A stretch of 64,000 bases of DNA. Origin: Felixounavirus LF110P2. A program made the translations under genes and the position numbers. The notes under the pieces are model-generated. The model was given only the letters and a program-made list of their open reading frames with translations. It made no database searches and was not told the origin of the DNA. The stretch is taken from the sequence record OZ035782.1; one strand, 5' to 3'. Positions 1 to 64,000 of the stretch are shown here, one piece after another. How positions within the stretch are numbered: position 1 is the stretch's first letter; each line of letters begins with the position of its first letter.

Positions 1-426
1 CATAGTTTCTCTGCTACCACTTCATCTTTTGATTATGGTACGAAGGGGACTAACAGTACGGGTGGTCACACTCACTCCGTAAGTGGTACAACAAGTGCTG
101 CTGGTAACCACGCTCACCACTTAGGTCTGCTATTGGTTAATGGTGGTGATGCTCAGTACGGTTATACAACTGTTAGCAATAACAAGACGAGAACTCTTGA
201 CTGGCTTGACAGAACTGATAACAAGTTCCCTAACACTAACACAACTGGTAACCATACACACACATGGTCTGGTACTACAAGTAACACTGGTGCTCACACC
301 CACTCTGTAGGTATTGGTGCTCACACCCATACAGTTAGTGGTAACACTGGTGGTACAGGTTCTGGTTCATCATTTAGTGTTACTAACCAGTTCTACAAGT
401 TAATGGCTTGGGTGAGAACTGCTTAA
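1..426 (+). CDS. tail fibre protein, C-terminal fragment (5' end outside window) with His-x-His repeats
   Basis: Frame 1 is open from nt 1 to stop at 424-426; repeated GxHTHS/AHTHT motifs resemble metal-binding HxH repeats of phage long-tail-fibre tips. Confidence 0.45.
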
Positions 427-505
427 TCCCTTGTTGACTGATTGTTAAGATGGTGTTAATATTCTTTATGGGTATTCTCACCATCTTGGCTGATGAGGTG
501 ATTAA

Positions 506-703
506 ATGCCTACAATCCTAGCAATTCTTCTAAAAAATCTAGGTAGCTTCTTCTGGAAACTCATTTTATCCCTTCTAAGTGAATACATGATTGAGAAAGT
601 GTTCTTTAAGCTTGCAAGATACCTTGCGAGTAAAACAGACACACCTATTGATGATGAGTTCGTAGATAACTTAGAAAAAGCTTTTAAGGGGGAGAATAAA
701 TGA
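506..703 (+). CDS. hypothetical small membrane protein
   Basis: 65-aa ORF with hydrophobic N-terminal segment; overlaps next ORF by 4 nt. Confidence 0.4.
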   Translation: MPTILAILLKNLGSFFWKLILSLLSEYMIEKVFFKLARYLASKTDTPIDDEFVDNLEKAFKGENK

Positions 704-1071
704 AGTGGCTAGAGGAAGCTTTTAAAAATAATATTGGTGCAATTGTAGTTGGTATTTTTAGTGTTATTGGGATGTATACCACGATGCAAGTTTCAAGTGG
801 TAAACAAGAAGTGTCTGTCACAACAAAGTTACAGCAGCTAGATAATTATTCCAAAAGTAACTATTCAGCTATTCGTGATTTACAGTCTGACATGAGACTG
901 ATTCAGCTAGGGATGGAGAACCAGAAAGTTCAGTTAGAGAATGTTAAGGGTGAAAACGCAAAACTTACTAAGACTCTCGATAAATTCTCTGACAGTGTGA
1001 ACAATCTGGCTCAATCAGTATCAGCCTTGCAAGCTATTACTGAAAAGAACACAAAGAATACTGAAAGATAA
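700..1071 (+). CDS. hypothetical membrane protein with coiled-coil region
   Basis: 123-aa ORF, predicted N-terminal TM helix then Q/L-rich heptad-like region; holin or spanin role is speculative. Confidence 0.45.
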   Translation: MKWLEEAFKNNIGAIVVGIFSVIGMYTTMQVSSGKQEVSVTTKLQQLDNYSKSNYSAIRDLQSDMRLIQLGMENQKVQLENVKGENAKLTKTLDKFSDSVNNLAQSVSALQAITEKNTKNTER

Positions 1072-1075
1072 AATT

Positions 1076-1104
1076 TAAGGCTCCTTTTTACGGGAGCCTT
1101 TTTT
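1076..1104 (+). terminator. rho-independent terminator between convergent genes
   Basis: GGCTCC..GGGAGCC hairpin followed by TTTTTTGTTTT. Confidence 0.6.
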
Positions 1105-1107
1105 GTT

Positions 1108-2007
1108 TTACTTGCCTACTGACAAAGGTGCTTCAATCTTTCCTGCATGTTTGTAGTTGTTGATGCCACCAATAAAGTCACTTGCAGTAAGATGTTTTAA
1201 GTCACTTAAGGTGTTAAGTTGTACACCAATCTCAAAAGTAGGTGCATGGAACTCTTCATTGTTCATCAGTTCATAAACCTGCTTCATATGGTTCTGGTAA
1301 ATCTGAGTATCTCCAAAGACACCTATCAAGTATCGTGGAGTGTATCCAGTCATCTTACAAAGAACTTCCAGAATAAAACCATAAGATGCAATATTAAACG
1401 GGAGTCCTAAAAAGGTGTCTACTGAACGCTGATACCATTGCAAGTCAACTTCACCCTCATTAGTGATATAAATCTGAAACAGTACATGGCAAGGTGCTAA
1501 AGCCATCGAGTTAGCTGCAATATCTGCTGCATTCCAAGCATTAACAAGCATGTAACGGTCTGTGATATCACCTTTCATCTTCGTTACTAAGGTCTCTAAC
1601 TGGTCTACAACACAACCATTATGACCTTCAAAGTTTCTCCACTGAACCCCGTAGATTCTCCCACCTGCATCCTCTAACCAGTCTTGTTCAGAAGAATAGT
1701 TAGAGCTTAACCAGCGTTTAAAATCATCTGACCAGATAGTCCAGCGTTCCCCATCATTTTCACCCCAAGTTCGATAACGAAGTTCACCAAGTTTATTCTC
1801 ACCATTCAGGAACCATAAAGCTTCCCCAATAACTTGCCTTGTAAACACCTGTTTAGATGTTAATAGTGGGAAACCAGTACGCATATCAAAACGAAACTGT
1901 GGTGGAGCAAATGCAGAGATAACATCTCCAGTTCGTGTAGTACGCAGTTCACCAACGGATAAAACATGATTCAGGATATTTTTGTAACTCAAATCAGCTT
2001 GTGACAT
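1108..2007 (-). CDS. thyA: thymidylate synthase
   Basis: 299-aa ORF of thymidylate-synthase length, recognised as ThyA/Td-like by overall similarity; uninterrupted (no intron). Confidence 0.9.
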   Translation of the reverse strand: MSQADLSYKNILNHVLSVGELRTTRTGDVISAFAPPQFRFDMRTGFPLLTSKQVFTRQVIGEALWFLNGENKLGELRYRTWGENDGERWTIWSDDFKRWLSSNYSSEQDWLEDAGGRIYGVQWRNFEGHNGCVVDQLETLVTKMKGDITDRYMLVNAWNAADIAANSMALAPCHVLFQIYITNEGEVDLQWYQRSVDTFLGLPFNIASYGFILEVLCKMTGYTPRYLIGVFGDTQIYQNHMKQVYELMNNEEFHAPTFEIGVQLNTLSDLKHLTASDFIGGINNYKHAGKIEAPLSVGK

Positions 2008-2008
2008 A

Positions 2009-2554
2009 TCAAAAGTGCCCTTTTACTTGTGGAACATAAATCTCAAAGGTTGCTTTACCATCATCTGAGGGTCTTGACTGTACCTTTGCAAATACATGGC
2101 TATCATACAGTTTATCGAAGAAGTTTTCAAAAGGTAAATACACAGTGGCCTCTTCAGTAACTTTATGGAAAACTGTATGGAAAACTACACCAGCATACGG
2201 CAAAGCATTGACAAGAACACCTGCACCACCAATTACAAAGATATCTTCATCAATAGAGCTATCAAGGTACTTCAAAAATGCTCCAAAGGACTCTTTGCTG
2301 GCCTTAGCATACATTACATCTTCTTTACCAAAGTCTATACCAAAATATGGCACAGAGTTTGTTAAGATAAGGTTTTCACGTTCTGGTAAAGGCTTACTAC
2401 CCAGAGTCTTAAAAGTCTCATTACCCATCACTACTAAGTTATTTTTAGTGAGTCTCTTAAACTCTTGCATGTCCTGTTTATGTCGAGGCCACGGCATACC
2501 AGTTGGAGTACCAAACTCACCATTTTCACCACTTGCAAAGATTAATTTAATCAT
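2009..2554 (-). CDS. frd: dihydrofolate reductase
   Basis: 181-aa ORF immediately upstream of thyA, DHFR-like N-terminus (IFASGENGEFG...MGNETF). Confidence 0.8.
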   Translation of the reverse strand: MIKLIFASGENGEFGTPTGMPWPRHKQDMQEFKRLTKNNLVVMGNETFKTLGSKPLPERENLILTNSVPYFGIDFGKEDVMYAKASKESFGAFLKYLDSSIDEDIFVIGGAGVLVNALPYAGVVFHTVFHKVTEEATVYLPFENFFDKLYDSHVFAKVQSRPSDDGKATFEIYVPQVKGHF

Positions 2555-2811
2555 TTTGTAAATCCTTTCTTAATGAACCAGTTGATAACACTCTTCACAA
2601 CTTTACTACGATGGTAGATAAAATGTGGAGAGGGTTGGTATGAACCATAAGCCCAGAAAGCGATAATTTCATTACACCCTGTGCATCGGGTACTTTCTTC
2701 AGCAATATGACCGTTGACTATTTCACTTACCTCACCTTGTAAGTCTGTACACCCGCAATGTGGACAACGGATAGGTGTTCCATCAGACTCATAGCAGTGT
2801 TCAATTTTCAT
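2551..2811 (-). CDS. zinc-ribbon protein
   Basis: 86 aa with CPHCGC...CTGC Cys clusters. Confidence 0.4.
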   Translation of the reverse strand: MKIEHCYESDGTPIRCPHCGCTDLQGEVSEIVNGHIAEESTRCTGCNEIIAFWAYGSYQPSPHFIYHRSKVVKSVINWFIKKGFTK

Positions 2812-3327
2812 CTATTTAACCTCAAAAACTGGCTCAAGAACCAATATAAAGTCTACACAGTCATCTTCTTCATCCAGAATACCATCAAAGTTCTTAGGAA
2901 CGAAGTCGAAGAGGCTCATAACAAAACAGTCAGAAGTGACCCTGATAGTTCCTCCCATGTTCTCTACAGTTAACACTGTACGGCTTTCTTTTACCTCCCT
3001 CAGAAGATTACCCACAAAGTCATCTAAGAAGTACTTCATCAGTGACTTAAAGCCTTTAGGATAATCTGTACCAGAGTATGTTTCAATCTGAGGAACAAGC
3101 TTAACATTTATACTAGTCTTTGTTAAGAATGCACTAGAGAACATACTATCAGGTAACTTACAAACAGTCTTTCCAGTACCTTCATGTTCAATCTCAACAA
3201 AACCAGCTTCGTCGCCACATGTAACTATTTTAAAAGATGCTTCATTCTCATACTGTGAAGCCATAAACTTTTTAAGCATCTCTTTAAGGAAATCTGCATG
3301 AGCATCTTGTAAGTAGATATCAATCAT
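2812..3327 (-). CDS. hypothetical protein
   Basis: 171-aa ORF in operon context, no recognisable motif. Confidence 0.45.
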   Translation of the reverse strand: MIDIYLQDAHADFLKEMLKKFMASQYENEASFKIVTCGDEAGFVEIEHEGTGKTVCKLPDSMFSSAFLTKTSINVKLVPQIETYSGTDYPKGFKSLMKYFLDDFVGNLLREVKESRTVLTVENMGGTIRVTSDCFVMSLFDFVPKNFDGILDEEDDCVDFILVLEPVFEVK

Positions 3328-3340
3328 CGTTAATCACCTA

Positions 3341-3700
3341 TTATGGGAACAAGCACTTAATGTCGTCGTTTTTGAAAACAAAGCTTGTGTAGTTATGACC
3401 GTCAACATCCAGCCAAACAGCCTGAACATCTACACCATCAAGATTCTGGTAAAGCTCTTTGATGAAGTGGTCTTTCACAATCTGACTGCTAGTTGTTTCC
3501 AGCTTAATGTTCGAGATTGCTGAACCTACAGCCATATAGCCCATGACACGTTTCTTCTCAGTATGCTTAATCTTACCATCTTTGTAAGCCATAATGAGAT
3601 TGGAAAGAATCTTCACACCATAATACTTCTCAAGGTGAGTAGGTACACCATAAAAGCCTAATGCGAAGTTTTCAGAGTGGATAATGTTTTCACGTTTCAT
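3341..3700 (-). CDS. hypothetical protein
   Basis: 119-aa ORF. Confidence 0.45.
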   Translation of the reverse strand: MKRENIIHSENFALGFYGVPTHLEKYYGVKILSNLIMAYKDGKIKHTEKKRVMGYMAVGSAISNIKLETTSSQIVKDHFIKELYQNLDGVDVQAVWLDVDGHNYTSFVFKNDDIKCLFP

Positions 3701-3701
3701 A

Positions 3702-4031
3702 TTAATCTGCCAACCTTAAATTGAAATTAACACCAAATTTTTCACATACTTCCAACATATACTCAAGGGAGACGTTACCAGTGAGATGGATTATGTTGGA
3801 TACACGAGCCTGAGAGATACCACAAATTTTAGCAACTTGCTCTTGAGAAAGACCTCTGGATTTAATCTCTCTCTTAAAACGATGTGCAACGAAGTCTCTC
3901 ATTTCGTCTACATCCATTGGGCAAATATAACTTTCCATTTCAGCCTCTCTATCAGCCTCCCAATCATCTTGTGGGGCATAAGGGTCAAAAACCTCATTCA
4001 TCTTTCTTCTTCCGTTTACGTGAAGTGTCAA
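3702..4031 (-). CDS. HTH (XRE-like) DNA-binding protein
   Basis: C-terminal LSQEQVAKICGISQARVSNI helix-turn-helix signature. Confidence 0.5.
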   Translation of the reverse strand: MTLHVNGRRKMNEVFDPYAPQDDWEADREAEMESYICPMDVDEMRDFVAHRFKREIKSRGLSQEQVAKICGISQARVSNIIHLTGNVSLEYMLEVCEKFGVNFNLRLAD

Positions 4032-4206
4032 TCAACGAATCTATGTTTGTAGCCCTAACCTTTTCACGTCCATCGTTAAGATAATCATCAAGAGCCTTTT
4101 CAATCTGTGAATCATCTTGACAGATAACTGTAAAGACTGTAAAGCCATCTGTATCGTCAATTATCTTACCATAACCGCTTCTGGGATGTAACTTTTTAAG
4201 AGCCAT
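3994..4206 (-). CDS. hypothetical protein
   Basis: 70-aa ORF, basic C-terminus. Confidence 0.35.
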   Translation of the reverse strand: MALKKLHPRSGYGKIIDDTDGFTVFTVICQDDSQIEKALDDYLNDGREKVRATNIDSLIDTSRKRKKKDE

Positions 4207-4207
4207 A

Positions 4208-4591
4208 TCAAATACCTGTGCAGCTTCTGTTTTCTAAGAAATACTCAACACCGTACATAGCTTTTTGCATCAAATCTTCTTTAAACTGGATACGATGATT
4301 GAGCATATCCTGTACATCAATATTATCATGGTGTTTCTCTTTAATATTTGCAGATTGCAGGAAATACTCTGCAAGAACGCGATATTGATAGTCAGTCACC
4401 TTATCAGTCATCTCTGTCAAAGACTCTTCAGAGATTGGTTTTAGTAACTCACCATTAGCTAGAGCAACACCTTTTACAATCTGGCAAGTATCTTCTGGAA
4501 CACCTGACAAGTCCACATTTGGGAGTTCTGTTGCATTGACTGGTAAATTCATTGCCATAACCATTGCAGCAGCTAATAAAATCTTTTTCAT
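4208..4591 (-). CDS. secreted protein with signal peptide
   Basis: N-terminus MKKILLAAAMVMAMNLPVNA typical cleavable signal peptide. Confidence 0.45.
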   Translation of the reverse strand: MKKILLAAAMVMAMNLPVNATELPNVDLSGVPEDTCQIVKGVALANGELLKPISEESLTEMTDKVTDYQYRVLAEYFLQSANIKEKHHDNIDVQDMLNHRIQFKEDLMQKAMYGVEYFLENRSCTGI

Positions 4592-5001
4592 AATGACCTC
4601 AAAGTTATATTGAATTTTGTATTACATTGAGTATAAAAATAAGCTATAACACCTGACTTGTCAACAGATTTTATAGCTTATTTGGCAGATTTTTTATAAG
4701 GCTACTGCCATCCTTCCATACATTACCTAACCAAGCCTAACATCACACAACCAGACCGAGCCGCACCCCGCCTTTTTAAAAGACCCTCTTAAAGACCTTT
4801 TAAAAAGGTAAGTCTCATTTTAATGTAGCTGAGACTAACTACCCACACCTTACCAAACCGTACCTGACCTTACCATGCCACACCTTACAACACCAAACAT
4901 TACTTAAAAACCTTCTTAGAAGACTCTTAAGTGATGCTGGTGAGTACCCGTTGGTTTATGCTGCTCAGTATACTCACCAAATTTTCTATGTCAACAACTT
5001 T

Positions 5002-6105
5002 TTATTCGTAGTCTCGAATAACTAACCCGACAGGGAACTGTAGAGACCCCTTACGAGTCATCTTCTGGAACTGAACCGTTAAAGGCTTCCCGATAAACTC
5101 TTCAGGATGCTCAGCAAGATACTGTTTCTTCTCATGAGTAGTCTTCCATGAGACATCTACAAAGACGTTAGGAAGAGTCTCTACAACGAACTTGCCATGA
5201 CCACGCTTATCAGTCTTTACACCAGTCACTTTAAACTCTTCAGTGTGCATCTTCTTGTGCTTAATCAAGAAATATGAACGGTGACCACACTCGTAGAAAG
5301 ATTCTTCAGAGATTGAACGGTACATTGCACCTTCAAAATCAGCTTCAACCCATTTATCATGAGCTTCATCAAACTCTTCCCAAGAGTTAACACGACGAGA
5401 CTTGACAGGGACAACTCTACAGCCGTCTCTAAAGTCATTCAATGGTGAAGTCTCAATAATATCCCTACGCTCAGGCCACGTCTTAGTGCTGTCACAGATA
5501 TCATACCAGTAAAACTTGAGTAAATGTCGGTCAGGATTGTCTTCATTTTTAATCATAGAGACAATATCTTCTAAGTCCAACCCATGAGCATAGATTTCAC
5601 CATCAAATTCATCAACATCTTTATGGAGCCTCAACATTGCCATAATGTCAGGTATTAGCTCAGTAGGAATTTTATAAATAGTGTTCTCACGAGAATATGC
5701 TGTAAATACGCTGCCAATACTTAAGTGTCTTGAAATTCTACAACGGACACCATCAAGTTTTGGTTGAGCATCAGCAGGGAACTTCAGATACTTTGCATGA
5801 CTAACCTTTGCAGCATCATGAGCAAGCTGCACACCTACCTTCTCAGTATTCTGTGCAGACTCTTTTGTGTAAGCATAGCCTTTGCGGTCAACCTGCTTTT
5901 TATACTTAGCAGCAACTTCAAAGAGAGCTTGCTGTTCAGCGTTACGCTCATTCTTTTTACCGATGTTTTTAGGTTCTGCTGTATACTCTTCAAACATCAT
6001 CTTGCCATTTTCTTTACCGTAGGTTGTAATAACTTTGTCACCTACAGCAACGCATGACCAGACGTTGAAAGAGCCGTCTTTATTTTGTTTGTACAGTATT
6101 GTCAT
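5002..6105 (-). CDS. ATP-dependent DNA ligase
   Basis: KxDG adenylation motif (PKLDGVRC); start moved from track 6141 to Met at 6105, which abuts the upstream stop. Confidence 0.8.
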   Translation of the reverse strand: MTILYKQNKDGSFNVWSCVAVGDKVITTYGKENGKMMFEEYTAEPKNIGKKNERNAEQQALFEVAAKYKKQVDRKGYAYTKESAQNTEKVGVQLAHDAAKVSHAKYLKFPADAQPKLDGVRCRISRHLSIGSVFTAYSRENTIYKIPTELIPDIMAMLRLHKDVDEFDGEIYAHGLDLEDIVSMIKNEDNPDRHLLKFYWYDICDSTKTWPERRDIIETSPLNDFRDGCRVVPVKSRRVNSWEEFDEAHDKWVEADFEGAMYRSISEESFYECGHRSYFLIKHKKMHTEEFKVTGVKTDKRGHGKFVVETLPNVFVDVSWKTTHEKKQYLAEHPEEFIGKPLTVQFQKMTRKGSLQFPVGLVIRDYE

Positions 6106-6106
6106 T

Positions 6107-6298
6107 TTATTCCTCTGAGTGATACCAAGTATTGCAAGCATTACATGCGTAAAGCTCTAAGTCATTTTTGTCTGGTTTATGGAAACAGTTTGCTCCGCAG
6201 TGGCAACGAAACGGCTTTCCACCAACTGTCAGAATGAAGGATTGAACCTTTCCATCAGGAGTCCGTACAGCATTTTTATGCTTGTCTTCTTTATTCAT
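6107..6298 (-). CDS. zinc-finger protein
   Basis: 63 aa, CHCGANC...CNACN Cys/His clusters. Confidence 0.45.
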   Translation of the reverse strand: MNKEDKHKNAVRTPDGKVQSFILTVGGKPFRCHCGANCFHKPDKNDLELYACNACNTWYHSEE

Positions 6299-6454
6299 TT
6301 GTGCTATTGCCTTTGTCAGATTTCATATAGGACATGTTACTATACCTTTTAATAAAATGTACAACGCATTTTGGTGTATCCTTTGAGTCTTTGATGTGCA
6401 ATCTCTCGAAACTGTGTACTGTGAAGGTTGCATCTGTCATTGTTTGCTTAGGTT

Positions 6455-6760
6455 TCATTTTCTCTTACCACCAATCTCTACGTCAATAACTTGAACATCA
6501 CCAGCAACATCAAACTTATGAATGATGCTTTCCACAGTGTAAGTCCAACCCTCGATTCGAACCAACTCACCTTCTCGTGGGACGATTGGGTTACGTTGAG
6601 CTACGGTTGTAGTGGAGTGAACAACATCATAACAGTATATATAGTTCACTAGGACTTCCATCTTGAACACCTCACTCAATAACAGTAGTGTGTGATTGAC
6701 CATTTTTGCCATAGCTATAAGATGTTGTTGTTTGAGAGTTTGGACACCTGACAACAACAA
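6455..6760 (-). CDS. hypothetical protein (start uncertain)
   Basis: ORF overlaps the upstream lipoprotein gene; true start is probably an internal Met near 6658. Confidence 0.3.
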   Translation of the reverse strand: MLLSGVQTLKQQHLIAMAKMVNHTLLLLSEVFKMEVLVNYIYCYDVVHSTTTVAQRNPIVPREGELVRIEGWTYTVESIIHKFDVAGDVQVIDVEIGGKRK

Positions 6761-6932
6761 TGTCTCTGCTTATGGCATCACCATGTAACTTATAGACTTT
6801 GCAATCTTGCATCTCTGGTGGGAGGCTATAAGAAGCGTTTTTGTCCTCGTAAGAGGGATTACAGCCAGATAGAAAGATAACACTAAGCACAATTACTGCT
6901 TTCCACATAATACTTCTCCTATTACTGTTCAC
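6672..6932 (-). CDS. lipoprotein
   Basis: Signal sequence ending in lipobox FLSGC. Confidence 0.5.
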   Translation of the reverse strand: MNSNRRSIMWKAVIVLSVIFLSGCNPSYEDKNASYSLPPEMQDCKVYKLHGDAISRDIVVVRCPNSQTTTSYSYGKNGQSHTTVIE

Positions 6933-7094
6933 GATGTTCTACTTCTCTGTACGTTCGTCGATAGTTTATAATAAGCTGTGCTAACTCGTTGCTTTTAACA
7001 TCTGAACGTAGAAGTTGCCAATCAAAACCTTTACCGACTCTTCCATACAAACTAAAGAATTTTACTTTGCGTTTCATTTTGGTATCTCCAATAC

Positions 7095-7322
7095 TCAGAT
7101 GTCAATGCTAATACGTTCACCCTTAAGGACTCCTGTACGGTCCCTTGCAATCTTACCGTCAACAATAAGGATGTGTGCAGACCTTAAAGATTCGCCATTA
7201 AAAGCTTTTACGAACTTACAAGGCATTACCACAATAGACATCTCCTGAATCAACTCTGGAGTATAGCAATTGTCGTGAAGTTGCTGAATAACGTCTGCAA
7301 GTGTCATTTTTGATGTCTCCAA
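7095..7322 (-). CDS. hypothetical protein, paralog of 7510-7719
   Basis: 75 aa; shares ...GGKIAxDxTxxLKGERxxI with the neighbouring paralog. Confidence 0.45.
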   Translation of the reverse strand: METSKMTLADVIQQLHDNCYTPELIQEMSIVVMPCKFVKAFNGESLRSAHILIVDGKIARDRTGVLKGERISIDI

Positions 7323-7513
7323 TACTCAATGTCAATAAGTTCTTGTGCAATGCTTTTCAGATTACCTTTCAAGAAAACCTTCTCAGAACCTGAAAGAGAT
7401 GAATTGTCAATTAACCTGTTCATTCTCTCAAACAACTTCTGCTTACGGTTCTTGATAGTTTCCTTTGAAGCACCTTTCATCATCGCTGCATGGGTTCTTC
7501 CACGGTGACTCAT
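7304..7513 (-). CDS. hypothetical basic protein
   Basis: 69-aa ORF between the two paralogs. Confidence 0.4.
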   Translation of the reverse strand: MSHRGRTHAAMMKGASKETIKNRKQKLFERMNRLIDNSSLSGSEKVFLKGNLKSIAQELIDIEYWRHQK

Positions 7514-7719
7514 AGCAAATTCTCGATGTCTACACGTTCACCTTTTAAGTACCTTGTCTTATCTTTTGCGATTTTCCCTCCAGCAATAAAGATATCTGCT
7601 ATACGCAGAGCTTCAGGGTTTACTCTATAACCACTGCAAATAACAATAAGCATGTCTTCAATCTCTTTTTGAGAATAACCTGCACATTGCAACTGAACTT
7701 CAATCTCTGAAAGCGTCAT
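7510..7719 (-). CDS. hypothetical protein, paralog of 7095-7322
   Basis: 69 aa, tandem duplicate. Confidence 0.45.
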   Translation of the reverse strand: MTLSEIEVQLQCAGYSQKEIEDMLIVICSGYRVNPEALRIADIFIAGGKIAKDKTRYLKGERVDIENLL

Positions 7720-7780
7720 GTGACCTCCTATACAAGATACAGTATAAGGTACTCTTCCATGAGCACCTTGTCAATACTAA

Positions 7781-10480
7781 TTAGTGAACCTCAAGCCAGC
7801 TTTTACCAACCTTACCAGTACCTGTAACAAGTGTTTCTTTCTTAAGACCTAAGTTCTTAGAAGCTTGTCCATAATACCAGTCAGTAACCGCTTTCACCTC
7901 TGCCGTCATGCTTTCTGGACATTCCCAACTCGTCTCATCGTGATATGCGCAGAGTAAACGAGCACCAATAGCTGGTTTGCGACCATTCAACTTCATCAAG
8001 CCTTCGTCAATCATACGACGACAAGCAAGGTTAATCGCCTCATTTTGAATCTGAGCCTCTGAACCCATCAAAAGATAGTTCAATAATTTGTGTGGAGATT
8101 TACACCACAACCAAGCTCCAGCAACCTTTACAAAACCCCCTTTAGAGATTGCAGCAGTCTTACCAAACACCTCTTCAAGTGCCTTTTTAGTCGCTTTGTA
8201 GTCAGCTTCCAAGTCATCTAGCAGCTTCTTAATTTTAGGCAAACGAATAAAGTAAGTCTGTTTAGTCAGTGCACCTTCCTGAGTAGTTGCAGCCTTAATT
8301 GTCTTAGCAAACTTCTCATCACCTGCACCGAACAGCAGTGCATAGATACCATTCTTAGCTTTCTTACGACCCTTACTAATCTCATGAAGAAGACTCTCAT
8401 CCTGAGTAGCTCGACAAGTCAAGATATCCTGCTCATCATTCAAGCTAAAGTAAATGCTGTTCAGTGTATGAGCATCAGTCCCTGAATAGACAACGTACAG
8501 GTCATTCTCAGAGTCATAGCGAAGGTACTTATCAATCTCTGGGTTGAGGTACTCATCAAAATGTTTGCAGTAATAGCGTCCATCCTCTTGACGAATAAAC
8601 TCAATCTCTTCTTTACCTTGCGTTACCGCTTTGGTGAAGTCTTTATCACCCATAAAGTTACAAAGAAGAACTAGCTGAGCTGAGTTCATATCTACAGAGA
8701 CAACGTTAGTACCTTCCTCACAAATCCACACTGCCCTCATTGGTTCCCCATAGACAGCAGCACCAGACGGTACGTTTACAATACCATATTGTGTCATACG
8801 TCCAGTTGAAGTACCAAACACCATTGCACCAGCACTAAGGCGACCATCAGGACGAATCTGGTTCAACCAACCTTTTTCATCATCCTTTGAGTTCTCAATA
8901 GTTCTGCGTCGGTGCATCAAAGTATAGTACTTAGCAATCTTCTGTCCAAGTTCACCTTCAATCGTATCATAAGATGACTCAGTAAGCTTTGGTGAAGTAC
9001 GGATTAAGCAAGGCTCAAGCAAATCTGTGTATTTTTTCACAGACCAGTTATGCTCAATGTACTGGACACCTTCATGTTCAACATAGTTCAAACCACACCG
9101 CTCAACCATTTCCTGCCACTTAGGATGTTTTGTAATCATCTTTTTATTGTCTTTGAAACGACAAACTTTAACAGGGCGACCATCTGAGTCTTTCTTGTAG
9201 TTCCAGTCATCTGGAATCCAACCAACTGATTTCAAGTAGTCTTTAACAACTGCTACCTGAGTCATACGAGAAACTTCAAACTCAATTGGTGTATACGGTG
9301 CATCAATCAAACCTGTGTAGCGACTTGACTCAAGTTCAAAGTGGTTAACAACATGACTGTTATAGTACTTCACAGTTTTAACTGTTTTTACTGGCTTCCA
9401 GTCTTTGCATTTCTTACCAATCTTTGCGTTCAACTCATTGCAAATTGCACGAGCATCCTTCATTGCTACAAAACCTTCTTTGTACTCTTCACCAGTTACA
9501 GAGTTGGTTGGTGTATAGCAATTCCGCTTTTCAATGTTAAAAATCTTTGTAGTTGGCTTACCAAATGGCTTGATTTCATATGTCTGCATCTCACCGTTAC
9601 GTACCTGTTGACGATACTTTGTCTTAGGGTACTTGGTAATTCTCTTCAGTCCATCTGCATGACCAAATGCTTCAACATACTCATTCCAAGCTTTTGCAAA
9701 TTCTTCTCCAGTGACTTTACCTTTGGTCTTAATAGTTGGAGGAAGATGTGGTTCAACTTCTGAAGCAAGCTCATTAGTCAATTTGTCAAGTTCCTTTACA
9801 TGGAACTCCATAAGCTCTTTATCAGCTTTCCAACCATTTATAGCCTGTTGACTCATCCAGAAAGATGTTTCTTTAGCTCGCATGTAGGTTTCATAAGTGT
9901 CTATGCCACACTTCTTCAGCTTGAGATATTCATTATCCAGTGCACGTTTAGTTTTGGCGTTAATACGGATATCTTCCACAACACGAGTGAAGATTTCTGC
10001 ATTCCACACACCCCAATGTTCAATCTCTGGTTTACGTACACCAACACGCGCACCCCATGCAGCCAAGCCATGAGCACCTTTATAACCTTTTGGAGTTGGT
10101 CTATCCATCCACTGAACACGAGACTGGATAAGAGAATCCTGAAAGAAATTACTCCACGGCTTACACTTTGGATTATCAAAGTTCCATAAATCAGGTGCAA
10201 TGTGATTGAAAACCCACCAGTCATAACCGAGACCGTTATGGATGCAAAGACGTTTTGCCTTTAACGCAAACTCAATACCTTCGCGTAAGCCACCCTTAAT
10301 ATACTTGGTATACTTGTGACCGAGTATAGGCTCATCTGTAAAGACCCATACAGGCGGCTCTTCATCGTCAGATTTATAGTCTGCGAAAGCCATTACGTGC
10401 ACTTTAGTGAACTCAAGGAGTAAACCATCAGTTTCTGTATCACCAACTAAATGTAAGTTTTTAAAATCTACGTTTTCCAT
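7781..10480 (-). CDS. DNA polymerase, family A, with 3'-5' exonuclease domain
   Basis: Exo I motif VGDTETDGL; pol motif B RKKAKNGIYALLFG; motif C YHDE; start moved to Met at 10480 preceded by AGGGAG. Confidence 0.9.
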   Translation of the reverse strand: MENVDFKNLHLVGDTETDGLLLEFTKVHVMAFADYKSDDEEPPVWVFTDEPILGHKYTKYIKGGLREGIEFALKAKRLCIHNGLGYDWWVFNHIAPDLWNFDNPKCKPWSNFFQDSLIQSRVQWMDRPTPKGYKGAHGLAAWGARVGVRKPEIEHWGVWNAEIFTRVVEDIRINAKTKRALDNEYLKLKKCGIDTYETYMRAKETSFWMSQQAINGWKADKELMEFHVKELDKLTNELASEVEPHLPPTIKTKGKVTGEEFAKAWNEYVEAFGHADGLKRITKYPKTKYRQQVRNGEMQTYEIKPFGKPTTKIFNIEKRNCYTPTNSVTGEEYKEGFVAMKDARAICNELNAKIGKKCKDWKPVKTVKTVKYYNSHVVNHFELESSRYTGLIDAPYTPIEFEVSRMTQVAVVKDYLKSVGWIPDDWNYKKDSDGRPVKVCRFKDNKKMITKHPKWQEMVERCGLNYVEHEGVQYIEHNWSVKKYTDLLEPCLIRTSPKLTESSYDTIEGELGQKIAKYYTLMHRRRTIENSKDDEKGWLNQIRPDGRLSAGAMVFGTSTGRMTQYGIVNVPSGAAVYGEPMRAVWICEEGTNVVSVDMNSAQLVLLCNFMGDKDFTKAVTQGKEEIEFIRQEDGRYYCKHFDEYLNPEIDKYLRYDSENDLYVVYSGTDAHTLNSIYFSLNDEQDILTCRATQDESLLHEISKGRKKAKNGIYALLFGAGDEKFAKTIKAATTQEGALTKQTYFIRLPKIKKLLDDLEADYKATKKALEEVFGKTAAISKGGFVKVAGAWLWCKSPHKLLNYLLMGSEAQIQNEAINLACRRMIDEGLMKLNGRKPAIGARLLCAYHDETSWECPESMTAEVKAVTDWYYGQASKNLGLKKETLVTGTGKVGKSWLEVH

Positions 10481-10535
10481 TTTTACTCCCTCTAAAATCA
10501 TTAACCTCATACATTACTGCAAAAAATTATAAAAA

Positions 10536-10575
10536 GCAAGTTGACAATGCACTTGACAAGGTGTTAATCTTTGCG
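10536..10575 (+). promoter_or_regulatory. candidate sigma70-like promoter with doubled TTGACA
   Basis: TTGACAATGCACTTGACAAGGTG...TTAATC at the head of the rightward operon; same architecture at 56093. Confidence 0.4.
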
Positions 10576-10737
10576 AAGTGGGTTTTTACTTAAAAGGTTA
10601 CTTAACAGCTTAACTATACAGATACTTTAAAACTCTTAAAAGATTATTTAATAGCTTTTAAAAAGCTTTAAAGTATAACGTATAGAATACGTTAAGATAA
10701 AAGATTAAAACTTAATAGTTACTTAAAAGAGGCTTAC

Positions 10738-11160
10738 ATGCAGAAAATGTTTGTTCACCCAGACATAGCTGACTTTGTTAGAGCTTTGCAGAAGTTGGAA
10801 GAACTTGACATTGCTGCTCAACGGGAATATGCTCACCATCACAGGAGAATGGTTGATATACAACATGAAATAGAGTTGTCTGAAAACTATGAAGATGACT
10901 TAAAATGCTCTGTATTTGAGCATATGAAAGATGTTGCTACAGCAAGACGTAAAGCTAAAGACACAGTTGCTTTACTAGATTCTCTTAAAAAGAGGTTGCA
11001 AAGTGGTACAGACCTGTGTAATCTAGCGTCACTGATTAACGATGTTGAAACTTCTTGGGATAGGCACTATTATCCACGTTCTGAAAAGACACTTGACTTT
11101 TCTTCATCAGAAAACTTAAAATGTTCTAGAAAGAAACTTAACCAACTGAGAGAGAAATAA
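10738..11160 (+). CDS. hypothetical protein
   Basis: 140-aa ORF, first gene of rightward block. Confidence 0.5.
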   Translation: MQKMFVHPDIADFVRALQKLEELDIAAQREYAHHHRRMVDIQHEIELSENYEDDLKCSVFEHMKDVATARRKAKDTVALLDSLKKRLQSGTDLCNLASLINDVETSWDRHYYPRSEKTLDFSSSENLKCSRKKLNQLREK

Positions 11161-11161
11161 T

Positions 11162-11974
11162 ATGAATATCAATGTGGAACAGATGCTTGAAGAGAAAGGT
11201 GTTGATGAAGCATTCTTAATCAATGCCGTAGAAAGCATGGCTATGATTCTTCGTGGAAATAACTACACAGAACAGTTTATGCCTGCAAGCTACAACTTAC
11301 CTGAAGACAAGTCTGATAGTAGTGCTTTTGCAGAGCAGGTTAATATGATGCTGTGTGACAAAACGCTTGCTTTAGCATCTATCGTTGTAGGTGTCGATGC
11401 TCTTGCAGAGTTCATTTTTTATGAGATGCAGAAAAATGACTATATTGCCATGACATCTGAAGAAAAAGACTCGCTGCTGCTCTTAGATAATGATGAGCTA
11501 GTTGGCCTGTTAATTTCTTCAACGAGTGCTGTTATGGCTGCTCTTGAGAAGCGTATGAATGAGAAGTTGTCACGGTATGAAAAACTTGATTGGGGCGTAG
11601 AAGAATTAAACCCACGAATCAAAGAGATTATCCAGCAAACCAAAGCTTCTTTGGAAGAAGCTGTGAAAGATGATTATGTAGCTGGCATAGAACCACTACA
11701 GGTGAAAGTTGCATTGATGATGCCAGCTATCTCTACGATGATGAATATCGTTGCATTAATCCAGCTTTCACAGATGATGGGTACAACCATCGAGTTCATT
11801 GAGAGTATGACTGGTGGTGTCAGTATGCAAGCAATCAATGATGTTTTGGTGAGCATTGGAGCTTCAATCATTGAAGAGAAACTGCGCATTAACTTTGGTG
11901 ACGATTTTGTGAAGCAAATCGCAGCTATGGCTGAAAAAGAACACTCACAGATTACCACTGAACAACTGCACTGA
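11162..11974 (+). CDS. hypothetical protein
   Basis: 270-aa ORF. Confidence 0.5.
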   Translation: MNINVEQMLEEKGVDEAFLINAVESMAMILRGNNYTEQFMPASYNLPEDKSDSSAFAEQVNMMLCDKTLALASIVVGVDALAEFIFYEMQKNDYIAMTSEEKDSLLLLDNDELVGLLISSTSAVMAALEKRMNEKLSRYEKLDWGVEELNPRIKEIIQQTKASLEEAVKDDYVAGIEPLQVKVALMMPAISTMMNIVALIQLSQMMGTTIEFIESMTGGVSMQAINDVLVSIGASIIEEKLRINFGDDFVKQIAAMAEKEHSQITTEQLH

Positions 11975-11986
11975 GTTTTTATAAAT

Positions 11987-12012
11987 ATTACAAGCCTCCT
12001 TAGTTGGGGGCT
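11987..12012 (+). terminator. putative terminator hairpin
   Basis: AGCCTCC..GGGGGCT hairpin followed by TTTTTAG. Confidence 0.4.
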
Positions 12013-12035
12013 TTTTAGTAATTAAGGGAGATAGA

Positions 12036-12779
12036 ATGAGTAATATTATCGCATTTACTGGAAAGGCACGCTCTGGAAAAGACACCTCATGTTCTATTGT
12101 GAAGAACATCTTAGAGGATGAGTACGGCTACAATGTTGCTGTAATGGCCTTTGCAGACAACCTTAAAATGTCTGCATCAAAGATATTTGACCTGACTTGG
12201 AATGACCTGTATGGTGAAACTAAAGAGACTCCACAGGTATTTGACTTATCATATCCTGAACTGATGTTTAAAGTTACGGAAGCTATGGAGTTCACCTTCA
12301 GAGATGAACGTTACCATATGGACTTCAAGCTTATGTCAGAGTTAACCGGACGATTAATCATGGAGCTTAAGAAGGTTGCTAAACCTACCCTATTAACACG
12401 TCTGGGATTTAGTAAAAAGTATAAATTCTCATCAAGACAAATTCAACAGATTTGGGGTACTGAAGTTGTCCGTAAAGTAATGGGCGACAAGTTCTGGTCT
12501 AAAGACCTTGAAAAAAGAATGGTTAGATTCCATGAAATGTGCTCACTTAGAAATCAATATGGTTTTGTCTTAATCAGTGATTTAAGATTTGACTCTGAAG
12601 CTGAATGGCTGAGTAGATTTGCACACCAAACTATTGAAGTAAAAAGAGACAATGTGGACAAAGTTTCATCACATGTTTCAGAAAATGGGATTTCTACAAA
12701 ATATGAGCGTGACATTATTCATAATAATGGTACTCTTGCAGACCTTGAGAACAAGCTAAGAGCCATCATTAAAGTTTAA
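12036..12779 (+). CDS. deoxynucleoside monophosphate kinase
   Basis: N-terminal P-loop FTGKARSGKDT resembles T4 gp1 dNMP kinase (SGVKRSGKDT). Confidence 0.65.
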   Translation: MSNIIAFTGKARSGKDTSCSIVKNILEDEYGYNVAVMAFADNLKMSASKIFDLTWNDLYGETKETPQVFDLSYPELMFKVTEAMEFTFRDERYHMDFKLMSELTGRLIMELKKVAKPTLLTRLGFSKKYKFSSRQIQQIWGTEVVRKVMGDKFWSKDLEKRMVRFHEMCSLRNQYGFVLISDLRFDSEAEWLSRFAHQTIEVKRDNVDKVSSHVSENGISTKYERDIIHNNGTLADLENKLRAIIKV

Positions 12780-12787
12780 AAGAGAGA

Positions 12788-12988
12788 ATGAAGATGAGAG
12801 TAAAAGACAATTTTAAAGTTATTGACCACCGTTTAGTGGAACTCTCATCTCTTTCCAATGAGGTAATGATTGAACGTCTTAAGAGAGTTGAATCACGAAG
12901 GAAAGAGATTGCAGATGAAATTCATGAACTGGACAAGATTGAAAATGGATTGAAGGCAGAACTACAACGAAGAGGTGCTAATGTCTAA
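12788..12988 (+). CDS. hypothetical coiled-coil protein
   Basis: 66-aa ORF. Confidence 0.4.
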   Translation: MKMRVKDNFKVIDHRLVELSSLSNEVMIERLKRVESRRKEIADEIHELDKIENGLKAELQRRGANV

Positions 12989-14966
12989 AGGTCGTAAATT
13001 GAAAGAGGCTGGTCAGTTTGTTGGTCATTGCGCATGTCCACGTTGTGGTTCATCAGATGCTGGTTCAATCTATCATCATGACGATGATTCTTATTCAATG
13101 ACTTGCTTTAGTTGTAACAAAGGTTTCCCAGAGTGGGATTTTGATAAAGGACAAATTGTGAGCACTTATTCTACTGGTTCAGAAAATAAAAACCGTACTT
13201 TCCGTGGAATGGATTTAGACGATGTAAAAGAAAACCTAGAAGCAATGGACTTGAAAGATAGGAAGATTCCTGCAAAAGTCCTTGAACGCTTAGGTATCAA
13301 GGTTGACATTGACAGTGATGGTGAAATTGACGCGCATTTCTATCCAACTTACAAACGTAATGAAGATGGTAAGCTAGAGCACGTTGGCTACCGTGTTCGT
13401 CACCGTTACCCAGAAGACCATCCAAAAGAACACCTACGAGGTAAGTTAAAAGACTTTTCTGGTGGTGTTGGAGACATTAAAGGTGAACTGGCAATGTTCG
13501 GTTCATGGATTGCTCCAGAAGGTGGTAACCGTCTATTCATCTGGGAAGGTGAGATGGAATGTGCGACAGCAATCTATATGACTTCTCTTGCGATTAAGGA
13601 TAAATCTCGTCGTAAGAATTACTGTCACGTATCTGTTCCATCAGGTGCAAACATCAAGTCTATCAAAGATAACTATCAGTACATTACATCATTTGATGAG
13701 ATTTACTTGTGCTTTGATAACGATGAAGCAGGTGCTAAAGCCACTAAAGATGCTGCTGGTATCCTACCTATTGAGAAGGTTCGTTTATTCCAGTATCCAG
13801 AAGGCGTAAAAGACCTTAACGAGTGGTGGACAAAGTTCTATAAAGAGAAAGACACAGTTCTGGAAGGATTTAAGCAGCGTATCTACAATGCACCTCGTTA
13901 CTGTCCTGCTGGTATCAAGAACTTTGCAGATGGTTTTGAGGCAATGAAGAATCGTGGTCAGATTCCATTGATTCCTTTCCCAGAATCTTTCGGAGATTTG
14001 AACAGGCTGACTTATGGTGGTTACGGTTTAGGTGAGATTACAACTATTGCAGCACCATCTTCAGTAGGTAAGTCAGCTTACACTCGTGAGATGATTTATT
14101 CAGCTTGGAAAGAAACTGATTATAATATCGGTGTAATTCCTGTAGAAGATACCTATGAAGAGTTGATGGAGATGCTCTGTGCAATCCACCTGAGCAAGCA
14201 GATTTCTGAGATTCCTTATGACGAACGTGATTGGGATGAATTGAAGAAGGCACACGCAGAACTGTCTAAAGGTCGTCGTATCCACATCGTTGACCATCAA
14301 GGGGCAATTGACCAAGATAACTTGCTGGAGTTTGTTGACTATCTTGTTAACAGCTTAGACTGTAAGATTATTATTCTTGACCCTATTACGTTGGCTCTGT
14401 CACGTTCAGATACGGATGAAGAGGAAGTTTTATCTGAGCTATTGCGTCGTTGCAAACGCTACCAGTATGCACAGGTGAACGTCTGTCACGTTCGTAAGAG
14501 TGCAGGTGGTCAGAAGGCTAACTCTGAAGGTGGAGATATCTCTGAAGAGGATATTAAAGGTTCTGGTGCGTATTTCCAGATTTCTATGAACAACATTCTG
14601 TTAATGCGTAACAAGGTTGACCCAGACCCTGTTAAGAAAAACTTGACAAAAATCAAGTTAACTAAGTGTCGTCGTCATGGTAAGTCAACAGGTATTGCTG
14701 GTCATACTTGGTACAATCCAGATACAGGACGTCTTATCAAAGCTTCTGGATGTGGTGTTGATATTGATGGTGCAGCAGAAAATATTCGCCAGCAGTTTGG
14801 TATTGGTGAAGCTGAAGACCATTACGATGACTCTTTGCCACATTATGAGGACGAAGTGTTTGACCGTGAGACTGGTGAAGTCTATACTGAAGAGCAGCGT
14901 CAAAGCTCAACGATTCCACCTGTATTAAGTGAGGATGCAGATGACTGCCCGTTCGAAACTGAGTGA
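12975..14966 (+). CDS. bifunctional DNA primase-helicase (T7 gp4-like)
   Basis: N-terminal Cys4 zinc ribbon (CPRCG...CFSC), TOPRIM FDNDEAG, Walker A PSSVGKS and Walker B IIILDP. Confidence 0.85.
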   Translation: MLMSKGRKLKEAGQFVGHCACPRCGSSDAGSIYHHDDDSYSMTCFSCNKGFPEWDFDKGQIVSTYSTGSENKNRTFRGMDLDDVKENLEAMDLKDRKIPAKVLERLGIKVDIDSDGEIDAHFYPTYKRNEDGKLEHVGYRVRHRYPEDHPKEHLRGKLKDFSGGVGDIKGELAMFGSWIAPEGGNRLFIWEGEMECATAIYMTSLAIKDKSRRKNYCHVSVPSGANIKSIKDNYQYITSFDEIYLCFDNDEAGAKATKDAAGILPIEKVRLFQYPEGVKDLNEWWTKFYKEKDTVLEGFKQRIYNAPRYCPAGIKNFADGFEAMKNRGQIPLIPFPESFGDLNRLTYGGYGLGEITTIAAPSSVGKSAYTREMIYSAWKETDYNIGVIPVEDTYEELMEMLCAIHLSKQISEIPYDERDWDELKKAHAELSKGRRIHIVDHQGAIDQDNLLEFVDYLVNSLDCKIIILDPITLALSRSDTDEEEVLSELLRRCKRYQYAQVNVCHVRKSAGGQKANSEGGDISEEDIKGSGAYFQISMNNILLMRNKVDPDPVKKNLTKIKLTKCRRHGKSTGIAGHTWYNPDTGRLIKASGCGVDIDGAAENIRQQFGIGEAEDHYDDSLPHYEDEVFDRETGEVYTEEQRQSSTIPPVLSEDADDCPFETE

Positions 14967-15222
14967 TAGTTATAAAAGAGAGGGGTTCACACCATTCTTT
15001 GAAGAAAAAAGTTTAAATAAATTTCAGGAAGAGTGTTTGACAAAGATTGATAGGTTCTATAGAATGCTCCACATGAAATGCGATGGAGAAGTTGAAATAG
15101 AACAACAGTTCCATCAAAGTATGATTACAGTCATCATTACACTGCCTCAGCATAATATTGGTTGGCTGTTTATAATGAAAGAAAATGTGTTTGAATATCA
15201 AGTATATCGGAGAATATCATGA
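14929..15222 (+). CDS. hypothetical protein (start uncertain)
   Basis: 97-aa ORF overlapping the helicase 3' end. Confidence 0.3.
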   Translation: MRMQMTARSKLSDSYKREGFTPFFEEKSLNKFQEECLTKIDRFYRMLHMKCDGEVEIEQQFHQSMITVIITLPQHNIGWLFIMKENVFEYQVYRRIS

Positions 15223-15440
15223 AACACTCTAAAGCATTTGAAAAAGTTTTTGGGGATTCCTTAAAAGCCACTGCTGGAAAACCAGCAAAATACTATGAAG
15301 AAAAACGTGTAAGAACTGGAAAAACTGCACGTAAAGCAGCTTCTAAAGATAAGCACAACTTCCAGTAATTAGTATTTGACAATAGAGTATCAACAAATTA
15401 GAATTGGTACTCTTCATAAATTGAGATAGAGGTTTAAATA

Positions 15441-16298
15441 ATGTCTAAAGTTGTTAAAATGAAAGCTCCGGTAGAGAAGTACAACGGTACTGAACGTCAA
15501 ACTCTGCGTTACCTGCTGAAAGATGTCTGGTTTTATTACCTGAACACTTCACCACGTCCGGGAAAAGGTAAATCTATTGACAAGAAATTCCCAGGAAAAG
15601 ATTGTAACTACAGCGTATCAATTCTGGCAGAAGACGGTAACAAACTCTTTAAAGAGTTTACTAAGTCTAAGAAGAACCCAGAAGGTTGGGATAAAGTTAC
15701 TACTGAAGCAGTTGATGCAGATGACTTCGAAGAGAAGTTTGGCTGCAAACCACCATTTGAAGCAGACACTTACTACATCTTGAAAGTAAGTCGTGCAGCA
15801 GCTTATAAAGATGGTGCTGTATGGACAGCTAAACAGTCATTCCCTGTAATGCTGATTGAAGAAGTGAATGGTAAGCGTGTAGCTGTTAAGCAGCCGATGA
15901 AGAAAATTAAAGCTCAAGCATCTGATAAACACGAAGATGACAAGAACTATGATGTAATTCATCCAGATATTGCAGTTGGTAACGGTTCTTTTGGTAGTGT
16001 GATTCTCTCTACTCACTTCTACACTTTTGAGAACAATGTTCTGACAAAACCTATTCAGGAACAGTTTATCATTGATACCCTTGTACCTTACACTGGTGGT
16101 AACGGTGCTAATGGTGAACCTGAACTGGATGAAGATGAACTGGCTATGCTTGGTCTTGATGGTGTCGAAGATAACGGTGAAATCACTGAAGAAGACGCAA
16201 CAGACCATAAATCTTCGAATGATTCTGATGATGGTGATGATGAAGATTTGCCAGACCCAGATGACGAAGAAGATGAAGACTTCGATACAGAAGATTAA
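15441..16298 (+). CDS. putative single-stranded DNA-binding protein with acidic C-terminal tail
   Basis: C-terminus DEDLPDPDDEEDEDFDTED resembles acidic tails of phage SSBs (T7 gp2.5-like); location in replication module. Confidence 0.45.
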   Translation: MSKVVKMKAPVEKYNGTERQTLRYLLKDVWFYYLNTSPRPGKGKSIDKKFPGKDCNYSVSILAEDGNKLFKEFTKSKKNPEGWDKVTTEAVDADDFEEKFGCKPPFEADTYYILKVSRAAAYKDGAVWTAKQSFPVMLIEEVNGKRVAVKQPMKKIKAQASDKHEDDKNYDVIHPDIAVGNGSFGSVILSTHFYTFENNVLTKPIQEQFIIDTLVPYTGGNGANGEPELDEDELAMLGLDGVEDNGEITEEDATDHKSSNDSDDGDDEDLPDPDDEEDEDFDTED

Positions 16299-16307
16299 TC
16301 TCTAAAG

Positions 16308-16336
16308 TTACTTTAAAGCCCTGTACTCCGTATGGG
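16308..16336 (+). terminator. rho-independent terminator
   Basis: AAGCCC..GGGGCTT hairpin plus TTTTC. Confidence 0.5.
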
Positions 16337-16359
16337 GCTTTTTCATATGGAGAGCCATA

Positions 16360-17406
16360 ATGGAGAAGTACACATTAACAAAACTTCCCGATTCAGTTAC
16401 ACATGTCTTTATTGACTCTGACAGTATTGCCTATAAAGGTGCTTGTGTAGTTGAGAAAGCAAAATATAAATACGTCAATAAACTCACAGCAGAAGAATCT
16501 GAACCATTTGACAATGCGAAAGATGCTGCAAGATGGTTAGCAGACCAGAGAATCCTTGTGGAAGAACTTGGCCTGACATTTGATGAAGATGAATGGGAAA
16601 GACAGACTTGGAAAGAAGCTAAGAGTGAAAAAGAAGCTATCATGGCTACTCAACAGGTGCTTCAGGAATGGCTTAAGGTTGTTGGTAAAGAAAGAACTTG
16701 GGTAGGTTATTTAACAGAGAAAGGTGTGCATAAACATAAAGACATTAAAGGTCTTGAGCACCAATATCAAGGTAACCGTAAAGATGCTGTCACACCAACA
16801 CACTTAGTTGCTTGTCGTGAATACCTTTTATCCAGACCAGAGTTCAAGCTCTTAAAGGGGGGCTTCGAAGCCGATTCAATCGTAATTGCTAAAGCTGAAA
16901 AGATGGGTAAGAAGGCTGCTCTTATGAGTATTGATAAAGACCTTCGACAAGCTGAAGGAACTTATTGTATTGATATGACTTATGAAAAATCACCACTAAT
17001 CTTTATTGCTGATAATAATGTTGGTGATATCTGGGATTGTCCTATCAAATCAAAACCAAAAGCTGCAAAAACAGTTGGTGTAGGTTTTAAGTTCTTGTGC
17101 TATCAGGCTGTTGCTGGAGATAATGCAGACAACTACTTCGGACTTAAAGGTGCTGGTAAAGTAGCTGTGATGAATGCTTTAGATGGTAAAGAGACCTACA
17201 AAGAGTGTCTTGATGCTATCTATGAACTCTATGCTAAAAAAGACTCTTATACCTATGTGTCATGGGATGGACAGACTGTTACAAAGACACCGTTAGAGTT
17301 AATGGAACAGCATTTCTTCCTAGCTTATCAAGAGCGAAATAAATCAGATATTTTTTCATTTGAAAAGTATGGTTGGACTCCAAATGTTGACTCAGCAGAT
17401 ACTTAA
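16360..17406 (+). CDS. 5'-3' exonuclease / flap endonuclease (RNase H-like)
   Basis: FIDSDSIAYKGA N-terminal PIN-like motif and GFEADSIVIA...SIDKDLRQ matching the FEN family (EADD...DKDL). Confidence 0.7.
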   Translation: MEKYTLTKLPDSVTHVFIDSDSIAYKGACVVEKAKYKYVNKLTAEESEPFDNAKDAARWLADQRILVEELGLTFDEDEWERQTWKEAKSEKEAIMATQQVLQEWLKVVGKERTWVGYLTEKGVHKHKDIKGLEHQYQGNRKDAVTPTHLVACREYLLSRPEFKLLKGGFEADSIVIAKAEKMGKKAALMSIDKDLRQAEGTYCIDMTYEKSPLIFIADNNVGDIWDCPIKSKPKAAKTVGVGFKFLCYQAVAGDNADNYFGLKGAGKVAVMNALDGKETYKECLDAIYELYAKKDSYTYVSWDGQTVTKTPLELMEQHFFLAYQERNKSDIFSFEKYGWTPNVDSADT

Positions 17407-17884
17407 AGAATATCTACACTATGACCCCGAAACAGGGGTCTTTACGTGGATAAAGAAATCAGCTAACAGAACAGTTATAGGTTCCATTGCAGGTACACCA
17501 CATAAGCGAGGTTATATTAGGATAAAAATTAAAAGAAAACCCTATATGGCTCATGATTTAGCAATCCTGTACACAGACGGTTTCCTACCTAACAGAGTAG
17601 ACCATCGAAACGGTATTACTAATGATAATCGGAGATTAAATCTAAGGGTTTGCACACAAGCTGAAAACTCTTGGAATAGAAGAACACACTCCAACAACAC
17701 ATCTGGAGTTAAGGGTGTATCTTTCTATAAGGCTAACCAAAAATGGAAGGCCAGAGTTATGACACACGGAGTATCTCACTTTCTGGGGTATTTTGACAGT
17801 ATTGAAGATGCCAAAGATGCAGTCACAAAGAAAAGAGAAGAACTACATAAAGATTTTTCAAATCACGGAGAAGCTTATGAATGA
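17360..17884 (+). CDS. HNH homing endonuclease with AP2-like DNA-binding domain
   Basis: HNH core (DHRNGITNDNRRLNLRVCTQAEN) and AP2-type GVKGVSFYKANQKWKARV...HFLGYFDSIEDA; true start probably Met near 17384. Confidence 0.7.
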   Translation: MKSMVGLQMLTQQILKEYLHYDPETGVFTWIKKSANRTVIGSIAGTPHKRGYIRIKIKRKPYMAHDLAILYTDGFLPNRVDHRNGITNDNRRLNLRVCTQAENSWNRRTHSNNTSGVKGVSFYKANQKWKARVMTHGVSHFLGYFDSIEDAKDAVTKKREELHKDFSNHGEAYE

Positions 17885-18378
17885 AGATTAAAGGATTTGG
17901 CAATTGCCCCACCTACGGTCATTGGGTATCTTTATGTGGGGAAGTTGACCCCACTAAACATTTTGGCTTTGTCTATTTAGTACACTGTAAGAAGACTGGA
18001 CAATATTATATAGGAAAGAAACAGCTTAACAGTGTGACCAAAAGAAAAGTTGCTGGGAAGACTCGGAAGAAGGTAGTCACTAAGGAAAGTGATTGGATGA
18101 CTTACGAAACCTCTTCTGAGTATATTAAAAAAGATATTGAGAGCTTTGGAAAAGAATTTTTTGACTTTTACATTATTCAGACCTACTACACAAAAGGTGG
18201 CCTAGTCTATGGTGAAGCAAACCTTCAACATAAATTCGATGTAATGACAAAAAGGATTGACTCTAAGCTCAGACTCTTCTACAATGCCAATATTGCAGCA
18301 ATTAAGTTTATCACTAAAGAAACTTATGAAGATGCTGAAAAAAGAATCCATAAGGTAATGAAAGCAAATTGTGCTTGA
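17881..18378 (+). CDS. GIY-YIG domain protein (putative homing endonuclease)
   Basis: FGFVYLVHCKKTGQYYIGKK matches the GIY...YIG signature. Confidence 0.5.
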   Translation: MKIKGFGNCPTYGHWVSLCGEVDPTKHFGFVYLVHCKKTGQYYIGKKQLNSVTKRKVAGKTRKKVVTKESDWMTYETSSEYIKKDIESFGKEFFDFYIIQTYYTKGGLVYGEANLQHKFDVMTKRIDSKLRLFYNANIAAIKFITKETYEDAEKRIHKVMKANCA

Positions 18379-18384
18379 TAACTA

Positions 18385-18648
18385 TTGAGAGAGAATAAAA
18401 TGTTTAACAAAAGCAAAGCTGTGAGTCATGTAGCAAAAGTTGACAGCAAGATTGAAGAACTTGAGCGCATCCTTGCAAATGCCAGAGAGTCAATAATCAA
18501 AGAAGTTGAAGCTGTTGAATCTCAAATGCAGCACCTAATGCTTAAACGTCAAGAGCTACGTGAGCATCTAGAATATATTGAAACACGAGAGCTAAAAGTT
18601 AACAGATATTTTAAGGAGTCCGAATGTTTAACTCAAGAGAATCAGTAA
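18385..18648 (+). CDS. hypothetical coiled-coil protein
   Basis: 87-aa ORF. Confidence 0.4.
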   Translation: MRENKMFNKSKAVSHVAKVDSKIEELERILANARESIIKEVEAVESQMQHLMLKRQELREHLEYIETRELKVNRYFKESECLTQENQ

Positions 18649-19379
18649 AAAACTGGAACCTTCGTTGTGGAAACACTCAAAAGCAACCTTACAGTGATGA
18701 GTATTGGGAATCTTTAAAATCTCAATCTCTGTGTATGCTTGAAGAAGCAAAAGAGCTTGTAAAAGCAATTGAAGAGAAAGACCCCATTGAGACACTGGAT
18801 GCTCAGGCAGATTTGCAATATGTTCTTGACGGTTTGATTTACCTGTCACAACATGACCATAACGGTGCTATGAAAGCTGTTTGCCGTAATAATGACCTGA
18901 AGTACACAGATGACTATGAAGAAGCTTTAAAACGTCTTGCAGACATTGAAAAGCGTACTGGTCAAGAGTGTATTATCAGAATGTCAGTAGTTGATGGTAA
19001 AGAGTGGTATGCGATTGTTCGTACAGCCGATGGGAAGATTATGAAGCAATCAAATCTCCCTAAAGTACAGCTTGGTGAATACATTGTAGAGCTTGAAAGC
19101 CAAGAACTTTTTGTGGTAGTATCTGAGACATGCGTTATCTGCAAAGGTATTGTAGGTAGCTTAAAGGATTTGGGTGTAGATGGTTTTGTAGAAGTTAATC
19201 CAATTACCTCTAAAGCAGATAAAGACTTCTGTAAAGAGAACGGACTATGGATTGCAGATATTGTCTACTATGATGGTGAGCAGTTCCATGTAACCTCATA
19301 CCCGAAACTGAATTATGATGCTAATAACCTGAAGTGCTGGTTAAAAGGGGTTGGTTATAATGGATTCACAGAACATTAA
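18624..19379 (+). CDS. hypothetical protein, possibly MazG-like NTP pyrophosphohydrolase
   Basis: EEAKELVKAIEE...DAQADLQYVLDGL resembles the MazG EExxE...D motif; weak. Confidence 0.35.
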   Translation: MFNSRESVKNWNLRCGNTQKQPYSDEYWESLKSQSLCMLEEAKELVKAIEEKDPIETLDAQADLQYVLDGLIYLSQHDHNGAMKAVCRNNDLKYTDDYEEALKRLADIEKRTGQECIIRMSVVDGKEWYAIVRTADGKIMKQSNLPKVQLGEYIVELESQELFVVVSETCVICKGIVGSLKDLGVDGFVEVNPITSKADKDFCKENGLWIADIVYYDGEQFHVTSYPKLNYDANNLKCWLKGVGYNGFTEH

Positions 19380-19683
19380 TAAAGAGGGTGTGGCTCAAAA
19401 GAGCCACTTCTCAAACTACAATATTTCTATGACGGTGTTTATGAATGACCCGTTACTAGAAAAATATGGTGAGACTCCAGATACACTTCTGGACAATGAA
19501 CAAGTTTTAAAAGCAGTCCTATACAAATACGGGATTGATATTGAGAAAGAATATTCCTTTGAAATCTGCCAACACAGGAATACTTTCGGTAAAGTTGTGA
19601 TGGCTCCACTCTTTATGGGTGTAGAAAGGACTGACTATGGTTGGTTGTATCTAAAAAGAAACTTGGAGAAATACCGTGTCTAA
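19351..19683 (+). CDS. hypothetical protein
   Basis: 110-aa ORF. Confidence 0.4.
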   Translation: MVIMDSQNINKEGVAQKSHFSNYNISMTVFMNDPLLEKYGETPDTLLDNEQVLKAVLYKYGIDIEKEYSFEICQHRNTFGKVVMAPLFMGVERTDYGWLYLKRNLEKYRV

Positions 19684-20014
19684 AGCAAAAAAGCTATCTT
19701 ATGATGATATTGTCTCAGGTGCTAAGTTAGGCGTTGACAGCCTCGGACAAGATGTTAAGCACGGGGACATAGTTATGTACTGTGATGACCGAAGAGGTAG
19801 AAGTGCAATCTTGTTTGGAAGAATTGTTTGCAAGATGCGAGGCAATTACGTTGTTGCAGACATGGATGTGAACGTTACACAAAAACTTGAAACACTTATG
19901 GATGATAATACATCATCATGGTTCTCCCTGAATTGTATGCACACTTCTTCAGTCACAAAAGTAAGTGATAAGTTTTACGATATGTGGCAGAATGAGCAAA
20001 TTTTCAAGATTTAA
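19676..20014 (+). CDS. hypothetical protein
   Basis: 112-aa ORF. Confidence 0.4.
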   Translation: MSKAKKLSYDDIVSGAKLGVDSLGQDVKHGDIVMYCDDRRGRSAILFGRIVCKMRGNYVVADMDVNVTQKLETLMDDNTSSWFSLNCMHTSSVTKVSDKFYDMWQNEQIFKI

Positions 20015-20021
20015 ACTAGGG

Positions 20022-20043
20022 AGCCTCTTCGGAGGCTCTTTTC
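20022..20043 (+). terminator. rho-independent terminator
   Basis: GAGCCTC-TTCG-GAGGCTC hairpin plus TTTTC. Confidence 0.55.
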
Positions 20044-20060
20044 ATCTGTAGGATTCGAAA

Positions 20061-22295
20061 ATGATTAAGACAATTAAAAAATCAAATGGTACAGTAGTAA
20101 GCTTTGACCCAGAAAGACTGAATAAGTGGGCATCATGGGCAGATAAACGTGGAATTATCTGGTCAGAAGTCACTATGGAAGCTATGAAACGTGTCTATGA
20201 GGGTTGCACTACAAAAGAGATGCACCAAGCCATGATTGATGTTTGTGTTGATAAACAAACTCAAGAGTACTCAGATATGGCTGGACGACTGCTTTTGGGT
20301 ATTATCTACAAAGAAGCCTTTGGAGGCTTTACTAAGGTTCCTACGCTGATTACCTTCGTTAAAAATATGGAGAGAGCAGGACTTTGGGAGAAGATGGATT
20401 ACTCACAGGAAGAGCTTGAATACCTGCAAGGTTACATCGTGCACTCAAAAGATATCTCTTACGGTTATGCAGTCTTGAAACAGTTCAGAGACAAGTATGG
20501 TATCCGTGATATTAAAACGGGAAGACTTTTTGAGTCACCACAATTTATGTTTATGGGTATGGCTATGAAAGCCTTTGAGAAGCAACCAAAGCACCGTAGA
20601 CTGCAAGATGTTATCAAGCTGTACACTTACCTATCTGACCTGAAGATTAACGCTCCTACGCCTTATTTAAACGGTTTGAGGGCAACTAAATCAGGTTATG
20701 CGTCATGCTGCTTGATTAAGGCAAACGATACTGCTGAATCACTTGGTATTGCTGCAAAGGTTGCTTATGATATGACTACAAAGCAAGCTGGTATCGGTAT
20801 GCTGATGGAGACTCGCACTATTGGTGATGGTATCCGTCAAAACACTATCGAACACATGGGTAAACTGCCTTATTACAAGCTTGTACGTTCATCTGTAGAG
20901 GCAAACAAACAGAAGAGTCGTGGTGGTTCAGCTAATAACTTCTACACTGCTCTAGACCCGCAGATTGAAGATTTACTGCGTTTGAAGCACCCTACAACGG
21001 TTCCTTCTAAACGTATTAATGAGATGGACTACTCATTCGGCACAAACGATTATTTCTGGCAGTGTGTCCAGTATGATACAGATTGGTTGCTATTCTCTTA
21101 CAAAGATGCACCAAAACTCTATGACATGTTCTACACAGCATCTGCTGATGAGTTTGCTATGGCAGTTGGTCACGCAGTACATTCAGGAGTTAAGCACAGA
21201 CGAGTCAAGGCTCGTGAAATTGCTAAGCTGTTTATTCAACAGCGTTATGCTACAGGTCGTGTGTATCCATTCTTCACTAACAACGCAAACACACATACAC
21301 CATTTAAAGAACCATTGAAGATGTCAAATCTTTGTATGGAAATTGTGTTGCCAGTGTATGGTTTTGAGAAAGAGACAGACCTTTACAGAGACGATGCTGT
21401 GAAAGAGGATGGTGAGGTGGCTCTTTGCTTCCTAGCTAGTTTGGTTGCAGGGAGAATTTCAGAAGATGAATACGCTGACGTTGCTTATTATGCTCTTGCA
21501 ATGGTTGACTCCGTTATTGACCTTATGGATTATCCGTATCCGTCGATGCGTAACCATGTTCAGAAGCGTCGTTCTGTTGGGATTGGCCTTACAAATGTGG
21601 CTCATTACCTTGCGAAGAACTACGTGAACTACTCTTCACGAGCAGGTAAAACGAAACTTCATGAACTTGCAGAGATGCACTCTTACTATCTGCATGAAGC
21701 CTCGCTGAGACTTGCTAAAGAGCGTGGCGTTCCAGAGTACATGAAGTTCACTAAGTATCCTGAAGGCTGGGTTCCTCCAAAGACAGCTAACAAGAAGATT
21801 GATGAAAAGCATGATGCAAAACTACGATATGATTGGGATGACTTAGCACAACGTATCAAAGAAAATGGTGGAATCCGAAACTCTGTATTAGAAGCTTACA
21901 TGCCTAATGAGAGTTCTTCACTAGCAACTAATACGACAAATGGTTTGTACCCAATTCGTGACTTTATTTTAACTAAAAAGTCTGCAACTGGTAACGTACT
22001 GTTTATTGTTCCAGATTATGAAGAATTGAAGTATGTCTATGAAATTGCTTGGGATATCGACACCTTTGATATGATTGACTGTTATGCAATTGTTCAAAAG
22101 TTCACTGGTCAAGCTATCTCTTCAGACTTCTATGTTGACTATGCAAAGTCTAAGAAGGTATCATTGGCTCAAGCTTTGAAGTACATGATTTATGCCAACT
22201 CGGTAGGTATGAAAACCATGTACTACCTTAACAGTCGCATTGGTGTAGGTAAATCTGCACTGCAAGATGCTTATTGCGAGGGCTGTGGTGTTTAG
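20061..22295 (+). CDS. nrdA: ribonucleoside-diphosphate reductase alpha subunit (class Ia)
   Basis: 744 aa, N-terminal ATP-cone (IKKSNGTVVSFDPERL), C-terminal CEGC tail; followed by nrdB. Confidence 0.9.
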   Translation: MIKTIKKSNGTVVSFDPERLNKWASWADKRGIIWSEVTMEAMKRVYEGCTTKEMHQAMIDVCVDKQTQEYSDMAGRLLLGIIYKEAFGGFTKVPTLITFVKNMERAGLWEKMDYSQEELEYLQGYIVHSKDISYGYAVLKQFRDKYGIRDIKTGRLFESPQFMFMGMAMKAFEKQPKHRRLQDVIKLYTYLSDLKINAPTPYLNGLRATKSGYASCCLIKANDTAESLGIAAKVAYDMTTKQAGIGMLMETRTIGDGIRQNTIEHMGKLPYYKLVRSSVEANKQKSRGGSANNFYTALDPQIEDLLRLKHPTTVPSKRINEMDYSFGTNDYFWQCVQYDTDWLLFSYKDAPKLYDMFYTASADEFAMAVGHAVHSGVKHRRVKAREIAKLFIQQRYATGRVYPFFTNNANTHTPFKEPLKMSNLCMEIVLPVYGFEKETDLYRDDAVKEDGEVALCFLASLVAGRISEDEYADVAYYALAMVDSVIDLMDYPYPSMRNHVQKRRSVGIGLTNVAHYLAKNYVNYSSRAGKTKLHELAEMHSYYLHEASLRLAKERGVPEYMKFTKYPEGWVPPKTANKKIDEKHDAKLRYDWDDLAQRIKENGGIRNSVLEAYMPNESSSLATNTTNGLYPIRDFILTKKSATGNVLFIVPDYEELKYVYEIAWDIDTFDMIDCYAIVQKFTGQAISSDFYVDYAKSKKVSLAQALKYMIYANSVGMKTMYYLNSRIGVGKSALQDAYCEGCGV

Positions 22296-22350
22296 TTTTA
22301 ACAACTATGAGGGTCGTAAAAGACCCTCTAAAAATAACTTTGGAGAGACC

Positions 22351-22608
22351 ATGAAAGATTTAATAGAAAAACATGAGCGACCTATATACTTGCTCCACAA
22401 GCCTCGGAAAACGATGTACTATGTGAGTAGCACAGATATGATGATAAAACAAAAGGATGACTCATGGGTTGCTGGTATCTCTTACATCTCTACAGCAGAT
22501 GGTAAAACCTACGCAAGACCTTATGAGATGTTCAACAAAGAAAATTGGGAAGTTTTAGACAGAAAACAAGCCTTAGAAATGATAAAGAAAGGAGAAATCA
22601 CGCTATGA
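22351..22608 (+). CDS. hypothetical protein
   Basis: ORF between nrdA and nrdB; start moved to ATG 22351 after GGAGAG. Confidence 0.4.
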   Translation: MKDLIEKHERPIYLLHKPRKTMYYVSSTDMMIKQKDDSWVAGISYISTADGKTYARPYEMFNKENWEVLDRKQALEMIKKGEITL

Positions 22609-23678
22609 TTAACCAGCACCCAATCTTTTTAGGTGGTGAGAGAAAAACTTTTGACTCACTTAATAAACACTACCCAAAAATCTTTGAGCTTTATAAACAA
22701 CAAAAAGCACAAGATTGGTCAGAAGATGAGTTCCCTTTTGAACAATCACGTCTTGATTTTGAGAGTGTTCCAGCATCAATGTCAGGTGTAATGCTTGAGA
22801 TTCTTAAGTGGCAGTGGGAAGCAGATACTCAAGTTGCTAAGAGTTTGGCATTTGCCTTTGCACCATTTATCTCTGATGACATCTATGCAACTGCAATTAT
22901 GAAGCAGTCTGAGATTGAAAACCTACATGCTCTTACTTACTCAGAGATTGTAAGGCAATGTATTAAAAACCCTGAAACAATCTTAGATGAGATTAACCAG
23001 AATGTTGCTGTACAAGACCGATTAAAAACTGTGAATCGTGTTCTTGAAGAATTACTGGATGAAGGTATAAACTATCGCCTGAGTTATGTGCGCGACTCAC
23101 TTCTGGACAAAGACCCTTTACACTTCCATAAAGTGATTCTAAAAGGTCTATTTGCAGTGACTGCACTTGAAGGTATATCTTTTATGGCATCCTTTGCATG
23201 TACCTTTGCACTTGATGCTCAAGATAAATTTCAGGGTATTGCTCAAGCTGTCCAGAAAATTATGCTTGATGAAATCCTTCACACTAAAATTGATATTGAA
23301 GTTTTAAAAGAAACTTTAAGAGATGATGAGTGGCAGAAAGCTTTTCAACAAATTCTTCCAGAGATTAAAGTAATCTTAGATGAAGTAGTTGAAAGTGAAG
23401 AGAAATGGTCGTATTATATCTTCTCCGAAGGACGTGCTGTAGTTGGCTTAAATACAAAGCTTCTTCATGAGTGGGTTTACTATAATGCTGCCCCACTGTA
23501 TGATATGTTTGGCATTCCCAGAGATTTTGTAGCTCCTAAAGAACCACCTTTGAAGTACATGATTAAGAAGATGGAAATTGATAAAGAGCAGAATGCTAAT
23601 CAGGAGCAACAGAACGGTGCGTACCTATTGAATACTGTTGTAGATGATTTGAATAGTGGATTTTTAGAGGTTCCTTAA
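22605..23678 (+). CDS. nrdB: ribonucleoside-diphosphate reductase beta subunit
   Basis: R2-like ferritin motifs (DEILHT); start moved to ATG 22605 after GGAGAA. Confidence 0.8.
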   Translation: MINQHPIFLGGERKTFDSLNKHYPKIFELYKQQKAQDWSEDEFPFEQSRLDFESVPASMSGVMLEILKWQWEADTQVAKSLAFAFAPFISDDIYATAIMKQSEIENLHALTYSEIVRQCIKNPETILDEINQNVAVQDRLKTVNRVLEELLDEGINYRLSYVRDSLLDKDPLHFHKVILKGLFAVTALEGISFMASFACTFALDAQDKFQGIAQAVQKIMLDEILHTKIDIEVLKETLRDDEWQKAFQQILPEIKVILDEVVESEEKWSYYIFSEGRAVVGLNTKLLHEWVYYNAAPLYDMFGIPRDFVAPKEPPLKYMIKKMEIDKEQNANQEQQNGAYLLNTVVDDLNSGFLEVP

Positions 23679-23920
23679 TGACTTATGTAATTTACTCCAA
23701 AACTGGATGCCCTCAGTGCGAGACTGCAAAGAATTTTGCAAAAGCTCGTGGTATTGACCATGTTGTGAGAATGTTAGGGCAGGACTATGAACTATCAGAC
23801 CTGATTGATATTGCACAGATGCCAGTTCGTCAGATGCCATTCATCATGAAAACTGATGGGCAAAACCTAAAACCTGTTGGTACGCTACAGAATTTTATGG
23901 CAGAGGTGAATAATGCTTAA
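23678..23920 (+). CDS. nrdH: glutaredoxin-like protein (NrdH-type)
   Basis: 80 aa with CPQC redox motif, adjacent to nrdB. Confidence 0.7.
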   Translation: MTYVIYSKTGCPQCETAKNFAKARGIDHVVRMLGQDYELSDLIDIAQMPVRQMPFIMKTDGQNLKPVGTLQNFMAEVNNA

Positions 23921-24119
23921 ACGCATTTGGGAAGGTTTTGTTGTTGATGCACCAGCTATTGTGATTGGTATGCTTATTGTTAACCTATTTACTGACTTTG
24001 AACAAGGTTCATTGTTTGGAGCCATGTTACTATGGGTTATCTTCGAAATATTAGAGATACAGTTAGGTATCACTGAAAAACTAAGAGAACTCTTTGCGAA
24101 GTTTTCTAAAAAGATTTAA
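23913..24119 (+). CDS. hypothetical small membrane protein
   Basis: 68 aa, hydrophobic. Confidence 0.4.
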   Translation: MLKRIWEGFVVDAPAIVIGMLIVNLFTDFEQGSLFGAMLLWVIFEILEIQLGITEKLRELFAKFSKKI

Positions 24120-24123
24120 AATG

Positions 24124-24147
24124 AAAGGGTCTCTTCGGAGACCTTTT
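24124..24147 (+). terminator. rho-independent terminator
   Basis: GGTCTC-TTCG-GAGACC hairpin plus TTTTT. Confidence 0.55.
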
Positions 24148-24167
24148 TAGCATGTAAAGGGGCAATA

Positions 24168-26312
24168 ATGAACAAAGTACAGATTATTAAAAAGAATGGC
24201 TCACTTGAAGAACCTGATATCAAAAAAGTTTTAGCAGCAGTCACAAAGTCAGCTAACAGAGTTGGTTATAAAGAGCTTCCACCAGATGTTACTCAAGCTC
24301 TTGAGTCAGCATTTATGAGGATTCTGGTAAAGTCCACTAAGCAGAATAATTTGCTAATTTCGGTAAATGATATTCACAGTATTGTTGAGGGTGCTTTGGC
24401 AGAAGTCAATCACGAGATTTATGAGTCTTACTCAACATATAGAAATTACCGTAAAGAGGTTGCTCAAAATTGGGATGAACTCTACCAGAAGACCAAAGAT
24501 ACACTCTTCTTAGGCGACCGAGAAAACGCTAATTTTGACAGCAGTTTAATTTCTACAAAAGGCTCAATTATTCGTGGTTACCTGACTAAAGAAATCTTTA
24601 AACAGTACCATTTAACACCAGAGGAACTTGAAGCCATTGAAAAAGGATTTATCTATATCCATGATTTAAGAGACCTAATTTTTGGTGGTATCAACTGTTG
24701 CCTGTTTGACATTGGTAAAGTCCTGAAAGGTGGCTTTGAAATGTCTGGCATCGAATATTGTGAACCGAAGTCTGTGCTGTCAGCCTTACAGGTTATTGGT
24801 GATGTAGTTCTTTCAGCAACTGCACAGCAATTTGGTGGCTTTACTTTAGCAGAGATTGATAAGGTACTTGTACCGTATGCTAAGAAGTCTCTACGCTATC
24901 ATGCTGAGAAAGCAGCATCTTATGGTATTCCTAAAGAACATTACCATAATTATGTCATGGAGCAGCTACAGATTGAATTAACTCAAGGTTTTCAGTCACT
25001 TGAAATGAAACTGAACACTGTACCTTGCAGCCGTGGTGATTTCGCATTCACAACTTTAACATTCGGGTTACTTGACTCAGATATGTCTAATGAAGACAAC
25101 CGACTACAATACATGATTGCAAGTACTCTCCTAGATGTTCGTATGAATGGACAAGGTAAGAGCAAGAAGCCTGTTGTATTCCCTAAACTGGTTTATATTC
25201 ATGACCAGAAGAGACACGATGAGAATATCTGTCAAGGTCAACTGTACAGTAAAGCTATTGAGTGTTGCTCTAAAGCGATGTATCCAGATTTCTTAAGCGT
25301 ATCTGGTCATGGTGCTGTAGCAGAAGCTTTTGAGCGTTCTGGCAAGGTAATTTCACCGATGGGTTGCAGAGCTTTCTTATCCCCATATCTTAACGAGAAT
25401 GGAGAAGAGTTCTACGTTGGACGTGCTAACATTGGTGCTGTATCTTTGAACTTGCCAATGATTTACCAGTATTCTAAAGAGAATGGTTTAGATTTCTGGA
25501 AAGAGCTTGATAAGTACCTAGAGATGATTCGCAGCTTCCACAAGAAACGCTACGAAATGATTGCTAATATGCCAGCAAGTTCTAACCCTCTTGCATTCAC
25601 ACAAGGTGGTCTGTACAAAGGGACTAAGAAACCTACTGACAAGGTTGGTTGGGATATCGTGAAGTCCTTCACAGCTTCTTTTGGGGTTACTGCTCTTGAT
25701 GAGCTGTCTGTTCTTGCTGAAGGTAAACGACTTCATGAAGTTGGAAGCTATAGTTTTGCATACGATGTTCTGGCATACATTAACATGAAAACTGAAGAGT
25801 TTAAGAACGAAGATGGCTTCTTGTATGCGGTATATGGCACTCCAGCAGAATCACTTTGTGGAACTCAGTTAAAACAGTTCAGAGATATGTTTGGCGTTAT
25901 TAAAGGTGTCTCTGACAAGGAATATTTTACAAACAGTTTCCATATGAATGTTGCAGCAGATATCTCACCATTTGAGAAGCAGGACTTAGAAGAGCCATTC
26001 TTCCATATCTGTAGAGGCGGCAGAATCCAGTATGTGAGGGTAGCTAACCCAGAAAACTTACCAGCACTTAAAAGTTGTATTACAAGAGGGATGTTGAAGG
26101 GTTTTTATCAAGGACTTAACTTTGACTTAGCAATCTGTGAACATTGTGGTAACAGACCAAAGGCTGATGTTGAAGAATGTGAGGTTTGTCATTCACACGA
26201 TATCTCTGTGATTAACAGGGTGTGCGGGTACTTGTCATTCACAAAAATTAAAGGTCAGTCTCGAATGAATGACGCTAAGATGGCAGAAATTAAGGATAGG
26301 GTTTCTATGTAG
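24168..26312 (+). CDS. nrdD: anaerobic ribonucleoside-triphosphate reductase
   Basis: N-terminal ATP-cone, C-terminal zinc ribbon CEHCG...CEVC and glycyl-radical motif RVCGYLS. Confidence 0.85.
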   Translation: MNKVQIIKKNGSLEEPDIKKVLAAVTKSANRVGYKELPPDVTQALESAFMRILVKSTKQNNLLISVNDIHSIVEGALAEVNHEIYESYSTYRNYRKEVAQNWDELYQKTKDTLFLGDRENANFDSSLISTKGSIIRGYLTKEIFKQYHLTPEELEAIEKGFIYIHDLRDLIFGGINCCLFDIGKVLKGGFEMSGIEYCEPKSVLSALQVIGDVVLSATAQQFGGFTLAEIDKVLVPYAKKSLRYHAEKAASYGIPKEHYHNYVMEQLQIELTQGFQSLEMKLNTVPCSRGDFAFTTLTFGLLDSDMSNEDNRLQYMIASTLLDVRMNGQGKSKKPVVFPKLVYIHDQKRHDENICQGQLYSKAIECCSKAMYPDFLSVSGHGAVAEAFERSGKVISPMGCRAFLSPYLNENGEEFYVGRANIGAVSLNLPMIYQYSKENGLDFWKELDKYLEMIRSFHKKRYEMIANMPASSNPLAFTQGGLYKGTKKPTDKVGWDIVKSFTASFGVTALDELSVLAEGKRLHEVGSYSFAYDVLAYINMKTEEFKNEDGFLYAVYGTPAESLCGTQLKQFRDMFGVIKGVSDKEYFTNSFHMNVAADISPFEKQDLEEPFFHICRGGRIQYVRVANPENLPALKSCITRGMLKGFYQGLNFDLAICEHCGNRPKADVEECEVCHSHDISVINRVCGYLSFTKIKGQSRMNDAKMAEIKDRVSM

Positions 26313-26319
26313 AATACAA

Positions 26320-26898
26320 ATGAATTACGAACTAATATATAATGCAATTATTAAAAAGGCACATTCTGAAAGGGGTGTGCCTCTCACATACTACAAATGT
26401 CAAGGTAAGGGTTATGAAAGACACCATATCATACCAGTATGTCTAGGTGGCGATAAAATTAGTGGAGATAACATTGCTTTACTTACACCTAGAGAGCATT
26501 ATATAGCTCATAAATTACTGGTTAAGATGTATCCAAACAATCATAAGTTATGGTTTGCATGGAGCAGGTTAGCTCATGATGGCCTAGATAGGAAAATATC
26601 ATCCAGAGACTATGAAAAGGTAAGGGCTTTAAACTCGAAAGCTCTATCGATTGTGAATAAAGGTAGGGTTTTCACTGAAGAGCATCGAAGACGATTAGGA
26701 GAAGCTCAAATAGGTAATACAAAGTCAAAAGGTTGTAAAAGGTCTATGGAAACAAGGAAGAAGATGTCAGAAGCCGGAAAAAAGCCAAAGAAAAAGAAAA
26801 CTTGCCCGCATTGTGGCATGACTGGTGGTGCTGGTAACATGACTCGATATCATTTTGACAATTGTAAGAAAAAAAAAATAACCTTATGTAAAACTTGA
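26320..26898 (+). CDS. HNH homing endonuclease
   Basis: HNH core ERHHIIPVCLGGDKISGDNIALLTPREHYIAH; inserted between nrdD and nrdG; start moved to ATG 26320. Confidence 0.75.
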   Translation: MNYELIYNAIIKKAHSERGVPLTYYKCQGKGYERHHIIPVCLGGDKISGDNIALLTPREHYIAHKLLVKMYPNNHKLWFAWSRLAHDGLDRKISSRDYEKVRALNSKALSIVNKGRVFTEEHRRRLGEAQIGNTKSKGCKRSMETRKKMSEAGKKPKKKKTCPHCGMTGGAGNMTRYHFDNCKKKKITLCKT

Positions 26899-26902
26899 CA
26901 AG

Positions 26903-27289
26903 GTGGTGTGGGTCTTGATAGGCTTACATCACCTTTTTATTTGGAGTTACATTATGGACTTGTGGCTTTATGTAGCAGTTTGTGGGATTGTATGTCTGAT
27001 AATCTTATTTATTCTTGGAATAATGCGATTTAGAGACATCATACAGTCAGATTTTTTGCCTGAGTTTGCCATGATGGTTGGAGTTATTGCACTTTGTGTC
27101 TTGGCGGTGTTCTATTCATACAAAACTGTGATATGGATGAAGTCAAACAATTGTGTAAAAACTCATCAACATCGTGAGGTTACTTATTTTGTGAGTGTAC
27201 TTAGTGGGAACACCACTGTACTTGTCCCACAAACTTCTGTAGAGTATCTTTACACATGTGATAATGGTAAAACTATATGGTGGAATTAA
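26903..27289 (+). CDS. hypothetical membrane protein
   Basis: 128 aa, hydrophobic helices. Confidence 0.4.
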   Translation: MVWVLIGLHHLFIWSYIMDLWLYVAVCGIVCLIILFILGIMRFRDIIQSDFLPEFAMMVGVIALCVLAVFYSYKTVIWMKSNNCVKTHQHREVTYFVSVLSGNTTVLVPQTSVEYLYTCDNGKTIWWN

Positions 27290-27492
27290 CAATGGCAACA
27301 CTCTTAAAGGTATTGACACCCACACTACACATAGTAATCTTCTTCTTTGGGGTTAGTGTTATGGTATGGGGTTTTTCAGACCCACAATGGAGTTTATCAT
27401 ATCATGGACAAATGGATTTATGGTCATGCTTCAAACCATTTTTAGGGTTAGCTATAGCATTCAGTGCATTACCAACTAGGGTGAAATTATGA
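27277..27492 (+). CDS. hypothetical small membrane protein
   Basis: 71 aa, hydrophobic. Confidence 0.35.
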   Translation: MVELTMATLLKVLTPTLHIVIFFFGVSVMVWGFSDPQWSLSYHGQMDLWSCFKPFLGLAIAFSALPTRVKL

Positions 27493-27884
27493 TTAAGTTG
27501 AGCAAAAAACAGTTAGAGTGGATTAAAGATTACGCCTCAGAGTGTGGCTCTTGCGAAAAGAATCACGTAAGATATTCAACATTCCATACAACCTTCGCAT
27601 TGTACATAGGTGACAACGTTCTAAGTGATTCCGTAGAAGATGGTGTAGCGTTGCCTAATGAATTGCTTGACAAATTAGCTGTAGTCACTGGAACTTGGTC
27701 TGAAGAAGACGGTCATGAATTATCTGATGATGTTGTCTTCTACAGTATTGAAAATATTATGAATCCAGAGTACATTATGCTAATGACTTGTGCACAAGAC
27801 TGTGTACCATTACAAAACTTCATCAAAGAGCACTGTGAAGAGTTTATTACTAAACAGGTTCCTTGTCAGGTAGTGTTTGAATAA
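27489..27884 (+). CDS. hypothetical protein
   Basis: 131-aa ORF. Confidence 0.4.
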   Translation: MIKLSKKQLEWIKDYASECGSCEKNHVRYSTFHTTFALYIGDNVLSDSVEDGVALPNELLDKLAVVTGTWSEEDGHELSDDVVFYSIENIMNPEYIMLMTCAQDCVPLQNFIKEHCEEFITKQVPCQVVFE

Positions 27885-27919
27885 GTAAAAGGCTTAAATA
27901 ATATTGGTGAGGTAACTAG

Positions 27920-28405
27920 ATGAATTACATGGAGATTAGACCATTTGACACAGCTAATGGTGAAGGGGTTCGTGTAAGTCTCTTCGTAGCTGGCTGTAAA
28001 CATCACTGTGAAGGTTGCTTTAACAGGGAGTCTTGGAAGTTTAATGCTGGTAAAGTATTTACTTATGCAAACCTTTATGGCATTCTAAGACTTTTGGAAG
28101 ATGACTCTTTAAGTGGGCTGTCTATCCTCGGTGGAGAACCATTGGATGACCGTAACATTGGAGAAGTCACTAAGATTTGTCAGAAGGTTAAATCAATCTA
28201 TCCAGAGAAATCTATCTGGCTCTGGACAGGTTTTCAGTTACATGAAAAAATTCACCTTGATGTGATGAAATATGTTGACGTGGTGATTGATGGTAAGTAT
28301 GATTCATCTAAACCAACAGTTAAACCATATCGTGGTTCTGATAACCAAAACCTCTGGAGAAAAGAGTATGGGTGGCAAGGTGATTGTCAGTGGAGAGCAG
28401 AGTGA
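27920..28405 (+). CDS. nrdG: anaerobic RNR activating protein (radical SAM)
   Basis: CKHHCEGC = Cx3Cx2C radical-SAM cluster motif near N-terminus. Confidence 0.8.
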   Translation: MNYMEIRPFDTANGEGVRVSLFVAGCKHHCEGCFNRESWKFNAGKVFTYANLYGILRLLEDDSLSGLSILGGEPLDDRNIGEVTKICQKVKSIYPEKSIWLWTGFQLHEKIHLDVMKYVDVVIDGKYDSSKPTVKPYRGSDNQNLWRKEYGWQGDCQWRAE

Positions 28406-28485
28406 TTATTCTGGCAAATGGACTAAGGTATAACTCCAATTGGTATCACTGAAGAAGAACTTCATAAGTTCTGTATTAAACTTTA

Positions 28486-28770
28486 ATGAGAGAGAGACTA
28501 AAAATGGGAATTTTAGGTAATATGAAAGCTGGATTCTTGAAGGCACTGGAAAAAGCAGCAGCAATTGTTTCTATGACTGGAAAGCAGGTCGGTGTAGATG
28601 CTTCAGTGGTTGCACAGGTTCTTGCAAGCCAAATTGAACAGCAGCCTTACATCTACGTAGGCCGTGGTAAAGGTGGTAAGAAACAAGCCCACCGTCCGTC
28701 TGGTGCAGCAGCTATTAAACGAGCAGCTAAGAAAGCTCGTAACCGTAAACGTAATAAGAAGGCTAAATAA
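28486..28770 (+). CDS. hypothetical protein with basic C-terminus
   Basis: 94 aa, C-terminal KRAAKKARNRKRNKKAK. Confidence 0.4.
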   Translation: MRERLKMGILGNMKAGFLKALEKAAAIVSMTGKQVGVDASVVAQVLASQIEQQPYIYVGRGKGGKKQAHRPSGAAAIKRAAKKARNRKRNKKAK

Positions 28771-28772
28771 TC

Positions 28773-29093
28773 ATGAGCAAAGTTTATAACACTCGCAAAT
28801 TACAGATTTTCGTACTGTGCCAGTTTATGGCTAAAGAATACAACTTCTACTATTGTGGTACAGGTTTTATTAGTGATGATGATGGCTCATACCTCCCATT
28901 TAAAGAAGCTGTAAAGCTCTTTAATGAAGAGAAAAGCTCTAAGAAAGATATTGAAAAGGTTAAGCTAACCTACAGCAAGAAAGATAAGAAGATTATCTGC
29001 CTAGATAACTTTGTGAAAGTTACTGGAGAAGCAAAAGAGTTTATGGATGAGAGTGAGATTTCATTCACAAGCATCTTGAAAGTAGCTCAGTAA
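28773..29093 (+). CDS. hypothetical protein
   Basis: 106-aa ORF. Confidence 0.4.
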   Translation: MSKVYNTRKLQIFVLCQFMAKEYNFYYCGTGFISDDDGSYLPFKEAVKLFNEEKSSKKDIEKVKLTYSKKDKKIICLDNFVKVTGEAKEFMDESEISFTSILKVAQ

Positions 29094-29105
29094 ACAGATA
29101 CTATA

Positions 29106-29133
29106 AGGGGACTGTAAAGGTTCCCTTTTTATT
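29106..29133 (+). terminator. putative terminator
   Basis: GGGGAC..GTTCCC hairpin plus TTTTTATTTT. Confidence 0.45.
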
Positions 29134-29144
29134 TTGGAGATGAT

Positions 29145-29660
29145 ATGTATCTGTCAAACCTGAAACGTTCGGTTGCAATGTCAGTTCTAAGACTCAGCTT
29201 TGATGAGCGTCAAGAATTTATAGACTCCCACAAATATGACCCTTCAAATTCTAATCACATGGTTCTTTGGAATCGTGATAACTTCCGTGAAAGAGCACTT
29301 GTCCGTTATTACCCACACTACACAATAGATAACCTGTATGAATGGTGTGTTGTTAAGAACACCATTGCAACACTGAACAATCTTTGCAGGTATACGGGTA
29401 AGCAAACATTTACACTAGGCCACCACAAACCTGTTACAAAGGGTGGTGAGCATCACTGTGCAAACTGGTTTATCCAGACTAAACTTGATAACCAGAAGCA
29501 AGGAGATAACCTTCTAAGCACACCTAAGATGACCTATGAAGAGCAAGAGAAATATATCAAAAACAATATGCCAGATGTGCTTGACAACAACTATACAGAT
29601 TTGGCAATATCTCTCTTGTTGAAGTTCGAGACAGTTTATAGGGCAACTTATAATGGCTAA
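29145..29660 (+). CDS. HNH endonuclease
   Basis: GHHKPVTKGGEHHCANWFIQTKLDNQKQGDN HNH-type signature. Confidence 0.55.
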   Translation: MYLSNLKRSVAMSVLRLSFDERQEFIDSHKYDPSNSNHMVLWNRDNFRERALVRYYPHYTIDNLYEWCVVKNTIATLNNLCRYTGKQTFTLGHHKPVTKGGEHHCANWFIQTKLDNQKQGDNLLSTPKMTYEEQEKYIKNNMPDVLDNNYTDLAISLLLKFETVYRATYNG

Positions 29661-29931
29661 AGAGAAGTGGGAGATTTTACCATTAGTCAGTGAAGGTGGT
29701 AATGGTTGTGAGATGTACATGATACGTGGTCATGTTCCAGAACCAATTGCACTTGAGATGGTAAACAACTTTACAGATGGCTCTTACAAAGACTTAGGAG
29801 AGCCAACTATAAAGCAGCAATGGGTAAAGCCTGTACCAGACAGCACAGGTAACTGTAGTGTACTTTATCACGTTGTAGACCCTGCAAAATGCAAATCTGC
29901 AATGGCAGTAACAAACGTAACTTTTGATTGA
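29653..29931 (+). CDS. hypothetical protein
   Basis: 92-aa ORF. Confidence 0.35.
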   Translation: MAKEKWEILPLVSEGGNGCEMYMIRGHVPEPIALEMVNNFTDGSYKDLGEPTIKQQWVKPVPDSTGNCSVLYHVVDPAKCKSAMAVTNVTFD

Positions 29932-29942
29932 GAGAGAAAACT

Positions 29943-30824
29943 ATGAAAACATCTATCCGTGTTACAGTTCATTCACCAACTAAAGGGACTCATGAAGAAG
30001 AGTTTAACATCGTCCAATTCCCTTCTGGTGAGATTGGTGGACACTTTTCGCCAGAGTTTGTTGATTTTACTGCTTATGCAGCATCATCTATCAACAATGT
30101 GATTATGATTGTAAAAGGTTATGATAAAGATACATTGTTTGCTGTGGCACTTGCTAAAGAGGCGGTGGATAACTTAGTACCTCATAAGTTTGCTATGAAG
30201 ACCATTATCTTTTACTATTTGCCAAATGCACGTTATGACCGTCACATGTTTAAAGGTGATGCAGCAGCTTTGAAAGTGTTTGCACAACAGGTTAATGCAA
30301 TGGGTTTTGATGCAGTCTGTGCAGTTGACCCTCACAGCTATGTACCAGATAACCTGTTTAACTGCTTCCAGAGTATTCCTCAAAAGGAAATTGCAGTCCA
30401 CTATGCAAATGACCCACTGATTGATTACTTAGTAGCCCCAGATGCAGGTGCTGCTAAGAAGATTGCAGAGACTGCTAAAGAGGTGGATAAACCATACATC
30501 ACAATGTCTAAAGTGCGTAACCTTAAGACTGGTGAAATTACTGGTATGCGAATCCTTGATGATGTTGATTTGACAGATAAAACCGTCATGATTCTGGATG
30601 ATATCTGTGATGGTGGTCGAACCTTCATAGAAGCAGCGAAACATCTTCGTGAAGCAGGTGCAAAACGTGTGGAACTTTATGTAACACATGGTATCTTCTC
30701 TAAAGATGTTGAAAACCTTCTTGACAATGGTATCGACCATATTTACACTACAAACTCTTTAGGCGAAGCTAAAGACCGTGGCTTAACACATTACAGTCAA
30801 GTTACTGTAGCAAACCTTGATTGA
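29943..30824 (+). CDS. prs: ribose-phosphate pyrophosphokinase (PRPP synthetase)
   Basis: PRPP-binding motif VMILDDICDGGRT; directly upstream of NAMPT; start moved to Met 29943. Confidence 0.65.
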   Translation: MKTSIRVTVHSPTKGTHEEEFNIVQFPSGEIGGHFSPEFVDFTAYAASSINNVIMIVKGYDKDTLFAVALAKEAVDNLVPHKFAMKTIIFYYLPNARYDRHMFKGDAAALKVFAQQVNAMGFDAVCAVDPHSYVPDNLFNCFQSIPQKEIAVHYANDPLIDYLVAPDAGAAKKIAETAKEVDKPYITMSKVRNLKTGEITGMRILDDVDLTDKTVMILDDICDGGRTFIEAAKHLREAGAKRVELYVTHGIFSKDVENLLDNGIDHIYTTNSLGEAKDRGLTHYSQVTVANLD

Positions 30825-30832
30825 AAGTTTAT

Positions 30833-30854
30833 AGGGGCTTAAAAGCCCCATTTT
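30833..30854 (+). terminator. putative terminator/attenuator hairpin
   Basis: GGGGCTT-AAA-AGCCCC followed by ATTTTG. Confidence 0.4.
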
Positions 30855-30869
30855 GAGAGAGATTAAAAG

Positions 30870-32651
30870 ATGACTAAATCACTTTATGCAGTACCAGCAG
30901 GTTTAAACGCAGATGCTTACAAATCTGGTCATGTTTACCAGTACCCTAGTGCAACAGAGTACTTGATGTTCAACCTGACACCACGTAGTGACAAATGGTT
31001 TAACAGCCCCTTAGCAATTGATGGTGTAGTAGCTTTTGGTATTCAACGTTTCGTTAAAGATTACTTGATAGACCACTGGAACGCCACTTTCTTTGAACGT
31101 GATAAAAAAGAAGCCATTGATGAAATCTTAGAAGTCATGAATGGTGTTCTGGGTAAAGATGCTATCGGTCGAGAGCATTGGGAAGCACTTCACGACTTAG
31201 GTTATCTACCAGTTGAAGTATACGCTGTAGAAGAAGGCACAGTTGTTCCAATGCGTGTCCCGATGATTGTCTTTCAGAACACTGTTTCAGGTTTTCATTG
31301 GGTAGCGGGGTATCTGGAAGATGCTTTCTCTGCTGAAATTTGGAAGGCTTGCACCATTGCAACTATTGCATTGCATTACAAACGCATCTGTAAGAAGTGG
31401 GCTGACCTTACTTGTGACAATGACTTACATTTACCTTATCAGTGCCATGATTTTGCTATGCGTGGTATGTCCGGCTTTACTGATGACGCATTTAACGCTG
31501 TAGGTCACTTAACCAGCTTTAAAGGAACTGATAGCTTCCCTGCTGTGTATACGGCTAAACGAATCTATGGACAGTCCTACCCAATCTCTGATATTGGTAG
31601 CTCTGTACCAGCCACTGAGCACTCTGTAATGTGTGCAAACATTGCTTGGAAAGGTGGCAATGAGTTGATTGAAGAAGAAAGACGCTTTAAAGGTGAGTTA
31701 CAAACCTTCCGTCGTTTCTTAACAGAAACTTACCCAACTGGTATTGCAAGTGTTGTTTCAGATACTTATAACTTCTGGAGAACTGTGTCAGAAATCTTAC
31801 CAGCACTCCGTAAAGAAATTATGGAACGTGATGGTAAACTGGTAATTCGTCCTGACTCTGGAGACCCTGTACATATTGTCACAGGTTATAAAGCAATCCA
31901 CTTAGAGTGTGCTAAAAAGGCTTATTATGAGCACCTAAGCAAGCTGGAAGCTAGTGACACAATGCTGAATGCTGTTCTGAACATGAAGCTTGAAAACATC
32001 AACTATGGTATTGCTGGATGGCTACTGTCAGAAGGCTACGAAATGGTTGTTGACAGAGAAGACTTTGAAGCTGCTGATACGGTGCTGTTGAAGAATGCTT
32101 ATATGGTTGGCTCTGCAAACGTTGTAACACGTCCTGTAGCGGAGATTGATGGAGCTATTAAGACACTGTACAACATCTTTGGGGGAACTATTAACTCTAA
32201 AGGGTTTAAGGTACTGGATGAGCACATCGGCCTTATCTATGGTGACTCTATCACACTGGAACGTGCAAACGAAATCCTGAAGCGTCTGTATGAAATGGGT
32301 TTTGCAAGCTCTAACGTAGTGTTTGGTGTAGGCTCTTACACTTACCAGTACATGACTCGTGACACCTTTGCATTTGCTGTCAAAGCAACTCTTGCAAGCA
32401 TTGGTGGTAAAGAGATTATGCTTGCAAAAGACCCTAAAACAGATAGTGGTGTTAAGAAATCTGCCTTTGGTGGTGTAGCACCTATGTGGGATGGTGATAA
32501 GCTGAAAGCTGTAGATGGCTATGGGTTCCAGAGTTTTGCAGATGTACTTGACCACCCAGCTTGTGCCTTACGTTTAGTCTTTAGTGACTCTGAGCAGTTC
32601 GGTTACACAACTCTTGGTGATATTCGAAATAATATTGACAAGCAGCTTTAA
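30870..32651 (+). CDS. nadV: nicotinamide phosphoribosyltransferase
   Basis: Conserved NAMPT blocks DAYKSGH, HDFAMRG, FKGTDS, VPATEHS, VVSDTYNFW, IRPDSGDP. Confidence 0.85.
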   Translation: MTKSLYAVPAGLNADAYKSGHVYQYPSATEYLMFNLTPRSDKWFNSPLAIDGVVAFGIQRFVKDYLIDHWNATFFERDKKEAIDEILEVMNGVLGKDAIGREHWEALHDLGYLPVEVYAVEEGTVVPMRVPMIVFQNTVSGFHWVAGYLEDAFSAEIWKACTIATIALHYKRICKKWADLTCDNDLHLPYQCHDFAMRGMSGFTDDAFNAVGHLTSFKGTDSFPAVYTAKRIYGQSYPISDIGSSVPATEHSVMCANIAWKGGNELIEEERRFKGELQTFRRFLTETYPTGIASVVSDTYNFWRTVSEILPALRKEIMERDGKLVIRPDSGDPVHIVTGYKAIHLECAKKAYYEHLSKLEASDTMLNAVLNMKLENINYGIAGWLLSEGYEMVVDREDFEAADTVLLKNAYMVGSANVVTRPVAEIDGAIKTLYNIFGGTINSKGFKVLDEHIGLIYGDSITLERANEILKRLYEMGFASSNVVFGVGSYTYQYMTRDTFAFAVKATLASIGGKEIMLAKDPKTDSGVKKSAFGGVAPMWDGDKLKAVDGYGFQSFADVLDHPACALRLVFSDSEQFGYTTLGDIRNNIDKQL

Positions 32652-32665
32652 AAGTATATGATAAG

Positions 32666-32690
32666 AGGCTCCTACGGGAGCCTTTTTAAT
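32666..32690 (+). terminator. rho-independent terminator
   Basis: GGCTCC-TACG-GGAGCC hairpin plus TTTTTAATTT. Confidence 0.55.
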
Positions 32691-32704
32691 TTCTGGAGAA
32701 GACT

Positions 32705-33040
32705 ATGAAAATCAAAGAAATGAACATCAACATTGTCTTAGAAGAACGTTGGGAGAACATCAAGAAGCCTGAAGATGGCCATAAGTTTCTTAACAAAATT
32801 TTAGTAGCAGCTAAAGAAGAACTAACTGGCAAGGTCGCAGCAGCAATTACAATAAAGGTCTGTGTAAAAGGTCTTCCAGATAATCACCAATTTGCACTTG
32901 ACGAGTTTAAAGAAAGCTTCTACAATCCAAACAAACAGATGCTTGAAAGTAACTTTGCAGTGTCTACAAGTATCGTCCATGACAGAAGCTTTATCCTTTA
33001 CAAGAATATGAGAGGTGAGTCATGCAAGCATATTGGATAG
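32705..33040 (+). CDS. hypothetical protein
   Basis: 111-aa ORF. Confidence 0.4.
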   Translation: MKIKEMNINIVLEERWENIKKPEDGHKFLNKILVAAKEELTGKVAAAITIKVCVKGLPDNHQFALDEFKESFYNPNKQMLESNFAVSTSIVHDRSFILYKNMRGESCKHIG

Positions 33041-33226
33041 AAATTTTACTGTCACTTGGTAGTGTAGCAGTATTTGTCTACCTCCTTTGTAAGTACTTTG
33101 CAGAGCACAAAAAATGTGACTACTGTAATGGAGAGGGGTGCATAAGGGCAGGTTGTTGCCCTATGTGTGGTGGTTCTGGTAAAATGTTTAATAAGTAATT
33201 TAACAGTAAACTAAGAGGAAAGTATT

Positions 33227-35593
33227 ATGCGCATGGTAAATGACCACGCAGAAGTGATTAAGAGTTCAACTTCTTTGGAGACATCTCAAGCACAGATTAC
33301 AATGACACCTGAAATGTTCAGTCTTCTGAGTTCTGGTGTATATACCTTTAAAGAAAGGGCAGTGATTCGTGAACTGTCATGTAACGCAGTAGATGCTCAG
33401 AAAGAAGCTGGAAAAGAGAATATTCCGTTCCATGTGCATTTACCTACTCGTTTTGAACCTTACTTTGAAGTCCGTGATTTTGGCACTGGATTGACTCATG
33501 ATAAAGTTATGAGTTTGTACCTAAACTACGGGGCTTCTACGAAGAATGACTCTAATGACTACATTGGTGCAATGGGTATCGGCTCAAAATCTCCATTTGC
33601 AATTGCTCAGTCATTCACAGTGTCTAGCTATGTTGACGGTGTTGTTAATAAGTACTCTGTTTATCTTGAGAATGGTATCCCTCAAGTAACTAAGCTAACC
33701 ACTAACCCAACAAAAGAACCTAATGGTTTAGCTGTACGTGTAGCAGTTGCTGACCACCGTATTTCAAAGTTCTTTGAAGAGGCTGGTAATGTATACTCAT
33801 ACTTTGCTGTAAAACCAGAGAGTAATGTGGAGTATAATGATATATTAGCAGATATGGATGTGATTGCTCGTGAAGAAGGTGTCTATGATGCCATGACTCA
33901 TAAGCATAGCTGGCGTTCAAGCAGCAATAGAACAGAGTTTAACGTGGTTATGGGTAATATTGCCTACCCAGTTAATATGGAGGCATTACTTGGTGATGAT
34001 TTCTTCAAAGTCTTGCCAGAATTTTTCCGTAGGAGCGTAGACCTTGTAAACATCTACATGCCTATTGGCTCAGTTGCTATTGCAGCTTCTCGTGAAGCAT
34101 TGCAGATGAATGACACGACAAAAAATGTTATCATCGAGGCTACTAAAAAGATAACTGAAGCAATTACAAAGGATGTTATCAAGAAAGTTAACAGTCAACC
34201 TACACTCATGGATGCTGCACAGGCTTATGCTGAGTTACGTTTGAACTCACGAGAGATGTTTAATGCTGTGTGTCCAAAGCTAGAGTGGGGAGGCGTTAAG
34301 CTTGATTCTCTGGAAGAAGAATTGCTAAACATTCGTCGTGGAATTATCTACGCAGAAGACGGCTCAGTCATCTATGAACGTGATGGTAAGGGTAATATTA
34401 AGGTTGACAGGAACGGAAACAATATCCCTAAAGTAGATTATCTTTATGACCCAGTTGCTTATGTTAAGTTTAACTCTTTAGAAAGTAAGATTCGTGCAAC
34501 AGCACTTTCCTACACTCAAGAGGCAAGTATGTTCAATATCTTTGGCGCAATGCGTAAAAGCCAAATTGAACAGTTTTTGTTTGTTATAAACGACCGTCGC
34601 AATAAAAATGGTACTGAGAAGACTGTAGGACGCAATCAGATTCTGCGTGGTGCATGTCGAGACTATGCCAGTGAGTCTAGTCTGTTTCACAGATATAATG
34701 GCATTGTGTTTGTATTCTCGACTGAAAAAGAGTTAGATGATTTAATCAATCTACACAAACTTGATAAAAGCTTGTTAAAGATTGTGAAAATGTCTGATAA
34801 GGAGCACCATTACCAGCGTAAAGAAGCTGTAAGGGGTGTTGTAAAACTCTGGAAAGCTGTTCCAGCAGAAGGTGTAGCTTCCTATAAAGAGGTTTCAGAG
34901 GACTTTGATACAATTGAAGAGCCTCAGCTTTACATTAAGGCAGTTGGCGACACAGTTGATGGCGAATGTTTTTGCTCATCTCCAGAAGATGTAGCCAAGT
35001 CAGTTGCTAATGTTACAGGGAAGACAGTCTATGTTTTCCGAAAAGCAAATTGGAAAAAGATACCAGAAGACTGGATTGAAGTAGATGAGAAACTCTTGAA
35101 CGACAGCTTAACTGATGTTCATTGGATTAATCATAACAGATATATGACACGCATCTACATGAATGGTGTTCTTGACCTGACAAGCAGTTGGATTATTGCC
35201 AGAAACTTTACGTTCAATAACAGGAAGATTTCTCGTGGCTATTGCTATTCACGGGATACAAACAAAACTATCTTCCTAGAAGGAAATGAAGATGCTGTAG
35301 AGGCAATGTTTGGTAAAATCCAATACGTTGCTGCACCATTTGCATACACTTATACTATTAGTGTATTAAAAACTTTGAAAGACTGTCTTGACAATGATAC
35401 AAAGCTTTACAAGAAAATTAAGAAAGCTGGTGACCGTATGGTCATTAAGGTGACAAACTACCTTTCAAAAAGAAAACAAGAAAACTTCTTGCTTTCTCAT
35501 TTGGATTGGAATAAAGTGTCACCCATCGAAGTGAGTAAGTTCTTAGGCTTTGATGTAAAATGTGTTCCAGAAGGGACTACAATTTACGATTAA
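33227..35593 (+). CDS. rIIA: rIIA-like protein
   Basis: N-terminal block FSLLSSGVYTFKERAVIRELSCNAVDAQ parallels T4 rIIA ([28 protein letters not shown]); 788 aa. Confidence 0.75.
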   Translation: MRMVNDHAEVIKSSTSLETSQAQITMTPEMFSLLSSGVYTFKERAVIRELSCNAVDAQKEAGKENIPFHVHLPTRFEPYFEVRDFGTGLTHDKVMSLYLNYGASTKNDSNDYIGAMGIGSKSPFAIAQSFTVSSYVDGVVNKYSVYLENGIPQVTKLTTNPTKEPNGLAVRVAVADHRISKFFEEAGNVYSYFAVKPESNVEYNDILADMDVIAREEGVYDAMTHKHSWRSSSNRTEFNVVMGNIAYPVNMEALLGDDFFKVLPEFFRRSVDLVNIYMPIGSVAIAASREALQMNDTTKNVIIEATKKITEAITKDVIKKVNSQPTLMDAAQAYAELRLNSREMFNAVCPKLEWGGVKLDSLEEELLNIRRGIIYAEDGSVIYERDGKGNIKVDRNGNNIPKVDYLYDPVAYVKFNSLESKIRATALSYTQEASMFNIFGAMRKSQIEQFLFVINDRRNKNGTEKTVGRNQILRGACRDYASESSLFHRYNGIVFVFSTEKELDDLINLHKLDKSLLKIVKMSDKEHHYQRKEAVRGVVKLWKAVPAEGVASYKEVSEDFDTIEEPQLYIKAVGDTVDGECFCSSPEDVAKSVANVTGKTVYVFRKANWKKIPEDWIEVDEKLLNDSLTDVHWINHNRYMTRIYMNGVLDLTSSWIIARNFTFNNRKISRGYCYSRDTNKTIFLEGNEDAVEAMFGKIQYVAAPFAYTYTISVLKTLKDCLDNDTKLYKKIKKAGDRMVIKVTNYLSKRKQENFLLSHLDWNKVSPIEVSKFLGFDVKCVPEGTTIYD

Positions 35594-35672
35594 AGTGTTT
35601 GACAAGGGGCTTCAAAGCCCCTTAAAATGGCATCACAAAATGATTTATTAACTAACAAGAGAGAGTAATAAG

Positions 35673-36782
35673 ATGACTACTAAAACTAAAGCACAGATTG
35701 ACGCAGAAATTTACAAACTGGTTAAAGAGGGCAAGCTGACTAAAACCGCTATTGCACAGAAATTTAACACCTCAACCCGTTCAGTCGGTCGTGCTGTAGA
35801 GCGTCATGAAGCAACCTTAAAAGGGAATAAGAAGGTGACTTCTACACCAGCTACGAAGACTTTGAAGCAAGTTGCTAAGACCTTTAAAAAGAAAGCTGAC
35901 AAACCAGTTGAAAAGGTTGTTAAAGATGCTGTACAGAAAGCTCCAGTAAATAAACTGCATGAAGCTATGCAGAAAGATGACAAGATTGAGTACATGATTA
36001 CTGGTGACTCTGTAATTATGACTTACGGTTCAGAGTCTGAAATTGTTGAATCTACTCATCCGAACTATCAAGAGATTGTAGTTCATGTTGTGAAAGGTGA
36101 GTTTAAGAAAGCCTTTGAACTGATGAACATTCGTAAGTCTATCGAAAACTTCACTCAGGGTGCTATCACAATCAAAGGCGACAAACTATTCTACGGTGCT
36201 GTTGAGATGCGTTCTACTCTGGTTGACCGTATTCTTCACATGATGAAGACTGGAGATAAAGGTTTCGAACGCCTTGTGATGTTCTTCGAAAAACTGATGG
36301 AAAACCCATCTAAAGATTCCGTAGAACAACTTTGGGGCTTCGTATCTCACCTTGATGTTGAAATTGATGAAGAAGGCTACATCATTGGTTGGAAGAAAGT
36401 ATCTACTCGTGAAGGCAAGCTGGTTGACTCCCACACCTACAGAGTACCTAATGATTTGGGTAACATTGTAGAAATGCCACGTTGGATGGTTGATAATAAC
36501 CGTAACGTGACTTGCTCTCAAGGTCTTCATGTTGGTGCTTGGGATTATGTTCGTTGTTTCTCAGGTGATACAATTCTGAAGGTTCGTGTCCATCCACGAG
36601 ACGTTGTATCCGTACCAACTGATTACAACGATATGAAGATGCGCTCGTCTCGTTATGAAGTTGCAGCAATCGTTGATAATCAACGTAAAGTGCTGAAAGC
36701 ATGGGATGGCAAGACTGAAGCTTTACATGTCATCGTTGGTACTGCTGGAGAACTTATCTCCCAACGTAAACGTGAAATCTAA
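35673..36782 (+). CDS. rIIB: rIIB-like protein
   Basis: 369-aa ORF immediately after rIIA, the conserved gene pair. Confidence 0.55.
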   Translation: MTTKTKAQIDAEIYKLVKEGKLTKTAIAQKFNTSTRSVGRAVERHEATLKGNKKVTSTPATKTLKQVAKTFKKKADKPVEKVVKDAVQKAPVNKLHEAMQKDDKIEYMITGDSVIMTYGSESEIVESTHPNYQEIVVHVVKGEFKKAFELMNIRKSIENFTQGAITIKGDKLFYGAVEMRSTLVDRILHMMKTGDKGFERLVMFFEKLMENPSKDSVEQLWGFVSHLDVEIDEEGYIIGWKKVSTREGKLVDSHTYRVPNDLGNIVEMPRWMVDNNRNVTCSQGLHVGAWDYVRCFSGDTILKVRVHPRDVVSVPTDYNDMKMRSSRYEVAAIVDNQRKVLKAWDGKTEALHVIVGTAGELISQRKREI

Positions 36783-36800
36783 TAAGTAATTTCTTAAAAG

Positions 36801-36824
36801 GCTGCTTCGGCGGCCTTTTTTATT
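36801..36824 (+). terminator. rho-independent terminator
   Basis: GGCTGC-TTCG-GCGGCC hairpin plus TTTTTTATTT. Confidence 0.6.
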
Positions 36825-36882
36825 TGTATTTTGTGCAGAGTGCTGTATAATTGTTGTCACGATAAACTAAACAGGAGAACCA

Positions 36883-37431
36883 ATGAAGAAATTGATTCTA
36901 GGTTTGTGCTTAATGTTTACAGCACACTTATCTTATGCAGTTGACTGCCCAGAGCTATCAATTAGCCAAAAAGTAAACATGTTAAAAGCTTACCAGTATG
37001 GTGAGAATAACATGGGTAAAGGTTGGGGTATCACTCTAGCTGCTATAGCCTTACAAGAGTCAGAGTTAGGTCTGAAGGTAGAGAATAAAAAGACACATGA
37101 TTATGGTATTTTCCAGAATCACTTGAAGACTGTTGTAAAGCGTAACAAAATTAGTCCTAATGTGGCTAAAAAGAAACTCTTAAGAGACTTTGACTATGCT
37201 GCAAAGGAAACGCACAAAGAACTTGAATTTTGGACAAAGGTGCATGGTCAGCCAAAGTCAAAGAAAACTTTACAAAAAGTTTTAGCATCATATAATGCTG
37301 GGTATTCGTACAGAATCCCTAAAGCTAAAAAATATTCTCAAGATGTCTATAACAACATGAAAGTTATCGCTCAATGTGAATTTGCAACAAACATTTCTAA
37401 GGTAAATCATGAAAAAATTAAGAAAGTCTGA
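36883..37431 (+). CDS. secreted protein, possibly lytic-transglycosylase-like
   Basis: Signal peptide MKKLILGLCLMFTAHLSYA; AIALQESELG resembles an SLT catalytic-Glu region; weak. Confidence 0.4.
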   Translation: MKKLILGLCLMFTAHLSYAVDCPELSISQKVNMLKAYQYGENNMGKGWGITLAAIALQESELGLKVENKKTHDYGIFQNHLKTVVKRNKISPNVAKKKLLRDFDYAAKETHKELEFWTKVHGQPKSKKTLQKVLASYNAGYSYRIPKAKKYSQDVYNNMKVIAQCEFATNISKVNHEKIKKV

Positions 37432-38104
37432 TGAAGTACTGTGTCATGCTTATGACTTACATCCTCATGAGTTAGGTCTTGATTCCTGTGTATGGACTCC
37501 AGAACAGTGTAGGGATTTTGAAGACACTGCAAGAGAAGTTGTATGTTCACTTGAAGAGTTTCACACATCAGAGCCAATTGTGAATGTTGTAGATAAAGAG
37601 ACTGGACAAACTATAGGGGTAAGTCGTGATAGTTTAGTCATAGTCAATAAAGACCTTGTAGAAAAAGGTAACCTCATCTTAGCAGATATTGATGGTGTTC
37701 TTACAAATTTTAATCACGAAGATTGCTCAACGGAATTGACTGATGGGTCATTCTCACAGTACACTAATCTTCTTGACTCTGTAAGAGCAAAACCAACGTA
37801 TGTTTTTAGTATTATTGATGCAATTGCTAATCATGCTGCCATTGGACTCTTGACAGCGAGAGGTGAATCTCAGAGAATACCTACTGAGATGTTTTTAAGG
37901 CATAACATAGAGCATGACTACATGCTTTTTATGCGTGGTTTTGGAACTAACTCTATAAGTGCAGAAAGTTTGAAAGTGAGGATGATTCAGTCTTGCATCC
38001 TGCCTTACTTTAATATAGTATGTTTTATAGAAGACACAGAGAAGAATGTGCAGAAGGTGAACAGAATCCTTCCACACATTAAAACCATGTTAGTTAAACA
38101 TTGA
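37409..38104 (+). CDS. hypothetical protein, possible HAD-like hydrolase
   Basis: LADIDGVLTN resembles HAD motif I (DxDGxL); weak. Confidence 0.35.
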   Translation: MKKLRKSDEVLCHAYDLHPHELGLDSCVWTPEQCRDFEDTAREVVCSLEEFHTSEPIVNVVDKETGQTIGVSRDSLVIVNKDLVEKGNLILADIDGVLTNFNHEDCSTELTDGSFSQYTNLLDSVRAKPTYVFSIIDAIANHAAIGLLTARGESQRIPTEMFLRHNIEHDYMLFMRGFGTNSISAESLKVRMIQSCILPYFNIVCFIEDTEKNVQKVNRILPHIKTMLVKH

Positions 38105-38114
38105 GAGAAAACTT

Positions 38115-38579
38115 ATGAACAATATCATTACGGTAGCACTGGACGATACGGTAAACAAATCCGCAGTAGTTCGTAAAATGATTCAAGGTAACTTTGAAGG
38201 TAAAATTTTTCGTGCTGTTAATGTAAAAGCTGATGGCAGCATTCGTGAATATCGTGCATTGTTGAACGTTAAGAAGCACGTAAAAGGTGTTGGTTCAACG
38301 ACTGCACACAAAGAAAACCTGATGACTATCTATGATATGGGTAAGGCTTCAGAGTTAGGTGCTGAAGGTATCGTTAAAGAAGGTGCTCCGTATCGCTCTT
38401 TCAATCTGGAAACTACTCTTATGCTTTCCTTTACAAGTGGTTCCAAAACAATCACTTATCTCTTTACTGATGCTGCAACGGTATCTGCTATTAAGGATAG
38501 CACTGTCAAAGCTGGCGTAGTTGCTGCTGCAAAAGCTTCTTCGATGGCTGCGAATATCCTTGCTAAAGTCCTCGGTTAA
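38115..38579 (+). CDS. hypothetical protein
   Basis: 154-aa ORF. Confidence 0.45.
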   Translation: MNNIITVALDDTVNKSAVVRKMIQGNFEGKIFRAVNVKADGSIREYRALLNVKKHVKGVGSTTAHKENLMTIYDMGKASELGAEGIVKEGAPYRSFNLETTLMLSFTSGSKTITYLFTDAATVSAIKDSTVKAGVVAAAKASSMAANILAKVLG

Positions 38580-38589
38580 GGTTAAGATA

Positions 38590-38614
38590 CAGGCTCCTTC
38601 GGGAGCCTTTTTCA
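38590..38614 (+). terminator. rho-independent terminator
   Basis: GGCTCC-TTCG-GGAGCC hairpin plus TTTTTCATTT. Confidence 0.6.
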
Positions 38615-38631
38615 TTTCAGGAGATTGTTAA

Positions 38632-38979
38632 ATGACATTTAAAGAGTTCTGTCAAGCTACTTTCATAATTGTTTTCTTAGTTGGGGCGGGTGTCTGGGGA
38701 GGGTACTCTTACAGAGACTACCAAGTTGCTGAAACTGAGCTAAACAATCAAAAGCTCATAAGTGTTGCTAAAGATGCTTATCAGGAAGGATTAGTTACAC
38801 TGAGCGCCAATTACAAAAATGATTTGAAAGATGTGCTTGCTAAGAATAAGCACACAAAAGAGGTACTAACATATGAAAAAACTAAGCCAGAGTTTTATAA
38901 TGTTTGTGTTACTGATAATTATGTCAGGGTGTTCAACGAACAAAGTGAACAGTACATTCAAAAACTCCCAAGTAAGTGA
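38632..38979 (+). CDS. i-spanin-like protein (Rz-like)
   Basis: N-terminal TM helix (FIIVFLVGAGVWGG) then charged helical periplasmic domain; overlaps a lipoprotein gene in another frame. Confidence 0.5.
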   Translation: MTFKEFCQATFIIVFLVGAGVWGGYSYRDYQVAETELNNQKLISVAKDAYQEGLVTLSANYKNDLKDVLAKNKHTKEVLTYEKTKPEFYNVCVTDNYVRVFNEQSEQYIQKLPSK

Positions 38980-39142
38980 GAGTGATAAGTACACTCAAGA
39001 AGAATCACGGTATATCATCAAAGGCAACACAGGCAGTGATGTAGCAGCAGCACTTGAGTTCTACCGTGACGGCTTTTACCAGTGTACAATTAAAGCTAAT
39101 AACCTTATTGACATGATTTTATTAGGGAATAAGCAGCAATGA
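38873..39142 (+). CDS. o-spanin-like lipoprotein (Rz1-like)
   Basis: Signal peptide with lipobox IIMSGC; starts inside the 3' end of the preceding gene in a different frame. Confidence 0.5.
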   Translation: MKKLSQSFIMFVLLIIMSGCSTNKVNSTFKNSQVSESDKYTQEESRYIIKGNTGSDVAAALEFYRDGFYQCTIKANNLIDMILLGNKQQ

Positions 39143-47836: not shown

Positions 47837-48385
47837 TTAAATCAGTGTTTCCAGAACTGTTTTTAGGGATGACTTAGTTGTCTGATAAAAATGAGTGAAT
47901 CCGTTGTTATTATCGAATATCTGCATCATGATATCATCTCCCTTGATTGGATACACTCGGATATCATAGTGAAACCCATTAAAGACACAAGAACCACTAC
48001 AGAATGCACTAAAGTCAGCCACTGAGATATACTCTTCATGTCCTGTGATTTTTATACAAACACCTTTACTCGGTCTCTTAGGATTGATATCTTCCATCAC
48101 AGACATACTCTGTCCACCAAGAGATACCATAGTGACCACTTTACGGTTCTTCTGTCTAAAGTACATCTTAACTTTCTGCAAAGTGTCTTCATAGAACGGA
48201 TAAGACCTTTCTACAAAGATTCCTTCAAGTGGCTCTTTACCATTTTCAACTTCTCGGTTATGCCGTACTGCAAAGATAATTTGTTCGAACCAGTCAAGAT
48301 TTTCTTCGGAGAGTGCTTCCCGAACATTCTTCCAGTCAAGGACTAGATAGTTACCTTCAACATCTTTTAAGTTATCTTTTTCCAT
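47837..48385 (-). CDS. hypothetical protein
   Basis: Track ORF 47837-48460; start moved to internal Met at 48385 to avoid 62-nt overlap with upstream gene. Confidence 0.45.
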   Translation of the reverse strand: MEKDNLKDVEGNYLVLDWKNVREALSEENLDWFEQIIFAVRHNREVENGKEPLEGIFVERSYPFYEDTLQKVKMYFRQKNRKVVTMVSLGGQSMSVMEDINPKRPSKGVCIKITGHEEYISVADFSAFCSGSCVFNGFHYDIRVYPIKGDDIMMQIFDNNNGFTHFYQTTKSSLKTVLETLI

Positions 48386-48398
48386 ATCTATCACACCA

Positions 48399-48863
48399 TT
48401 ATCGTAAAACTTGATATTCTGGTACTGCGAATTTATTACTATTGTTCTTGATGAGGTCATCCTCTGAAACTAAAAATGTAATACCACATAAGTGTCTGTA
48501 ACGACTATCATACTCGAATATCTTAAACAGATATTTACCATCATGATAAACCTGTTGCACTTCACCTTCTGCAACAATCTCGCCTGTAATAAAATTTTTT
48601 AGTTTATACACATTACCAACTTTAGGTACTGTTTTCACTTCAGGCTCTTTTAGTACTACACCTATTTTTGTATCTCCGAGTAAATGAGAACTCTCAAAAG
48701 CTACGTGTTTCATATAGGCTTCTGAGCATTCCCAAATAAAACAATGTACAAGAACCTTAGCAGCATGTCTTGAGCAGTTCAACTTATCACAAATTTCTGT
48801 GTACATCTCATCTTTAGTAGAATTGTCAAGCATTGCTCTTTGAACGACTTCTTTAATTTTCAT
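48399..48863 (-). CDS. hypothetical protein
   Basis: 154-aa ORF. Confidence 0.45.
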   Translation of the reverse strand: MKIKEVVQRAMLDNSTKDEMYTEICDKLNCSRHAAKVLVHCFIWECSEAYMKHVAFESSHLLGDTKIGVVLKEPEVKTVPKVGNVYKLKNFITGEIVAEGEVQQVYHDGKYLFKIFEYDSRYRHLCGITFLVSEDDLIKNNSNKFAVPEYQVLR

Positions 48864-49275
48864 AAGCTCTCCGAATAACCCTATTAAACATTTCTAAAGT
48901 CAGCTTTCCAGATTCTAAATGTGGCATAATGAGCTTTAAAGCTTCTTCAACATCATGCACAACATCTATTATACCTTCTTCATAGGATTCTACGAGGATA
49001 TCTTTTACACCGATATAGCCTTCATTGATAAGGATTTGCATATCAAAATCTTTTGATTGCTTGTTTAACTTACCTCTCCAATACCCATCAGCATTAAAAG
49101 ATATCACTTCACACTCTTTAAAGTCCATATCATCTGCATTGAATGGAGTAATTATTGTACATTGGATTGGGTACTCTACACCAGTGGTGTCAACATCAAA
49201 AACCTTCACAGAAGTGTGTGGTTTCTTTGTTTTAGAGCAGTAAACTGTCAATCTTTTACCAATAAGCTCTTTCAT
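48853..49275 (-). CDS. hypothetical protein
   Basis: 140-aa ORF. Confidence 0.45.
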   Translation of the reverse strand: MKELIGKRLTVYCSKTKKPHTSVKVFDVDTTGVEYPIQCTIITPFNADDMDFKECEVISFNADGYWRGKLNKQSKDFDMQILINEGYIGVKDILVESYEEGIIDVVHDVEEALKLIMPHLESGKLTLEMFNRVIRRAYEN

Positions 49276-49327
49276 TTCGCTACCTTCTAAGTTTCTACAA
49301 AGGGGCTATCAAGTAACCCCTAAGTTA

Positions 49328-49552
49328 TTACTCAGACTTTTCAGTCTTCTTATCGGATTTCTTACTAGTCTTCTTCTCAGCTTTCTGCTCAGGTTCCTTC
49401 TCAGAAGTTGCCTTGATAACCATATCAAGAAGCTCTGATAAGTCACTCTTCAGCAAAGTAACAGGCTGCTCATTGTAGAAGTTTTTGTCAAGATAAACTT
49501 TGAACTCTTCTATAGAAGGAAATCCAAAAATTGGTACAGGTGTCTTAATCAT
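49328..49552 (-). CDS. hypothetical protein with Lys-rich C-terminus
   Basis: 74 aa, C-terminal KAEKKTSKKSDKKTEKSE. Confidence 0.4.
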   Translation of the reverse strand: MIKTPVPIFGFPSIEEFKVYLDKNFYNEQPVTLLKSDLSELLDMVIKATSEKEPEQKAEKKTSKKSDKKTEKSE

Positions 49553-49628
49553 TACTTAGTCTCTCCATAGGCATCTTTTAAGATTGCCTTGTTAATCATT
49601 TCAGCGATTGCAAAACGAACACATACAG

Positions 49629-50132
49629 CTATAATTGTAGGTTGCATTCTTTACTTACCTCTTCAAGTTTAACTTCAGAGTCCTTAAGTCGTTTCTTATG
49701 AACTCTGAACCTCATTAGTGAGATGATGATACCAGCTAAAGGAACAGCATACAAGTACCAAACATCATGTACCTTTGCAGTAATCTGTGTAATGGTCAAG
49801 TCTTGAGCTATGCAGCTAATTGCTGATACTGTCAGTAACATTGCTAAGAAGAACGCCAGTACCATAACAATACTTAGGCAGCCTCTAGCATGGTGTTCAT
49901 GCTTAATACACTTATTCTTTTCGTCAACAACCCTGTTGTAGTCGTTTGTAAAGTCTCTGTAGAAAGCTTTCAAGTATTCTTGAGTGTAGCCTTCAAAGCA
50001 ACCTGTACCGTACCAATAATCACCACCAAAATGTGCTATGATACCAGTATCCCCATTTGGTTTGGTTACTCTTAGTGAAGTATGATGACCAGTCTTCTGG
50101 TAATCTATTTTGTATCTTTCTTCGTAAATCAT
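49629..50132 (-). CDS. hypothetical membrane protein
   Basis: TM helix (LSIVMVLAFFLAMLLTVSAI); start moved to Met at 50132. Confidence 0.45.
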   Translation of the reverse strand: MIYEERYKIDYQKTGHHTSLRVTKPNGDTGIIAHFGGDYWYGTGCFEGYTQEYLKAFYRDFTNDYNRVVDEKNKCIKHEHHARGCLSIVMVLAFFLAMLLTVSAISCIAQDLTITQITAKVHDVWYLYAVPLAGIIISLMRFRVHKKRLKDSEVKLEEVSKECNLQL

Positions 50133-50347
50133 TTTCCAACCCCTCTCAATCGTTTGTTCCACTCAAGGTCAACAAGTCTTTGCAGGACTTTCCCTCTAGG
50201 TGTTACACCTTTTAAATCTGCATCGTAACAACGGTAAAAGTCACCTTCAGCGTGTTTACCATAGCATTTTCTGATATTCTGGCTTCTGCGATACTGCTCT
50301 AACAGGGATAGTTTGTAGTAATCTTCAACTGTAGTTAACTTTTTCAT
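50129..50347 (-). CDS. hypothetical protein
   Basis: 72-aa ORF. Confidence 0.4.
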   Translation of the reverse strand: MKKLTTVEDYYKLSLLEQYRRSQNIRKCYGKHAEGDFYRCYDADLKGVTPRGKVLQRLVDLEWNKRLRGVGK

Positions 50348-50889
50348 TCTTTCACCATAGCATTTCTGAACTGGCGTTGTGTTTCTCTTGTAATTTCGTT
50401 TGGAGTAAACCCTGCTTTTAGCATATCTCTGAAAAGAACTTCTAAATGGTTCCTCTCAATGATGTAAATAGCATTCTGAGTAGCTGTTTTACGCTCCTTC
50501 AGGTCACTACTAAGCTCTTCGCACTTACTGGTAAGCTCTGTGTCAACTTTCTTATAGACTGGCATAACATGTGCGTAGCAACCTTTATTAGTCTCCATGA
50601 AAAATTTAAAAGATTCTTCAGAGTCCTTTAGAGCAATCCCTATAAAGTTTTTGTAAGCACCTGTGAAAGATAAGGAATCAATCTCAGCAGTTGAGTATAC
50701 AGTCCCTGCACACAGTCTTGCAGAAGTACTGAATGTGTGGTTTGGTGTTGTGTCAAAGTCTAAGTTCTTCAGCGGTCGGAAATAAACTGTACCATTGTGC
50801 GAGATGTGTGTTACAATAGCCTCAACACTCTTTGAAGGATTCTGTTTAACATACAAAATAATTTTATCGTGTTCTTTCACTTTAGCCAT
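50344..50889 (-). CDS. hypothetical protein
   Basis: 181-aa ORF. Confidence 0.45.
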   Translation of the reverse strand: MAKVKEHDKIILYVKQNPSKSVEAIVTHISHNGTVYFRPLKNLDFDTTPNHTFSTSARLCAGTVYSTAEIDSLSFTGAYKNFIGIALKDSEESFKFFMETNKGCYAHVMPVYKKVDTELTSKCEELSSDLKERKTATQNAIYIIERNHLEVLFRDMLKAGFTPNEITRETQRQFRNAMVKE

Positions 50890-50961
50890 ATCTATTCTCC
50901 AGAAACTAAAAAGGGAACTACCTCTCGATAGCTCCCATCATAGTCAATATTGTATACTCGG

Positions 50962-51543
50962 TCAAGAGTATTTTTTAGGCAGCAATGCACTACGCTTGTT
51001 ACTCTCTTCACTCAATAGTGCAATGAAGTCATCACTTTTACCTTTCCACGGGCTGAATGAAGGGATATGTTCACGGATAGCCTCGATAACCGTCTTAAGT
51101 GCCGTGTTCTTCATCCACCAATCAGAATCTGCTGATGCCACCACGTAGTATCCACCGTCATCAGTTAAAATTGGCTCTGAAATACATGGTGAAATCAAAG
51201 TGGTGATAATTGAACCATTGTTCATGTAGTATGTGCGTTTCATAACCTTTTCAAGAAGCTTGTGAAGGTCGCCAAACAGTGTTACAAGTTCTTTGTGGTC
51301 AATATCTTTTTCGAGGTTTGCTCGATACTTCAATAGTGCAGCATCAACCTCTCTGTCATTGAACTTGAAATATTGAACCTCTTCAACAAGGCAAACACTG
51401 ATATTGTTAACATTCATAGTCAACTTGCAAACTTTTGCAGGAGAGTTGATACTTGGTTGAAAAAGTGCAATACACCCTTCAATGTTTCCAAAATGTTGGA
51501 CTAGTGTTACTTGTGGAGTGATATTCTGTTGCTCTTCGGACAT
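50962..51543 (-). CDS. hypothetical protein
   Basis: 193-aa ORF. Confidence 0.45.
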   Translation of the reverse strand: MSEEQQNITPQVTLVQHFGNIEGCIALFQPSINSPAKVCKLTMNVNNISVCLVEEVQYFKFNDREVDAALLKYRANLEKDIDHKELVTLFGDLHKLLEKVMKRTYYMNNGSIITTLISPCISEPILTDDGGYYVVASADSDWWMKNTALKTVIEAIREHIPSFSPWKGKSDDFIALLSEESNKRSALLPKKYS

Positions 51544-51887
51544 TACAGTTTCCTCATTAAATACTTTTTAAGTTGTGTGTTAGGTTTCTCAAAAACTTCT
51601 ATAGAAGATATCTTAACAGCTTCACCACGCATACCAGTATGTTTGAATATGTAGTACTCTAACATCCCTATGTACTTTGCTGGTAAGTCATGCTTGACAT
51701 ACACCGTTACAGAATCTTCAAATTCGACAACCTTTGTACCATCTTTGTAGTTAAACTCTTTAGGATGGTCGTAGTTGTCTATGTCATACATTAAAAAGAG
51801 TCTTTTACGTTGTAGGTCAAGCTTATTTGTTAAAGACTCTTTGATATCTGAGAAGTTTTTGTAAACTGTGACATGGAGCTTACTCAT
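51543..51887 (-). CDS. hypothetical protein
   Basis: 114-aa ORF. Confidence 0.45.
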   Translation of the reverse strand: MSKLHVTVYKNFSDIKESLTNKLDLQRKRLFLMYDIDNYDHPKEFNYKDGTKVVEFEDSVTVYVKHDLPAKYIGMLEYYIFKHTGMRGEAVKISSIEVFEKPNTQLKKYLMRKL

Positions 51888-52173
51888 CGTTAAACTCTCT
51901 GACGAAGAAATAGTTGACTTTATTATTACCTACCATAAGGTCAAAGCAGGTATTCTCAAAAGGTTTGTTGTAGGCATCATATGAAACGTATGGGTCAGAT
52001 ACTTGCTTAGTACTTAACTTCTTACTTGATGGGTTTAAGAGGCCACCATACAGCTTCTTGATAGCCTCTTCTACAACAGACCAGATAATTTCGTCAGTAA
52101 TTTCTTCGTACAGGTCAAGTTCACGCTCTAGTGAGAAGTCACAAATAGGGAAAACAACCTGTACTTTACTCAT
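51880..52173 (-). CDS. hypothetical protein
   Basis: 97-aa ORF. Confidence 0.45.
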   Translation of the reverse strand: MSKVQVVFPICDFSLERELDLYEEITDEIIWSVVEEAIKKLYGGLLNPSSKKLSTKQVSDPYVSYDAYNKPFENTCFDLMVGNNKVNYFFVREFNDE

Positions 52174-52580
52174 TAACGAATAACCTGTGAGACTTGAATT
52201 GCTTCAGTTACTGACAAGTCACCTACTTTCTCTTCTTTGATAAAAGTGAAGGTGAGTTCAACAGGTTCTTGCTCTTCTTGCTCTTCTTGCTCAACTGGAA
52301 CACCATTAAGCTCATCAAAGATTGATTGAGTTGTCCAGTCTTCTCCACCATCTGGATAGTGGATTACGTAGAGAGGGAACTCTGTGTTAAACCAACCAAA
52401 TACAGGGCAGCCATCTTCATCATCTCGCACCCGATGAAGGGTGCTTCCAGACCCTGTAAAACGAAGGAATAAATCTCCGTTGCACTTGAATATTACTGCG
52501 TCGGCAAAACCGATGTCTTCTCGACCATCATGACCAAATGTGTCAACCTTTACTTGAATATCTCTAACATCTTTATTCAT
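52173..52580 (-). CDS. hypothetical protein
   Basis: 135-aa ORF. Confidence 0.45.
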   Translation of the reverse strand: MNKDVRDIQVKVDTFGHDGREDIGFADAVIFKCNGDLFLRFTGSGSTLHRVRDDEDGCPVFGWFNTEFPLYVIHYPDGGEDWTTQSIFDELNGVPVEQEEQEEQEPVELTFTFIKEEKVGDLSVTEAIQVSQVIR

Positions 52581-52971
52581 AAAAACCTCTCTCTGCTTGT
52601 TCGATTTTTGCTCTTAAGGTTTCGCAATGCTGTAGATGGTAGTTAGCTTCTTGTTCATGTGTTGCTAACTGCCTTTCCAGAACAGATTTATAGTAACCTG
52701 CAAGTTGCTCTTTTGTCAATGGGTGCTCTGAAATAATATCAAGTCCACTTTCACCAAGAGGGTTGAATTGTCCATGTTCGTTGACATTGTAAGTCTCAAA
52801 CTTGAACAGGCCATTGTTCACAGACTCAATAGGTGACAACTCAACAAGCTCTACAGTAAACCGTGTATATACCTTGTCACCTCTTGAAACCACATTGTTC
52901 CCGACAATGCGTACAAGCGAGCCATTACGAGTGTACTTAAAAGTTCCAAAGTCACTAGCCCAAAGTTTCAT
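52573..52971 (-). CDS. hypothetical protein
   Basis: 132-aa ORF. Confidence 0.45.
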   Translation of the reverse strand: MKLWASDFGTFKYTRNGSLVRIVGNNVVSRGDKVYTRFTVELVELSPIESVNNGLFKFETYNVNEHGQFNPLGESGLDIISEHPLTKEQLAGYYKSVLERQLATHEQEANYHLQHCETLRAKIEQAERGFYE

Positions 52972-52987
52972 AGTTTTCTCCTTAGAA

Positions 52988-53011
52988 AATAAAAAAGGCT
53001 CCCGAAGGAGC
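52988..53011 (-). terminator. rho-independent terminator (minus strand)
   Basis: On minus strand GGCTCC-TTCG-GGAGCC followed by TTTTTTATTTT, just after the endolysin gene. Confidence 0.55.
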
Positions 53012-53022
53012 CTATGAAGATA

Positions 53023-53487
53023 TTACTTTGGGTATAAACTGTCAAGATAAATATCAGCTTCCATTCTACGTCTGTTTTTCAGTCCGTTTGAAGTGACTTT
53101 CTTACCTTTGACTGTAACCTTGTTCCACCACTGCATAGCTTCTGCACAACCTACCTTATCACCATCGTTGTGGCGCTTGATAAATGTGGAGTCCTGCATA
53201 GCTGTGATACCAATGTTGTATGTTTCACTTACAAGTGCGTCAAACTCATTCTGAGAAGTTGGAACCTTGACGGCTTTGTTCACTGCTGCAACGAACTTTT
53301 CAACATCTGCGAGAAGATACTGTTCAGCTTGTTCAGCGGTAATCTTCATACCCATCTTAACAGGTTTACCAGCAATACGGATTGTCCCATACCCAATTGT
53401 GGGGATTCCAGCAGAATCTTCGTAAGCCTCTAGCTTAAGACCTTCAAAGAACTTAATAGCGTCTAAACCTTTTCTTGAGAGTTGCAT
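53023..53487 (-). CDS. endolysin, GH24 lysozyme
   Basis: N-terminal KFFEGLKLEAYEDSAGIPTIGYG (EG...Y.D..G..TIGYG catalytic region) typical of T4 e / lambda R-type lysozymes. Confidence 0.8.
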   Translation of the reverse strand: MQLSRKGLDAIKFFEGLKLEAYEDSAGIPTIGYGTIRIAGKPVKMGMKITAEQAEQYLLADVEKFVAAVNKAVKVPTSQNEFDALVSETYNIGITAMQDSTFIKRHNDGDKVGCAEAMQWWNKVTVKGKKVTSNGLKNRRRMEADIYLDSLYPK

Positions 53488-54620
53488 TATGCCTCCCCTG
53501 CTGGATTAACTGTAACTGTTGCTGCATTAGATGTTACAGAGCCACCTGCGCCAGTAACTACACAGGTGTAGCTTCCTGCATCAGCAGCGGTTGCTCCTTC
53601 TTTGGTGTAGGTTGCAGTAGTTGCATCGAGGATGTCTTCCTCATCTTTCTTCCACTGATAACCTGTTGCACCTGTTGCCACAACATTCAACGTTAAGGTC
53701 TCACCTTCATTGATTTCTTGATTGGTTGGCTGTTGAGTGATGACAGGAAGTGCATTCACAGTAACTGTTGCAGGGCTAGAAGTAACAGAACCACCTGCAC
53801 CTGTTACAACGCAAGTGTATGAACCTGCATCTGCTGGCAGAGCACCAGACTTACTATAGGTTGCATCTGTAGCCGAAGGAATGTCAGAGCCATCTTTCTT
53901 CCACTGATAACCTGTTGCACCTGTTGCAGTCACTTCCAAGTTGATGTTTCCACCCTCATTGATGGTCTGGCTAGAAGGTTGTTGTGTAATCACAGGTAGT
54001 GCGTTCACAGTCACTGTTGCTGCATCTGAGGTAACACTTGTTCCACCCTCTCCAGATACAACACAAGTGTATGAACCAGCGTCAGAAGGTGCTACTGACT
54101 GTTTTGTGTAAGTTGCAGAATTGGCACTAGGGATGTCCTCACCATCCTTCTTCCACTGATATCCAGTGGCGTTAGTTGCTAGAATGTTTAGAGTAAGTGT
54201 GCCACCCTCATTGACTGTTTGACCTGTTGGTTGCTGAGTAATTGCTGGTGGCTTAATAGCATCCTTCAACTTAGCATTCAACATTGAGAACGGCTTAACT
54301 CTTGCCAACCATTCACAGTAAATTGTGTCAACATCTTTACCATTGATGATTGCATACTGCAAATCCATGAAGAAATCAGCAGTTCTCATCTGTGCACCAA
54401 CACTGTAAAGCAATTCATCACTAAATGGAACTTTGTAGTCTGGTTTGTAGTCAAACTTCTCAACTTCTGCAATATCAGCTTCAGGCCAATATGAACTATA
54501 GGTAAGTGGTAAAATAGCCTCTTGATATGTTCTAAAATCATATCTCTTACCAGCCTTTACATTTGCAATGAAACCCTTCACAAACTCTTTGAAGTCTGGG
54601 TAAGTCTTTGCTTTAATCAT
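53487..54620 (-). CDS. protein with three tandem Ig-like repeats
   Basis: Three ~85-aa repeats (ITQQP..QT.NEGG...L.V.ATGATGYQWKKDG.DI.....ATY.K......DAGSYTCVV.G.GGS.TS..ATVTVNA); N-terminal domain paralogous to the next gene. Confidence 0.6.
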   Translation of the reverse strand: MIKAKTYPDFKEFVKGFIANVKAGKRYDFRTYQEAILPLTYSSYWPEADIAEVEKFDYKPDYKVPFSDELLYSVGAQMRTADFFMDLQYAIINGKDVDTIYCEWLARVKPFSMLNAKLKDAIKPPAITQQPTGQTVNEGGTLTLNILATNATGYQWKKDGEDIPSANSATYTKQSVAPSDAGSYTCVVSGEGGTSVTSDAATVTVNALPVITQQPSSQTINEGGNINLEVTATGATGYQWKKDGSDIPSATDATYSKSGALPADAGSYTCVVTGAGGSVTSSPATVTVNALPVITQQPTNQEINEGETLTLNVVATGATGYQWKKDEEDILDATTATYTKEGATAADAGSYTCVVTGAGGSVTSNAATVTVNPAGEA

Positions 54621-54988
54621 TTCTTTTTAGCCTCTAAATGTGCGTTTAGTCTAAAATAACCTTTGTGATGCGGAGATACATCACCAACAACAATACCTTT
54701 GACCTTATAACCTTTACCAATTACATACTGGATATCCATAAGGAATCTTCCAAGACCAACAATATGGAACATTGGATATAATAGATTCTCAGAATCTGGA
54801 ATATTGATTTCAGGTTTGTAGGTGCGTTGTTCGCTTGTTGGTGTAATATCTTCTTCAGGCCATTTACTGAGTCTCCATGTCAAAGGTGTTGGGATAACAT
54901 CATTAAGGTTGTACCTTTCACCATTTTGCACGGAATTGATATAGGATTGTAGGAAGCAATAAAAGTCTTTTGCACTCTTAGCCTTCAT
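54617..54988 (-). CDS. hypothetical protein, paralog of the N-terminal domain of the Ig-repeat protein
   Basis: MKAKSAKDFYCFLQSYINSVQNGERY vs MIKAKTYPDFKEFVKGFIANVKAGKRY. Confidence 0.5.
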   Translation of the reverse strand: MKAKSAKDFYCFLQSYINSVQNGERYNLNDVIPTPLTWRLSKWPEEDITPTSEQRTYKPEINIPDSENLLYPMFHIVGLGRFLMDIQYVIGKGYKVKGIVVGDVSPHHKGYFRLNAHLEAKKK

Positions 54989-55035
54989 TAAATATCCTTA
55001 TAAATAGTTAAAGGGGCATCAGCCCCTATTCACAC

Positions 55036-55626
55036 TTAAGCTTTGGTCTTAAGTAGGTTCTTAAGTTTTTTAAGATTCATACTCTCATCAAACTTAAAAC
55101 CAAATCCATTGACATAATCAATGAACTCGGATTTCTTACTAAGTGACAATGCGTAACTCATATCAAAGTTCTTACTTGTTTCTGCGTCTGGACTAGAGTT
55201 CACATCAAATGAAATTTCTGTAGGTTCTTGCTTACTTTTTCTCATATTATCAACCAACAAACATGTATAGTTTGCTGGATAGAAGTTTACACTACCATCA
55301 ACGTAGCTGTACTTATTATTATGGATAAGGTTTGAAAATACCTTAAGGAATGTTTCTGAGTCGTGGCAAACAAGTTTGAATTGGCTGCTCTCTCCAAGCG
55401 CAACTAATGAGTACGGACTTTCACTATCAAAGTCATAATTTGGATTCGATGCCGTTACTGTTACACGCATCAAGTTATTAGCAATGGTCTTCTGTTTAAA
55501 AGAATTTTGAACATAGTGAAGACCTCTATCACACTGATTGACTAGCTCTTTAAGTAGGTCATTTGCATATGGTGAATTAATTGATACAGAGCCATCACTA
55601 TTGTAATTAAAACTTACTGTTAACAT
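55036..55626 (-). CDS. hypothetical protein
   Basis: 196-aa ORF. Confidence 0.45.
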   Translation of the reverse strand: MLTVSFNYNSDGSVSINSPYANDLLKELVNQCDRGLHYVQNSFKQKTIANNLMRVTVTASNPNYDFDSESPYSLVALGESSQFKLVCHDSETFLKVFSNLIHNNKYSYVDGSVNFYPANYTCLLVDNMRKSKQEPTEISFDVNSSPDAETSKNFDMSYALSLSKKSEFIDYVNGFGFKFDESMNLKKLKNLLKTKA

Positions 55627-55853
55627 TTTTCAGTTCTCCTGCGATTTATAATTTTGCTGCAATAGAGAAACGAAGTAAACTCACTGGAAGAAACCATTAA
55701 GTGTTGTTCACTAGATTGAGCCATTGCCCTGAAATACATTCCAGTCAAAGCATCATAGTGACTATTCTTTCCAATTGAGGTTATATAGCCATGACTCTTT
55801 GCAGTTTGATATAAATCTATAATATCTGCGATTTCTAATTGGGAACTACACAT
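55620..55853 (-). CDS. hypothetical protein
   Basis: 77-aa ORF. Confidence 0.4.
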   Translation of the reverse strand: MCSSQLEIADIIDLYQTAKSHGYITSIGKNSHYDALTGMYFRAMAQSSEQHLMVSSSEFTSFLYCSKIINRRRTEKC

Positions 55854-56092
55854 AGATAATCCTCTTGTCTTCTGTAATTTTGAAAGAACAGGTACAGACC
55901 AATTTCAGAGGATGAATAGTAGATTAACTCTACCCTTTTTGATTCCTTACAGTGATTGGTATTCTTACCTTTCTTCGGTTTATTTGATTTTCTCATTAAG
56001 TCTCCTTTGTAGAACAAGGCAGACCTACAGCTTTAAGTAAGATGGTACAGTAATCCATACAACAAGTCAAGAACTATTGCAAGTTAAAAAAG

Positions 56093-56135
56093 TTGTTGAC
56101 AAAGTACTTGACAAGGTGTAGGCTTATAAATACTT
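56093..56135 (+). promoter_or_regulatory. candidate sigma70-like promoter with doubled TTGACA
   Basis: TTGACAAAGTACTTGACAAGGTGTAGGCTTATAAAT; near-identical architecture to 10536. Confidence 0.4.
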
Positions 56136-56245
56136 AGAAGATAACTTAAAAGGTTCCTCTAAAAAGGCTATTTAAACAGATATCTTTCTGGATATCTATC
56201 TTTTATCTTAAAAGCCTTTTAAGAGGTCTTATAAGAGGCATACCA

Positions 56246-56617
56246 ATGAAAAACAGAACAAACAAAGGCCAGTTTAAAAAAGGCCAGTCTGGAAACCCAT
56301 CTGGAAGACCAAAAGGCTCACGTAACAAAAGTTCACTCGTAAAAGCTCAACTGACCATTGATAATTCTGCTGAGTTTGCTGCAAAGTTGTTTGAAGCGAT
56401 TGTTACAAGGGACGCTGCTAAGCTTGCAGAGTTCGGTTTGACGACTGACGATGTAAACCTGAAGTCGATGATGGAAGCTGGTAAAACTATCATGACCCAC
56501 TCAGCAGGTGAGATGAAAGCGATTGCAGCAGACACTAAGAAGACCCCTGATAATGGTGGTCAACCTCAGACAGATAACAAACCAACGTTCTCTGCTGTAG
56601 CGACTCTCAAAAAATAA
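56246..56617 (+). CDS. hypothetical protein with Gly-rich basic N-terminus
   Basis: N-terminus KGQFKKGQSGNPSGRPKGSRNK, a motif common in phage proteins; function unknown. Confidence 0.5.
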   Translation: MKNRTNKGQFKKGQSGNPSGRPKGSRNKSSLVKAQLTIDNSAEFAAKLFEAIVTRDAAKLAEFGLTTDDVNLKSMMEAGKTIMTHSAGEMKAIAADTKKTPDNGGQPQTDNKPTFSAVATLKK

Positions 56618-56699
56618 TTTTAAAAGGTGTTGACAGACTCTACAAAGTTACTCTAAAGTCTGTCACATCAACAAACAAAATGAGAGAAGAGAGTAAAAT

Positions 56700-58115
56700 A
56701 TGAGCGAATTATTTAAACATGCGCACCTTCATGCAGGTCGAACTGAAAATGGTGCTGTAAACCATACTTCATCAATGTCTGCTCTTGTAGACTTTTACAA
56801 AGCTGCTGGTTCGAGCCGTAGCAATGTAGAAATCTTACCAGACCTGTTCTACAAAGCTTTGCGTGAGGATGTTGATGTTGCAGTTCGTATTTTGCTTCAC
56901 ATGCGAGATGTACGAGAAGGTATGGGTGAGCGTAAAGCCTTCAGAACTGTTTTGCTTCAAGCAATTGAAGATAAAGTTTTAGAGCCTACACAGGTTCTTC
57001 GCATTATGGATAAGATTGCAGAACTTGGTCGTTTTGATGACTTCAAAGTCTTCGTAGGTACTCGTTTCGAGACAGATGCCTTCAAACATTTAGAAGCAGC
57101 ATTACTAGACCCTGCAACAGCAGGTTTGGCAGCTAAGTGGTTACCACGAGTCAAACCACGTCATAAGCAGTTTGTAAAACGTTTCTGCAAGTTTGCCAAC
57201 TTGAGTGAGAAAGAGTACCGCACACTGTTGTCTGCACTATCTGATACAGTTGAGCAAAAAATCTCTGCTAATGAGTTTGGTAAGATTGACTACAGTAAGA
57301 TTCCTTCACTTGCTGCTGCACGTTACCAAAAACTGTTTAACCGTAAAGATGGAGAACGCTACAAAGCTTACATCGAGTCCTTATCAAAGGGTGAGACTAA
57401 GATTAATGCTGGTGCTGTTTACCCATACGATGTAATTAAATCTGTTAAGCATGGTAATGCAGATGTTGCTAATGAGCAGTGGAAAGCACTACCAAACTGG
57501 ATGGCAGAGGGTGAAAACATCTTGTGTATGTCTGATGTTTCAAGCTCAATGTCTTGGGTGAATTTTGGTTCAATTACTGCTCTTGATATTGGTGTTTCAC
57601 TTGCATTGTATGTAGCAGAACGTAATACAGGTTGCTTTAAGAATGAGTTGATGGTTTATTCAACAAACCCTCACTTCATCGAACTGAGTGGTGATTTACG
57701 AAACCGTCATCGTCAGGTGATGCGACACGTTGAATATGGCTCAACTAACTTACAAGCTGCTTTTGACCGTATTCTTGAGACAGGTAAAAGAAACAACTTG
57801 ACTCAGAAAGATATGCCAAGTAAGCTTATCATCTTCTCCGATATGGAGTTCAATCAGGTTGATGGAGCTAACGGTCGTACAAACTTTGAAGCAATTCAGA
57901 GTAAGTACAAAAAAGCTGGATACGAAATGCCACAACTGGTATTCTGGTACTTAGCAAACCGTAATGGCACTTGCGAAGTGTCTGTTAAGGATAACGGTGT
58001 AGCAATGGTATCAGGGTTCTCTCCAGCCACTTTAAAAGCTCTGCTTGGTGGTGAGAAGTTTGACCCAATCAGTGTAATGCTCAAAGCAGTAATGATTGAC
58101 CGTTATATCTGGTAA
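56700..58115 (+). CDS. vWA-domain protein (MIDAS motif); possible Ro60/TROVE-like protein
   Basis: C-terminal vWA signature: DVSSSMSW (DxSxS), GSTNLQAAFDRIL, IIFSDMEF; N-terminal 270 aa unassigned; Ro60-like call is inference from domain order and the adjacent tRNA-like RNAs. Confidence 0.5.
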   Translation: MSELFKHAHLHAGRTENGAVNHTSSMSALVDFYKAAGSSRSNVEILPDLFYKALREDVDVAVRILLHMRDVREGMGERKAFRTVLLQAIEDKVLEPTQVLRIMDKIAELGRFDDFKVFVGTRFETDAFKHLEAALLDPATAGLAAKWLPRVKPRHKQFVKRFCKFANLSEKEYRTLLSALSDTVEQKISANEFGKIDYSKIPSLAAARYQKLFNRKDGERYKAYIESLSKGETKINAGAVYPYDVIKSVKHGNADVANEQWKALPNWMAEGENILCMSDVSSSMSWVNFGSITALDIGVSLALYVAERNTGCFKNELMVYSTNPHFIELSGDLRNRHRQVMRHVEYGSTNLQAAFDRILETGKRNNLTQKDMPSKLIIFSDMEFNQVDGANGRTNFEAIQSKYKKAGYEMPQLVFWYLANRNGTCEVSVKDNGVAMVSGFSPATLKALLGGEKFDPISVMLKAVMIDRYIW

Positions 58116-58130
58116 AAAGTTTTAAAAAGG

Positions 58131-58165
58131 GTATTGACAATGTGTTTAATACCCTTTAATATGTT
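58131..58165 (+). promoter_or_regulatory. candidate sigma70 promoter upstream of the tRNA array
   Basis: TTGACA (58134-58139), 17-nt spacer, TAATAT; -35 sits inside a GGGTATT..AATACCC hairpin. Confidence 0.45.
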
Positions 58166-58280
58166 CTACATAGAAGCGAAATGAGAGCTTTTCTAAGATA
58201 CTGAAAAATATTTTAAAAAAGTTCTTGACAACCACTAAAAAATAATGTTAAAGTGGTTACATAGAGTTTGAAAAGTTTAT

Positions 58281-58357
58281 CTCTGTTTAGCTCAGCTTGG
58301 TAGAGCGTTCCGTTTGGGGCGGTAAGGCCGGAGGTTCAAGTCCTCCAACAGAGACCA
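58281..58357 (+). tRNA. tRNA-Pro (anticodon UGG)
   Basis: Cloverleaf by eye: acceptor CTCTGTT/AACAGAG, D-arm GCTC..GAGC, loop TTTGGGG, T-arm GGAGGTTCAAGTCCTCC, CCA encoded; one mismatch in anticodon stem. Confidence 0.6.
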
Positions 58358-58364
58358 AATTAAT

Positions 58365-58442
58365 GTTCCAGTAGACAAAATGGTATAGTCATCACTCTTT
58401 CAAAGTGGATATTTGAGGGTTCAAATCCCTTCTGGAACGCCA
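58365..58442 (+). tRNA. tRNA-Glu (anticodon UUC)
   Basis: Acceptor GTTCCAG/CTGGAAC, loop CTTTCAA, T-loop GGTTCAAATCC, CCA encoded. Confidence 0.6.
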
Positions 58443-58448
58443 GTTTTG

Positions 58449-58522
58449 ACAGAAGACCAATTACAGCAAACTTAATCTTATTCATCTGAAGGTAAATCGG
58501 ACAAAGAAGAGATTTGGTCTGG
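58449..58522 (+). ncRNA. conserved stem-closed element, copy A (candidate small RNA)
   Basis: ACAGAAGACCAATTACAGCAAA...TTGGTCTGG; 7-bp closing stem AGACCAA/TTGGTCT. Confidence 0.4.
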
Positions 58523-58533
58523 TCATTAAGAAT

Positions 58534-58610
58534 TGCGGGTATAGAGAAAGGGCGTCTCACATGTCTCATTAGCATGGTATCGGCAGGTTCGACTCCTGCA
58601 CCCGCCTCCA
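58534..58610 (+). tRNA. tRNA with CAU anticodon (Met/fMet/Ile2 unresolved)
   Basis: T-arm GCAGGTTCGACTCCTGC, 3' acceptor ACCCGCC + T + CCA; position 1:72 unpaired (U:C); loop CTCATTA. Confidence 0.5.
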
Positions 58611-58615
58611 AATTT

Positions 58616-58680
58616 ACAGAAGACCGTTTACAGCAATATTTATTAAATTTTTAGCGGAAAAATTGAAAGATACGGTCTGG
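58616..58680 (+). ncRNA. conserved stem-closed element, copy B
   Basis: ACAGAAGACCGTTTACAGCAA...ACGGTCTGG; closing stem AGACCGT/ACGGTCT (compensatory change relative to copy A). Confidence 0.4.
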
Positions 58681-58693
58681 TAATACTAAACAT

Positions 58694-58770
58694 GGTTAGG
58701 AAGCACATAAGGTATGTGCGGTCGCCTGTTAAGCGAATGGCACAGGGTTCGAATCCCTGACTAACCGCCA
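58694..58770 (+). tRNA. tRNA-Asn (anticodon GUU)
   Basis: D-arm GCAC..GTGC, loop CTGTTAA, T-arm CAGGGTTCGAATCCCTG, CCA encoded. Confidence 0.6.
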
Positions 58771-58839
58771 AATTTAGGAGAGAAGCGATTGCTCACCGAT
58801 TTGTAAGGTGCAAGTCCTTAGCCTGAATAGAAATTAAAT

Positions 58840-58927
58840 GTGTCGTTATCCCGTAGATGGTAGCGGTGGGGACTGTAAATCCCTTGTCATTGAGACTCGG
58901 TAGGTTCGACTCCTACACGGCACACCA
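58840..58927 (+). tRNA. tRNA-Tyr (anticodon GUA), long variable arm
   Basis: Anticodon stem-loop GGGGA-CTGTAAA-TCCCT, long variable arm, T-arm GTAGGTTCGACTCCTAC, CCA encoded; 88 nt. Confidence 0.6.
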
Positions 58928-58932
58928 ATAAA

Positions 58933-59010
58933 GGTTATGTAGTTTAATTTGGTTAAAATACTCCCCTGTCACGGGAGATGATGAGGGTTCAAATCCCTTC
59001 GTAACCGCCA
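58933..59010 (+). tRNA. tRNA-Asp (anticodon GUC)
   Basis: Acceptor GGTTATG/CGTAACC, anticodon stem-loop CTCCC-CTGTCAC-GGGAG, T-loop GGTTCAAATCC, CCA. Confidence 0.65.
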
Positions 59011-59071
59011 ATTTTGAGAGGGCTATTTAGCCCCTCCCTTAAAGGGTTCTTACGAGTATCCTTTAAAGGAG

Positions 59072-59148
59072 CAGAAGACCAAATACAGCAAGAATGTATG
59101 ATATTTTCAAGCCAATTCAATTTTGAAAAAATTTAAAACTTGGTCTGG
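59072..59148 (+). ncRNA. conserved stem-closed element, copy C
   Basis: GCAGAAGACCAAATACAGCAAG...TTGGTCTGG; closing stem AGACCAA/TTGGTCT. Confidence 0.4.
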
Positions 59149-59161
59149 CTCAAAAAATTTA

Positions 59162-59293
59162 CAGAAGACCGTTTACAGCAAAACTTAAACAATCTATTTC
59201 TCCGGTAAAGAAAAGGCGAAGGTTCGATTCCTTCACTCGGCAGATGTCGAGTTGGTGTAATGGTAGCACTTAAGATGATAAACAACGGTCTGG
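59162..59293 (+). ncRNA. conserved stem-closed element, copy D, enclosing a circularly permuted tRNA-like domain (YrlA/Y-RNA-like candidate)
   Basis: Closing stem AGACCGT (59166-59172)/ACGGTCT (59285-59291); inside, in order: T-arm GAAGG-TTCGATT-CCTTC (59218-59234), ACTCGGC (59235-59241), loop AGAT, GTCGAGT (59246-59252, pairs with ACTCGGC), D-arm GTGT-AATGGTA-GCAC (59255-59269). Confidence 0.45.
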
Positions 59294-59298
59294 TAATT

Positions 59299-59434
59299 AT
59301 CTTTGTAGATAAGTTATTAAGCTTACCTGTGAGTATGCGACCACAAAGGGTGAAAGGGTAAATTCTAGATTTAAACCCAAAAAGGCACATCGCTACAGAC
59401 CTTAAGCAAGTCTGGGTAGCTTATCTACAAAGAT
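59299..59434 (+). ncRNA. structured element closed by a perfect 15-bp inverted repeat (candidate small RNA)
   Basis: ATCTTTGTAGATAAG (59299-59313) pairs with CTTATCTACAAAGAT (59420-59434); encloses 106 nt with internal hairpins. Confidence 0.35.
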
Positions 59435-59442
59435 AATTTAAT

Positions 59443-59518
59443 GGAAGTGTAGCAGAATGGTGATGCGGCAGACTTTTAATCTGACAGGCGATGGGTTCGA
59501 ATCCCTCCACTTCTACCA
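59443..59518 (+). tRNA. tRNA-Lys (anticodon UUU)
   Basis: Acceptor GGAAGTG/CACTTCT, loop CTTTTAA, T-loop GGTTCGAATCC, CCA encoded. Confidence 0.6.
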
Positions 59519-59523
59519 AAAAT

Positions 59524-59600
59524 GGTTCAGTCGCAGATAAGGTAATGCAAGGGTCTCATAAACCCTATGAATGTGGGTTCGATTCCCATCTGAACCTCCA
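59524..59600 (+). tRNA. tRNA with CAU anticodon (Met/fMet/Ile2 unresolved)
   Basis: Acceptor GGTTCAG/CTGAACC, anticodon stem-loop AGGGT-CTCATAA-ACCCT, T-loop GGTTCGATTCC, CCA. Confidence 0.65.
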
Positions 59601-59601
59601 A

Positions 59602-59677
59602 GCTGGTATAGTTAAGAAGGTTATAACACTCCCCTGATAAGGGAACATCGGTGGTTCGATTCCACCTACCAGTACCA
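59602..59677 (+). tRNA. tRNA-Ile (anticodon GAU)
   Basis: D-arm GTTA..TAAC, loop CTGATAA, T-arm GGTGGTTCGATTCCACC, CCA. Confidence 0.65.
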
Positions 59678-59692
59678 ATCTCAATAAAGTTG

Positions 59693-59721
59693 TTGACACT
59701 GAGATGTGACTACTTTATAGT
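59693..59721 (+). promoter_or_regulatory. candidate internal sigma70 promoter within the tRNA array
   Basis: TTGACA (59693-59698), 17-nt spacer, TATAGT (59716-59721). Confidence 0.5.
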
Positions 59722-60014
59722 AACTAAAATACTTCATAATATGTATAATTCAAACACCAATACATGAGCGTTAGACGTAACACAATGTGGGGAAATTTGT
59801 TGTACATATTCTGAATAGTTTTCGTTGCGTAGCGTCTATTTTGCAAATTTAAAATAAATGCAAACGACAATGTTTTTCTGGCAGTAGCTTGATAGGCTAA
59901 ACACCAGTGAGGTCTTCCAATCCCTCATCAAAGAATTTGGCGTACTCGCCCACGGTATGATTAATAAGGTGGGCATCTTTAAGGGCTTTCTAAGAGAGTC
60001 TTTAAAGATTAATG

Positions 60015-60091
60015 CACCCTTAGTTCAATTGGATAGAGCAACGGTCTTCTAAATCGTTAGTTACAGGTTCGAATCCTGTAGGGTGTGCCAA
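60015..60091 (+). tRNA. tRNA-Arg (anticodon UCU)
   Basis: D-arm GTTC-AATTGGATA-GAGC, anticodon stem-loop ACGGT-CTTCTAA-ATCGT, T-arm ACAGGTTCGAATCCTGT, CCA. Confidence 0.65.
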
Positions 60092-60232
60092 TTAGTTAGC
60101 AGATTACTTAGACGACCTAAGCGGGTCTTCCTGTAGGGAGGTTGTCTGTATCTCATGTTTTCCAGAACATGTAAATAATCTGAGAAGGGGCTTTACAGTG
60201 TTGAGATAATACGGTAAGCTTCGAATTGTAGT

Positions 60233-60315
60233 GTGGGACGATGTTAAGACTCTAAGGCATGAGCAACGGCCTCCAAAACCGTTTCAAAGGGGTTCAACTC
60301 CTCCGTCCCATGCCA
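60233..60315 (+). tRNA. tRNA-like gene, Trp-type anticodon CCA, non-canonical (7 extra nt between acceptor and D-arm)
   Basis: 3' part canonical (loop CTCCAAA, 5-nt variable, T-loop TTCAACT, acceptor GTCCCAT+G+CCA), but the pairing 5' strand GTGGGAC lies 7 nt further upstream than a standard cloverleaf allows. Confidence 0.4.
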
Positions 60316-60328
60316 AAGTCTTATTAGG

Positions 60329-60416
60329 GGTAGGTAGCGGCTAATGGCAGCCAAACAGTCTTGAAAACTGTTGCCACTGTAGAGATACGGTGAGGGTTCG
60401 ACTCCTTTACTTACCG
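60329..60416 (+). tRNA. tRNA-Ser (anticodon UGA), long variable arm, CCA not encoded
   Basis: Anticodon stem-loop AACAGT-CTTGAAA-ACTGTT (like E. coli tRNA-Ser UGA), long variable arm, T-loop TTCGACT, acceptor GGTAGGT/ACTTACC + G, then CCT. Confidence 0.55.
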
Positions 60417-60673
60417 CCTAATAAGATTTAAAGCCAAGCTTCATTCGGATGTTGCTTTGGTATACCGCGTGTATTGTTGTACGCACTGATAAAGCACCTA
60501 GTAGGTGTCACGGAGAAGAGATAATATCAAGCTCTCCAAAGGTTCTAGTCACCGGATTAAACAAGACTATGCAAAGACCTTTTTAGGTCTTTTTAGAGGG
60601 CTTCTAAGGTTATTACAGCTTGTTGTGGAACCTTGTTGCTTAGGTTCTTAGAAGTTCTCTAAAAAGATTTAAT

Positions 60674-60751
60674 GGGAGATTGATGGTAATTGGTAAACCT
60701 ATCTCGCTTAGAACGAGATGTTTGAGGGTTCGAATCCCTTGTCTCCTACCA
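60674..60751 (+). tRNA. tRNA with Leu-type anticodon UAG, short variable arm
   Basis: Anticodon stem-loop ATCTCG-CTTAGAA-CGAGAT, T-arm GAGGGTTCGAATCCCTT, acceptor GGGAGAT/GTCTCCT, A73, CCA; variable region only 4 nt. Confidence 0.5.
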
Positions 60752-60758
60752 AATTAAT

Positions 60759-60834
60759 GCAGGTGTAGCAAAATGGTTATGCGGCTGACTCTTAATCAGT
60801 AAGACGATGGGTTCAATTCCCTCCACCTGTACCA
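60759..60834 (+). tRNA. tRNA-Lys (anticodon CUU)
   Basis: Paralog of tRNA-Lys(UUU) at 59443; loop CTCTTAA; T-loop GGTTCAATTCC; CCA. Confidence 0.6.
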
Positions 60835-60840
60835 AAAAAT

Positions 60841-60916
60841 GGGGTCATAGTTTATATGGTTAAAATTCGAGTTTTGCAAACTTGGGAACTGAGTTCAATT
60901 CTCAGTGACTCCACCA
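60841..60916 (+). tRNA. tRNA-Ala (anticodon UGC)
   Basis: Acceptor GGGGTCA/TGACTCC with G3:U70 wobble (Ala identity element); loop TTTGCAA; T-arm CTGAGTTCAATTCTCAG; CCA. Confidence 0.7.
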
Positions 60917-60922
60917 ATTAGT

Positions 60923-60997
60923 GCATCCATAGTTTAAACGGGAAAATTACAGTCTTCCAAACTGAGGTTGAGGGTTCGATTCCCTCTGGATGCTCCA
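60923..60997 (+). tRNA. tRNA-Gly (anticodon UCC)
   Basis: Acceptor GCATCCA/TGGATGC perfect; loop CTTCCAA; T-arm GAGGGTTCGATTCCCTC; CCA. Confidence 0.65.
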
Positions 60998-61003
60998 AAT
61001 AAT

Positions 61004-61079
61004 GCTCCTATCGTATAATTGGCTATTACGGTTGCCTTGTAAGCAACTTATCAGGGTTCGAATCCTTGTGGGAGCACCA
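61004..61079 (+). tRNA. tRNA-Thr (anticodon UGU)
   Basis: Anticodon stem-loop GTTGC-CTTGTAA-GCAAC perfect; T-loop GGTTCGAATCC; CCA. Confidence 0.7.
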
Positions 61080-61175
61080 ATTCAGAGGTCAAGTGAAAGA
61101 CCGCTTTGAGTCAACTGAAGACCGTAACAAATTCCACGGAGTTGAGTTAGCGGCACAACTTCAGACCTCTTTCAC

Positions 61176-61250
61176 ACTCGCTTAGTTTATATGGTAAAAC
61201 ACCACCCTTACAAGATGAAGAAAAAGGTTCAAGTCCTTTAGTGAGTACCA
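61176..61250 (+). tRNA. tRNA-like gene, Val-type anticodon UAC, weak anticodon stem (possible pseudo-tRNA)
   Basis: Good acceptor (ACTCGCT/AGTGAGT), D-arm GTTT..AAAC, T-arm AAAGGTTCAAGTCCTTT and CCA, but anticodon stem around CTTACAA pairs at only 3 of 5 positions. Confidence 0.4.
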
Positions 61251-61251
61251 T

Positions 61252-61329
61252 GTTCCAGTATCCCAATTGGCAGAGGATGCAAGCTCAAACCTTGTATTAG
61301 TGACGGTTCGAATCCGTCTTGGAACACCA
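61252..61329 (+). tRNA. tRNA with Leu-type anticodon CAA, short variable arm
   Basis: Leu-like D-loop (CCCAATTGGCAGAGG), anticodon stem-loop GCAAG-CTCAAAC-CTTGT, T-arm GACGGTTCGAATCCGTC, A73, CCA; variable region about 6 nt. Confidence 0.5.
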
Positions 61330-61334
61330 ATTTT

Positions 61335-61410
61335 GCAGGATTAGTTCAAATGGATAGAGCAACAGTCTACGAAACTGTTAATAGGGGTTCGAATCCCTTA
61401 TCCTGCGCCA
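61335..61410 (+). tRNA. tRNA-Arg (anticodon ACG)
   Basis: Acceptor GCAGGAT/ATCCTGC perfect; anticodon stem-loop ACAGT-CTACGAA-ACTGT perfect; T-loop GGTTCGAATCC; CCA. Confidence 0.75.
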
Positions 61411-61428
61411 GATAAGCAAGAGGAATTT

Positions 61429-61671
61429 ATGCAAACATTAATCGTCGTTGAACATGAAAATCCCAATAGTATTGAGTTTGTAAGGGTTCCCACTATAGAT
61501 ACCCACATTTTCTTAAAAGTCGGATGGGAATGCGACCCAATAAAAGTAGAAAGATTTATTGGTCATTGCTTTGGTGGAAGACAACTTAAAAGTGTCAATT
61601 TTGAGACAATGTTACCAGAAAGCTCAGAAACAAGTAATAATGCTTACCTCCTTACGAGGGTTAGACAATGA
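61429..61671 (+). CDS. hypothetical protein embedded in the tRNA array
   Basis: 80-aa ORF with ATG start directly after tRNA-Arg(ACG). Confidence 0.4.
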   Translation: MQTLIVVEHENPNSIEFVRVPTIDTHIFLKVGWECDPIKVERFIGHCFGGRQLKSVNFETMLPESSETSNNAYLLTRVRQ

Positions 61672-62225
61672 GATACTTAAAATATGCTTCATGGATTTTC
61701 TTAGCTTTGCTAGAACCACTTGCAGCAATACTAGCAGTTATCTTAGCACCTTTCGTAGTTCCATTCTACAGTGAGAAGAAAGGACATCTACCTTTCGGAT
61801 TTAGATGGATGGAAACTTATGACAACCCAATTGATGGTGATGAAGGTCACGTTAAAAGATGGGCTAATATTAGATGGATTGGTAAGCTTGGTGTCTATAT
61901 GCAGAGAGTCGGTTGGCTCTGGAGAAACAAAGCTTATAACTTCTCTTACCATGTGTTAGGAAGAGATGTAAAAGATGTTACTAAGTGGAAAGGTAATATC
62001 AACGTAAGTTCTAACCCTGAAGATAATCAGACAGGTTATCTCCTAATGTGGAACAGTAATTCTTGGGGATTATTCGCTTTTATCCCATCAATTAAAGTCT
62101 TTGGTAAACAGTTTTACTGGAGAATTTATGTTGGATGGAAACTTAAAAGTGTTGTCCCAGAAGAAAGAGCATTCTCAAGGGAAAGAGTTATGTTGGCATT
62201 CTTTATTCATCCACTGAGAAAGTAA
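61668..62225 (+). CDS. hypothetical protein (Trp-rich) embedded in the tRNA array
   Basis: 185-aa ORF with hydrophobic N-terminus; ATG 61668 overlaps the previous stop. Confidence 0.45.
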   Translation: MRYLKYASWIFLALLEPLAAILAVILAPFVVPFYSEKKGHLPFGFRWMETYDNPIDGDEGHVKRWANIRWIGKLGVYMQRVGWLWRNKAYNFSYHVLGRDVKDVTKWKGNINVSSNPEDNQTGYLLMWNSNSWGLFAFIPSIKVFGKQFYWRIYVGWKLKSVVPEERAFSRERVMLAFFIHPLRK

Positions 62226-62233
62226 AGATTTAA

Positions 62234-62309
62234 AGGGGATTAGTTTACAAGGTTAAAACCTCGGTCTTTGAAATCGAAGAAGTTGGTTCAATTCCAACAT
62301 CCCCCGCCA
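62234..62309 (+). tRNA. tRNA-Gln (anticodon UUG)
   Basis: D-arm GTTT..AAAC; anticodon stem-loop TCGGT-CTTTGAA-ATCGA; T-arm GTTGGTTCAATTCCAAC; CCA; coordinates anchored to flanking ORF stop/start. Confidence 0.6.
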
Positions 62310-62311
62310 AT

Positions 62312-62390
62312 GCTCCATTACTCCAATTGGCAGAGAGGCCAGACTTAAAATCTGTGTTATGTATCGGTTCGAATCCGATATGGAGTACCA
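62312..62390 (+). tRNA. tRNA with Leu-type anticodon UAA, short variable arm
   Basis: Leu-like D-loop (CCAATTGGCAGAGAGG); loop CTTAAAA; T-arm ATCGGTTCGAATCCGAT; A73; CCA; variable region about 7 nt. Confidence 0.5.
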
Positions 62391-62395
62391 AATTT

Positions 62396-62471
62396 AGCGG
62401 TATAGCATAACTGGCAATGCAGCAGTCTCTGAAGCTGTCTTATTAAGGTTCAAATCCTTATGCCGCTGCCA
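62396..62471 (+). tRNA. tRNA-Gln (anticodon CUG)
   Basis: Anticodon stem-loop GCAGT-CTCTGAA-GCTGT; T-arm TAAGGTTCAAATCCTTA; CCA. Confidence 0.6.
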
Positions 62472-62502
62472 CTTCTAAGGGTTCTTACGAGAGTCCTTAA
62501 AT

Positions 62503-62578
62503 GTGGCCTTATCATAAATGGTAATGACCCATGCTGTGAACATGGTCTATACGGGTTCAAATCCCGTAGGTCACCCCA
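62503..62578 (+). tRNA. tRNA-His (anticodon GUG)
   Basis: Anticodon stem-loop CCATG-CTGTGAA-CATGG perfect; T-arm ACGGGTTCAAATCCCGT; discriminator C73 + CCA; no encoded G-1 (preceding base is T). Confidence 0.65.
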
Positions 62579-62584
62579 ATTTAT

Positions 62585-62660
62585 AGTCCAAGTAGCTTAT
62601 ATGGTTAAAGCGCGTGTCTGAAAAACATGAGAAGAGGGTTCAAATCCCACTGGACTACCA
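62585..62660 (+). tRNA. tRNA-Phe (anticodon GAA)
   Basis: D-arm GCTT..AAGC; anticodon stem-loop CGTGT-CTGAAAA-ACATG; T-loop GGTTCAAATCC; CCA; one acceptor mismatch. Confidence 0.55.
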
Positions 62661-62676
62661 ATTTCAAAGGTGCTTA

Positions 62677-64000: not shown

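Follow-up and report, generated by a model that had tools for sequence, protein, structure and literature searches.

Nuclease genes in the replication and nucleotide-metabolism block of Felixounavirus LF110P2 probably comprise two mobile cassettes and two lineage-wide genes

Introduction

Are the nuclease genes dispersed in the replication and nucleotide-metabolism block of Felixounavirus LF110P2 recent mobile DNA, or do some of them belong to the conserved gene content of the lineage? Among Felix O1-like phages, insertions and deletions of homing endonuclease genes are major differences (PMC3728262), and multi-copy 'HNH endonucleases' have been reported for Felix O1 (PMC3185647). The window analyzed here is a stretch of 64,000 nt (record OZ035782.1), in which an initial annotation described four free-standing homing-endonuclease-like genes between positions 17360 and 29660 and regarded all of them as mobile. 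The four ORFs were recovered at their positions, each with a nuclease signature. Throughout this block, the window showed 100% identity to LF110P2. Gene order was compared with a panel of 17 genomes from the genera Felixounavirus, Mooglevirus and Suspvirus (18 with Erwinia phage phiEa104) and with larger sets of sequence records. The outcome indicates that the four genes are probably of two kinds, mobile cassettes (HNH1 and HNH3) and lineage-wide genes (the GIY-YIG gene and ORF4).

Results

The first two nuclease genes follow an exonuclease gene. The features of this part of the window are:

16360-17406, plus strand: 5'-3' exonuclease gene (PHROG 107, 5e-62)
17369-17884, plus strand: HNH1, homing endonuclease gene of the free-standing HNH_3 type; C-terminal region weakly AP2-like (Pfam, PHROG)
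17377-17875, plus strand: inserted HNH1 cassette of ~499 nt, slot 1 between the exonuclease and GIY-YIG genes (junction alignment of occupied and empty relatives)
17423-17440, plus strand: hairpin GACCCC-GAAACA-GGGGTC in the 5' coding region of HNH1 (RNA fold)
17881-18378, plus strand: stand-alone GIY-YIG nuclease gene, catalytic domain only, fixed across the Ounavirinae

The HNH catalytic domain of HNH1 scored above threshold with Pfam HNH_3 (E=1.8e-7, 31.2 bits, cut-off 24.8), and the protein matched PHROG 99 'HNH endonuclease' (1e-70). The match to Pfam AP2 remained below threshold (17.4 bits, cut-off 33.3, E=0.0057); one relative is labelled 'AP2 domain protein'. The ORF indeed opens at 17360 with a TTG, but annotations of relatives place the start at the ATG of position 17369. 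Likewise, the designation 'flap endonuclease' for the upstream gene can be traced only to PHROG 107 'exonuclease' and to annotations in relatives, and a Pfam search with its product gave no match at E<=0.01.

Junction alignment revealed that genomes with an empty site possess 8 nt (GAGCCGTG) in place of the HNH1 cassette, between ...TGG and TATGAATGAAG. The cassette supplies the last ~10 codons and the stop codon of the exonuclease gene and retains the ATGA in which this stop and the GIY-YIG start overlap. In Felixounavirus, Mooglevirus and Suspvirus, distances between the exonuclease and GIY-YIG genes are bimodal, at ~477 nt or -2 nt; phiEa104 has 7 nt between them. Among the records, 136 have an empty slot 1, 27 contain the full-length allele of the window, a minority allele, and 43 the Felix O1-type allele. 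At least three diverged HNH alleles share the site, and the HNH1 ORF is unbroken in the window and in all 11 occupied panel genomes. The hairpin (-19.9 kcal/mol, z=-5.4), of which the window holds a single copy, is identical in all slot-1 alleles, though these are ~50% diverged elsewhere. Linkage extends into the neighboring gene: the 3' ~600 nt of the exonuclease gene (about 16750-17350) constitute one haplotype block that follows the type of HNH1 allele, and their sliding identity is 94-99% among allele-A genomes versus 73-88% among allele-B genomes. HNH1 is 35-53% identical to ORF95, ORF106 and ORF128 of Felix O1 and shares its slot with ORF106, although the identity to this Felix O1 allele is only ~53%. 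In the window, HNH1 is the sole member of its family; the slot beside the polymerase gene and the one between prs and nadV are both unoccupied.

The second HNH gene is associated with nrdD:

24168-26312, plus strand: nrdD (Pfam NRDD, 1.9e-114)
26312-26890, plus strand: inserted HNH3 cassette of ~579 nt, slot 3 (alignment of 18 sequences, i.e. the window and 17 relatives)
26320-26898, plus strand: HNH3, Mob-family (MobE-like) free-standing homing endonuclease gene encoding HNH and NUMOD3 (T4 MobE, PHROG 655)
26900-26935, plus strand: terminator-like hairpin of 16 pairs with a T-run, 3' of nrdD/HNH3, present in occupied and empty genomes

An HNH motif, YERHHIIPVCLGG...N...H, can be read directly in HNH3. 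The protein matched NUMOD3 (2.4e-6), PHROG 655 'homing endonuclease' (8.6e-58), T4 MobE (BLASTP, 35% identity, E=5e-22) and T6 mobE (34% identity over 96% of the query), and has the MNYxxIYNxxI N-terminus and the HNH core in common with T4 MobE. MobE, which is encoded between nrdA and nrdB, shows homing activity in T-even phages. Like MobE, HNH3 is free-standing, adjoins a gene for ribonucleotide reductase and occurs in some close relatives but not in others. Unlike MobE, it follows nrdD, which belongs to a class III reductase, and its C-terminal region is longer (192 aa vs 141) and harbors the NUMOD3 motif.

A direct repeat, TATGTA, borders the HNH3 cassette on both sides (26306-26311 and 26885-26890). 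The cassette lies after the nrdD stop codon and before the nrdD terminator, so that HNH3 is probably co-transcribed with nrdD. Its placement between nrdD and nrdG, suggested previously, is accurate for the nrdD side, but three ORFs (26903-27884) intervene before nrdG (27920-28405), and the term 'classic intron-less homing site' is a loose one for a cassette that does not adjoin nrdG. Of about 260 records, 51 contain a full-length HNH3. Judged from the lengths of the ORF and from differences in the poly-A tract, a run of ten A residues (26869-26878) gives the protein a variable C-terminal tail. In VpaE1 the gene is frameshifted; in phiSUSP1 a 74% identical HNH3 occupies the same insertion site.

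The last ~110 nt of nrdD (about 26196-26305) constitute a haplotype completely linked to HNH3, and the nrdD stop codon is TAG in the window versus TAA in empty-site genomes. Wherever nrdD runs into HNH3 (48 records), the 3' end of nrdD is of type 1 and never of type 2. Records lacking HNH3 comprise ~117 with a type-2-like nrdD end and 43 with type 1 and an empty site. Judged from these sequences, the 48:0 linkage fits homing with co-conversion. On the other hand, since type-1 nrdD occurs without HNH3 in 43 records, it could also go back to one insertion, on a single haplotype, and later losses instead of repeated co-conversion.

Indels in this region are not confined to endonuclease genes, as p8826, VOG1499 and VOG6541 (a remnant) are affected as well, which points to a general mosaicism independent of homing. 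Deep allelic mosaicism was also observed for prs, nrdG and p4462.

Of 297 matching records, 268 from several Ounavirinae lineages have the GIY-YIG gene, at >=80% coverage, in the same place. It is present in all 18 panel genomes including phiEa104 and syntenic in Pectobacterium phage Arno18, with 51-62% amino-acid identity from Felixounavirus to Kolesnikvirus and Arno18. In every empty-slot panel genome of Felixounavirus, Mooglevirus and Suspvirus, the exonuclease stop codon overlaps the start of the GIY-YIG gene. Homologs that are single-copy and domain-only exist in more than 300 cyanomyovirus records. The product matched Pfam SegE_GIY-YIG, which is of the Seg homing type (9.4e-28), its structure model is closest to the catalytic domain of I-TevI, and in relatives the gene is often annotated as 'GIY-YIG homing endonuclease'. 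Its catalytic Tyr, Tyr, Arg, Glu and Asn, shared with T4 SegE and I-TevI, are invariant across homologs. The catalytic domain spans residues 21-138 of the 165-aa protein and is followed by ~27 residues. A search for a separate DNA-binding domain gave no NUMOD, IENR1 or HTH match, and only one C-terminal helix was modelled. The protein differs from SegE and I-TevI by having neither a linker nor a DNA-binding domain, and the gene by showing strong purifying selection across genera and no presence/absence polymorphism.

The fourth gene, ORF4, is situated downstream of a hairpin:

29105-29127, plus strand: terminator-like hairpin directly upstream of ORF4
29145-29660, plus strand: ORF4 (PHROG 3500), putative divergent HNH-motif (beta-beta-alpha-Me) protein (invariant motif)

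A Pfam search with ORF4 yielded no match. Its HNH-like core, GH[HY]xPxxxGGxHHxxNWxIQxxxDNQxQ, is invariant across homologs, and a beta-beta-alpha arrangement was modelled at residues 89-122. ORF4 matched PHROG 2214 'HNH endonuclease' (4e-6), and a profile search led to the HNH_5-bearing protein P0050 (E=3e-5). A metal-dependent nuclease activity is predicted as likely. ORF4 was recovered from 240 of 273 records, and none of the 17 panel genomes of Felixounavirus, Mooglevirus and Suspvirus lacks it. The spacing to its neighbors is invariant in the panel (54 nt and -5 nt; measured in the window as 51 and -8 nt). It does not directly precede prs, as had been stated, because an ORF at 29653-29931 intervenes.

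The dN/dS values, only rough because dS was near saturation in the inter-genus pairs, amounted to 0.03-0.05 for the GIY-YIG gene, as low as for exo and nrdA, 0.09-0.12 for ORF4, 0.065 for HNH1 (against Moogle) and, similarly, about 0.07 for HNH3. By this measure, purifying selection on the GIY-YIG gene and ORF4 is as strong as on the neighboring enzymes. The initial view of four mobile homing genes has to be divided. HNH1 and HNH3 are clearly polymorphic, and for this reason the homing endonuclease reading holds for them. The GIY-YIG gene and ORF4, conserved in virtually every relative at identical positions without presence/absence polymorphism, are not recent mobile DNA since their position is fixed and they are subject to purifying selection.

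Discussion

What the conserved GIY-YIG protein does can be approached by comparison with known nucleases. T4 endonuclease II (DenA) is a stand-alone GIY-YIG nuclease that starts the breakdown of cytosine-containing DNA, and its gene adjoins nrdB. Between DenA and the GIY-YIG protein of the window no significant sequence similarity was detected (hhalign probability 0.5%). Since no DNA modification is known to us from Felix O1-type phages, self and non-self would have to be told apart on another basis. Tentatively, as a best guess, the GIY-YIG protein may be a DNA-processing nuclease that partners with the 5'-3' exonuclease, whose stop overlaps the GIY-YIG start in the ancestral, empty arrangement; the exonuclease would extend the nicks or breaks made by it, much as endonuclease II takes part in the breakdown of DNA by T4. 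Alternatively, the protein might be a structure-specific nuclease of the SLX1/UvrC type with a role in replication or recombination, e.g. in the processing of branches or junctions beside the flap exonuclease, rather than in bulk DNA breakdown as by endonuclease II, but we regard this as unlikely.

HNH1 and HNH3 appear to be ordinary homing endonuclease cassettes, gained and lost among relatives, as judged from their sequences and distribution. Each sits in one exact intergenic slot and seems to be built in such a way that the neighboring genes stay functional. During co-infection, the HNH1 or HNH3 enzyme would cleave, close to its slot, an allele that lacks the cassette; the cassette-bearing genome would serve as template for the repair of the break, and repair would copy the cassette together with a flank of ~100 nt (HNH3) to ~600 nt (HNH1). 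One could argue that the presence or absence of the two genes stems from ordinary mosaic recombination and from deletions in a hypervariable region rather than from homing driven by the endonucleases, the genes being passengers or decaying remnants. The non-nuclease indels of the block (p8826, VOG1499 and the VOG6541 remnant), the mosaicism of prs, nrdG and p4462, the frequent type-1 nrdD haplotype without HNH3 and the frameshifted gene of VpaE1 would agree with this explanation. It is nevertheless quite improbable, as the cassette boundaries are exact to the nucleotide and identical across genera, including the diverged HNH3 of phiSUSP1, and as at least three diverged HNH alleles occur in the same slot 1. 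Moreover, both genes have unbroken catalytic motifs and are under evident purifying selection, HNH3 is linked 48:0 to its flanking haplotype, and it is homologous to MobE.

That the four genes are without exception selfish homing endonucleases, with the GIY-YIG gene and ORF4 having swept to fixation until no empty targets were left, is still less probable: the nuclease motifs of both are typical of homing enzymes, the GIY-YIG gene has a SegE-type best Pfam match and the corresponding label in relatives, and the homing endonuclease life cycle includes a fixation stage, but a fixed enzyme without targets is expected to decay, whereas the GIY-YIG gene is conserved, retains its catalytic residues at a roughly estimated dN/dS of 0.03-0.05 and encodes a protein without the DNA-binding domain on which site recognition by Seg and I-TevI enzymes depends, and ORF4 keeps a constant spacing and a similarly rough dN/dS of about 0.1 across three genera.

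Homing-endonuclease indels in Felix O1-like phages are published knowledge, and the result for HNH1 and HNH3 is an ordinary one in this respect; the only mildly novel lead is given by the possibly domesticated GIY-YIG and ORF4 nucleases. Both may descend from homing endonucleases, and in the sampled population they show no mobile behavior. Domestication of phage homing endonucleases has been documented, e.g. for ICP1 Odn and for the HNH protein gp74 of HK97, which acts with terminase, though homing and domesticated nucleases are not separable by bioinformatics alone (PMC10448857). As in these two cases, homing-type nuclease domains are kept in non-mobile, putatively functional phage genes; unlike HK97 gp74, however, ORF4 is not located beside terminase, and unlike Odn, the GIY-YIG protein has not acquired a DNA-binding domain. 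It is conceivable, if rather doubtful, that both genes derive from homing endonucleases and have been domesticated into core functions of the Ounavirinae, for instance as a domain-only GIY-YIG nickase that would act with the 5'-3' exonuclease in DNA breakdown or recombination, and that the cyanomyovirus relatives of this stand-alone GIY-YIG family, mislabelled 'NAD synthetase', would fill a similar conserved role.

Four nuclease-like genes and their distribution among relatives

All four nuclease-like ORFs listed in the initial annotation are present in the window, within a block that also harbors exo, mazG, nrdA, nrdB, grx, nrdD, nrdG, prs and small ORFs. The order proposed for HNH3 (between nrdD and nrdG) and for ORF4 (before prs) held, while direct adjacency did not, as three small ORFs precede nrdG and one precedes prs. 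The LF110P2 record OZ035766.1 is 100% identical to window positions 16300-30900, and approximately 260 records of Felix O1-like phages revealed 90-97% identity to this region. Since close relatives are that abundant in the database, presence and absence could be examined directly, by database-wide blastn (at least 80% coverage) and in a panel of relatives, 18 genomes that represent four genera (Felixounavirus, Mooglevirus, Suspvirus and that of Erwinia phage phiEa104).

Nuclease-like genes of the window and matching records in the database (at least 80% coverage; counts include GenBank/RefSeq duplicates and non-independent lineages)
17369-17884 (ORF from 17360): HNH1, HNH_3 type, in slot 1 between exo (16360-17406) and the GIY-YIG gene; window allele in 27 records
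17881-18378: GIY-YIG gene; 268 of 297 records, Erwinia phages included
26320-26898: HNH3, MobE-like, in slot 3 after nrdD; 51 records
29145-29660: ORF4, HNH-like core; 240 of 273 records

The assumption that these genes represent recent mobile DNA was thus supported for HNH1 and HNH3, which are polymorphic among relatives, whereas most records and nearly every panel genome contain the GIY-YIG gene and ORF4. An NCBIfam search with all four proteins gave no match, and a promoter scan detected no excess of sites (36 versus 40.5 expected from shuffled sequence).

The polymorphic HNH genes

HNH1 exceeded the Pfam threshold for HNH_3, in agreement with its designation as an HNH endonuclease; the AP2 domain also ascribed to it matched only below threshold. 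Within the panel, slot 1 contained a window-type allele (84-99% amino-acid identity) in eight genomes and an allele of approximately 55% identity in four, and was empty in six. The gap between exo and the GIY-YIG gene amounts to ca. 477 nt or -2 nt (7 nt in phiEa104). In the database, at least 136 records have a contiguous empty junction (counts of junctions by E-value are minimum figures), 43 contain the Felix O1-type allele, and there is a third allele of VpaE1 type. The empty site reads ...AATTGG/GAGCCGTG/TATGAATGAAG. Where the slot is occupied, the 8 nt GAGCCGTG have given way to a cassette of ca. 499 nt (window 17377-17875). From it exo acquires a different C-terminal tail and another stop codon; the ATGA overlap at the start of the GIY-YIG gene persists. 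The HNH1 ORF is intact in the window and in 11/11 occupied panel genomes. The 3' ca. 600 nt of exo occur as two haplotypes, each tracking an HNH allele type, and empty sites were found on both backgrounds.

Within the HNH1 coding region, a hairpin (GACCCC-GAAACA-GGGGTC, window 17423-17440) was detected, the surrounding 56 nt of which fold with -19.9 kcal/mol (z=-5.4). It is nucleotide-identical in every slot-1 HNH allele, while the alleles are elsewhere ca. 50% diverged. A Felix O1 paralog next to the polymerase gene has kept the stem with a different loop, and no second copy was found elsewhere in the window. The hairpin might have a regulatory role as an RNA structure, or it might be a hotspot at which paralogs undergo conversion. 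Felix O1, Moogle, SUSP1, VpaE1, radambza and ekra have HNH_3-type genes in two further slots, the prs-nadV gap (window 30825-30869) and a position next to the DNA polymerase gene (upstream of 16360), neither of which is occupied in the window.

HNH3 contains a textbook HNH motif and NUMOD3, is 35% identical to T4 MobE (E=5e-22) and was found in 9/18 panel genomes. Its cassette (ca. 579 nt) lies between the nrdD stop codon, which is TAG instead of TAA where the cassette is present, and a 16-pair terminator hairpin (26900-26935), and is bordered on both sides by the direct repeat TATGTA. A copy of 74% identity occupies the same site in phiSUSP1, which belongs to another genus. Two haplotypes, type 1 and the Felix O1-like type 2, are distinguished by approximately 20% divergence over the last ca. 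110 nt of nrdD. Linkage was examined by a database search with a chimeric query in which the type 2 nrdD end was joined to HNH3. All 48 matches spanning the full query were only 81-85% identical to it, and hence every record possessing HNH3 is type 1. Where HNH3 is missing, about 117 records resemble type 2, and 43 combine the type 1 end with an empty site. Judged by these sequences, the linkage is consistent with flanking markers being co-converted or hitch-hiking with the cassette, and does not by itself prove repeated homing. The VpaE1 copy of HNH3 is frameshifted. At the 3' end, the HNH3 genes of relatives have a poly-A stretch of 4 to 15 nt, and the C-terminal tail takes several forms accordingly. 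The window has an A10 homopolymer here (26869-26878), and the frame reads through to the TGA at 26896-26898, by which ITLCKT is added.

In nataliec (L007, 8879-9710) and JH2 (L015, 8878-9697), nrdD itself is split by an insertion of ca. 830 bp, absent from the window (equivalent position ca. 25368), that carries a different homing endonuclease as well as a group I intron signal (Rfam RF00028, 33 bits, E=2e-6, under the gathering score). Just upstream of this site, a block at window 24850-25300 is only 76-78% identical in heid and garuso.

For both HNH1 and HNH3, polymorphism, exact junctions, intact ORFs and linkage to flanking sequence were observed. On the basis of the sequence comparisons, the two genes are regarded as free-standing homing endonuclease cassettes, for which we infer cleavage and biased inheritance.

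The conserved GIY-YIG gene and ORF4

The GIY-YIG gene matched Pfam SegE_GIY-YIG (9.4e-28) and is present in 18/18 panel genomes. In the empty arrangement, including phiEa104 and Arno18, it abuts exo, in most cases with an overlap of its start and the exo stop. The protein has kept the catalytic residues Y32, Y43, R62, E112 and N135 and consists of the catalytic domain alone, without a DNA-binding module. Its cyanomyovirus homologs (more than 300 records) are likewise single-copy and domain-only; that of S-SSM5 lies ca. 2 kb from nrdAB. The gene is labelled 'NAD synthetase' in PHROG 447, in Felix O1 (ORF107) and in more than 300 cyanophage records, which appears to be a propagated misannotation. 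Similarly stand-alone is the GIY-YIG gene denA of T4, which abuts nrdB. When the GIY-YIG alignment was compared by hhalign with the single T4 DenA sequence, no relationship between the sequences could be detected; the same comparison with I-TevI was also non-significant, the method being unable to discriminate the two. Given the synteny with exo and the analogy to T4 denA, the protein might act in exonuclease-coupled DNA processing.

ORF4 had no Pfam match. It possesses an HNH-like core that is invariant across all homologs, and weak profile links to HNH families were found (PHROG 2214, 4e-6; the HNH_5-bearing P0050, 3e-5). A deep profile search of 1.84 billion proteins yielded only 18 cluster representatives, a family too narrow to link ORF4 firmly to any characterised nuclease. 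The gene is present in 17/17 Felixounavirus, Mooglevirus and Suspvirus panel genomes, with the same spacing to its neighbours as in the window, and phiEa104 retains a truncated remnant without the motif. A terminator-like hairpin precedes the gene. A PDB sequence search with the GIY-YIG protein and ORF4 gave spurious matches only, and structure models of both were of moderate confidence. Compared with other genera, dN/dS was 0.03-0.05 for the GIY-YIG gene (similar to exo and nrdA) and 0.09-0.12 for ORF4 (similar to mazG and prs), rough values, as dS approaches saturation. As far as can be judged from conservation, the GIY-YIG nuclease gene and the putative nuclease gene ORF4 are retained by these phages and are not recent mobile DNA.

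Several relatives have the ORF at 28773-29093 annotated as 'putative HNH homing endonuclease'; it was rejected as a fifth endonuclease (Pfam DUF7390, no HNH motif); LF82P2 has a replacement allele of 51% identity there.

Mosaicism of the surrounding genes

A small ORF block (window ca. 26936-27290; ORF 26903-27289, PHROG 8826) varies as an indel independently of HNH3. Among relatives, the two are found in each of the four combinations of presence and absence, a pattern that implies recombination between them. The VOG6541 ORF, which garuso and most relatives have in full, is reduced to its first and last 19 codons in the window (28368-28483), owing to an internal deletion of ca. 160 nt between nrdG and the next gene. 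prs (29928-30824) falls into two deep allele classes (ca. 80% versus 95-99% amino-acid identity) in phages otherwise ca. 95% identical, and the nrdG stretch of the window (28000-28300) is more like Felix O1 and Moogle than like the window's own closest relatives; these affinities point to strong local mosaicism. Some Felixounavirus sequences are deposited as 'Campylobacter phage A132/A126' or 'Staphylococcus phage' (MG065664, MG065668 and others) and are probably mislabelled or contaminated.

Significance

Six HNH endonuclease genes have been described in Felix O1 (PMC3185647), and Felix O1-like phages are reported to differ mainly by homing endonuclease indels (PMC3728262, PMC8300805). As such indels are already published, HNH1 and HNH3 are ordinary as a phenomenon, and the mobile cassettes, whose copies in relatives are already annotated as homing endonucleases, have little significance in themselves. 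However, exact empty-site sequences and linked haplotypes are now defined and directly usable as cleavage substrates; for phylogeny, the 3' ends of exo and nrdD are not reliable. Two propagated misannotations are corrected ('NAD synthetase' to GIY-YIG nuclease, 'HNH homing endonuclease' to DUF7390 protein). Domestication of homing endonucleases has been discussed and is hard to tell from homing by bioinformatics alone (PMC10448857). The stand-alone GIY-YIG gene and the conserved HNH-motif gene are candidates for such domestication and, if this is true, would enlarge the short list of phage homing-endonuclease domestication cases.

What the first reader, a model, noticed from the sequence alone, without database searches (positions are those of the whole stretch)
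38632..39142. Overlapping-frame spanin-like gene pair far from the endolysin
A TM-anchored coiled-coil protein (38632-38979) contains, in another frame within its 3' third, the start of a lipoprotein gene (38873-39142; lipobox IIMSGC). This overlapped i-spanin/o-spanin arrangement is characteristic of Gram-negative phage lysis cassettes, yet the endolysin is about 14 kb away on the other strand and no holin is adjacent.
Basis: partly seen in the sequence, partly recalled or inferred. Interest (0 to 1): 0.45.

Follow-up and report, generated by a model that had tools for sequence, protein, structure and literature searches.

The report
Felix O1-type overlapped spanin gene pair
This is the two-gene "spanin" pair that a Felix O1-like phage most likely uses to break the bacterial outer membrane at the end of infection; both the pair and its position away from the other lysis genes are already described for this phage group, so it is ordinary.

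Summary
ORF 38632-38979 (115 aa) has an N-terminal transmembrane segment. ORF 38873-39142 (89 aa) starts in the +1 frame inside its last third and has a textbook lipoprotein signal (MKKLSQSFIMFVLLIIMSG|C, then S,T). The window is a Felixounavirus, 100% identical to LF110P2. The same two genes are annotated i-spanin/o-spanin in Mushroom, Moogle, Meda and other relatives. Kongari et al. 2018 list Felix O1 among the "overlapped" two-component spanins. Genome papers on Moogle and Meda already say that Felix O1-like lysis genes are scattered, as in T4.

- 29 distinct sequences show codon-position selection in each single-coded part and flat, reduced variation in the 107-nt overlap, so both frames are coding.
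- The +1 overlapped pair, the lipobox Cys and one further periplasmic Cys in each protein persist in distant relatives.
- Two of those relatives carry the pair beside an endolysin: Klebsiella phage Carvaje (holin-lysozyme-holin-spanin cassette) and Pectobacterium phage Wc4.

The endolysin (53023-53487, minus strand) and the putative holin (61668-62225) are confirmed as distant. Only the "coiled-coil" label is unproven.

Verdict: already known, low interest.

The parts
38591..38616 (+). Intrinsic-terminator-like hairpin (AGGCTCC-TTCG-GGAGCCT) plus T-run, ending about 15 nt before the i-spanin start codon
   Evidence: Terminator scan. The same hairpin-plus-T-run layout, with different stem sequences, occurs upstream of the homologous pair in Moogle, Michonne, Erwinia phage M7 and Kuravirus Paul. 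Its role in spanin expression is inferred only.
38619..38623 (+). Ribosome-binding site AGGAG of the i-spanin gene, 8 nt before the ATG
   Evidence: Read from the sequence. An RBS is annotated at the same place in Mushroom and Moogle.
38632..38979 (+). i-spanin gene (115 aa): N-terminal TMD at about residues 6-24, then a periplasmic domain whose conserved C-terminal motif EK..F.N.C....Y....N contains Cys92
   Evidence: ORF list; hydropathy; PHROG 1152 'Rz-like spanin' at E 2e-41; invariant residues E82 K83 F88 N90 C92 Y97 N102 across 8 diverse homologues; third-codon-position variability 0.74 against 0.27/0.17 in the non-overlapped part.
38858..38863 (+). Ribosome-binding site AAGAGG of the o-spanin gene, inside the i-spanin coding sequence, 9 nt before the ATG
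   Evidence: Read from the sequence. The sequence aaagaggta is conserved at this position in SUSP2, Moogle, Michonne and wV8, and an RBS is annotated there in Mushroom and Moogle.
38873..39142 (+). o-spanin gene (89 aa): lipoprotein signal peptide at residues 1-19, lipobox Cys20 (codon 38930-38932), Ser/Thr at +2/+3, 70-aa mature part with the conserved C-terminal motif EFYRD.FY.C..K.N.LID containing Cys71
   Evidence: ORF list; PS51257 match; PHROG 4180 at E 3e-51, PHROG 2425 at 2.5e-9 and PHROG 456 'Rz-like spanin' at 2.4e-4; invariant C20, G54, C71, N76, L78 in 8 diverse homologues; third-position variability 0.84 against 0.28/0.15 in the non-overlapped part.
38873..38979 (+). 107-nt dual-coding overlap (o-frame = i-frame +1). 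It encodes the conserved C-terminal 35 residues of the i-spanin and the signal peptide plus first 16 mature residues of the o-spanin.
   Evidence: Nucleotide diversity is 0.053 here against 0.118 and 0.151 in the flanking single-coded parts, with no codon-position periodicity (0.26/0.19/0.28). The +1 overlap is kept in all 12 other loci examined, in several phage genera.
53023..53487 (-). Endolysin (soluble T4/P22-type lysozyme, 154 aa), the muralytic partner of the lysis system, 13.9 kb away
   Evidence: Pfam PF00959 at E 3.9e-41 and PHROG 7 endolysin at E 1.7e-56; annotated 'endolysin' in Mushroom.
61668..62225 (+). Putative holin (185 aa, DUF7338): one N-terminal TMD plus a large C-terminal domain, embedded in the tRNA array, 22.5 kb from the spanins
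   Evidence: The homologue is annotated 'holin' in Mushroom, described as class III and T4-like in PMC4392139. TMD hydropathy 2.44 at residues 9-27. Pfam gives only DUF7338 and PHROG 2143 is 'unknown function'. The Meda authors did not accept a holin call, so this assignment is weak.

Best explanation
The two ORFs are the two-component spanin of a Felix O1-like myophage, in the overlapped gene arrangement.

Shown by sequence:
- The 115-aa product has one N-terminal membrane-spanning segment and a mostly helical soluble part.
- The 89-aa product has a signal-peptidase-II lipoprotein signal with Ser at +2.
- Both frames are under purifying selection.
- Each protein has a conserved C-terminal motif containing one invariant cysteine.

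Inferred from established knowledge of lambda Rz/Rz1 and T4 PseT.3/PseT.2:
- The i-spanin sits in the inner membrane, N-in and C-out.
- The o-spanin is lipidated at Cys20 and carried by Lol to the inner leaflet of the outer membrane.
- The two C-terminal regions bind across the periplasm, threaded through the peptidoglycan mesh, and homodimerise through disulfides at i-Cys92 and/or o-Cys71.
- Once the holin (candidate at 61668-62225) lets the lysozyme (53023-53487) destroy the wall, the complexes are released and fuse or disrupt the outer membrane, completing lysis.

The overlap is tolerated because the i-spanin's constrained C-terminus is paired with the o-spanin's signal peptide and linker, which have loose sequence requirements. 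The remote position reflects the T4-like scattered organisation of lysis genes in this phage group. Expression probably comes from read-through of the terminator that lies just upstream; this last point is inferred only.
For: - Identity of the window: 100% match to Felixounavirus LF110P2, and 257 phage records match the region.
- ORFs, TMD, lipobox, Ser/Thr at +2/+3 and RBSs.
- Family match: PHROG 1152 'Rz-like spanin' at E 2e-41 for the i-ORF, and a weaker spanin PHROG 456 for the o-ORF.
- Curated i-/o-spanin annotations at the same coordinates in Mushroom, Moogle, Andreotti and Paul.
- Kongari 2018 lists Felix01/FO1a/UAB_phi87 as overlapped two-component spanins.
- Dual-coding selection signature in 29 distinct sequences.
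- The +1 overlapped pair, with TMD, lipobox and S-T at +2/+3 (T-T in Carvaje), is conserved in Suspvirus, Mooglevirus, Kolesnikvirus, Hafnia phage Zyzzx, Pectobacterium phage Wc4, Kuravirus Paul and Klebsiella siphophage Carvaje.
- Lysis context elsewhere: in Carvaje the homologous pair ends a holin-lysozyme-holin cassette, and in Wc4 it directly follows a PF00959 endolysin.
- Kongari 2018 found at least one periplasmic Cys in 507 of 528 two-component spanins. Here both proteins have an invariant one.
Against: - I found no experiment on this particular spanin family. The function rests on sequence features, gene arrangement and context.
- There is no Pfam hit (Rz or Rz1 families) and no detectable similarity to T4 PseT.3/PseT.2.
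- The best o-spanin PHROGs (4180, 2425) are labelled 'unknown function'.
- Coiled-coil character is not demonstrated.
- The mature o-spanin has no proline, unlike lambda Rz1.
- The genes lie behind a terminator in a block of early-looking genes (rIIA/B, PNK-like), with no promoter of their own detected.
Confidence: 0.93

Rival explanations
1. The pair is an envelope module that is not used for lysis. For example, it could be a superinfection-exclusion or receptor-masking outer-membrane lipoprotein (like T5 Llp or lambdoid Cor) together with an inner-membrane partner, expressed early.
For: The genes sit among early-type genes (rIIA, rIIB, PNK-like, macro-domain protein), far from the endolysin. 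The o-protein's best PHROGs are 'unknown function'. The window holds a second small lipoprotein gene elsewhere, at 6672-6908, so phage lipoproteins with other roles do exist here.
Against: Homologues of both proteins occupy the canonical spanin slot of a holin-lysozyme-holin cassette in Carvaje and follow the endolysin directly in Wc4. The strict pairing with a type-II TM protein in a +1 overlap, and one conserved Cys in each C-terminal motif, is the spanin signature. No other spanin candidate was noted in the window, nor is one annotated in the Mushroom genome.
Confidence: 0.05
2. Only the 115-aa gene is real. The 89-aa ORF is a chance open frame with a fortuitous lipobox and is not translated.
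For: Several depositors did not annotate it, or called a truncated start: 'hypothetical protein' in UAB_Phi87, an MSGC start in Andreotti, a start downstream of the lipobox in Zyzzx, and no annotation in Carvaje and Wc4.
Against: In the 163 nt beyond the i-spanin stop, variation is concentrated at o-frame third positions (0.84 against 0.28/0.15), with 60 synonymous against 32 non-synonymous variants. The ORF, its lipobox Cys and its C-terminal motif persist down to about 27% identity in other genera. It has its own conserved Shine-Dalgarno sequence.
Confidence: 0.01

Closest known systems
Felix O1 / Mushroom / Moogle i-spanin and o-spanin (overlapped two-component spanins catalogued by Kongari et al. 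2018)
   Same: The same genes. The proteins are 77-99% identical, with identical lengths, overlap and neighbours: rIIB, a 182-aa protein, PNK-like, a 154-aa protein, then the spanins.
   Different: Nothing of substance. This window is simply another isolate, identical to LF110P2.
Phage T4 PseT.3 / PseT.2 spanins
   Same: The same kind of system and the same genome logic. The i-spanin is short (117 against 115 aa), the o-spanin is comparatively large and probably structured rather than proline-rich, and the genes are remote from endolysin and holin. In both phages they lie one gene away from a polynucleotide kinase/phosphatase gene.
   Different: There is no detectable sequence similarity beyond the signal peptide. 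The T4 genes overlap by only 4 nt ('separated'), whereas here the overlap is 107 nt. T4 has no Cys in the i-spanin and two in the o-spanin; here each protein has one periplasmic Cys. The gene order relative to the kinase is reversed.
Phage lambda Rz / Rz1
   Same: A type-II inner-membrane protein plus an outer-membrane lipoprotein encoded in the +1 frame of the same DNA, and conserved periplasmic cysteines. This is the presumed mechanism (PMC6139136).
   Different: Lambda Rz1 is fully embedded, 40 aa when mature and proline-rich. Here the lipoprotein gene runs past the i-spanin stop, the mature protein is 70 aa and it contains no proline. There is no Pfam Rz/Rz1 match. Lambda's genes are in a lysis cassette.
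Spanin pairs of Kuravirus (phiEco32/Paul), Kolesnikvirus (Erwinia M7), Pectobacterium Wc4 and Klebsiella Carvaje
   Same: The i-spanins fall in the same sequence family (PHROG 1152). The o-spanins of Paul and Carvaje fall in PHROG 2425, which the window's o-spanin also matches at 2.5e-9, and all align with it. All share the +1 overlap and the conserved Cys motifs.
   Different: Identity is only 22-35%. The context varies: a full lysis cassette in Carvaje, next to the endolysin in Wc4, and orphan behind a terminator and next to a macro-domain gene in Paul and M7.

Membership tests
Two-component spanin, overlapped architecture (Summer 2007; Kongari 2018) | The i-spanin has a single N-terminal transmembrane domain (type II, N-in/C-out) | tested here: met
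   Hydropathy peak of 1.75 at residues 6-24 and no other hydrophobic segment. An N-terminal hydrophobic peak is present in all 13 sequences examined. The topology itself was not testable.
Two-component spanin, overlapped architecture (Summer 2007; Kongari 2018) | The i-spanin periplasmic domain is alpha-helical with coiled-coil propensity | tested here: inconclusive
   AlphaFold models are helical, but mean pLDDT is 45.6 for the single sequence and 59.7 with a 14-sequence alignment. A crude heptad test was not significant.
Two-component spanin, overlapped architecture (Summer 2007; Kongari 2018) | The o-spanin has a signal-peptidase-II signal with a lipobox Cys | tested here: met
   PS51257 pattern match MFVLLIIMSGC with Cys20 and a KK n-region. 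The Cys is invariant in 8 diverse homologues. LipoP/SignalP were not available here, but LipoP support is quoted in the record of the Paul homologue.
Two-component spanin, overlapped architecture (Summer 2007; Kongari 2018) | Outer-membrane sorting: no Asp at +2 of the mature lipoprotein | tested here: met
   +2/+3 are Ser-Thr here. +2 is Ser in 12 of the 13 sequences listed and Thr in Carvaje; none has Asp.
Two-component spanin, overlapped architecture (Summer 2007; Kongari 2018) | The o-spanin gene starts inside the i-spanin gene in the +1 frame and ends beyond it | tested here: met
   107-nt overlap with frame offset +1. The same offset is found in all 13 loci, with overlaps of about 100-164 nt where the start is well supported.
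Two-component spanin, overlapped architecture (Summer 2007; Kongari 2018) | At least one periplasmic cysteine available for intermolecular disulfides | tested here: met
   i-spanin Cys92 and o-spanin Cys71 are invariant. Disulfide formation itself was not testable.
Two-component spanin, overlapped architecture (Summer 2007; Kongari 2018) | Both reading frames encode proteins (purifying selection in each) | tested here: met
   Codon-position variability and the drop in diversity across the overlap.
Two-component spanin, overlapped architecture (Summer 2007; Kongari 2018) | Genetic association with holin/endolysin genes | tested here: met
   Not met in this genome: the endolysin is 13.9 kb away and the putative holin 22.5 kb away. 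Family members are in or next to lysis genes in Carvaje and Wc4. T4 shows that this linkage is not obligatory.
Two-component spanin, overlapped architecture (Summer 2007; Kongari 2018) | Required for outer-membrane disruption; complements lambda Rz/Rz1 mutants | not testable with these tools
   I found no experimental paper on the Felix O1 pair.
Lambda Rz / Rz1 sequence families (Pfam) | A significant match to the Pfam Rz or Rz1 models | tested here: not met
   No Pfam family at E <= 0.01 for either protein. The pair is analogous in function, not a sequence member.
T4 PseT.3 / PseT.2 sequence families | Detectable sequence similarity to T4 PseT.3 and PseT.2 | tested here: not met
   BLASTP gave no alignment for the i-spanins and matched only the signal peptide for the o-spanins (E 0.038).
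PHROG 1152 'Rz-like spanin' | A significant full-length profile match | tested here: met
   E 2e-41 over residues 1-115. The Paul, Wc4 and Carvaje i-spanins hit the same PHROG.

The most novel reading that the evidence does not exclude
One spanin family (PHROG 1152 with PHROG 4180/2425) has moved as a unit between genomic settings in unrelated virulent phages. It lies inside a lysis cassette in Carvaje, next to the endolysin in Wc4, and 'orphan' in Felixounavirus, Kolesnikvirus and Kuravirus. In the orphan setting it recurrently sits directly behind an intrinsic terminator and upstream of a macro-domain gene. That layout would suggest a conserved terminator-read-through way of setting spanin dosage or timing, independent of the late lysis transcript.
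Probability: 0.25. Interest if true: 0.3.

Novelty: already known. Interest (0 to 1): 0.1.

Why it matters
It matters little beyond correct annotation. The pair completes the three-step lysis set (holin, endolysin, spanin) of a Felix O1-like phage, a group used in Salmonella and E. coli diagnostics and biocontrol. The case also illustrates two known annotation pitfalls: overlapped o-spanin genes are often missed or given wrong starts, and lysis genes need not be clustered.

Tried and rejected
- Similarity to T4 PseT.3/PseT.2: none beyond the signal peptide, so the T4 parallel is organisational, not homologous.
- Pfam and NCBIfam on both proteins: no meaningful hits. The NCBIfam matches are far below cut-off and mostly reflect the signal peptide.
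- AlphaFold on the i-spanin, alone and with a shallow 14-sequence alignment: low confidence, unusable for fold search, so no fold search was run.
- The big protein database gave only 15 mostly close homologues of the i-spanin, so it did not deepen the alignment.
- Crude heptad test for a coiled coil: not significant.
- Could the 182-aa 'putative lysin' upstream (36883-37431) be an adjacent endolysin? It has a Sec signal peptide and SLT-like motifs, but only a sub-threshold Pfam SLT hit and no PDB sequence match. It is a widespread protein also found in T4-like phages, not the recognised endolysin. I left it as a side note.
- Search for transcriptome data on Felixounavirus: nothing relevant.

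Full report
**What is there**

The two ORFs are exactly as described. ORF 38632-38979 (+) encodes 115 aa starting MTFKEFCQATFIIVFLVGAGVWGGYSYRD. An AGGAG lies 8 nt upstream of its ATG. Its only hydrophobic stretch is residues 6-24, with a Kyte-Doolittle 19-residue mean of 1.75.

ORF 38873-39142 (+) encodes 89 aa starting MKKLSQSFIMFVLLIIMSGC-STNK. An AAGAGG lies 9 nt upstream of its ATG. It matches the PROSITE lipoprotein pattern PS51257, with the lipidated Cys at position 20 and Ser/Thr at +2/+3, so there is no Asp inner-membrane retention signal.

The second ORF starts 241 nt into the first, in the +1 frame. It overlaps the first by 107 nt and runs 163 nt beyond its stop.

Only two ORFs in the six frames of the 64-kb window carry such a lipoprotein signal, against a mean of 0.48 in shuffled windows.

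**Where the window comes from**

The region is 100% identical to Felixounavirus LF110P2 and 96-99.9% identical to many Felix O1-like phages of Escherichia, Salmonella and Shigella. In all, 257 records match.

**Is the overlapping frame really coding?**

I took the 511-nt segment from 33 related loci, 29 of them distinct. All keep both ORFs open at identical length.

| Segment | Fraction of variable sites at codon positions 1/2/3 | Nucleotide diversity |
|---|---|---|
| i-spanin only (241 nt) | 0.27 / 0.17 / 0.74 (i-frame) | 0.118 |
| Overlap (107 nt) | 0.26 / 0.19 / 0.28 (no periodicity) | 0.053 |
| o-spanin only (163 nt) | 0.28 / 0.15 / 0.84 (o-frame) | 0.151 |

This is the signature of two translated frames.

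**What it is**

- The 115-aa protein matches PHROG 1152 'Rz-like spanin' over its whole length (E 2e-41).
- The 89-aa protein matches PHROG 4180 (E 3e-51, unnamed), PHROG 2425 (2.5e-9, unnamed) and, weakly, spanin PHROG 456 (2.4e-4).
- Curated records call the same two genes i-spanin and o-spanin: Mushroom (84324-84671 and 84161-84430, the same lengths and the same overlap), Moogle, Andreotti, dune, ekra and others.
- Kongari et al. 2018 (PMC6139136) list 'Felix01, FO1a, UAB_phi87' under the overlapped architecture of two-component spanins.

**Relatives further away**

Protein-level searches find the pair in several other lineages:
- Suspvirus and Mooglevirus;
- Hafnia phage Zyzzx;
- Kolesnikvirus (Erwinia phage M7);
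- Pectobacterium phage Wc4;
- the podophage genus Kuravirus (phiEco32, Paul);
- the Klebsiella siphophage Carvaje.

In every one of 13 loci the lipoprotein ORF starts in the +1 frame inside the 3' part of a gene for a TM-anchored protein.

Alignments of eight diverse members show the following:
- In the o-spanin, the lipobox Cys20 and a second Cys (C71) are invariant, the latter inside EFYRD.FY.C..K.N.LID.
- In the i-spanin, E82, K83, F88, N90, C92, Y97 and N102 are invariant, inside EK..F.N.C....Y....N.

The conserved C-terminus of the i-spanin is encoded by the same DNA as the o-spanin's signal peptide and linker. That is a plausible reason why the overlap is tolerated (inference).

**Context evidence for a lysis role**

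- In Carvaje the homologous pair closes a cassette annotated holin / lysozyme / holin-or-antiholin / i-spanin. The lysozyme matches PF00959 at E 2.3e-5. The o-spanin there is unannotated but present.
- In Wc4, itself a member of Ounavirinae, the pair directly follows a PF00959 endolysin (E 1.7e-28).

So the family occupies the canonical spanin slot where a cassette exists.

**The 'far from the endolysin' point**

This is confirmed as fact:
- The lysozyme gene is at 53023-53487 on the minus strand (PF00959, E 3.9e-41), 13.9 kb away.
- The only holin candidate is at 61668-62225. It belongs to DUF7338, has one strong N-terminal TMD, and lies inside an array of 26 tRNA genes.
- None of the immediate neighbours has a holin-like TMD.

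It is not an anomaly for this group:
- The Meda paper says the same, and adds that no holin was identified (PMC6486253).
- The Mushroom paper calls it a T4-like lysis system (PMC4392139).
- T4's spanin genes pseT.3/pseT.2 are also remote from e and t.

T4's spanin genes lie one gene away from the polynucleotide kinase gene pseT. Here the pair lies one gene downstream of a PNK-like gene (37409-38104; PHROG 3970). The spanin proteins of the two phages show no sequence similarity, however.

**Mechanism**

*Shown by sequence:* one membrane anchor of each kind, OM-type sorting residues, conserved C-terminal motifs each with a Cys, and dual coding.

*Inferred from the lambda and T4 work summarised in PMC6139136:*
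- The i-spanin is anchored in the inner membrane and the lipidated o-spanin in the outer membrane.
- They bind through their C-terminal regions across the periplasm and form disulfide-linked dimers.
- After the endolysin removes the peptidoglycan mesh, they disrupt or fuse the outer membrane.

*Differences from lambda:* the o-spanin is larger (70 aa mature) and contains no proline, so it resembles the structured T4-type o-spanin in kind.

*Not established:* the 'coiled-coil' description. AlphaFold gives helices at about residues 39-59, 65-80, 84-94 and 96-111, but with mean pLDDT 59.7 (45.6 without an alignment). A simple heptad test is not significant.

**Regulation (inference only)**

A strong terminator-like hairpin (38591-38608, followed by a T-run) lies between the upstream 154-aa gene and the i-spanin RBS, leaving no room for a promoter. 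The same hairpin-then-RBS layout, with different stem sequences, precedes the pair in Moogle, Michonne, Erwinia M7 and Kuravirus Paul. In the Paul record the depositors annotated it as a terminator. The pair may therefore be expressed by read-through at a reduced level.

**Rivals**

- A non-lysis envelope role, such as superinfection exclusion, is disfavoured by the cassette contexts and by the paired architecture.
- A chance ORF is excluded.

**Verdict**

The feature is already known and catalogued, so interest is low.

Noticed in passing
window 36883-37431 (+): A 182-aa protein with a classical Sec signal peptide (MKKLILGLCLMFTAHLSYA|VD) and, by eye, the three lytic-transglycosylase motifs (ALQES, GIFQ, SYNAG). 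The Pfam SLT hit is below threshold (E 1.2e-3, 18.9 bits against a 21.3 cut-off) and there is no PDB sequence match. Homologues occur in 2123 phage records, including T4-like and Vi1-like myophages, labelled variously 'putative lysin', 'lytic transglycosylase', 'endoribonuclease' and 'RegB-like'. It may be a secreted muralytic enzyme of unknown role, 1.2 kb upstream of the spanins on the same strand.
   Followed up: partly
window 38591-38616 (+); also L005 about 3909-3930, L007 and L039 upstream of the i-spanin start: A terminator-like hairpin plus T-run lies about 15-20 nt before the i-spanin start codon. It recurs with different stem sequences in Mooglevirus, Kolesnikvirus and Kuravirus. It is absent where the pair follows an endolysin or sits in a cassette (Wc4, Carvaje), and no such hairpin was folded upstream in SUSP2 or Zyzzx either.
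   Followed up: partly
window 40133-40918 (+); L007 3495-4277; L005 4439-4879: A macro-domain protein gene (PF01661, E 1.2e-7; annotated 'phosphatase') lies downstream of the spanins. In Erwinia phage M7 (44% identity) and Kuravirus Paul (25% identity, E 1e-8) the macro-domain gene directly follows the o-spanin gene. This hints at a spanin-macro linkage shared between unrelated virulent phages.
   Followed up: partly
window 6672-6908 (-): A second small lipoprotein ORF (78 aa from the ATG, MWKAVIVLSVIFLSGC-NPS) lies between the DNA ligase and DNA polymerase genes. It matches PHROG 902 (unknown function, E 3.9e-17). It has no TM-protein partner, so it is not a spanin; it could be an exclusion or other envelope lipoprotein.
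   Followed up: partly
window 58281-63585 (+), with 61668-62225 (+): An array of 26 tRNA genes on the plus strand is interrupted by the 185-aa DUF7338 gene that the Mushroom annotators call a class III holin. The gene is co-directional with the tRNAs here, whereas the Mushroom record lists the tRNAs on the strand opposite to that gene.
   Followed up: no
L001 3922-4143 (Andreotti), L006 3073-3252 (Zyzzx), L041 and L040 (Carvaje, Wc4): There are o-spanin annotation errors in public records. The Andreotti start is placed at MSGC, so the signal peptide is lost. The Zyzzx start is placed after the lipobox. The gene is not annotated at all in Carvaje and Wc4, where a GTG start at L040 3001 seems likely.
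   Followed up: yes
L040 1572-3276 (Pectobacterium phage Wc4): In this Ounavirinae member the order is Ig-domain protein, endolysin, i-spanin/o-spanin, all contiguous. In Mushroom the Ig-domain protein and endolysin are adjacent but the spanins are about 14 kb away. The spanin pair has therefore changed location within the subfamily.
   Followed up: partly
window 37409-38104 (+) and L009 6003-7782 (T4): The spanins lie one gene away from a polynucleotide-kinase/phosphatase-like gene both here and in T4 (pseT.3-pseT.2-pseT.1-pseT), although the spanin proteins are unrelated in sequence and the gene order is reversed. This could be coincidence or a trace of old synteny.
   Followed up: partly

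Follow-up and report, generated by a model that had tools for sequence, protein, structure and literature searches.

A probable hexamer decoration protein gene and a paralog of its capsid-binding domain in Felixounavirus LF110P2

Abstract

Felixounavirus LF110P2 very probably encodes the hexamer decoration protein known as Hex-Dec in Bas63, gp20 in Sf14, and gp36 in Felix O1, preceded by a paralog that duplicates its anchor domain. [quoted passage not shown] The decoration role was published in 2025 for close relatives, and the main gene is an ordinary, standard Felixounavirus Hex-Dec that adds little new. The paralog is under purifying selection and is late-expressed. It may, as a tentative proposal, still target the centre of capsid-protein hexamers, only transiently or sub-stoichiometrically.

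Background

Felixounaviruses are used in phage therapy and in Salmonella and E. coli biocontrol. Hoc-type Ig fibres serve as platforms for display and have been linked to adherence to mucus. It is therefore of practical use to know the anchor and how recombination changes the number of Ig domains.

Gene organization and expression

The window is a 64,000-nt stretch of record OZ035782.1 and is 95–99% identical to many other Felixounavirus genomes. Three genes on its minus strand form one unit. The first encodes the 123-aa CapBD-only paralog (54617..54988), identified by BLASTP and phrog_4463 as the orthologue of Felix O1 ORF37. The second encodes the 377-aa Hex-Dec with its N-terminal CapBD and three Ig-like domains (53487..54620; ORF, PDB, Pfam, and phrog_3995). 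The third encodes a 154-aa endolysin of the T4-lysozyme type (53023..53487; Pfam Phage_lysozyme, E 3.9e-41). The paralog stop codon and the Hex-Dec start codon share an ATGA (54617..54620, minus strand; AAGAAATGATTAAA), an overlap that the annotations of Felix O1, JH2, Sf13, Michonne, and 3HA14 also show. Overlaps of this type are usually linked to translational coupling. The Hex-Dec stop and endolysin start overlap by 1 nt in a TAATG junction.

The unit is bounded by two minus-strand hairpins. An intrinsic terminator-like hairpin 3′ of the endolysin (AGGCTCC-TTCG-GGAGCCT plus a T-run; 52996..53013) closes it and corresponds to Felix O1 terminator t35 (PMC3185647 Table 2); a terminator is annotated in AYO145A too. 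On the 5′ side, the hairpin GGGGC-TGAT-GCCCC (55013..55026) lies directly upstream of the paralog, 24 nt from its ATG. It is identical to Felix O1 terminator t38 (PMC3185647) and is also an annotated terminator in AYO145A. A sigma-70 promoter scan returned fewer sites than chance would give, and none of them is positioned to drive the paralog/Hex-Dec pair. In Felix O1, expression of ORF36 and ORF37 is highest at 60 min, together with structural genes, and that of the flanking ORF35 and ORF38 at 25 min (PMC3185647). The paralog is late-expressed and co-regulated with Hex-Dec.

The order paralog, Hex-Dec, endolysin is conserved in Felixounavirus, in Mooglevirus, and on a divergent 87-kb metagenomic contig. 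The original prediction correctly named the endolysin next door and read its adjacency as support for a decoration or adhesion role. The adjacency itself is no evidence for such a role; it is simply conserved synteny, and the endolysin is no part of the decoration function.

Hex-Dec as a head decoration protein

In phmmer searches the 377-aa protein aligned over residues 1–372 to both Bas63 Hex-Dec (PDB 9NCF chain S; E 3.4e-277) and Sf14 gp20 (9C2D/9C3A chain S; E 2.9e-167). Felix O1 gp36 is also an orthologue, as confirmed by gene position. Residues 1–120 align without gaps to the modelled 120–122-residue CapBDs of Sf14 gp20 and Bas63 Hex-Dec, and on this alignment the CapBD spans aa 1–118 (54267..54620, minus strand). 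Arg79 (QMRTADFF) and Arg107 (LARVKPF) occupy the same positions as in the solved homologues. In Sf14, hexamer binding is through gp20 residues 1–118, and Arg79 and Arg107 form salt bridges with Asp221 of the major capsid protein (MCP; PMC11821841). No Pfam or NCBIfam model covers the CapBD. The family is tiny, with 12 clusters at 50% identity in an exhaustive profile search; word-indexed homologue searches with the paralog and the CapBD gave close relatives only.

Cryo-EM studies of Bas63 and Sf14 modelled the N-terminal domain of the orthologue in capsid hexamer centres (9NCF, 9C2D; PMC12609058, PMC11821841). Mass spectrometry found gp36 in purified Felix O1 virions with 44% coverage (PMC3185647) and gp20 in Sf14 virions (PMC11821841). 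Capsid location and virion presence of the LF110P2 protein are predicted from these orthologues, and no observation speaks against that location. A role in virion decoration, as originally predicted, is thus upheld by cryo-EM and mass spectrometry of the orthologues, and the adhesion part of that prediction comes only by analogy with T4 Hoc. The outcomes named as telling against it were a non-Ig fold and absence from virions; the protein instead has Ig matches in Pfam, and its orthologues are present in virions.

By extension from these structures, the ~118-aa CapBD would form a small, pseudo-two-fold-symmetric helix/hairpin domain. A single copy would insert at the acidic centre of every facet-edge (pentamer-proximal) hexamer of a T=9 head, 60 in all, held partly by salt bridges from Arg79 and Arg107 to MCP Asp221. 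Three acidic I-set Ig domains would extend from the CapBD C-terminus as a flexible fibre projecting outward. By analogy with T4 Hoc, the fibre probably adheres weakly to glycans of the host or of mucosa, or modulates particle aggregation.

GenBank, PHROG, and UniRef annotate this protein differently, as a tail protein. It matches phrog_3995, labelled 'tail protein', at E 1e-209, and most relatives carry the same annotation. Its Ig region is also similar to Ig domains attached to major tail proteins (phrog_158, phrog_853). A tail location is nevertheless very improbable. Two independent cryo-EM reconstructions place the N-terminal domain of the orthologue in the capsid (9NCF, 9C2D). The 2010 label was sequence-based, resting only on shared Ig domains. 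Comparison of synteny among relatives puts the gene immediately upstream of the endolysin and outside the structural module, and in Bas63 it is more than 10 kb from that module (PMC12609058). For the orthologues the tail reading is refuted by cryo-EM, and the label is a legacy error. In hundreds of records in the three databases, 'tail protein' should be replaced by 'Hoc-like head decoration protein'. The tail label goes back to Felix O1 gp36, which was named 'major tail protein'.

Ig-like repeats

Three in-register repeats follow the CapBD on the minus strand: repeat 1 at aa 125–208 (53997..54248), repeat 2 at aa 209–291 (53748..53996), and repeat 3 at aa 292–374 (53499..53747). Three Pfam families each match three stretches, all above gathering cut-offs: Ig_3 (PF13927; E 1e-33, 115.9 bits against a cut-off of 30), Ig_2 (E 1e-27), and I-set (PF07679; E 8e-26, 90.4 bits against 23.7). 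The best stretches are 124–189 for Ig_3, 209–288 for Ig_2, and 292–366 for I-set, one on each repeat. These matches support the Ig-like assignment made originally. Many Ig proteins in the PDB match as well, including titin, Robo, contactin, and GhpA. The Ig array has a pI of 4.05 and a net charge of −15.

Three tandem ~85-aa repeats sharing a periodic motif had been described from the letters alone. The three copies and the motif elements ITQQP, ATGATGYQWKK, DAGSYTCVV, and ATVTVN are present, and the repeat length is corrected to 83–84 aa. The DNA repeats are likewise present, at a spacing of 249 and 252 nt in a repeat search rather than the ~245 bp first given. Repeat pairs share 70–74% amino acid identity and 66–69% nucleotide identity, and third-codon-position identity between repeats 2 and 3 is only 0.42. 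The low third-position identity indicates that the duplication is old and has been maintained by selection, in line with the earlier view that the repeats are too diverged for a recent duplication. Tandem Repeats Finder, run on 52500–56000, reported no 249-nt array and only two 9-nt mini-repeats (ACCTGTTGC x2, ATGATG motif). It missed the Ig array because nucleotide identity is below 70%; direct alignment and the repeat search recover it.

The number of Ig domains is predicted to range from one to four across the genus (PMC12609058). It probably changes through in-register recombination between repeats. In Felix O1, Ig2 begins as repeat 2 and continues as repeat 3, with the junction at GATGYQWKK. 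Neither the Bas63 nor the Sf14 cryo-EM map resolves the Ig domains (PMC12609058, PMC11821841).

The CapBD-only paralog

The paralog shares 38% identity over 101 aa with Hex-Dec aa 2–100 (BLASTP, E 4e-17) and has no significant BLASTP match to the Ig region. The 123-aa neighbour is therefore paralogous only to the first ~118 aa of the 377-aa protein, as originally proposed. In a phmmer search of the PDB, residues 2–117/118 align to residues 3–117/118 of the solved homologues (9ncf_S, E 1.2e-11). The paralog and Hex-Dec CapBD families have 29 invariant columns in common. The paralog also matches phrog_4463, a family of unknown function, at E 3e-80.

An AlphaFold2 model built from an alignment that included distant family members reached a pLDDT of 77.6 and a pTM of 0.76; a first run on a shallow alignment (pLDDT 55) was discarded. 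Foldseek with this model retrieved only 9c2d_S and 9ncf_S (TM 0.72, probability 1.0; next E 0.76), a fold test not fully independent of sequence homology, as the input alignment contained Hex-Dec CapBD sequences. By this model the paralog is predicted to have the CapBD fold.

An intact 122–124-aa paralog ORF is found in ~232 of 252 related genomes. In ~8% of the related genome records there is no separate paralog, or it is fused, which shows that propagation does not require it. These losses, together with the lack of a known function, would fit a decaying remnant of the duplication rather than a functional gene. That reading is highly improbable. The dN/dS ratio is 0.06–0.17, with dS >1 between genera; the ORF is intact in the ~232 records and also in a lineage with just 45% identity (P0098, on the divergent 87-kb contig); and the transcript is late-regulated in Felix O1 (PMC3185647). 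The paralog is under purifying selection, and decay is effectively refuted by the dN/dS analysis. The gene is instead very probably an old tandem copy of just the anchor domain, retained as a functional gene.

The paralog differs from the Hex-Dec CapBD in its capsid-contact residues and in charge. Opposite Hex-Dec Arg79, every paralog, P0098 included, has an invariant Gly (Gly78). The position of Arg107 holds His or Gln, with Arg in P0098 only. The paralog is basic (pI 9.1, +3.8), a reversal of charge relative to the Hex-Dec CapBD and complementary to the Asp-lined hexamer centre. It evolves 2–3 times faster than the Hex-Dec CapBD.

The proteins identified by mass spectrometry in Felix O1 virions do not include the paralog (PMC3185647). 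The reported VpaE1 virion set differs from that of Felix O1 in lacking gp23 and adding gp54, gp58, and gp68, and by inference from gene numbering the paralog is apparently absent from it. It was not found in the Sf14 supplement and is neither mentioned nor modelled in the Bas63 and Sf14 structure papers, both of which report no density on hexamers other than the facet-edge ones (PMC12609058, PMC11821841).

One possible, if doubtful, explanation is that the paralog has been neofunctionalised, keeping the fold, losing capsid binding, and acting on another target in late infection. The loss of both capsid-contact arginines, the faster evolution, the reversed charge, and the absence from reported virion proteomes and maps all point this way. 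Against it, linkage, start/stop overlap, and co-regulation with Hex-Dec are conserved over deep divergence, and searches of Pfam, NCBIfam, PADLOC, and the PDB matched the paralog to no other functional family. Pfam, NCBIfam, and PADLOC likewise gave no sign of a defence or counter-defence role. Phage SP3_SHan-2021 also speaks against this explanation: in a single chimeric gene, the first ~50 residues of the paralog replace those of Hex-Dec. Because the record is a complete genome and the phage was isolated on Salmonella, the two N-terminal lobes appear to be interchangeable.

The paralog could alternatively be a bald plug for the 20 three-fold-axis hexamers, to which Hex-Dec is unable to bind, so that all hexamer centres of the T=9 head would be covered. 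It is predicted to share the CapBD fold, is late and co-expressed with Hex-Dec (Felix O1 data, PMC3185647), and is basic where the hexamer centre is acidic. The residue it specifically lacks is Arg79, whose Asp221 partner is mis-oriented in three-fold hexamers (PMC11821841), and icosahedral averaging would blur an asymmetric 14-kDa monomer sitting on a true three-fold axis. Both structure papers nevertheless state that three-fold hexamers carry no density (PMC12609058, PMC11821841), and the paralog went undetected in Felix O1 virions, and apparently in VpaE1, although proteins present in 12 copies, for example the candidate portal gp53, were seen. A plug of this kind is quite improbable.

Transient or sub-stoichiometric targeting of the hexamer centre is our tentative proposal for the paralog. 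As a bald placeholder or competitor, it could determine the sites and the number of mounted Ig fibres. The broader claim that it is an unrecognised capsid binder, which competes with Hex-Dec, prepares its site, or fills the 20 three-fold hexamers, is unlikely. Absence from virion mass spectrometry, loss of Arg79 and Arg107, and lack of density on other hexamers are the observations that stand against capsid binding by the paralog.

If the paralog does modulate decoration, it would be an easy genetic means of tuning or engineering display on the capsid and would help explain why Hex-Dec occupies only one hexamer class. Were the paralog a bald capsid binder, Felix O1-like phages would have a two-gene system setting the number of adhesive Ig fibres per head. 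To our knowledge, nothing like it has been described for Hoc-type decoration proteins.

Comparison with other decoration proteins

The closest known system is Hex-Dec of Bas63 (Escherichia phage JohannRWettstein, Felixounavirus), an orthologue with a near-identical CapBD, the same I-set repeats, and the same position beside the endolysin. It has four Ig domains in 460 aa, compared with three in 377 aa here. Sf14 gp20, from a Shigella phage of the sister genus Mooglevirus, is an orthologue with a CapBD, three Ig domains, and conserved Arg79 and Arg107. It is more divergent, as its weaker E value shows, and its Ig repeats have diverged, with ITTQP in place of ITQQP.

T4 Hoc, to which Hex-Dec has been likened, is an acidic, non-essential protein that sits as a monomer at hexamer centres and extends an outward string of Ig-like domains. 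Its capsid-binding domain is C-terminal (domain 4, after the N-terminal Ig domains), whereas that of Hex-Dec is N-terminal. The Hex-Dec CapBD is larger, topologically distinct, and pseudo-C2 symmetric, with minimal sequence conservation relative to that of Hoc, according to the Bas63 authors (PMC12609058). Unlike T4 Hoc, Hex-Dec is restricted to facet-edge hexamers. PHROG profiles for Hoc-like head decoration match residues 120–290, 128–205, and 295–370, and never the first 119. Hex-Dec is functionally Hoc-like, but it is no member of the Hoc family and no homologue of the Hoc anchor.

[quoted passage not shown] Only one Ig domain is present, against three here, and it matches Hex-Dec at E 5e-12, over Hex-Dec residues 132–206 only.

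On the contig carrying P0100 (CapBD-Big_2), a distant CapBD protein, the gene upstream is not a CapBD paralog (E 3.6). P0100 is one of several distant members of the CapBD family (P0100–P0104) from uncultured metagenomic contigs, 24–26% identical to the LF110P2 paralog, in which the same anchor is fused to a single display module: a Big_2 domain, an I-set domain, or a Lys-rich tail.

The 377-aa product of Felixounavirus LF110P2 (OZ035782.1; window 53487–54620, minus strand) is Hex-Dec, a real decoration protein already published and structurally characterised. The new part of this locus is a small, conserved, hitherto unstudied paralog of 123 aa (54617–54988, minus strand) that has only the capsid-binding domain (CapBD). 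Both open reading frames lie where the original prediction placed them and overlap by ATGA. Hex-Dec shares one base with the endolysin gene next door, which was also called correctly and encodes a 154-aa T4-type lysozyme (53023–53487; Pfam Phage_lysozyme, E 4e-41). Felixounavirus LF110P2 matches the region at 100% identity, and dozens of Felix O1-like E. coli, Salmonella, and Shigella phages match it at 95–99%.

Hex-Dec matches, almost end to end, 9NCF chain S (Bas63 "Immunoglobulin-like domain protein", E 3.4e-277) and 9C2D/9C3A chain S (Shigella phage Sf14 gp20, "tail protein", E 2.9e-167). In the two cryo-EM papers these orthologues are Hoc-like decoration proteins, the Bas63 one being called Hex-Dec (PMC12609058, Sci Adv 2025; PMC11821841, Commun Biol 2025). 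By cryo-EM they are monomers at the centres of facet-edge hexamers only in a T=9 capsid, with 60 such centres as anchoring sites for an N-terminal CapBD of ~118 residues and two pseudo-C2 lobes; flexibility kept the Ig domains from being resolved (PMC12609058; PMC11821841). The Sf14 CapBD is held by salt bridges from Arg79 and Arg107 to Asp221 of the major capsid protein (PMC11821841), and both arginines are kept in the window's Hex-Dec. Mass spectrometry detected Sf14 gp20 (PMC11821841) and Felix O1 gp36 (44% coverage; PMC3185647) in virions. Felix O1 gp36 is the orthologue by position, between the ORF35 lysin and the 123-aa hypothetical ORF37. The virion decoration role first proposed from sequence is borne out by these orthologues, and nothing points to a non-Ig fold or to absence from virions.

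Hex-Dec works like T4 Hoc, yet it falls outside the Hoc family, with its anchor at the opposite end and a distinct topology (PMC12609058). PHROG Hoc-like profiles matched only its Ig region, and no CapBD model was found in Pfam or NCBIfam. A "tail protein" identity is contradicted by the cryo-EM structures, and the label goes back to how Felix O1 was annotated in 2010. This mis-annotation is widespread in phrog_3995, GenBank, and UniRef, and UniRef names even the 123-aa paralog "Tail protein."

In Hex-Dec, three Ig_3/Ig_2/I-set domains score far over the Pfam threshold, in agreement with the predicted Ig-like fold. The repeats span residues 125–208 (53997–54248), 209–291 (53748–53996), and 292–374 (53499–53747). 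Three tandem copies had been expected; their length is 83–84 aa rather than ~85 aa, and the DNA copies are in register at spacings of 249 and 252 nt rather than ~245 bp. They share 70–74% protein and 66–69% DNA identity, and repeats 2 and 3 are only 42% identical at third codon positions, as expected of copies that are not a recent duplication. Tandem Repeats Finder made no call for the array because DNA identity is <70%. A 9-nt tandem mini-duplication (ACCTGTTGC twice) occurs in repeats 2 and 3 (53909–53930 and 53660–53681, respectively) and, read on the coding strand, specifies ATGATG; the counterpart in repeat 1 is ATNATG.

Ig copy number ranges from one to four across the genus (PMC12609058). 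Aligned to window 53499–53996, the second Ig domain of Felix O1 ORF36 (locus L002:1156–2040) switches at the conserved GATGYQWKK stretch from repeat 2 (head) to repeat 3 (tail). This hybrid indicates that Ig number changes by in-register recombination between diverged repeats. The array is acidic (pI 4.05, net charge −15) and, by analogy with T4 Hoc, might provide weak surface adhesion or aggregation control. The best non-phage match of the array (53487–54250) is the Aureispira grappling-hook protein GhpA (PDB 9FLP, E 6.6e-69), with matches in 13 stretches, so a bacterial contact-dependent predation filament uses this I-set subtype as well.

The paralog aligns to Hex-Dec residues 2–100 (38% identity, E 4e-17) and not to the Ig region. 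Paralogy to the N-terminus only was therefore predicted correctly, with an extent then put at ~120 aa. Twenty-nine columns are invariant across the paralog and Hex-Dec CapBD families. Compared with the full PDB, an AlphaFold model of the paralog (pLDDT 77.6, pTM 0.76) matched no chains other than 9c2d_S and 9ncf_S (TM 0.72, probability 1.0; next E 0.76), a fold match not fully independent of sequence homology, as the input alignment held Hex-Dec sequences. Homology and model together show that the paralog is a real CapBD family member. The family is very small: 1.84 billion representatives yielded 12 clusters at 50% identity. Distant versions carry a fused Big_2 domain, I-set domain, or Lys-rich tail, so the CapBD is a modular anchor for display domains.

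About 232 of 252 records from Felixounavirus and Mooglevirus carry the paralog; a separate copy is missing from about 8%. Relatives with the paralog always keep the order paralog, Hex-Dec, endolysin with overlapping coding regions, and the trio also occurs on a divergent 87-kb metagenomic contig (paralog 45%, Hex-Dec 53% identity). The dN/dS values are 0.06–0.17 for the paralog and 0.02–0.06 for the Hex-Dec CapBD, which points to purifying selection on both and excludes a decaying pseudogene. The paralog is ancient and maintained.

Two relatives depart from this arrangement. In the complete genome of SP3_SHan-2021, a phage whose isolation host was Salmonella, a single 292-aa gene (L004:2501–3379, MW296865.1) takes the place of the pair at 53487–54988. 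Its first ~50 residues are those of the paralog and the remainder, with two Ig domains, is Hex-Dec; the junction lies at the WPExDI motif common to both. The gene is a natural chimera, produced when the two paralogs underwent unequal recombination. Shigella phage Z31 (L003:2498–3070, MN655999.1) has no paralog, and its Hex-Dec lies in two ORFs of 134 and 55 aa, truncated inside Ig1 with most of the array deleted. The Z31 state suggests that both proteins are dispensable for propagation.

The paralog, an accessory protein with a capsid-anchor fold, is functional, expressed late, and dispensable. It is basic (pI 9.1, net +3.8) versus a neutral Hex-Dec CapBD, and Asp lines the hexamer centre (PMC11821841). 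We tentatively favour transient or sub-stoichiometric binding at the hexamer centre, where the paralog would hold the place of Hex-Dec or compete with it. Nearly as plausible is neofunctionalisation away from the capsid with the anchor fold kept. Every paralog has Gly at the position of Hex-Dec Arg79, and His or Gln takes the Arg107 position. Stable occupancy of the 20 three-fold hexamers as a bald plug would suit that fold too, but is unlikely given the published maps and proteomes. Non-edge hexamers lack density in both cryo-EM studies, neither of which mentions the paralog (PMC12609058; PMC11821841). It is not in the Felix O1 virion proteome (PMC3185647) and, judged by gene numbering, is apparently absent from that of VpaE1.

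Array data for Felix O1 show late peaks, at 60 min with structural genes, for ORF36 and ORF37; the genes on either side, ORF35 and ORF38, reach theirs at 25 min, upstream ORF38 being a middle gene (PMC3185647). A GGGGC-TGAT-GCCCC hairpin (55013–55026, minus strand), Felix O1 terminator t38, lies 24 nt upstream of the paralog ATG. Hairpin position and timing together place a putative late promoter within or overlapping the spacer at 54989–55012, where none was identified. Upstream of the unit, two genes are transcribed divergently from it. One (56246–56617, plus strand) encodes a Lys/Arg-rich 123-aa product whose JH2 orthologue carries a DUF5681 annotation; the other (56700–58115, plus strand) encodes a 471-aa protein without assigned function. 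Large tRNA clusters are typical of Felix O1-like phages. Here 26 tRNA genes (58281–63585, plus strand) cover most amino acids, with two each for Met, Lys, Gln, Arg, and Ser and three for Leu.

What the first reader, a model, noticed from the sequence alone, without database searches (positions are those of the whole stretch)
56700..58115. vWA-domain protein immediately upstream of the tRNA / Y-RNA-like cluster: possible phage Ro60 (Rsr) ortholog
The 471-aa protein ends in a clear von Willebrand A domain with a MIDAS motif (DVSSSMSW ... GSTNLQAAFDRIL ... IIFSDMEF). Ro60/Rsr proteins are an N-terminal helical TROVE module followed by a C-terminal vWA domain, and their Y-RNA partners are typically encoded next to them. 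This gene's position directly before the tRNA-mimic elements fits that module. The N-terminal 270 aa could not be assigned by eye, so the Ro60 identity is a hypothesis.
Basis: inference. Interest (0 to 1): 0.7.

Follow-up and report, generated by a model that had tools for sequence, protein, structure and literature searches.

The report
Phage Ro60-like protein and partner RNAs
This phage gene encodes a ring-shaped RNA-binding protein built like the human Ro60 autoantigen, and next to it lies a previously uncatalogued family of small RNAs (some mimicking tRNA) that accompanies this gene family in most of the unrelated phage and prophage loci examined (61 of 75 viral contigs), pointing to a second, widespread Ro60/Y-RNA-like system.

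Summary
ORF 56700-58115 (+, 471 aa) ends in a vWA domain with a complete, family-invariant MIDAS motif, 165 nt before a 26-tRNA array.

The main result is the RNA partner. Four elements inside the tRNA array share a terminal stem followed by UACAGCAA. The fourth encloses a permuted tRNA-like module (T arm, acceptor-like hairpin, D arm), as in bacterial YrlA Y RNAs.

The same stem + motif RNA lies beside the gene, on its strand, in 61 of 75 diverged viral loci. In an independent set of 80 genome loci, all 32 model hits were on the gene strand. All 7 stem pairs covary. No Rfam family covers it. Short forms resemble Dictyostelium Class I RNAs.

Protein-RNA binding is inferred, not shown.

The parts
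56630..56659 (+). sigma-70-like promoter (TTGACA-18-TAAAGT) 41 nt upstream of the gene
   Evidence: This is a consensus match only, and the number of promoter-like sites in the region is not above shuffles.
56700..58115 (+). gene for the 471-aa Ro60-like protein (Pfam DUF2828 + DUF7788; PHROG 850 'RNA-binding protein')
56700..57503 (+). N-terminal all-helical module (res 1-268; DUF2828), HEAT-like repeats with many invariant Arg/Lys (R40, R69, R72, R78, R111, K146, R208)
   Evidence: When modelled alone it is not discriminating.
57519..58064 (+). vWA-like domain (res 274-455; DUF7788). It aligns with the vWA domain of Ro60, together with the helix that precedes it.
57534..57548 (+). MIDAS DxSxS (D279-V-S281-S-S283). 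The motif is completed by T349 and D381.
58126..58254 (+). spacer after the gene: a 12-bp hairpin (58126-58157) overlapping a promoter-like site (58134-58162), and a second promoter-like site (58225-58254), both facing the RNA/tRNA array
   Evidence: (D8)
58450..58524 (+). short partner RNA E1: stem AGACCAA/UUGGUCU, UACAGCAA at 58462-58469. It fills the spacer between tRNA-Glu and tRNA-Met.
   Evidence: 41.3 bits
58617..58682 (+). short partner RNA E2: stem AGACCGU/ACGGUCU, UACAGCAA at 58629-58636. It fills the spacer between tRNA-Met and tRNA-Asn.
   Evidence: 47.6 bits
59072..59150 (+). short partner RNA E3: UACAGCAA at 59084-59091
   Evidence: 39.1 bits
59161..59294 (+). long partner RNA E4 (YrlA-like). 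It has the same closing stem (AGACCGUU/AACGGUCU) and UACAGCAA (59174-59181), enclosing a 5' hairpin (59197-59213), a T arm (59218-59234), a 7-bp acceptor-like hairpin (59235-59252) and a D arm (59255-59269).
58281..63585 (+). array of 26 tRNA genes in which the four RNA elements are embedded

Best explanation
The gene encodes a Ro60-like protein: a helical (HEAT-like) N-terminal module packed against a C-terminal vWA domain with an intact metal-binding MIDAS site. It belongs to a very large, mostly phage-borne family (DUF2828 + DUF7788) that is distinct in sequence from Ro60/Rsr (TROVE).

Its partner is a family of small RNAs encoded next to it on the same strand. The RNA ends pair into a 7-8-bp stem, and the 5' strand of the stem is followed directly by the conserved single-stranded motif UACAGCAA (more generally U-[AUG]-C-[ACG]-GCAA). 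The interior is variable. Short forms are about 45-80 nt. Long forms carry a circularly permuted tRNA-like module (T arm, closed 'acceptor' hairpin, D arm), the same topology as bacterial YrlA Y RNAs.

In this window there are three short copies and one long copy inside the tRNA array. Two of them exactly fill inter-tRNA spacers, so tRNA-processing enzymes could release them.

Proposed mechanism, by analogy with Ro60-Y RNA. The protein binds the stem + motif module. The variable or tRNA-like module then engages host machinery that recognises tRNA or degrades RNA (for example PNPase, RNase P or tRNA-modifying enzymes). In this way the phage would control RNA quality or decay, or blunt RNA-targeting host defences, during infection.

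Shown here: the fold resemblance, the RNA family, its covariation and its tight genomic linkage to the gene. Inferred: direct protein-RNA binding and the downstream effector.
For: PROTEIN
- Pfam DUF2828 (E 1.5e-29) + DUF7788 (E 1.7e-43). PHROG 850 'RNA-binding protein' matches full length, E 9e-184.
- AF2 model: pLDDT 88.8, pTM 0.88.
- Foldseek against the PDB: the top 12 hits are all Ro60/TROVE, full length, E 1e-8 to 1e-6, TMq 0.35-0.66 (0.49-0.66 for all but Deinococcus Rsr). The next hits are vWA-only at E > 2e-3.
- hhalign against a 42-sequence TROVE profile aligns res 232-444 with Ro60 313-539, E 1.5e-5, with MIDAS residues in register.
- 9 of 43 members weakly hit Pfam vWA_Ro60.

RNA IN THE WINDOW
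- The motif occurs 4 times against 0.04 expected, all inside the tRNA array.
- The MFE fold and RNAalifold both give the closing stem, 5' hairpin, T arm, acceptor hairpin and D arm for E4.
- In 13 Felixounavirus variants the acceptor hairpin has three unrelated sequences that all pair (3 compensatory pairs; 97% paired against about 47% when partners are slid), while the T and D arms are invariant.

GENERALITY
- In 75 viral loci with 39-48% protein identity, TACAGCAA occurs 95 times on the gene strand, 26 on the other, and 19.6 are expected.
- Motif + stem lies within 1 kb of the gene in 32 loci, against a mean of 0.2 and a maximum of 2 for 60 permuted 8-mers.
- The degenerate motif + stem gives 107 against 13 by strand, and 47 loci within 1 kb against a mean of 0.4 and a maximum of 2 for controls. 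All methods combined find an element in 61 of 75 loci.
- Covariance model R1: 62 of 62 hits on the gene strand, none in four canonical Ro60 loci, none elsewhere in the window. 7 of 7 stem pairs are compensatory, and 95.6% of cells are paired against 62% in shuffles.
- Independent set of 80 genome loci: 32 of 32 hits on the gene strand, next to the gene, with 97.7% paired and 7 of 7 compensatory pairs.
- Permuted tRNA-like modules: 20 on the gene strand, 0 on the other.
- In locus L027, Rfam YrlA hits two long forms at 38.0 and 34.8 bits, the same range as YrlA next to canonical phage Ro60 genes.
- No protein family recurs beside the gene in more than 15 of 75 loci.

PRECEDENT
- Y RNAs lie within 4 kb of Ro60 on the same strand (PMC4201824). 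A phage Ro60 binds phage-encoded Yrl RNAs and attenuates host PNPase (PMC12135203).
Against: - No binding experiment exists.
- There is no TROVE sequence signal: 0 of 43 members at E<=10, no Ro60 found in PDB sequence searches, and N-terminal hhalign gives E 0.24.
- The structure is a prediction, and I could not inspect ring closure or electrostatics.
- The window's long element is not hit by Rfam YrlA and lacks GNCGAAN0-1G.
- Thermodynamic z-scores of the four elements are weak (-0.7 to -2.2).
- Alignments A7 and A8 were fitted to the model's structure, which inflates pair counts.
- The loci are not phylogenetically independent, and 23 of the 62 hits were training sequences.
- In the genome set one permuted control motif reached 21 loci.
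- 14 of 75 viral loci still show no element, though many of these have truncated flanks.
Confidence: 0.68

Rival explanations
1. The stem + UACAGCAA elements are cis-acting signals of the transcript (processing sites, stabilisers, attenuators, or an autoregulatory site in the gene's own mRNA) and not free small RNAs bound as an RNP. The protein may or may not touch them.
For: Many copies lie only 35-45 nt after the stop codon, or 50-400 nt before the start codon, so they could be part of the mRNA. In the window three copies are preceded by TTGACA/TTTACA, and one overlaps a weak promoter-like site. Thermodynamic z-scores are weak.
Against: There are up to 4-7 copies per locus, some kilobases from the gene or separated from it by tRNAs. 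The long forms carry complete tRNA-like modules, which a processing signal does not need. The upstream -35-like hexamer is absent from copy E3 and from the elements of other lineages. The size, termini and motif match a class of free cytoplasmic RNAs (PMC7919456).
Confidence: 0.14
2. The protein works directly on the phage's own tRNAs or pre-tRNAs, as a chaperone, a quality-control factor or a shield against host anticodon nucleases. The tRNA-like elements would be regulators or decoys of that activity.
For: 35 of 75 diverged loci have tRNAs in the flanks, 362 of 362 on the gene strand, and the nearest is within 1 kb in 22. 107 of 109 tRNAs are co-directional in the genome set. tmRNA genes occur nearby in three loci. 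Ro60 is known to bind misfolded small RNAs (PMC4201824, introduction).
Against: 22 loci have the RNA element but no tRNA within up to 10 kb, so tRNAs are not required in cis. Only 10 of 78 elements abut a tRNA. Co-directionality is partly a property of phage gene blocks.
Confidence: 0.12
3. It is a true Ro60/Rsr ortholog with canonical YrlA/YrlB Y RNAs.
For: Same overall architecture and best structural matches. The tRNA-like RNA has YrlA topology.
Against: No TROVE hit. Canonical phage Ro60 genes form a separate set of 358 records, nearly all actinophages and none enterobacterial. Rfam YrlA does not hit the window element. The GNCGAAN0-1G motif is absent. Canonical Ro60 loci lack the UACAGCAA RNA.
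Confidence: 0.04
4. It is a generic vWA/MIDAS protein (for example a MoxR-type co-chaperone or a TerY-like protein) whose helical N-terminus has nothing to do with RNA, and the neighbouring RNA family is coincidental.
For: 24 of 43 members hit the generic VWA_2 model and 11 hit VWA_CoxE. The N-terminal module alone is not distinguishable from other HEAT proteins.
Confidence: 0.02

Closest known systems
Ro60/Rsr with Y RNAs (YrlA/YrlB), including the Thermus phage phiLo Ro60-Yrl complex (PMC4201824, PMC12135203)
   Same: A helical module plus a MIDAS vWA domain, and the best structural matches. The partner RNA genes are adjacent and co-directional. The RNA ends pair into a stem with a conserved motif on the 5' side. 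There are both short forms and long forms. The long form has an invariant T arm and D arm, with a variable but structurally preserved hairpin between them. Rfam YrlA scores two long forms in L027 as high as it scores YrlAs next to canonical phage Ro60 genes.
   Different: A different Pfam family (DUF2828/DUF7788, not TROVE/vWA_Ro60). There is no detectable sequence similarity in the N-terminal half. The RNA motif is different (UACAGCAA, not GNCGAAN0-1G). The window element is not a YrlA family member by Rfam. Host range also differs: canonical phage Ro60 is almost confined to actinophages, whereas this family is found in enterobacterial, vibrio, marine and gut phages.
Dictyostelium Class I RNAs (Rfam RF01414; PMC7919456)
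   Same: The short forms share the whole architecture: about 60 nt, low GC, a short terminal stem with compensatory changes starting with G, the conserved motif immediately after the 5' stem strand (CCUUACAGCAA against (C)UUACAGCAA), a variable A/U-rich interior, and a 3' C-UG. The positions that vary in the phage motif are the ones reported as variable in Dictyostelia. RF01414 aligns phage elements end to end at 19.7-30.8 bits.
   Different: All scores are below the gathering score of 41.5, and single-hit E-values run from 0.07 to about 1. There is no DUSE promoter. The organisms are entirely different. Class I RNAs have no known Ro60-like partner; the known direct binder is the RRM protein Rnp1A. 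Homology is not shown.
Pfam DUF2828 / DUF7788 and PHROG 850 ('RNA-binding protein')
   Same: The window protein is a clear member. Deposited Felixounavirus genomes annotate it as 'RNA-binding protein', 'vWFA protein' or 'hypothetical protein'.
   Different: These entries carry no described RNA partner or mechanism. In the library searched, the papers that mention DUF2828, or its older InterPro name UCP015417, are plant gene lists plus one tardigrade genome study.

Membership tests
Ro60 / Rsr (TROVE, Pfam PF05731 + vWA_Ro60 PF25045) | TROVE domain recognisable by sequence | tested here: not met
   No PF05731 hit at E<=10 in 43 members. No Ro60 in PDB sequence or profile searches. hhalign of the N-terminal halves gives E 0.24 over 26 columns.
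Ro60 / Rsr (TROVE, Pfam PF05731 + vWA_Ro60 PF25045) | HEAT-repeat module packed against a vWA domain (Ro60 fold) | tested here: met
Ro60 / Rsr (TROVE, Pfam PF05731 + vWA_Ro60 PF25045) | vWA domain with MIDAS motif DxSxS...T...D | tested here: met
   D279, S281, S283, T349 and D381 are invariant and aligned with the Ro60 MIDAS residues. 9 of 43 members weakly hit PF25045.
Ro60 / Rsr (TROVE, Pfam PF05731 + vWA_Ro60 PF25045) | Binds Y RNA and misfolded RNA | not testable with these tools
   Only genomic linkage to a Y-like RNA family is shown.
YrlA bacterial Y RNA (Rfam RF02553; PMC4201824) | Encoded within about 4 kb of the Ro60-type gene on the same strand | tested here: met
   The window elements lie 335-1,179 nt downstream on the + strand. 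In related loci 62 of 62 and 32 of 32 model hits are on the gene strand.
YrlA bacterial Y RNA (Rfam RF02553; PMC4201824) | tRNA-like domain: near-invariant T and D stem-loops with a variable hairpin (AS) between them | tested here: met
   Element 59161-59294. 14 further modules that do not overlap tRNAs, in 13 loci, all on the gene strand.
YrlA bacterial Y RNA (Rfam RF02553; PMC4201824) | GNCGAAN0-1G motif near the 5' end | tested here: not met
   The 5' region reads ACAGAAGACCGUUUACAGCAA, and the conserved motif is UACAGCAA. Canonical phage loci do show GNCGAANG.
YrlA bacterial Y RNA (Rfam RF02553; PMC4201824) | Reaches the Rfam gathering score (69 bits) | tested here: not met
   No hit for the window element at E<=10. 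L027 long forms score 38.0 and 34.8 bits. YrlAs next to canonical phage Ro60 genes also score only 27-37 bits.
Dictyostelium Class I RNA (Rfam RF01414; PMC7919456) | 42-65 nt RNA whose ends form a short stem with compensatory changes | tested here: met
   Short forms are 43-80 nt. 7 of 7 stem pairs are compensatory in two independent sets.
Dictyostelium Class I RNA (Rfam RF01414; PMC7919456) | 11-nt motif CCUUACAGCAA adjacent to the 5' stem strand; 5' G and 3' CUGU | tested here: inconclusive
   8-10 of the 11 positions match ((C)UUACAGCAA), in the same place, with G...C-UG termini. This is a resemblance and not proof of homology.
Dictyostelium Class I RNA (Rfam RF01414; PMC7919456) | Reaches the Rfam gathering score (41.5 bits) | tested here: not met
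   19.7-30.8 bits.
Pfam DUF2828 + DUF7788 / PHROG 850 | Both domains above the curated cut-offs, full-length PHROG match | tested here: met
   103.6 bits against a cut-off of 29, and 148.9 bits against 27.1. PHROG 850 matches 1-471 of the protein to 1-476 of the profile, E 9e-184.

The most novel reading that the evidence does not exclude
The phage stem + UACAGCAA RNAs and the Class I RNAs of dictyostelid amoebae would be the same kind of RNA: ligands of DUF2828/DUF7788 Ro60-like proteins. Class I RNAs are abundant, developmentally important, of unknown mechanism, and thought to be unique to Dictyostelia. DUF2828 is also present in eukaryotes.

One of the four proteins pulled down with Class I RNA DdR-21 is DDB_G0281243, which has unknown function and is conserved in Dictyostelia (bioRxiv 10.1101/2020.04.05.026054). 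If that protein, or another dictyostelid protein, is a DUF2828 member, then Class I RNAs would be the 'Y RNAs' of a second Ro60-like RNP family shared by phages and eukaryotes.

My evidence does not exclude this.
Probability: 0.22. Interest if true: 0.92.

Novelty: new variant of a known kind. Interest (0 to 1): 0.8.

Why it matters
Ro60-Y RNA particles are a conserved RNA-surveillance system and a major human autoantigen. In bacteria and phages they have been tied to one protein family (TROVE) and one RNA family (YrlA/YrlB).

This locus points to a second, much larger phage-borne family of Ro60-like proteins: about 8,900 clusters at 50% identity. It has its own, uncatalogued partner RNA, which has also acquired tRNA-mimic modules. 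That has several consequences:
- It gives a testable function to two Pfam DUFs and to a gene present in hundreds of well-studied Felix O1-like phages, including therapeutic candidates.
- It defines a new structured RNA family with strong covariation support.
- It explains non-tRNA spacers in phage tRNA arrays.
- It offers a concrete, quickly checkable hypothesis for the orphan Class I RNAs of Dictyostelium.

Tried and rejected
1. Sequence route to Ro60. phmmer and hmmsearch against PDB chains and Pfam TROVE found nothing. hhalign against 5- and 42-sequence TROVE profiles aligned only the C-terminal half. Forcing the N-terminal halves gave E 0.24.
3. tRNAs as the primary partner. The association is strong but weaker than the RNA element's, and 22 loci have the element without any tRNA.
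4. A conserved protein partner (RtcB, RNA ligase, PNK, MoxR). No neighbour family occurs in more than 15 of 75 loci. The window's own neighbours are DUFs or structural genes.
5. Rfam Y RNA/YrlA in the window: no hit at gathering, at E<=5 or at E<=10.
6. The motif as a promoter. TTGACA/TTTACA precedes three of the window copies but not E3, and not the elements of other lineages.
7. My strict T-AS-D descriptor missed known YrlAs in three of four canonical loci. I calibrated it with Rfam and relaxed it.
8. Literature. DUF2828, UCP015417, UACAGCAA and DDB_G0281243 gave nothing relevant. Avesson 2011 and Aspegren 2004 are not held. The supplements of PMC7919456 do not mention the protein.
9. Presumed tRNA-Trp at 60235-60309. 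Relaxed ARAGORN gives only an undetermined tRNA with a 4-base anticodon, so it is not confirmed.
Full report
OBSERVATION. The ORF is exactly as described: 56700..58115, + strand, 471 aa. The quoted peptides are there. The MIDAS residues (D279-x-S281-x-S283, T349, D381) are invariant across 43 family members that go down to 40% identity. The gene ends 165 nt before an array of 26 co-directional tRNA genes at 58281-63585. The window is a Felix O1-like myovirus, 100% identical to Felixounavirus LF110P2 over 3.5 kb. The region is conserved in 299 phage records, which annotate the gene as 'RNA-binding protein', 'vWFA protein' or 'hypothetical protein'.

WHAT THE PROTEIN IS. Pfam assigns DUF2828 to the N-terminal part (E 1.5e-29) and DUF7788, a vWA-like domain, to residues 274-455 (E 1.7e-43). 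PHROG 850, labelled 'RNA-binding protein', matches over the full length. The family is very large. An exhaustive profile search finds 8,901 clusters at 50% identity with E<=1e-3 and 4,080 with E<=1e-30, and every listed relative has the same two domains.

By sequence it is not a TROVE protein:
- There is no PF05731 hit in any of 43 members at E<=10.
- PDB sequence searches with the single protein and with the family profile find no Ro60.
- hhalign against a 42-sequence TROVE profile aligns only residues 232-444 with Ro60 313-539 (E 1.5e-5). That stretch covers the last helix of the TROVE module ('RIHP' against 'VYPYD') and the vWA domain, with the MIDAS residues in register.
- The N-terminal halves compared alone give E 0.24.

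The TROVE profile was built from human RO60 (verified at 1224 bits against 9nen), Xenopus Ro60, phage proteins and bacterial proteins. Human RO60 also fails to find the accepted phage phiLo Ro60 by phmmer, so lack of sequence signal is not unusual in this superfamily.

GENOMIC CONTEXT. I fetched 75 diverged relatives (39-48% identity) from viral contigs. Thirty-five have tRNAs in their flanks of up to 10 kb. All 362 tRNAs are on the gene's strand, the nearest is within 1 kb in 22 loci, and it is usually downstream. No protein family recurs next to the gene in more than 15 of 75 loci, and no RtcB, RNA ligase or PNK appears among the top clusters. The window's own neighbours are DUF5681, DUF7338, DUF7217 and tail/Ig-like proteins. 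Canonical phage Ro60 genes form a separate set of 358 records, nearly all actinophages. Three of the four I inspected also lie within a few kb of co-directional tRNAs.

THE PARTNER RNA IN THE WINDOW. The spacers of the tRNA array contain four copies of AGAAGACC-NNW-TACAGCAA, against 0.04 expected. Each is followed 50-110 nt later by GGUCUGG, which pairs with AGACC. The two stem positions next to that core covary between copies: GU...AC against AA...UU.

Copies E1 (58450-58524) and E2 (58617-58682) almost exactly fill the Glu-Met and Met-Asn inter-tRNA spacers. E3 is at 59072-59150.

E4 (59161-59294) is longer. Its unconstrained MFE fold gives five helices:
- the closing stem;
- a 5' hairpin;
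- a T arm (GAAGG-UUCGAUU-CCUUC);
- a 7-bp hairpin that joins what would be the 3' and 5' acceptor strands (ACUCGGC-agau-GUCGAGU);
- a D arm (GUGU-AAUGGUA-GCAC).

RNAalifold on 13 distinct Felixounavirus variants predicts the same five helices. The T and D arms are invariant, while the acceptor-like hairpin occurs as three unrelated sequences that all pair. That gives 3 compensatory pairs, with 97% of cells paired against about 47% when partners are slid. Chen et al. describe this pattern for YrlA: near-invariant T and D stem-loops with a structurally preserved AS hairpin between them, within 4 kb of Ro60 on the same strand (PMC4201824).

E4 is nevertheless not a YrlA family member. Rfam RF02553 does not hit it even at E<=10 on 181 nt, whereas the same model detects cores next to canonical phage Ro60 genes at 27-37 bits. 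The GNCGAAN0-1G motif is absent here, while it is obvious in a canonical locus.

THE RNA IS GENERAL AND TIED TO THE GENE.
- Exact motif. In the 75 diverged loci TACAGCAA occurs 95 times on the gene strand, 26 on the other strand, and 19.6 are expected. With a closing stem of at least 6 bp ending 0-2 nt before the motif, it lies within 1 kb of the gene in 32 loci. For 60 composition-matched permuted 8-mers the mean is 0.2 loci and the maximum 2. Many copies start 35-45 nt after the stop codon.
- Consensus. The element reads A-[AGGNNNN]-N-UACAGCAA-(A/U-rich, 30-150 nt)-[NNNNCCU]-G.
- Covariance model. A model built from 26 short elements finds 62 hits at E<=0.01 in 1.39 Mb searched on both strands. 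All 62 are on the gene strand. There are none in four canonical Ro60 loci, and in the window only E1-E3 are hit. All 7 stem pairs show compensatory changes, 95.6% of cells are paired against 62% in shuffles and at most 48.5% when slid, and 143 cells have double changes against 46.5 +/- 5.6. This alignment was fitted to the structure, which inflates the counts.
- Degenerate motif. Loci that seemed empty carry variants such as UUCAGCAA, UUCCGCAA and UUGCAGCA. With U[AUG]C[ACG]GCAA and a stem of at least 7 bp the counts are 107 against 13 by strand, and 47 of 75 loci have a copy within 1 kb, against a mean of 0.4 and a maximum of 2 for controls. All methods together find an element in 61 of 75 loci.
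- Not dependent on tRNAs. Twenty-two loci have the RNA but no tRNA.
- Independent test. Eighty loci from bacterial and archaeal assemblies (33-42% identity), none used for training, gave 32 hits at E<=0.05. All 32 are on the gene strand and next to the gene, mostly 50-400 nt upstream. There 97.7% of cells are paired and 7 of 7 pairs are compensatory. The motif + stem census in this set gave 66 against 21 by strand and 31 of 80 loci within 1 kb, against a control mean of 2.2. One control motif reached 21 loci.

LONG FORMS ELSEWHERE. A relaxed descriptor for T arm, 6-7-bp hairpin and D arm finds 20 modules on the gene strand and none on the opposite strand. Fourteen of them, in 13 loci, do not overlap real tRNAs. 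Where inspected, they are wrapped by the same stem + motif. In locus L027, Rfam YrlA hits two such long forms at 38.0 bits (E 8e-5) and 34.8 bits (full model 1-114). In the same locus the short forms hit the Dictyostelium Class I model at 30.8 and 27.9 bits.

MECHANISM (inference). The pairing looks like Ro60-Y RNA: a ring-type protein and an adjacent small RNA that has a protein-binding stem + motif module and an effector module that mimics tRNA. I propose three steps:
1. The protein is made from its own promoter-like site at 56630.
2. The RNAs are transcribed with the tRNA array from promoter-like sites at 58134 and 58225 (consensus matches only). In this phage they would be released in part by tRNA processing.
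3. The protein binds the stem + UACAGCAA module.

By analogy with RYPER and with phage phiLo Ro60, which binds phage Yrl RNAs and attenuates host PNPase (PMC12135203), the variable or tRNA-like module would recruit or decoy host tRNA-recognising or RNA-decay enzymes. Direct binding and the effector are not shown.

COMPARISON AND NOVELTY. The system works like Ro60-Y RNA but fails the sequence-level membership tests for both TROVE and YrlA. It is a clear member of DUF2828/DUF7788 and PHROG 850, and neither has a described RNA partner. No Rfam 15 family covers the RNA. Full-text searches for DUF2828, UCP015417 and the motif returned nothing relevant. I therefore rate it a new variant of a known kind.

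The most novel open reading concerns Dictyostelium Class I RNAs. They are 42-65 nt RNAs with a terminal stem that shows compensatory changes, a 5' G, the motif CCUUACAGCAA next to the 5' stem strand, a variable interior and a 3' CUGU, and they are thought to be unique to Dictyostelia (PMC7919456). The phage short forms share every one of these features. All Rfam scores are below threshold, however, so this is a resemblance and not a demonstrated homology. A DdR-21 pull-down recovered GuaB, NdkC, Rnp1A and an uncharacterised conserved protein, DDB_G0281243 (bioRxiv 10.1101/2020.04.05.026054). I could not determine whether that protein is a DUF2828 member.

LIMITS.
- All structural statements rest on a predicted model whose coordinates I could not inspect.
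- The loci are related by descent, so counts overstate the number of independent events.
- E-values from the short-calibrated covariance model are rough.
- No experiment links the protein to the RNA.

Noticed in passing
window 59293-59440 and 60580-60674 (+): There are two very stable long hairpins in the tRNA array. One is a 24-bp stem enclosing about 100 nt that ends 2 nt before tRNA-Lys (-48.3 kcal/mol, z -6.3). The other is a stem of roughly 30 bp (26-nt arms, 85% complementary) that ends just before tRNA-Leu (-37.6 kcal/mol, z -7.7). Neither carries the UACAGCAA motif. They could be RNase III-type processing sites or other ncRNAs.
   Followed up: partly
window 60235-60309 (+): This is a tRNA-like element, a paralog of tRNA-Arg(tct), with a weak Rfam tRNA-Sec hit of 23 bits. 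It can be read as tRNA-Trp(CCA), and Trp is the only amino acid missing from the 26 tRNAs. Default ARAGORN misses it, and a relaxed run calls an undetermined tRNA with a 4-base anticodon. Not confirmed.
   Followed up: partly
window 58771-58839 (+): The spacer between tRNA-Asn and tRNA-Tyr holds a T-arm-like hairpin (AAGG-UGCAAGU-CCUU) inside a UAGG...CCUG closing stem, the termini typical of the RNA family in other phages, but without the UACAGCAA motif. It may be a degenerate fifth copy.
   Followed up: no
window 56629-56668, 58126-58162, 58225-58262 (+): The three TTGACA-17/18-TAAAGT/TAATAT promoter-like sites are each embedded in an inverted repeat of 7-12 bp, so read-through transcripts would fold the promoter region into a hairpin. 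The one at 58126-58157 also scores as terminator-like.
   Followed up: no
L063 12619-13092, L055 17243-17606, L027 8605-9054: Phage-encoded tmRNA genes above the Rfam gathering score lie on the same strand as the DUF2828 gene, 1.2-5.8 kb downstream of it, in three unrelated phage contigs, two of which have no tRNA in the flanks. In the window there is only a weak tmRNA-like hit at 59824-60013 (15.9 bits).
   Followed up: no
window 53487-54620 and 54617-54988 (-): A tail/Hoc-like protein with three tandem Ig-like domains is followed by a 123-aa paralog of its N-terminal region (PHROG 3995 / 4463).
   Followed up: no
window 56246-56617 (+): The gene directly upstream encodes a DUF5681 protein with the GNPxGRPKG motif (Pfam E 7e-14). 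It has its own strong promoter-like sites at about 56098. It is not a conserved neighbour of the Ro60-like gene in other lineages.
   Followed up: partly
L084 3366-3590 (Streptomyces phage StarPlatinum): Two tandem candidate Y RNAs with clear GNCGAANG motifs (GGGUCGAAUG, GGCCGAAUG) and T arms lie between a tRNA-Asp and the canonical Ro-like gene. Rfam YrlA did not report them at E<=0.1.
   Followed up: no
window 61668-62225 and 62614-63411 (+): Protein genes (DUF7338, a likely membrane protein, and DUF7217) are interleaved with the tRNA genes. The DUF7217 ORF as listed overlaps tRNA-Phe at its 5' end, so its true start is probably further downstream.
   Followed up: no
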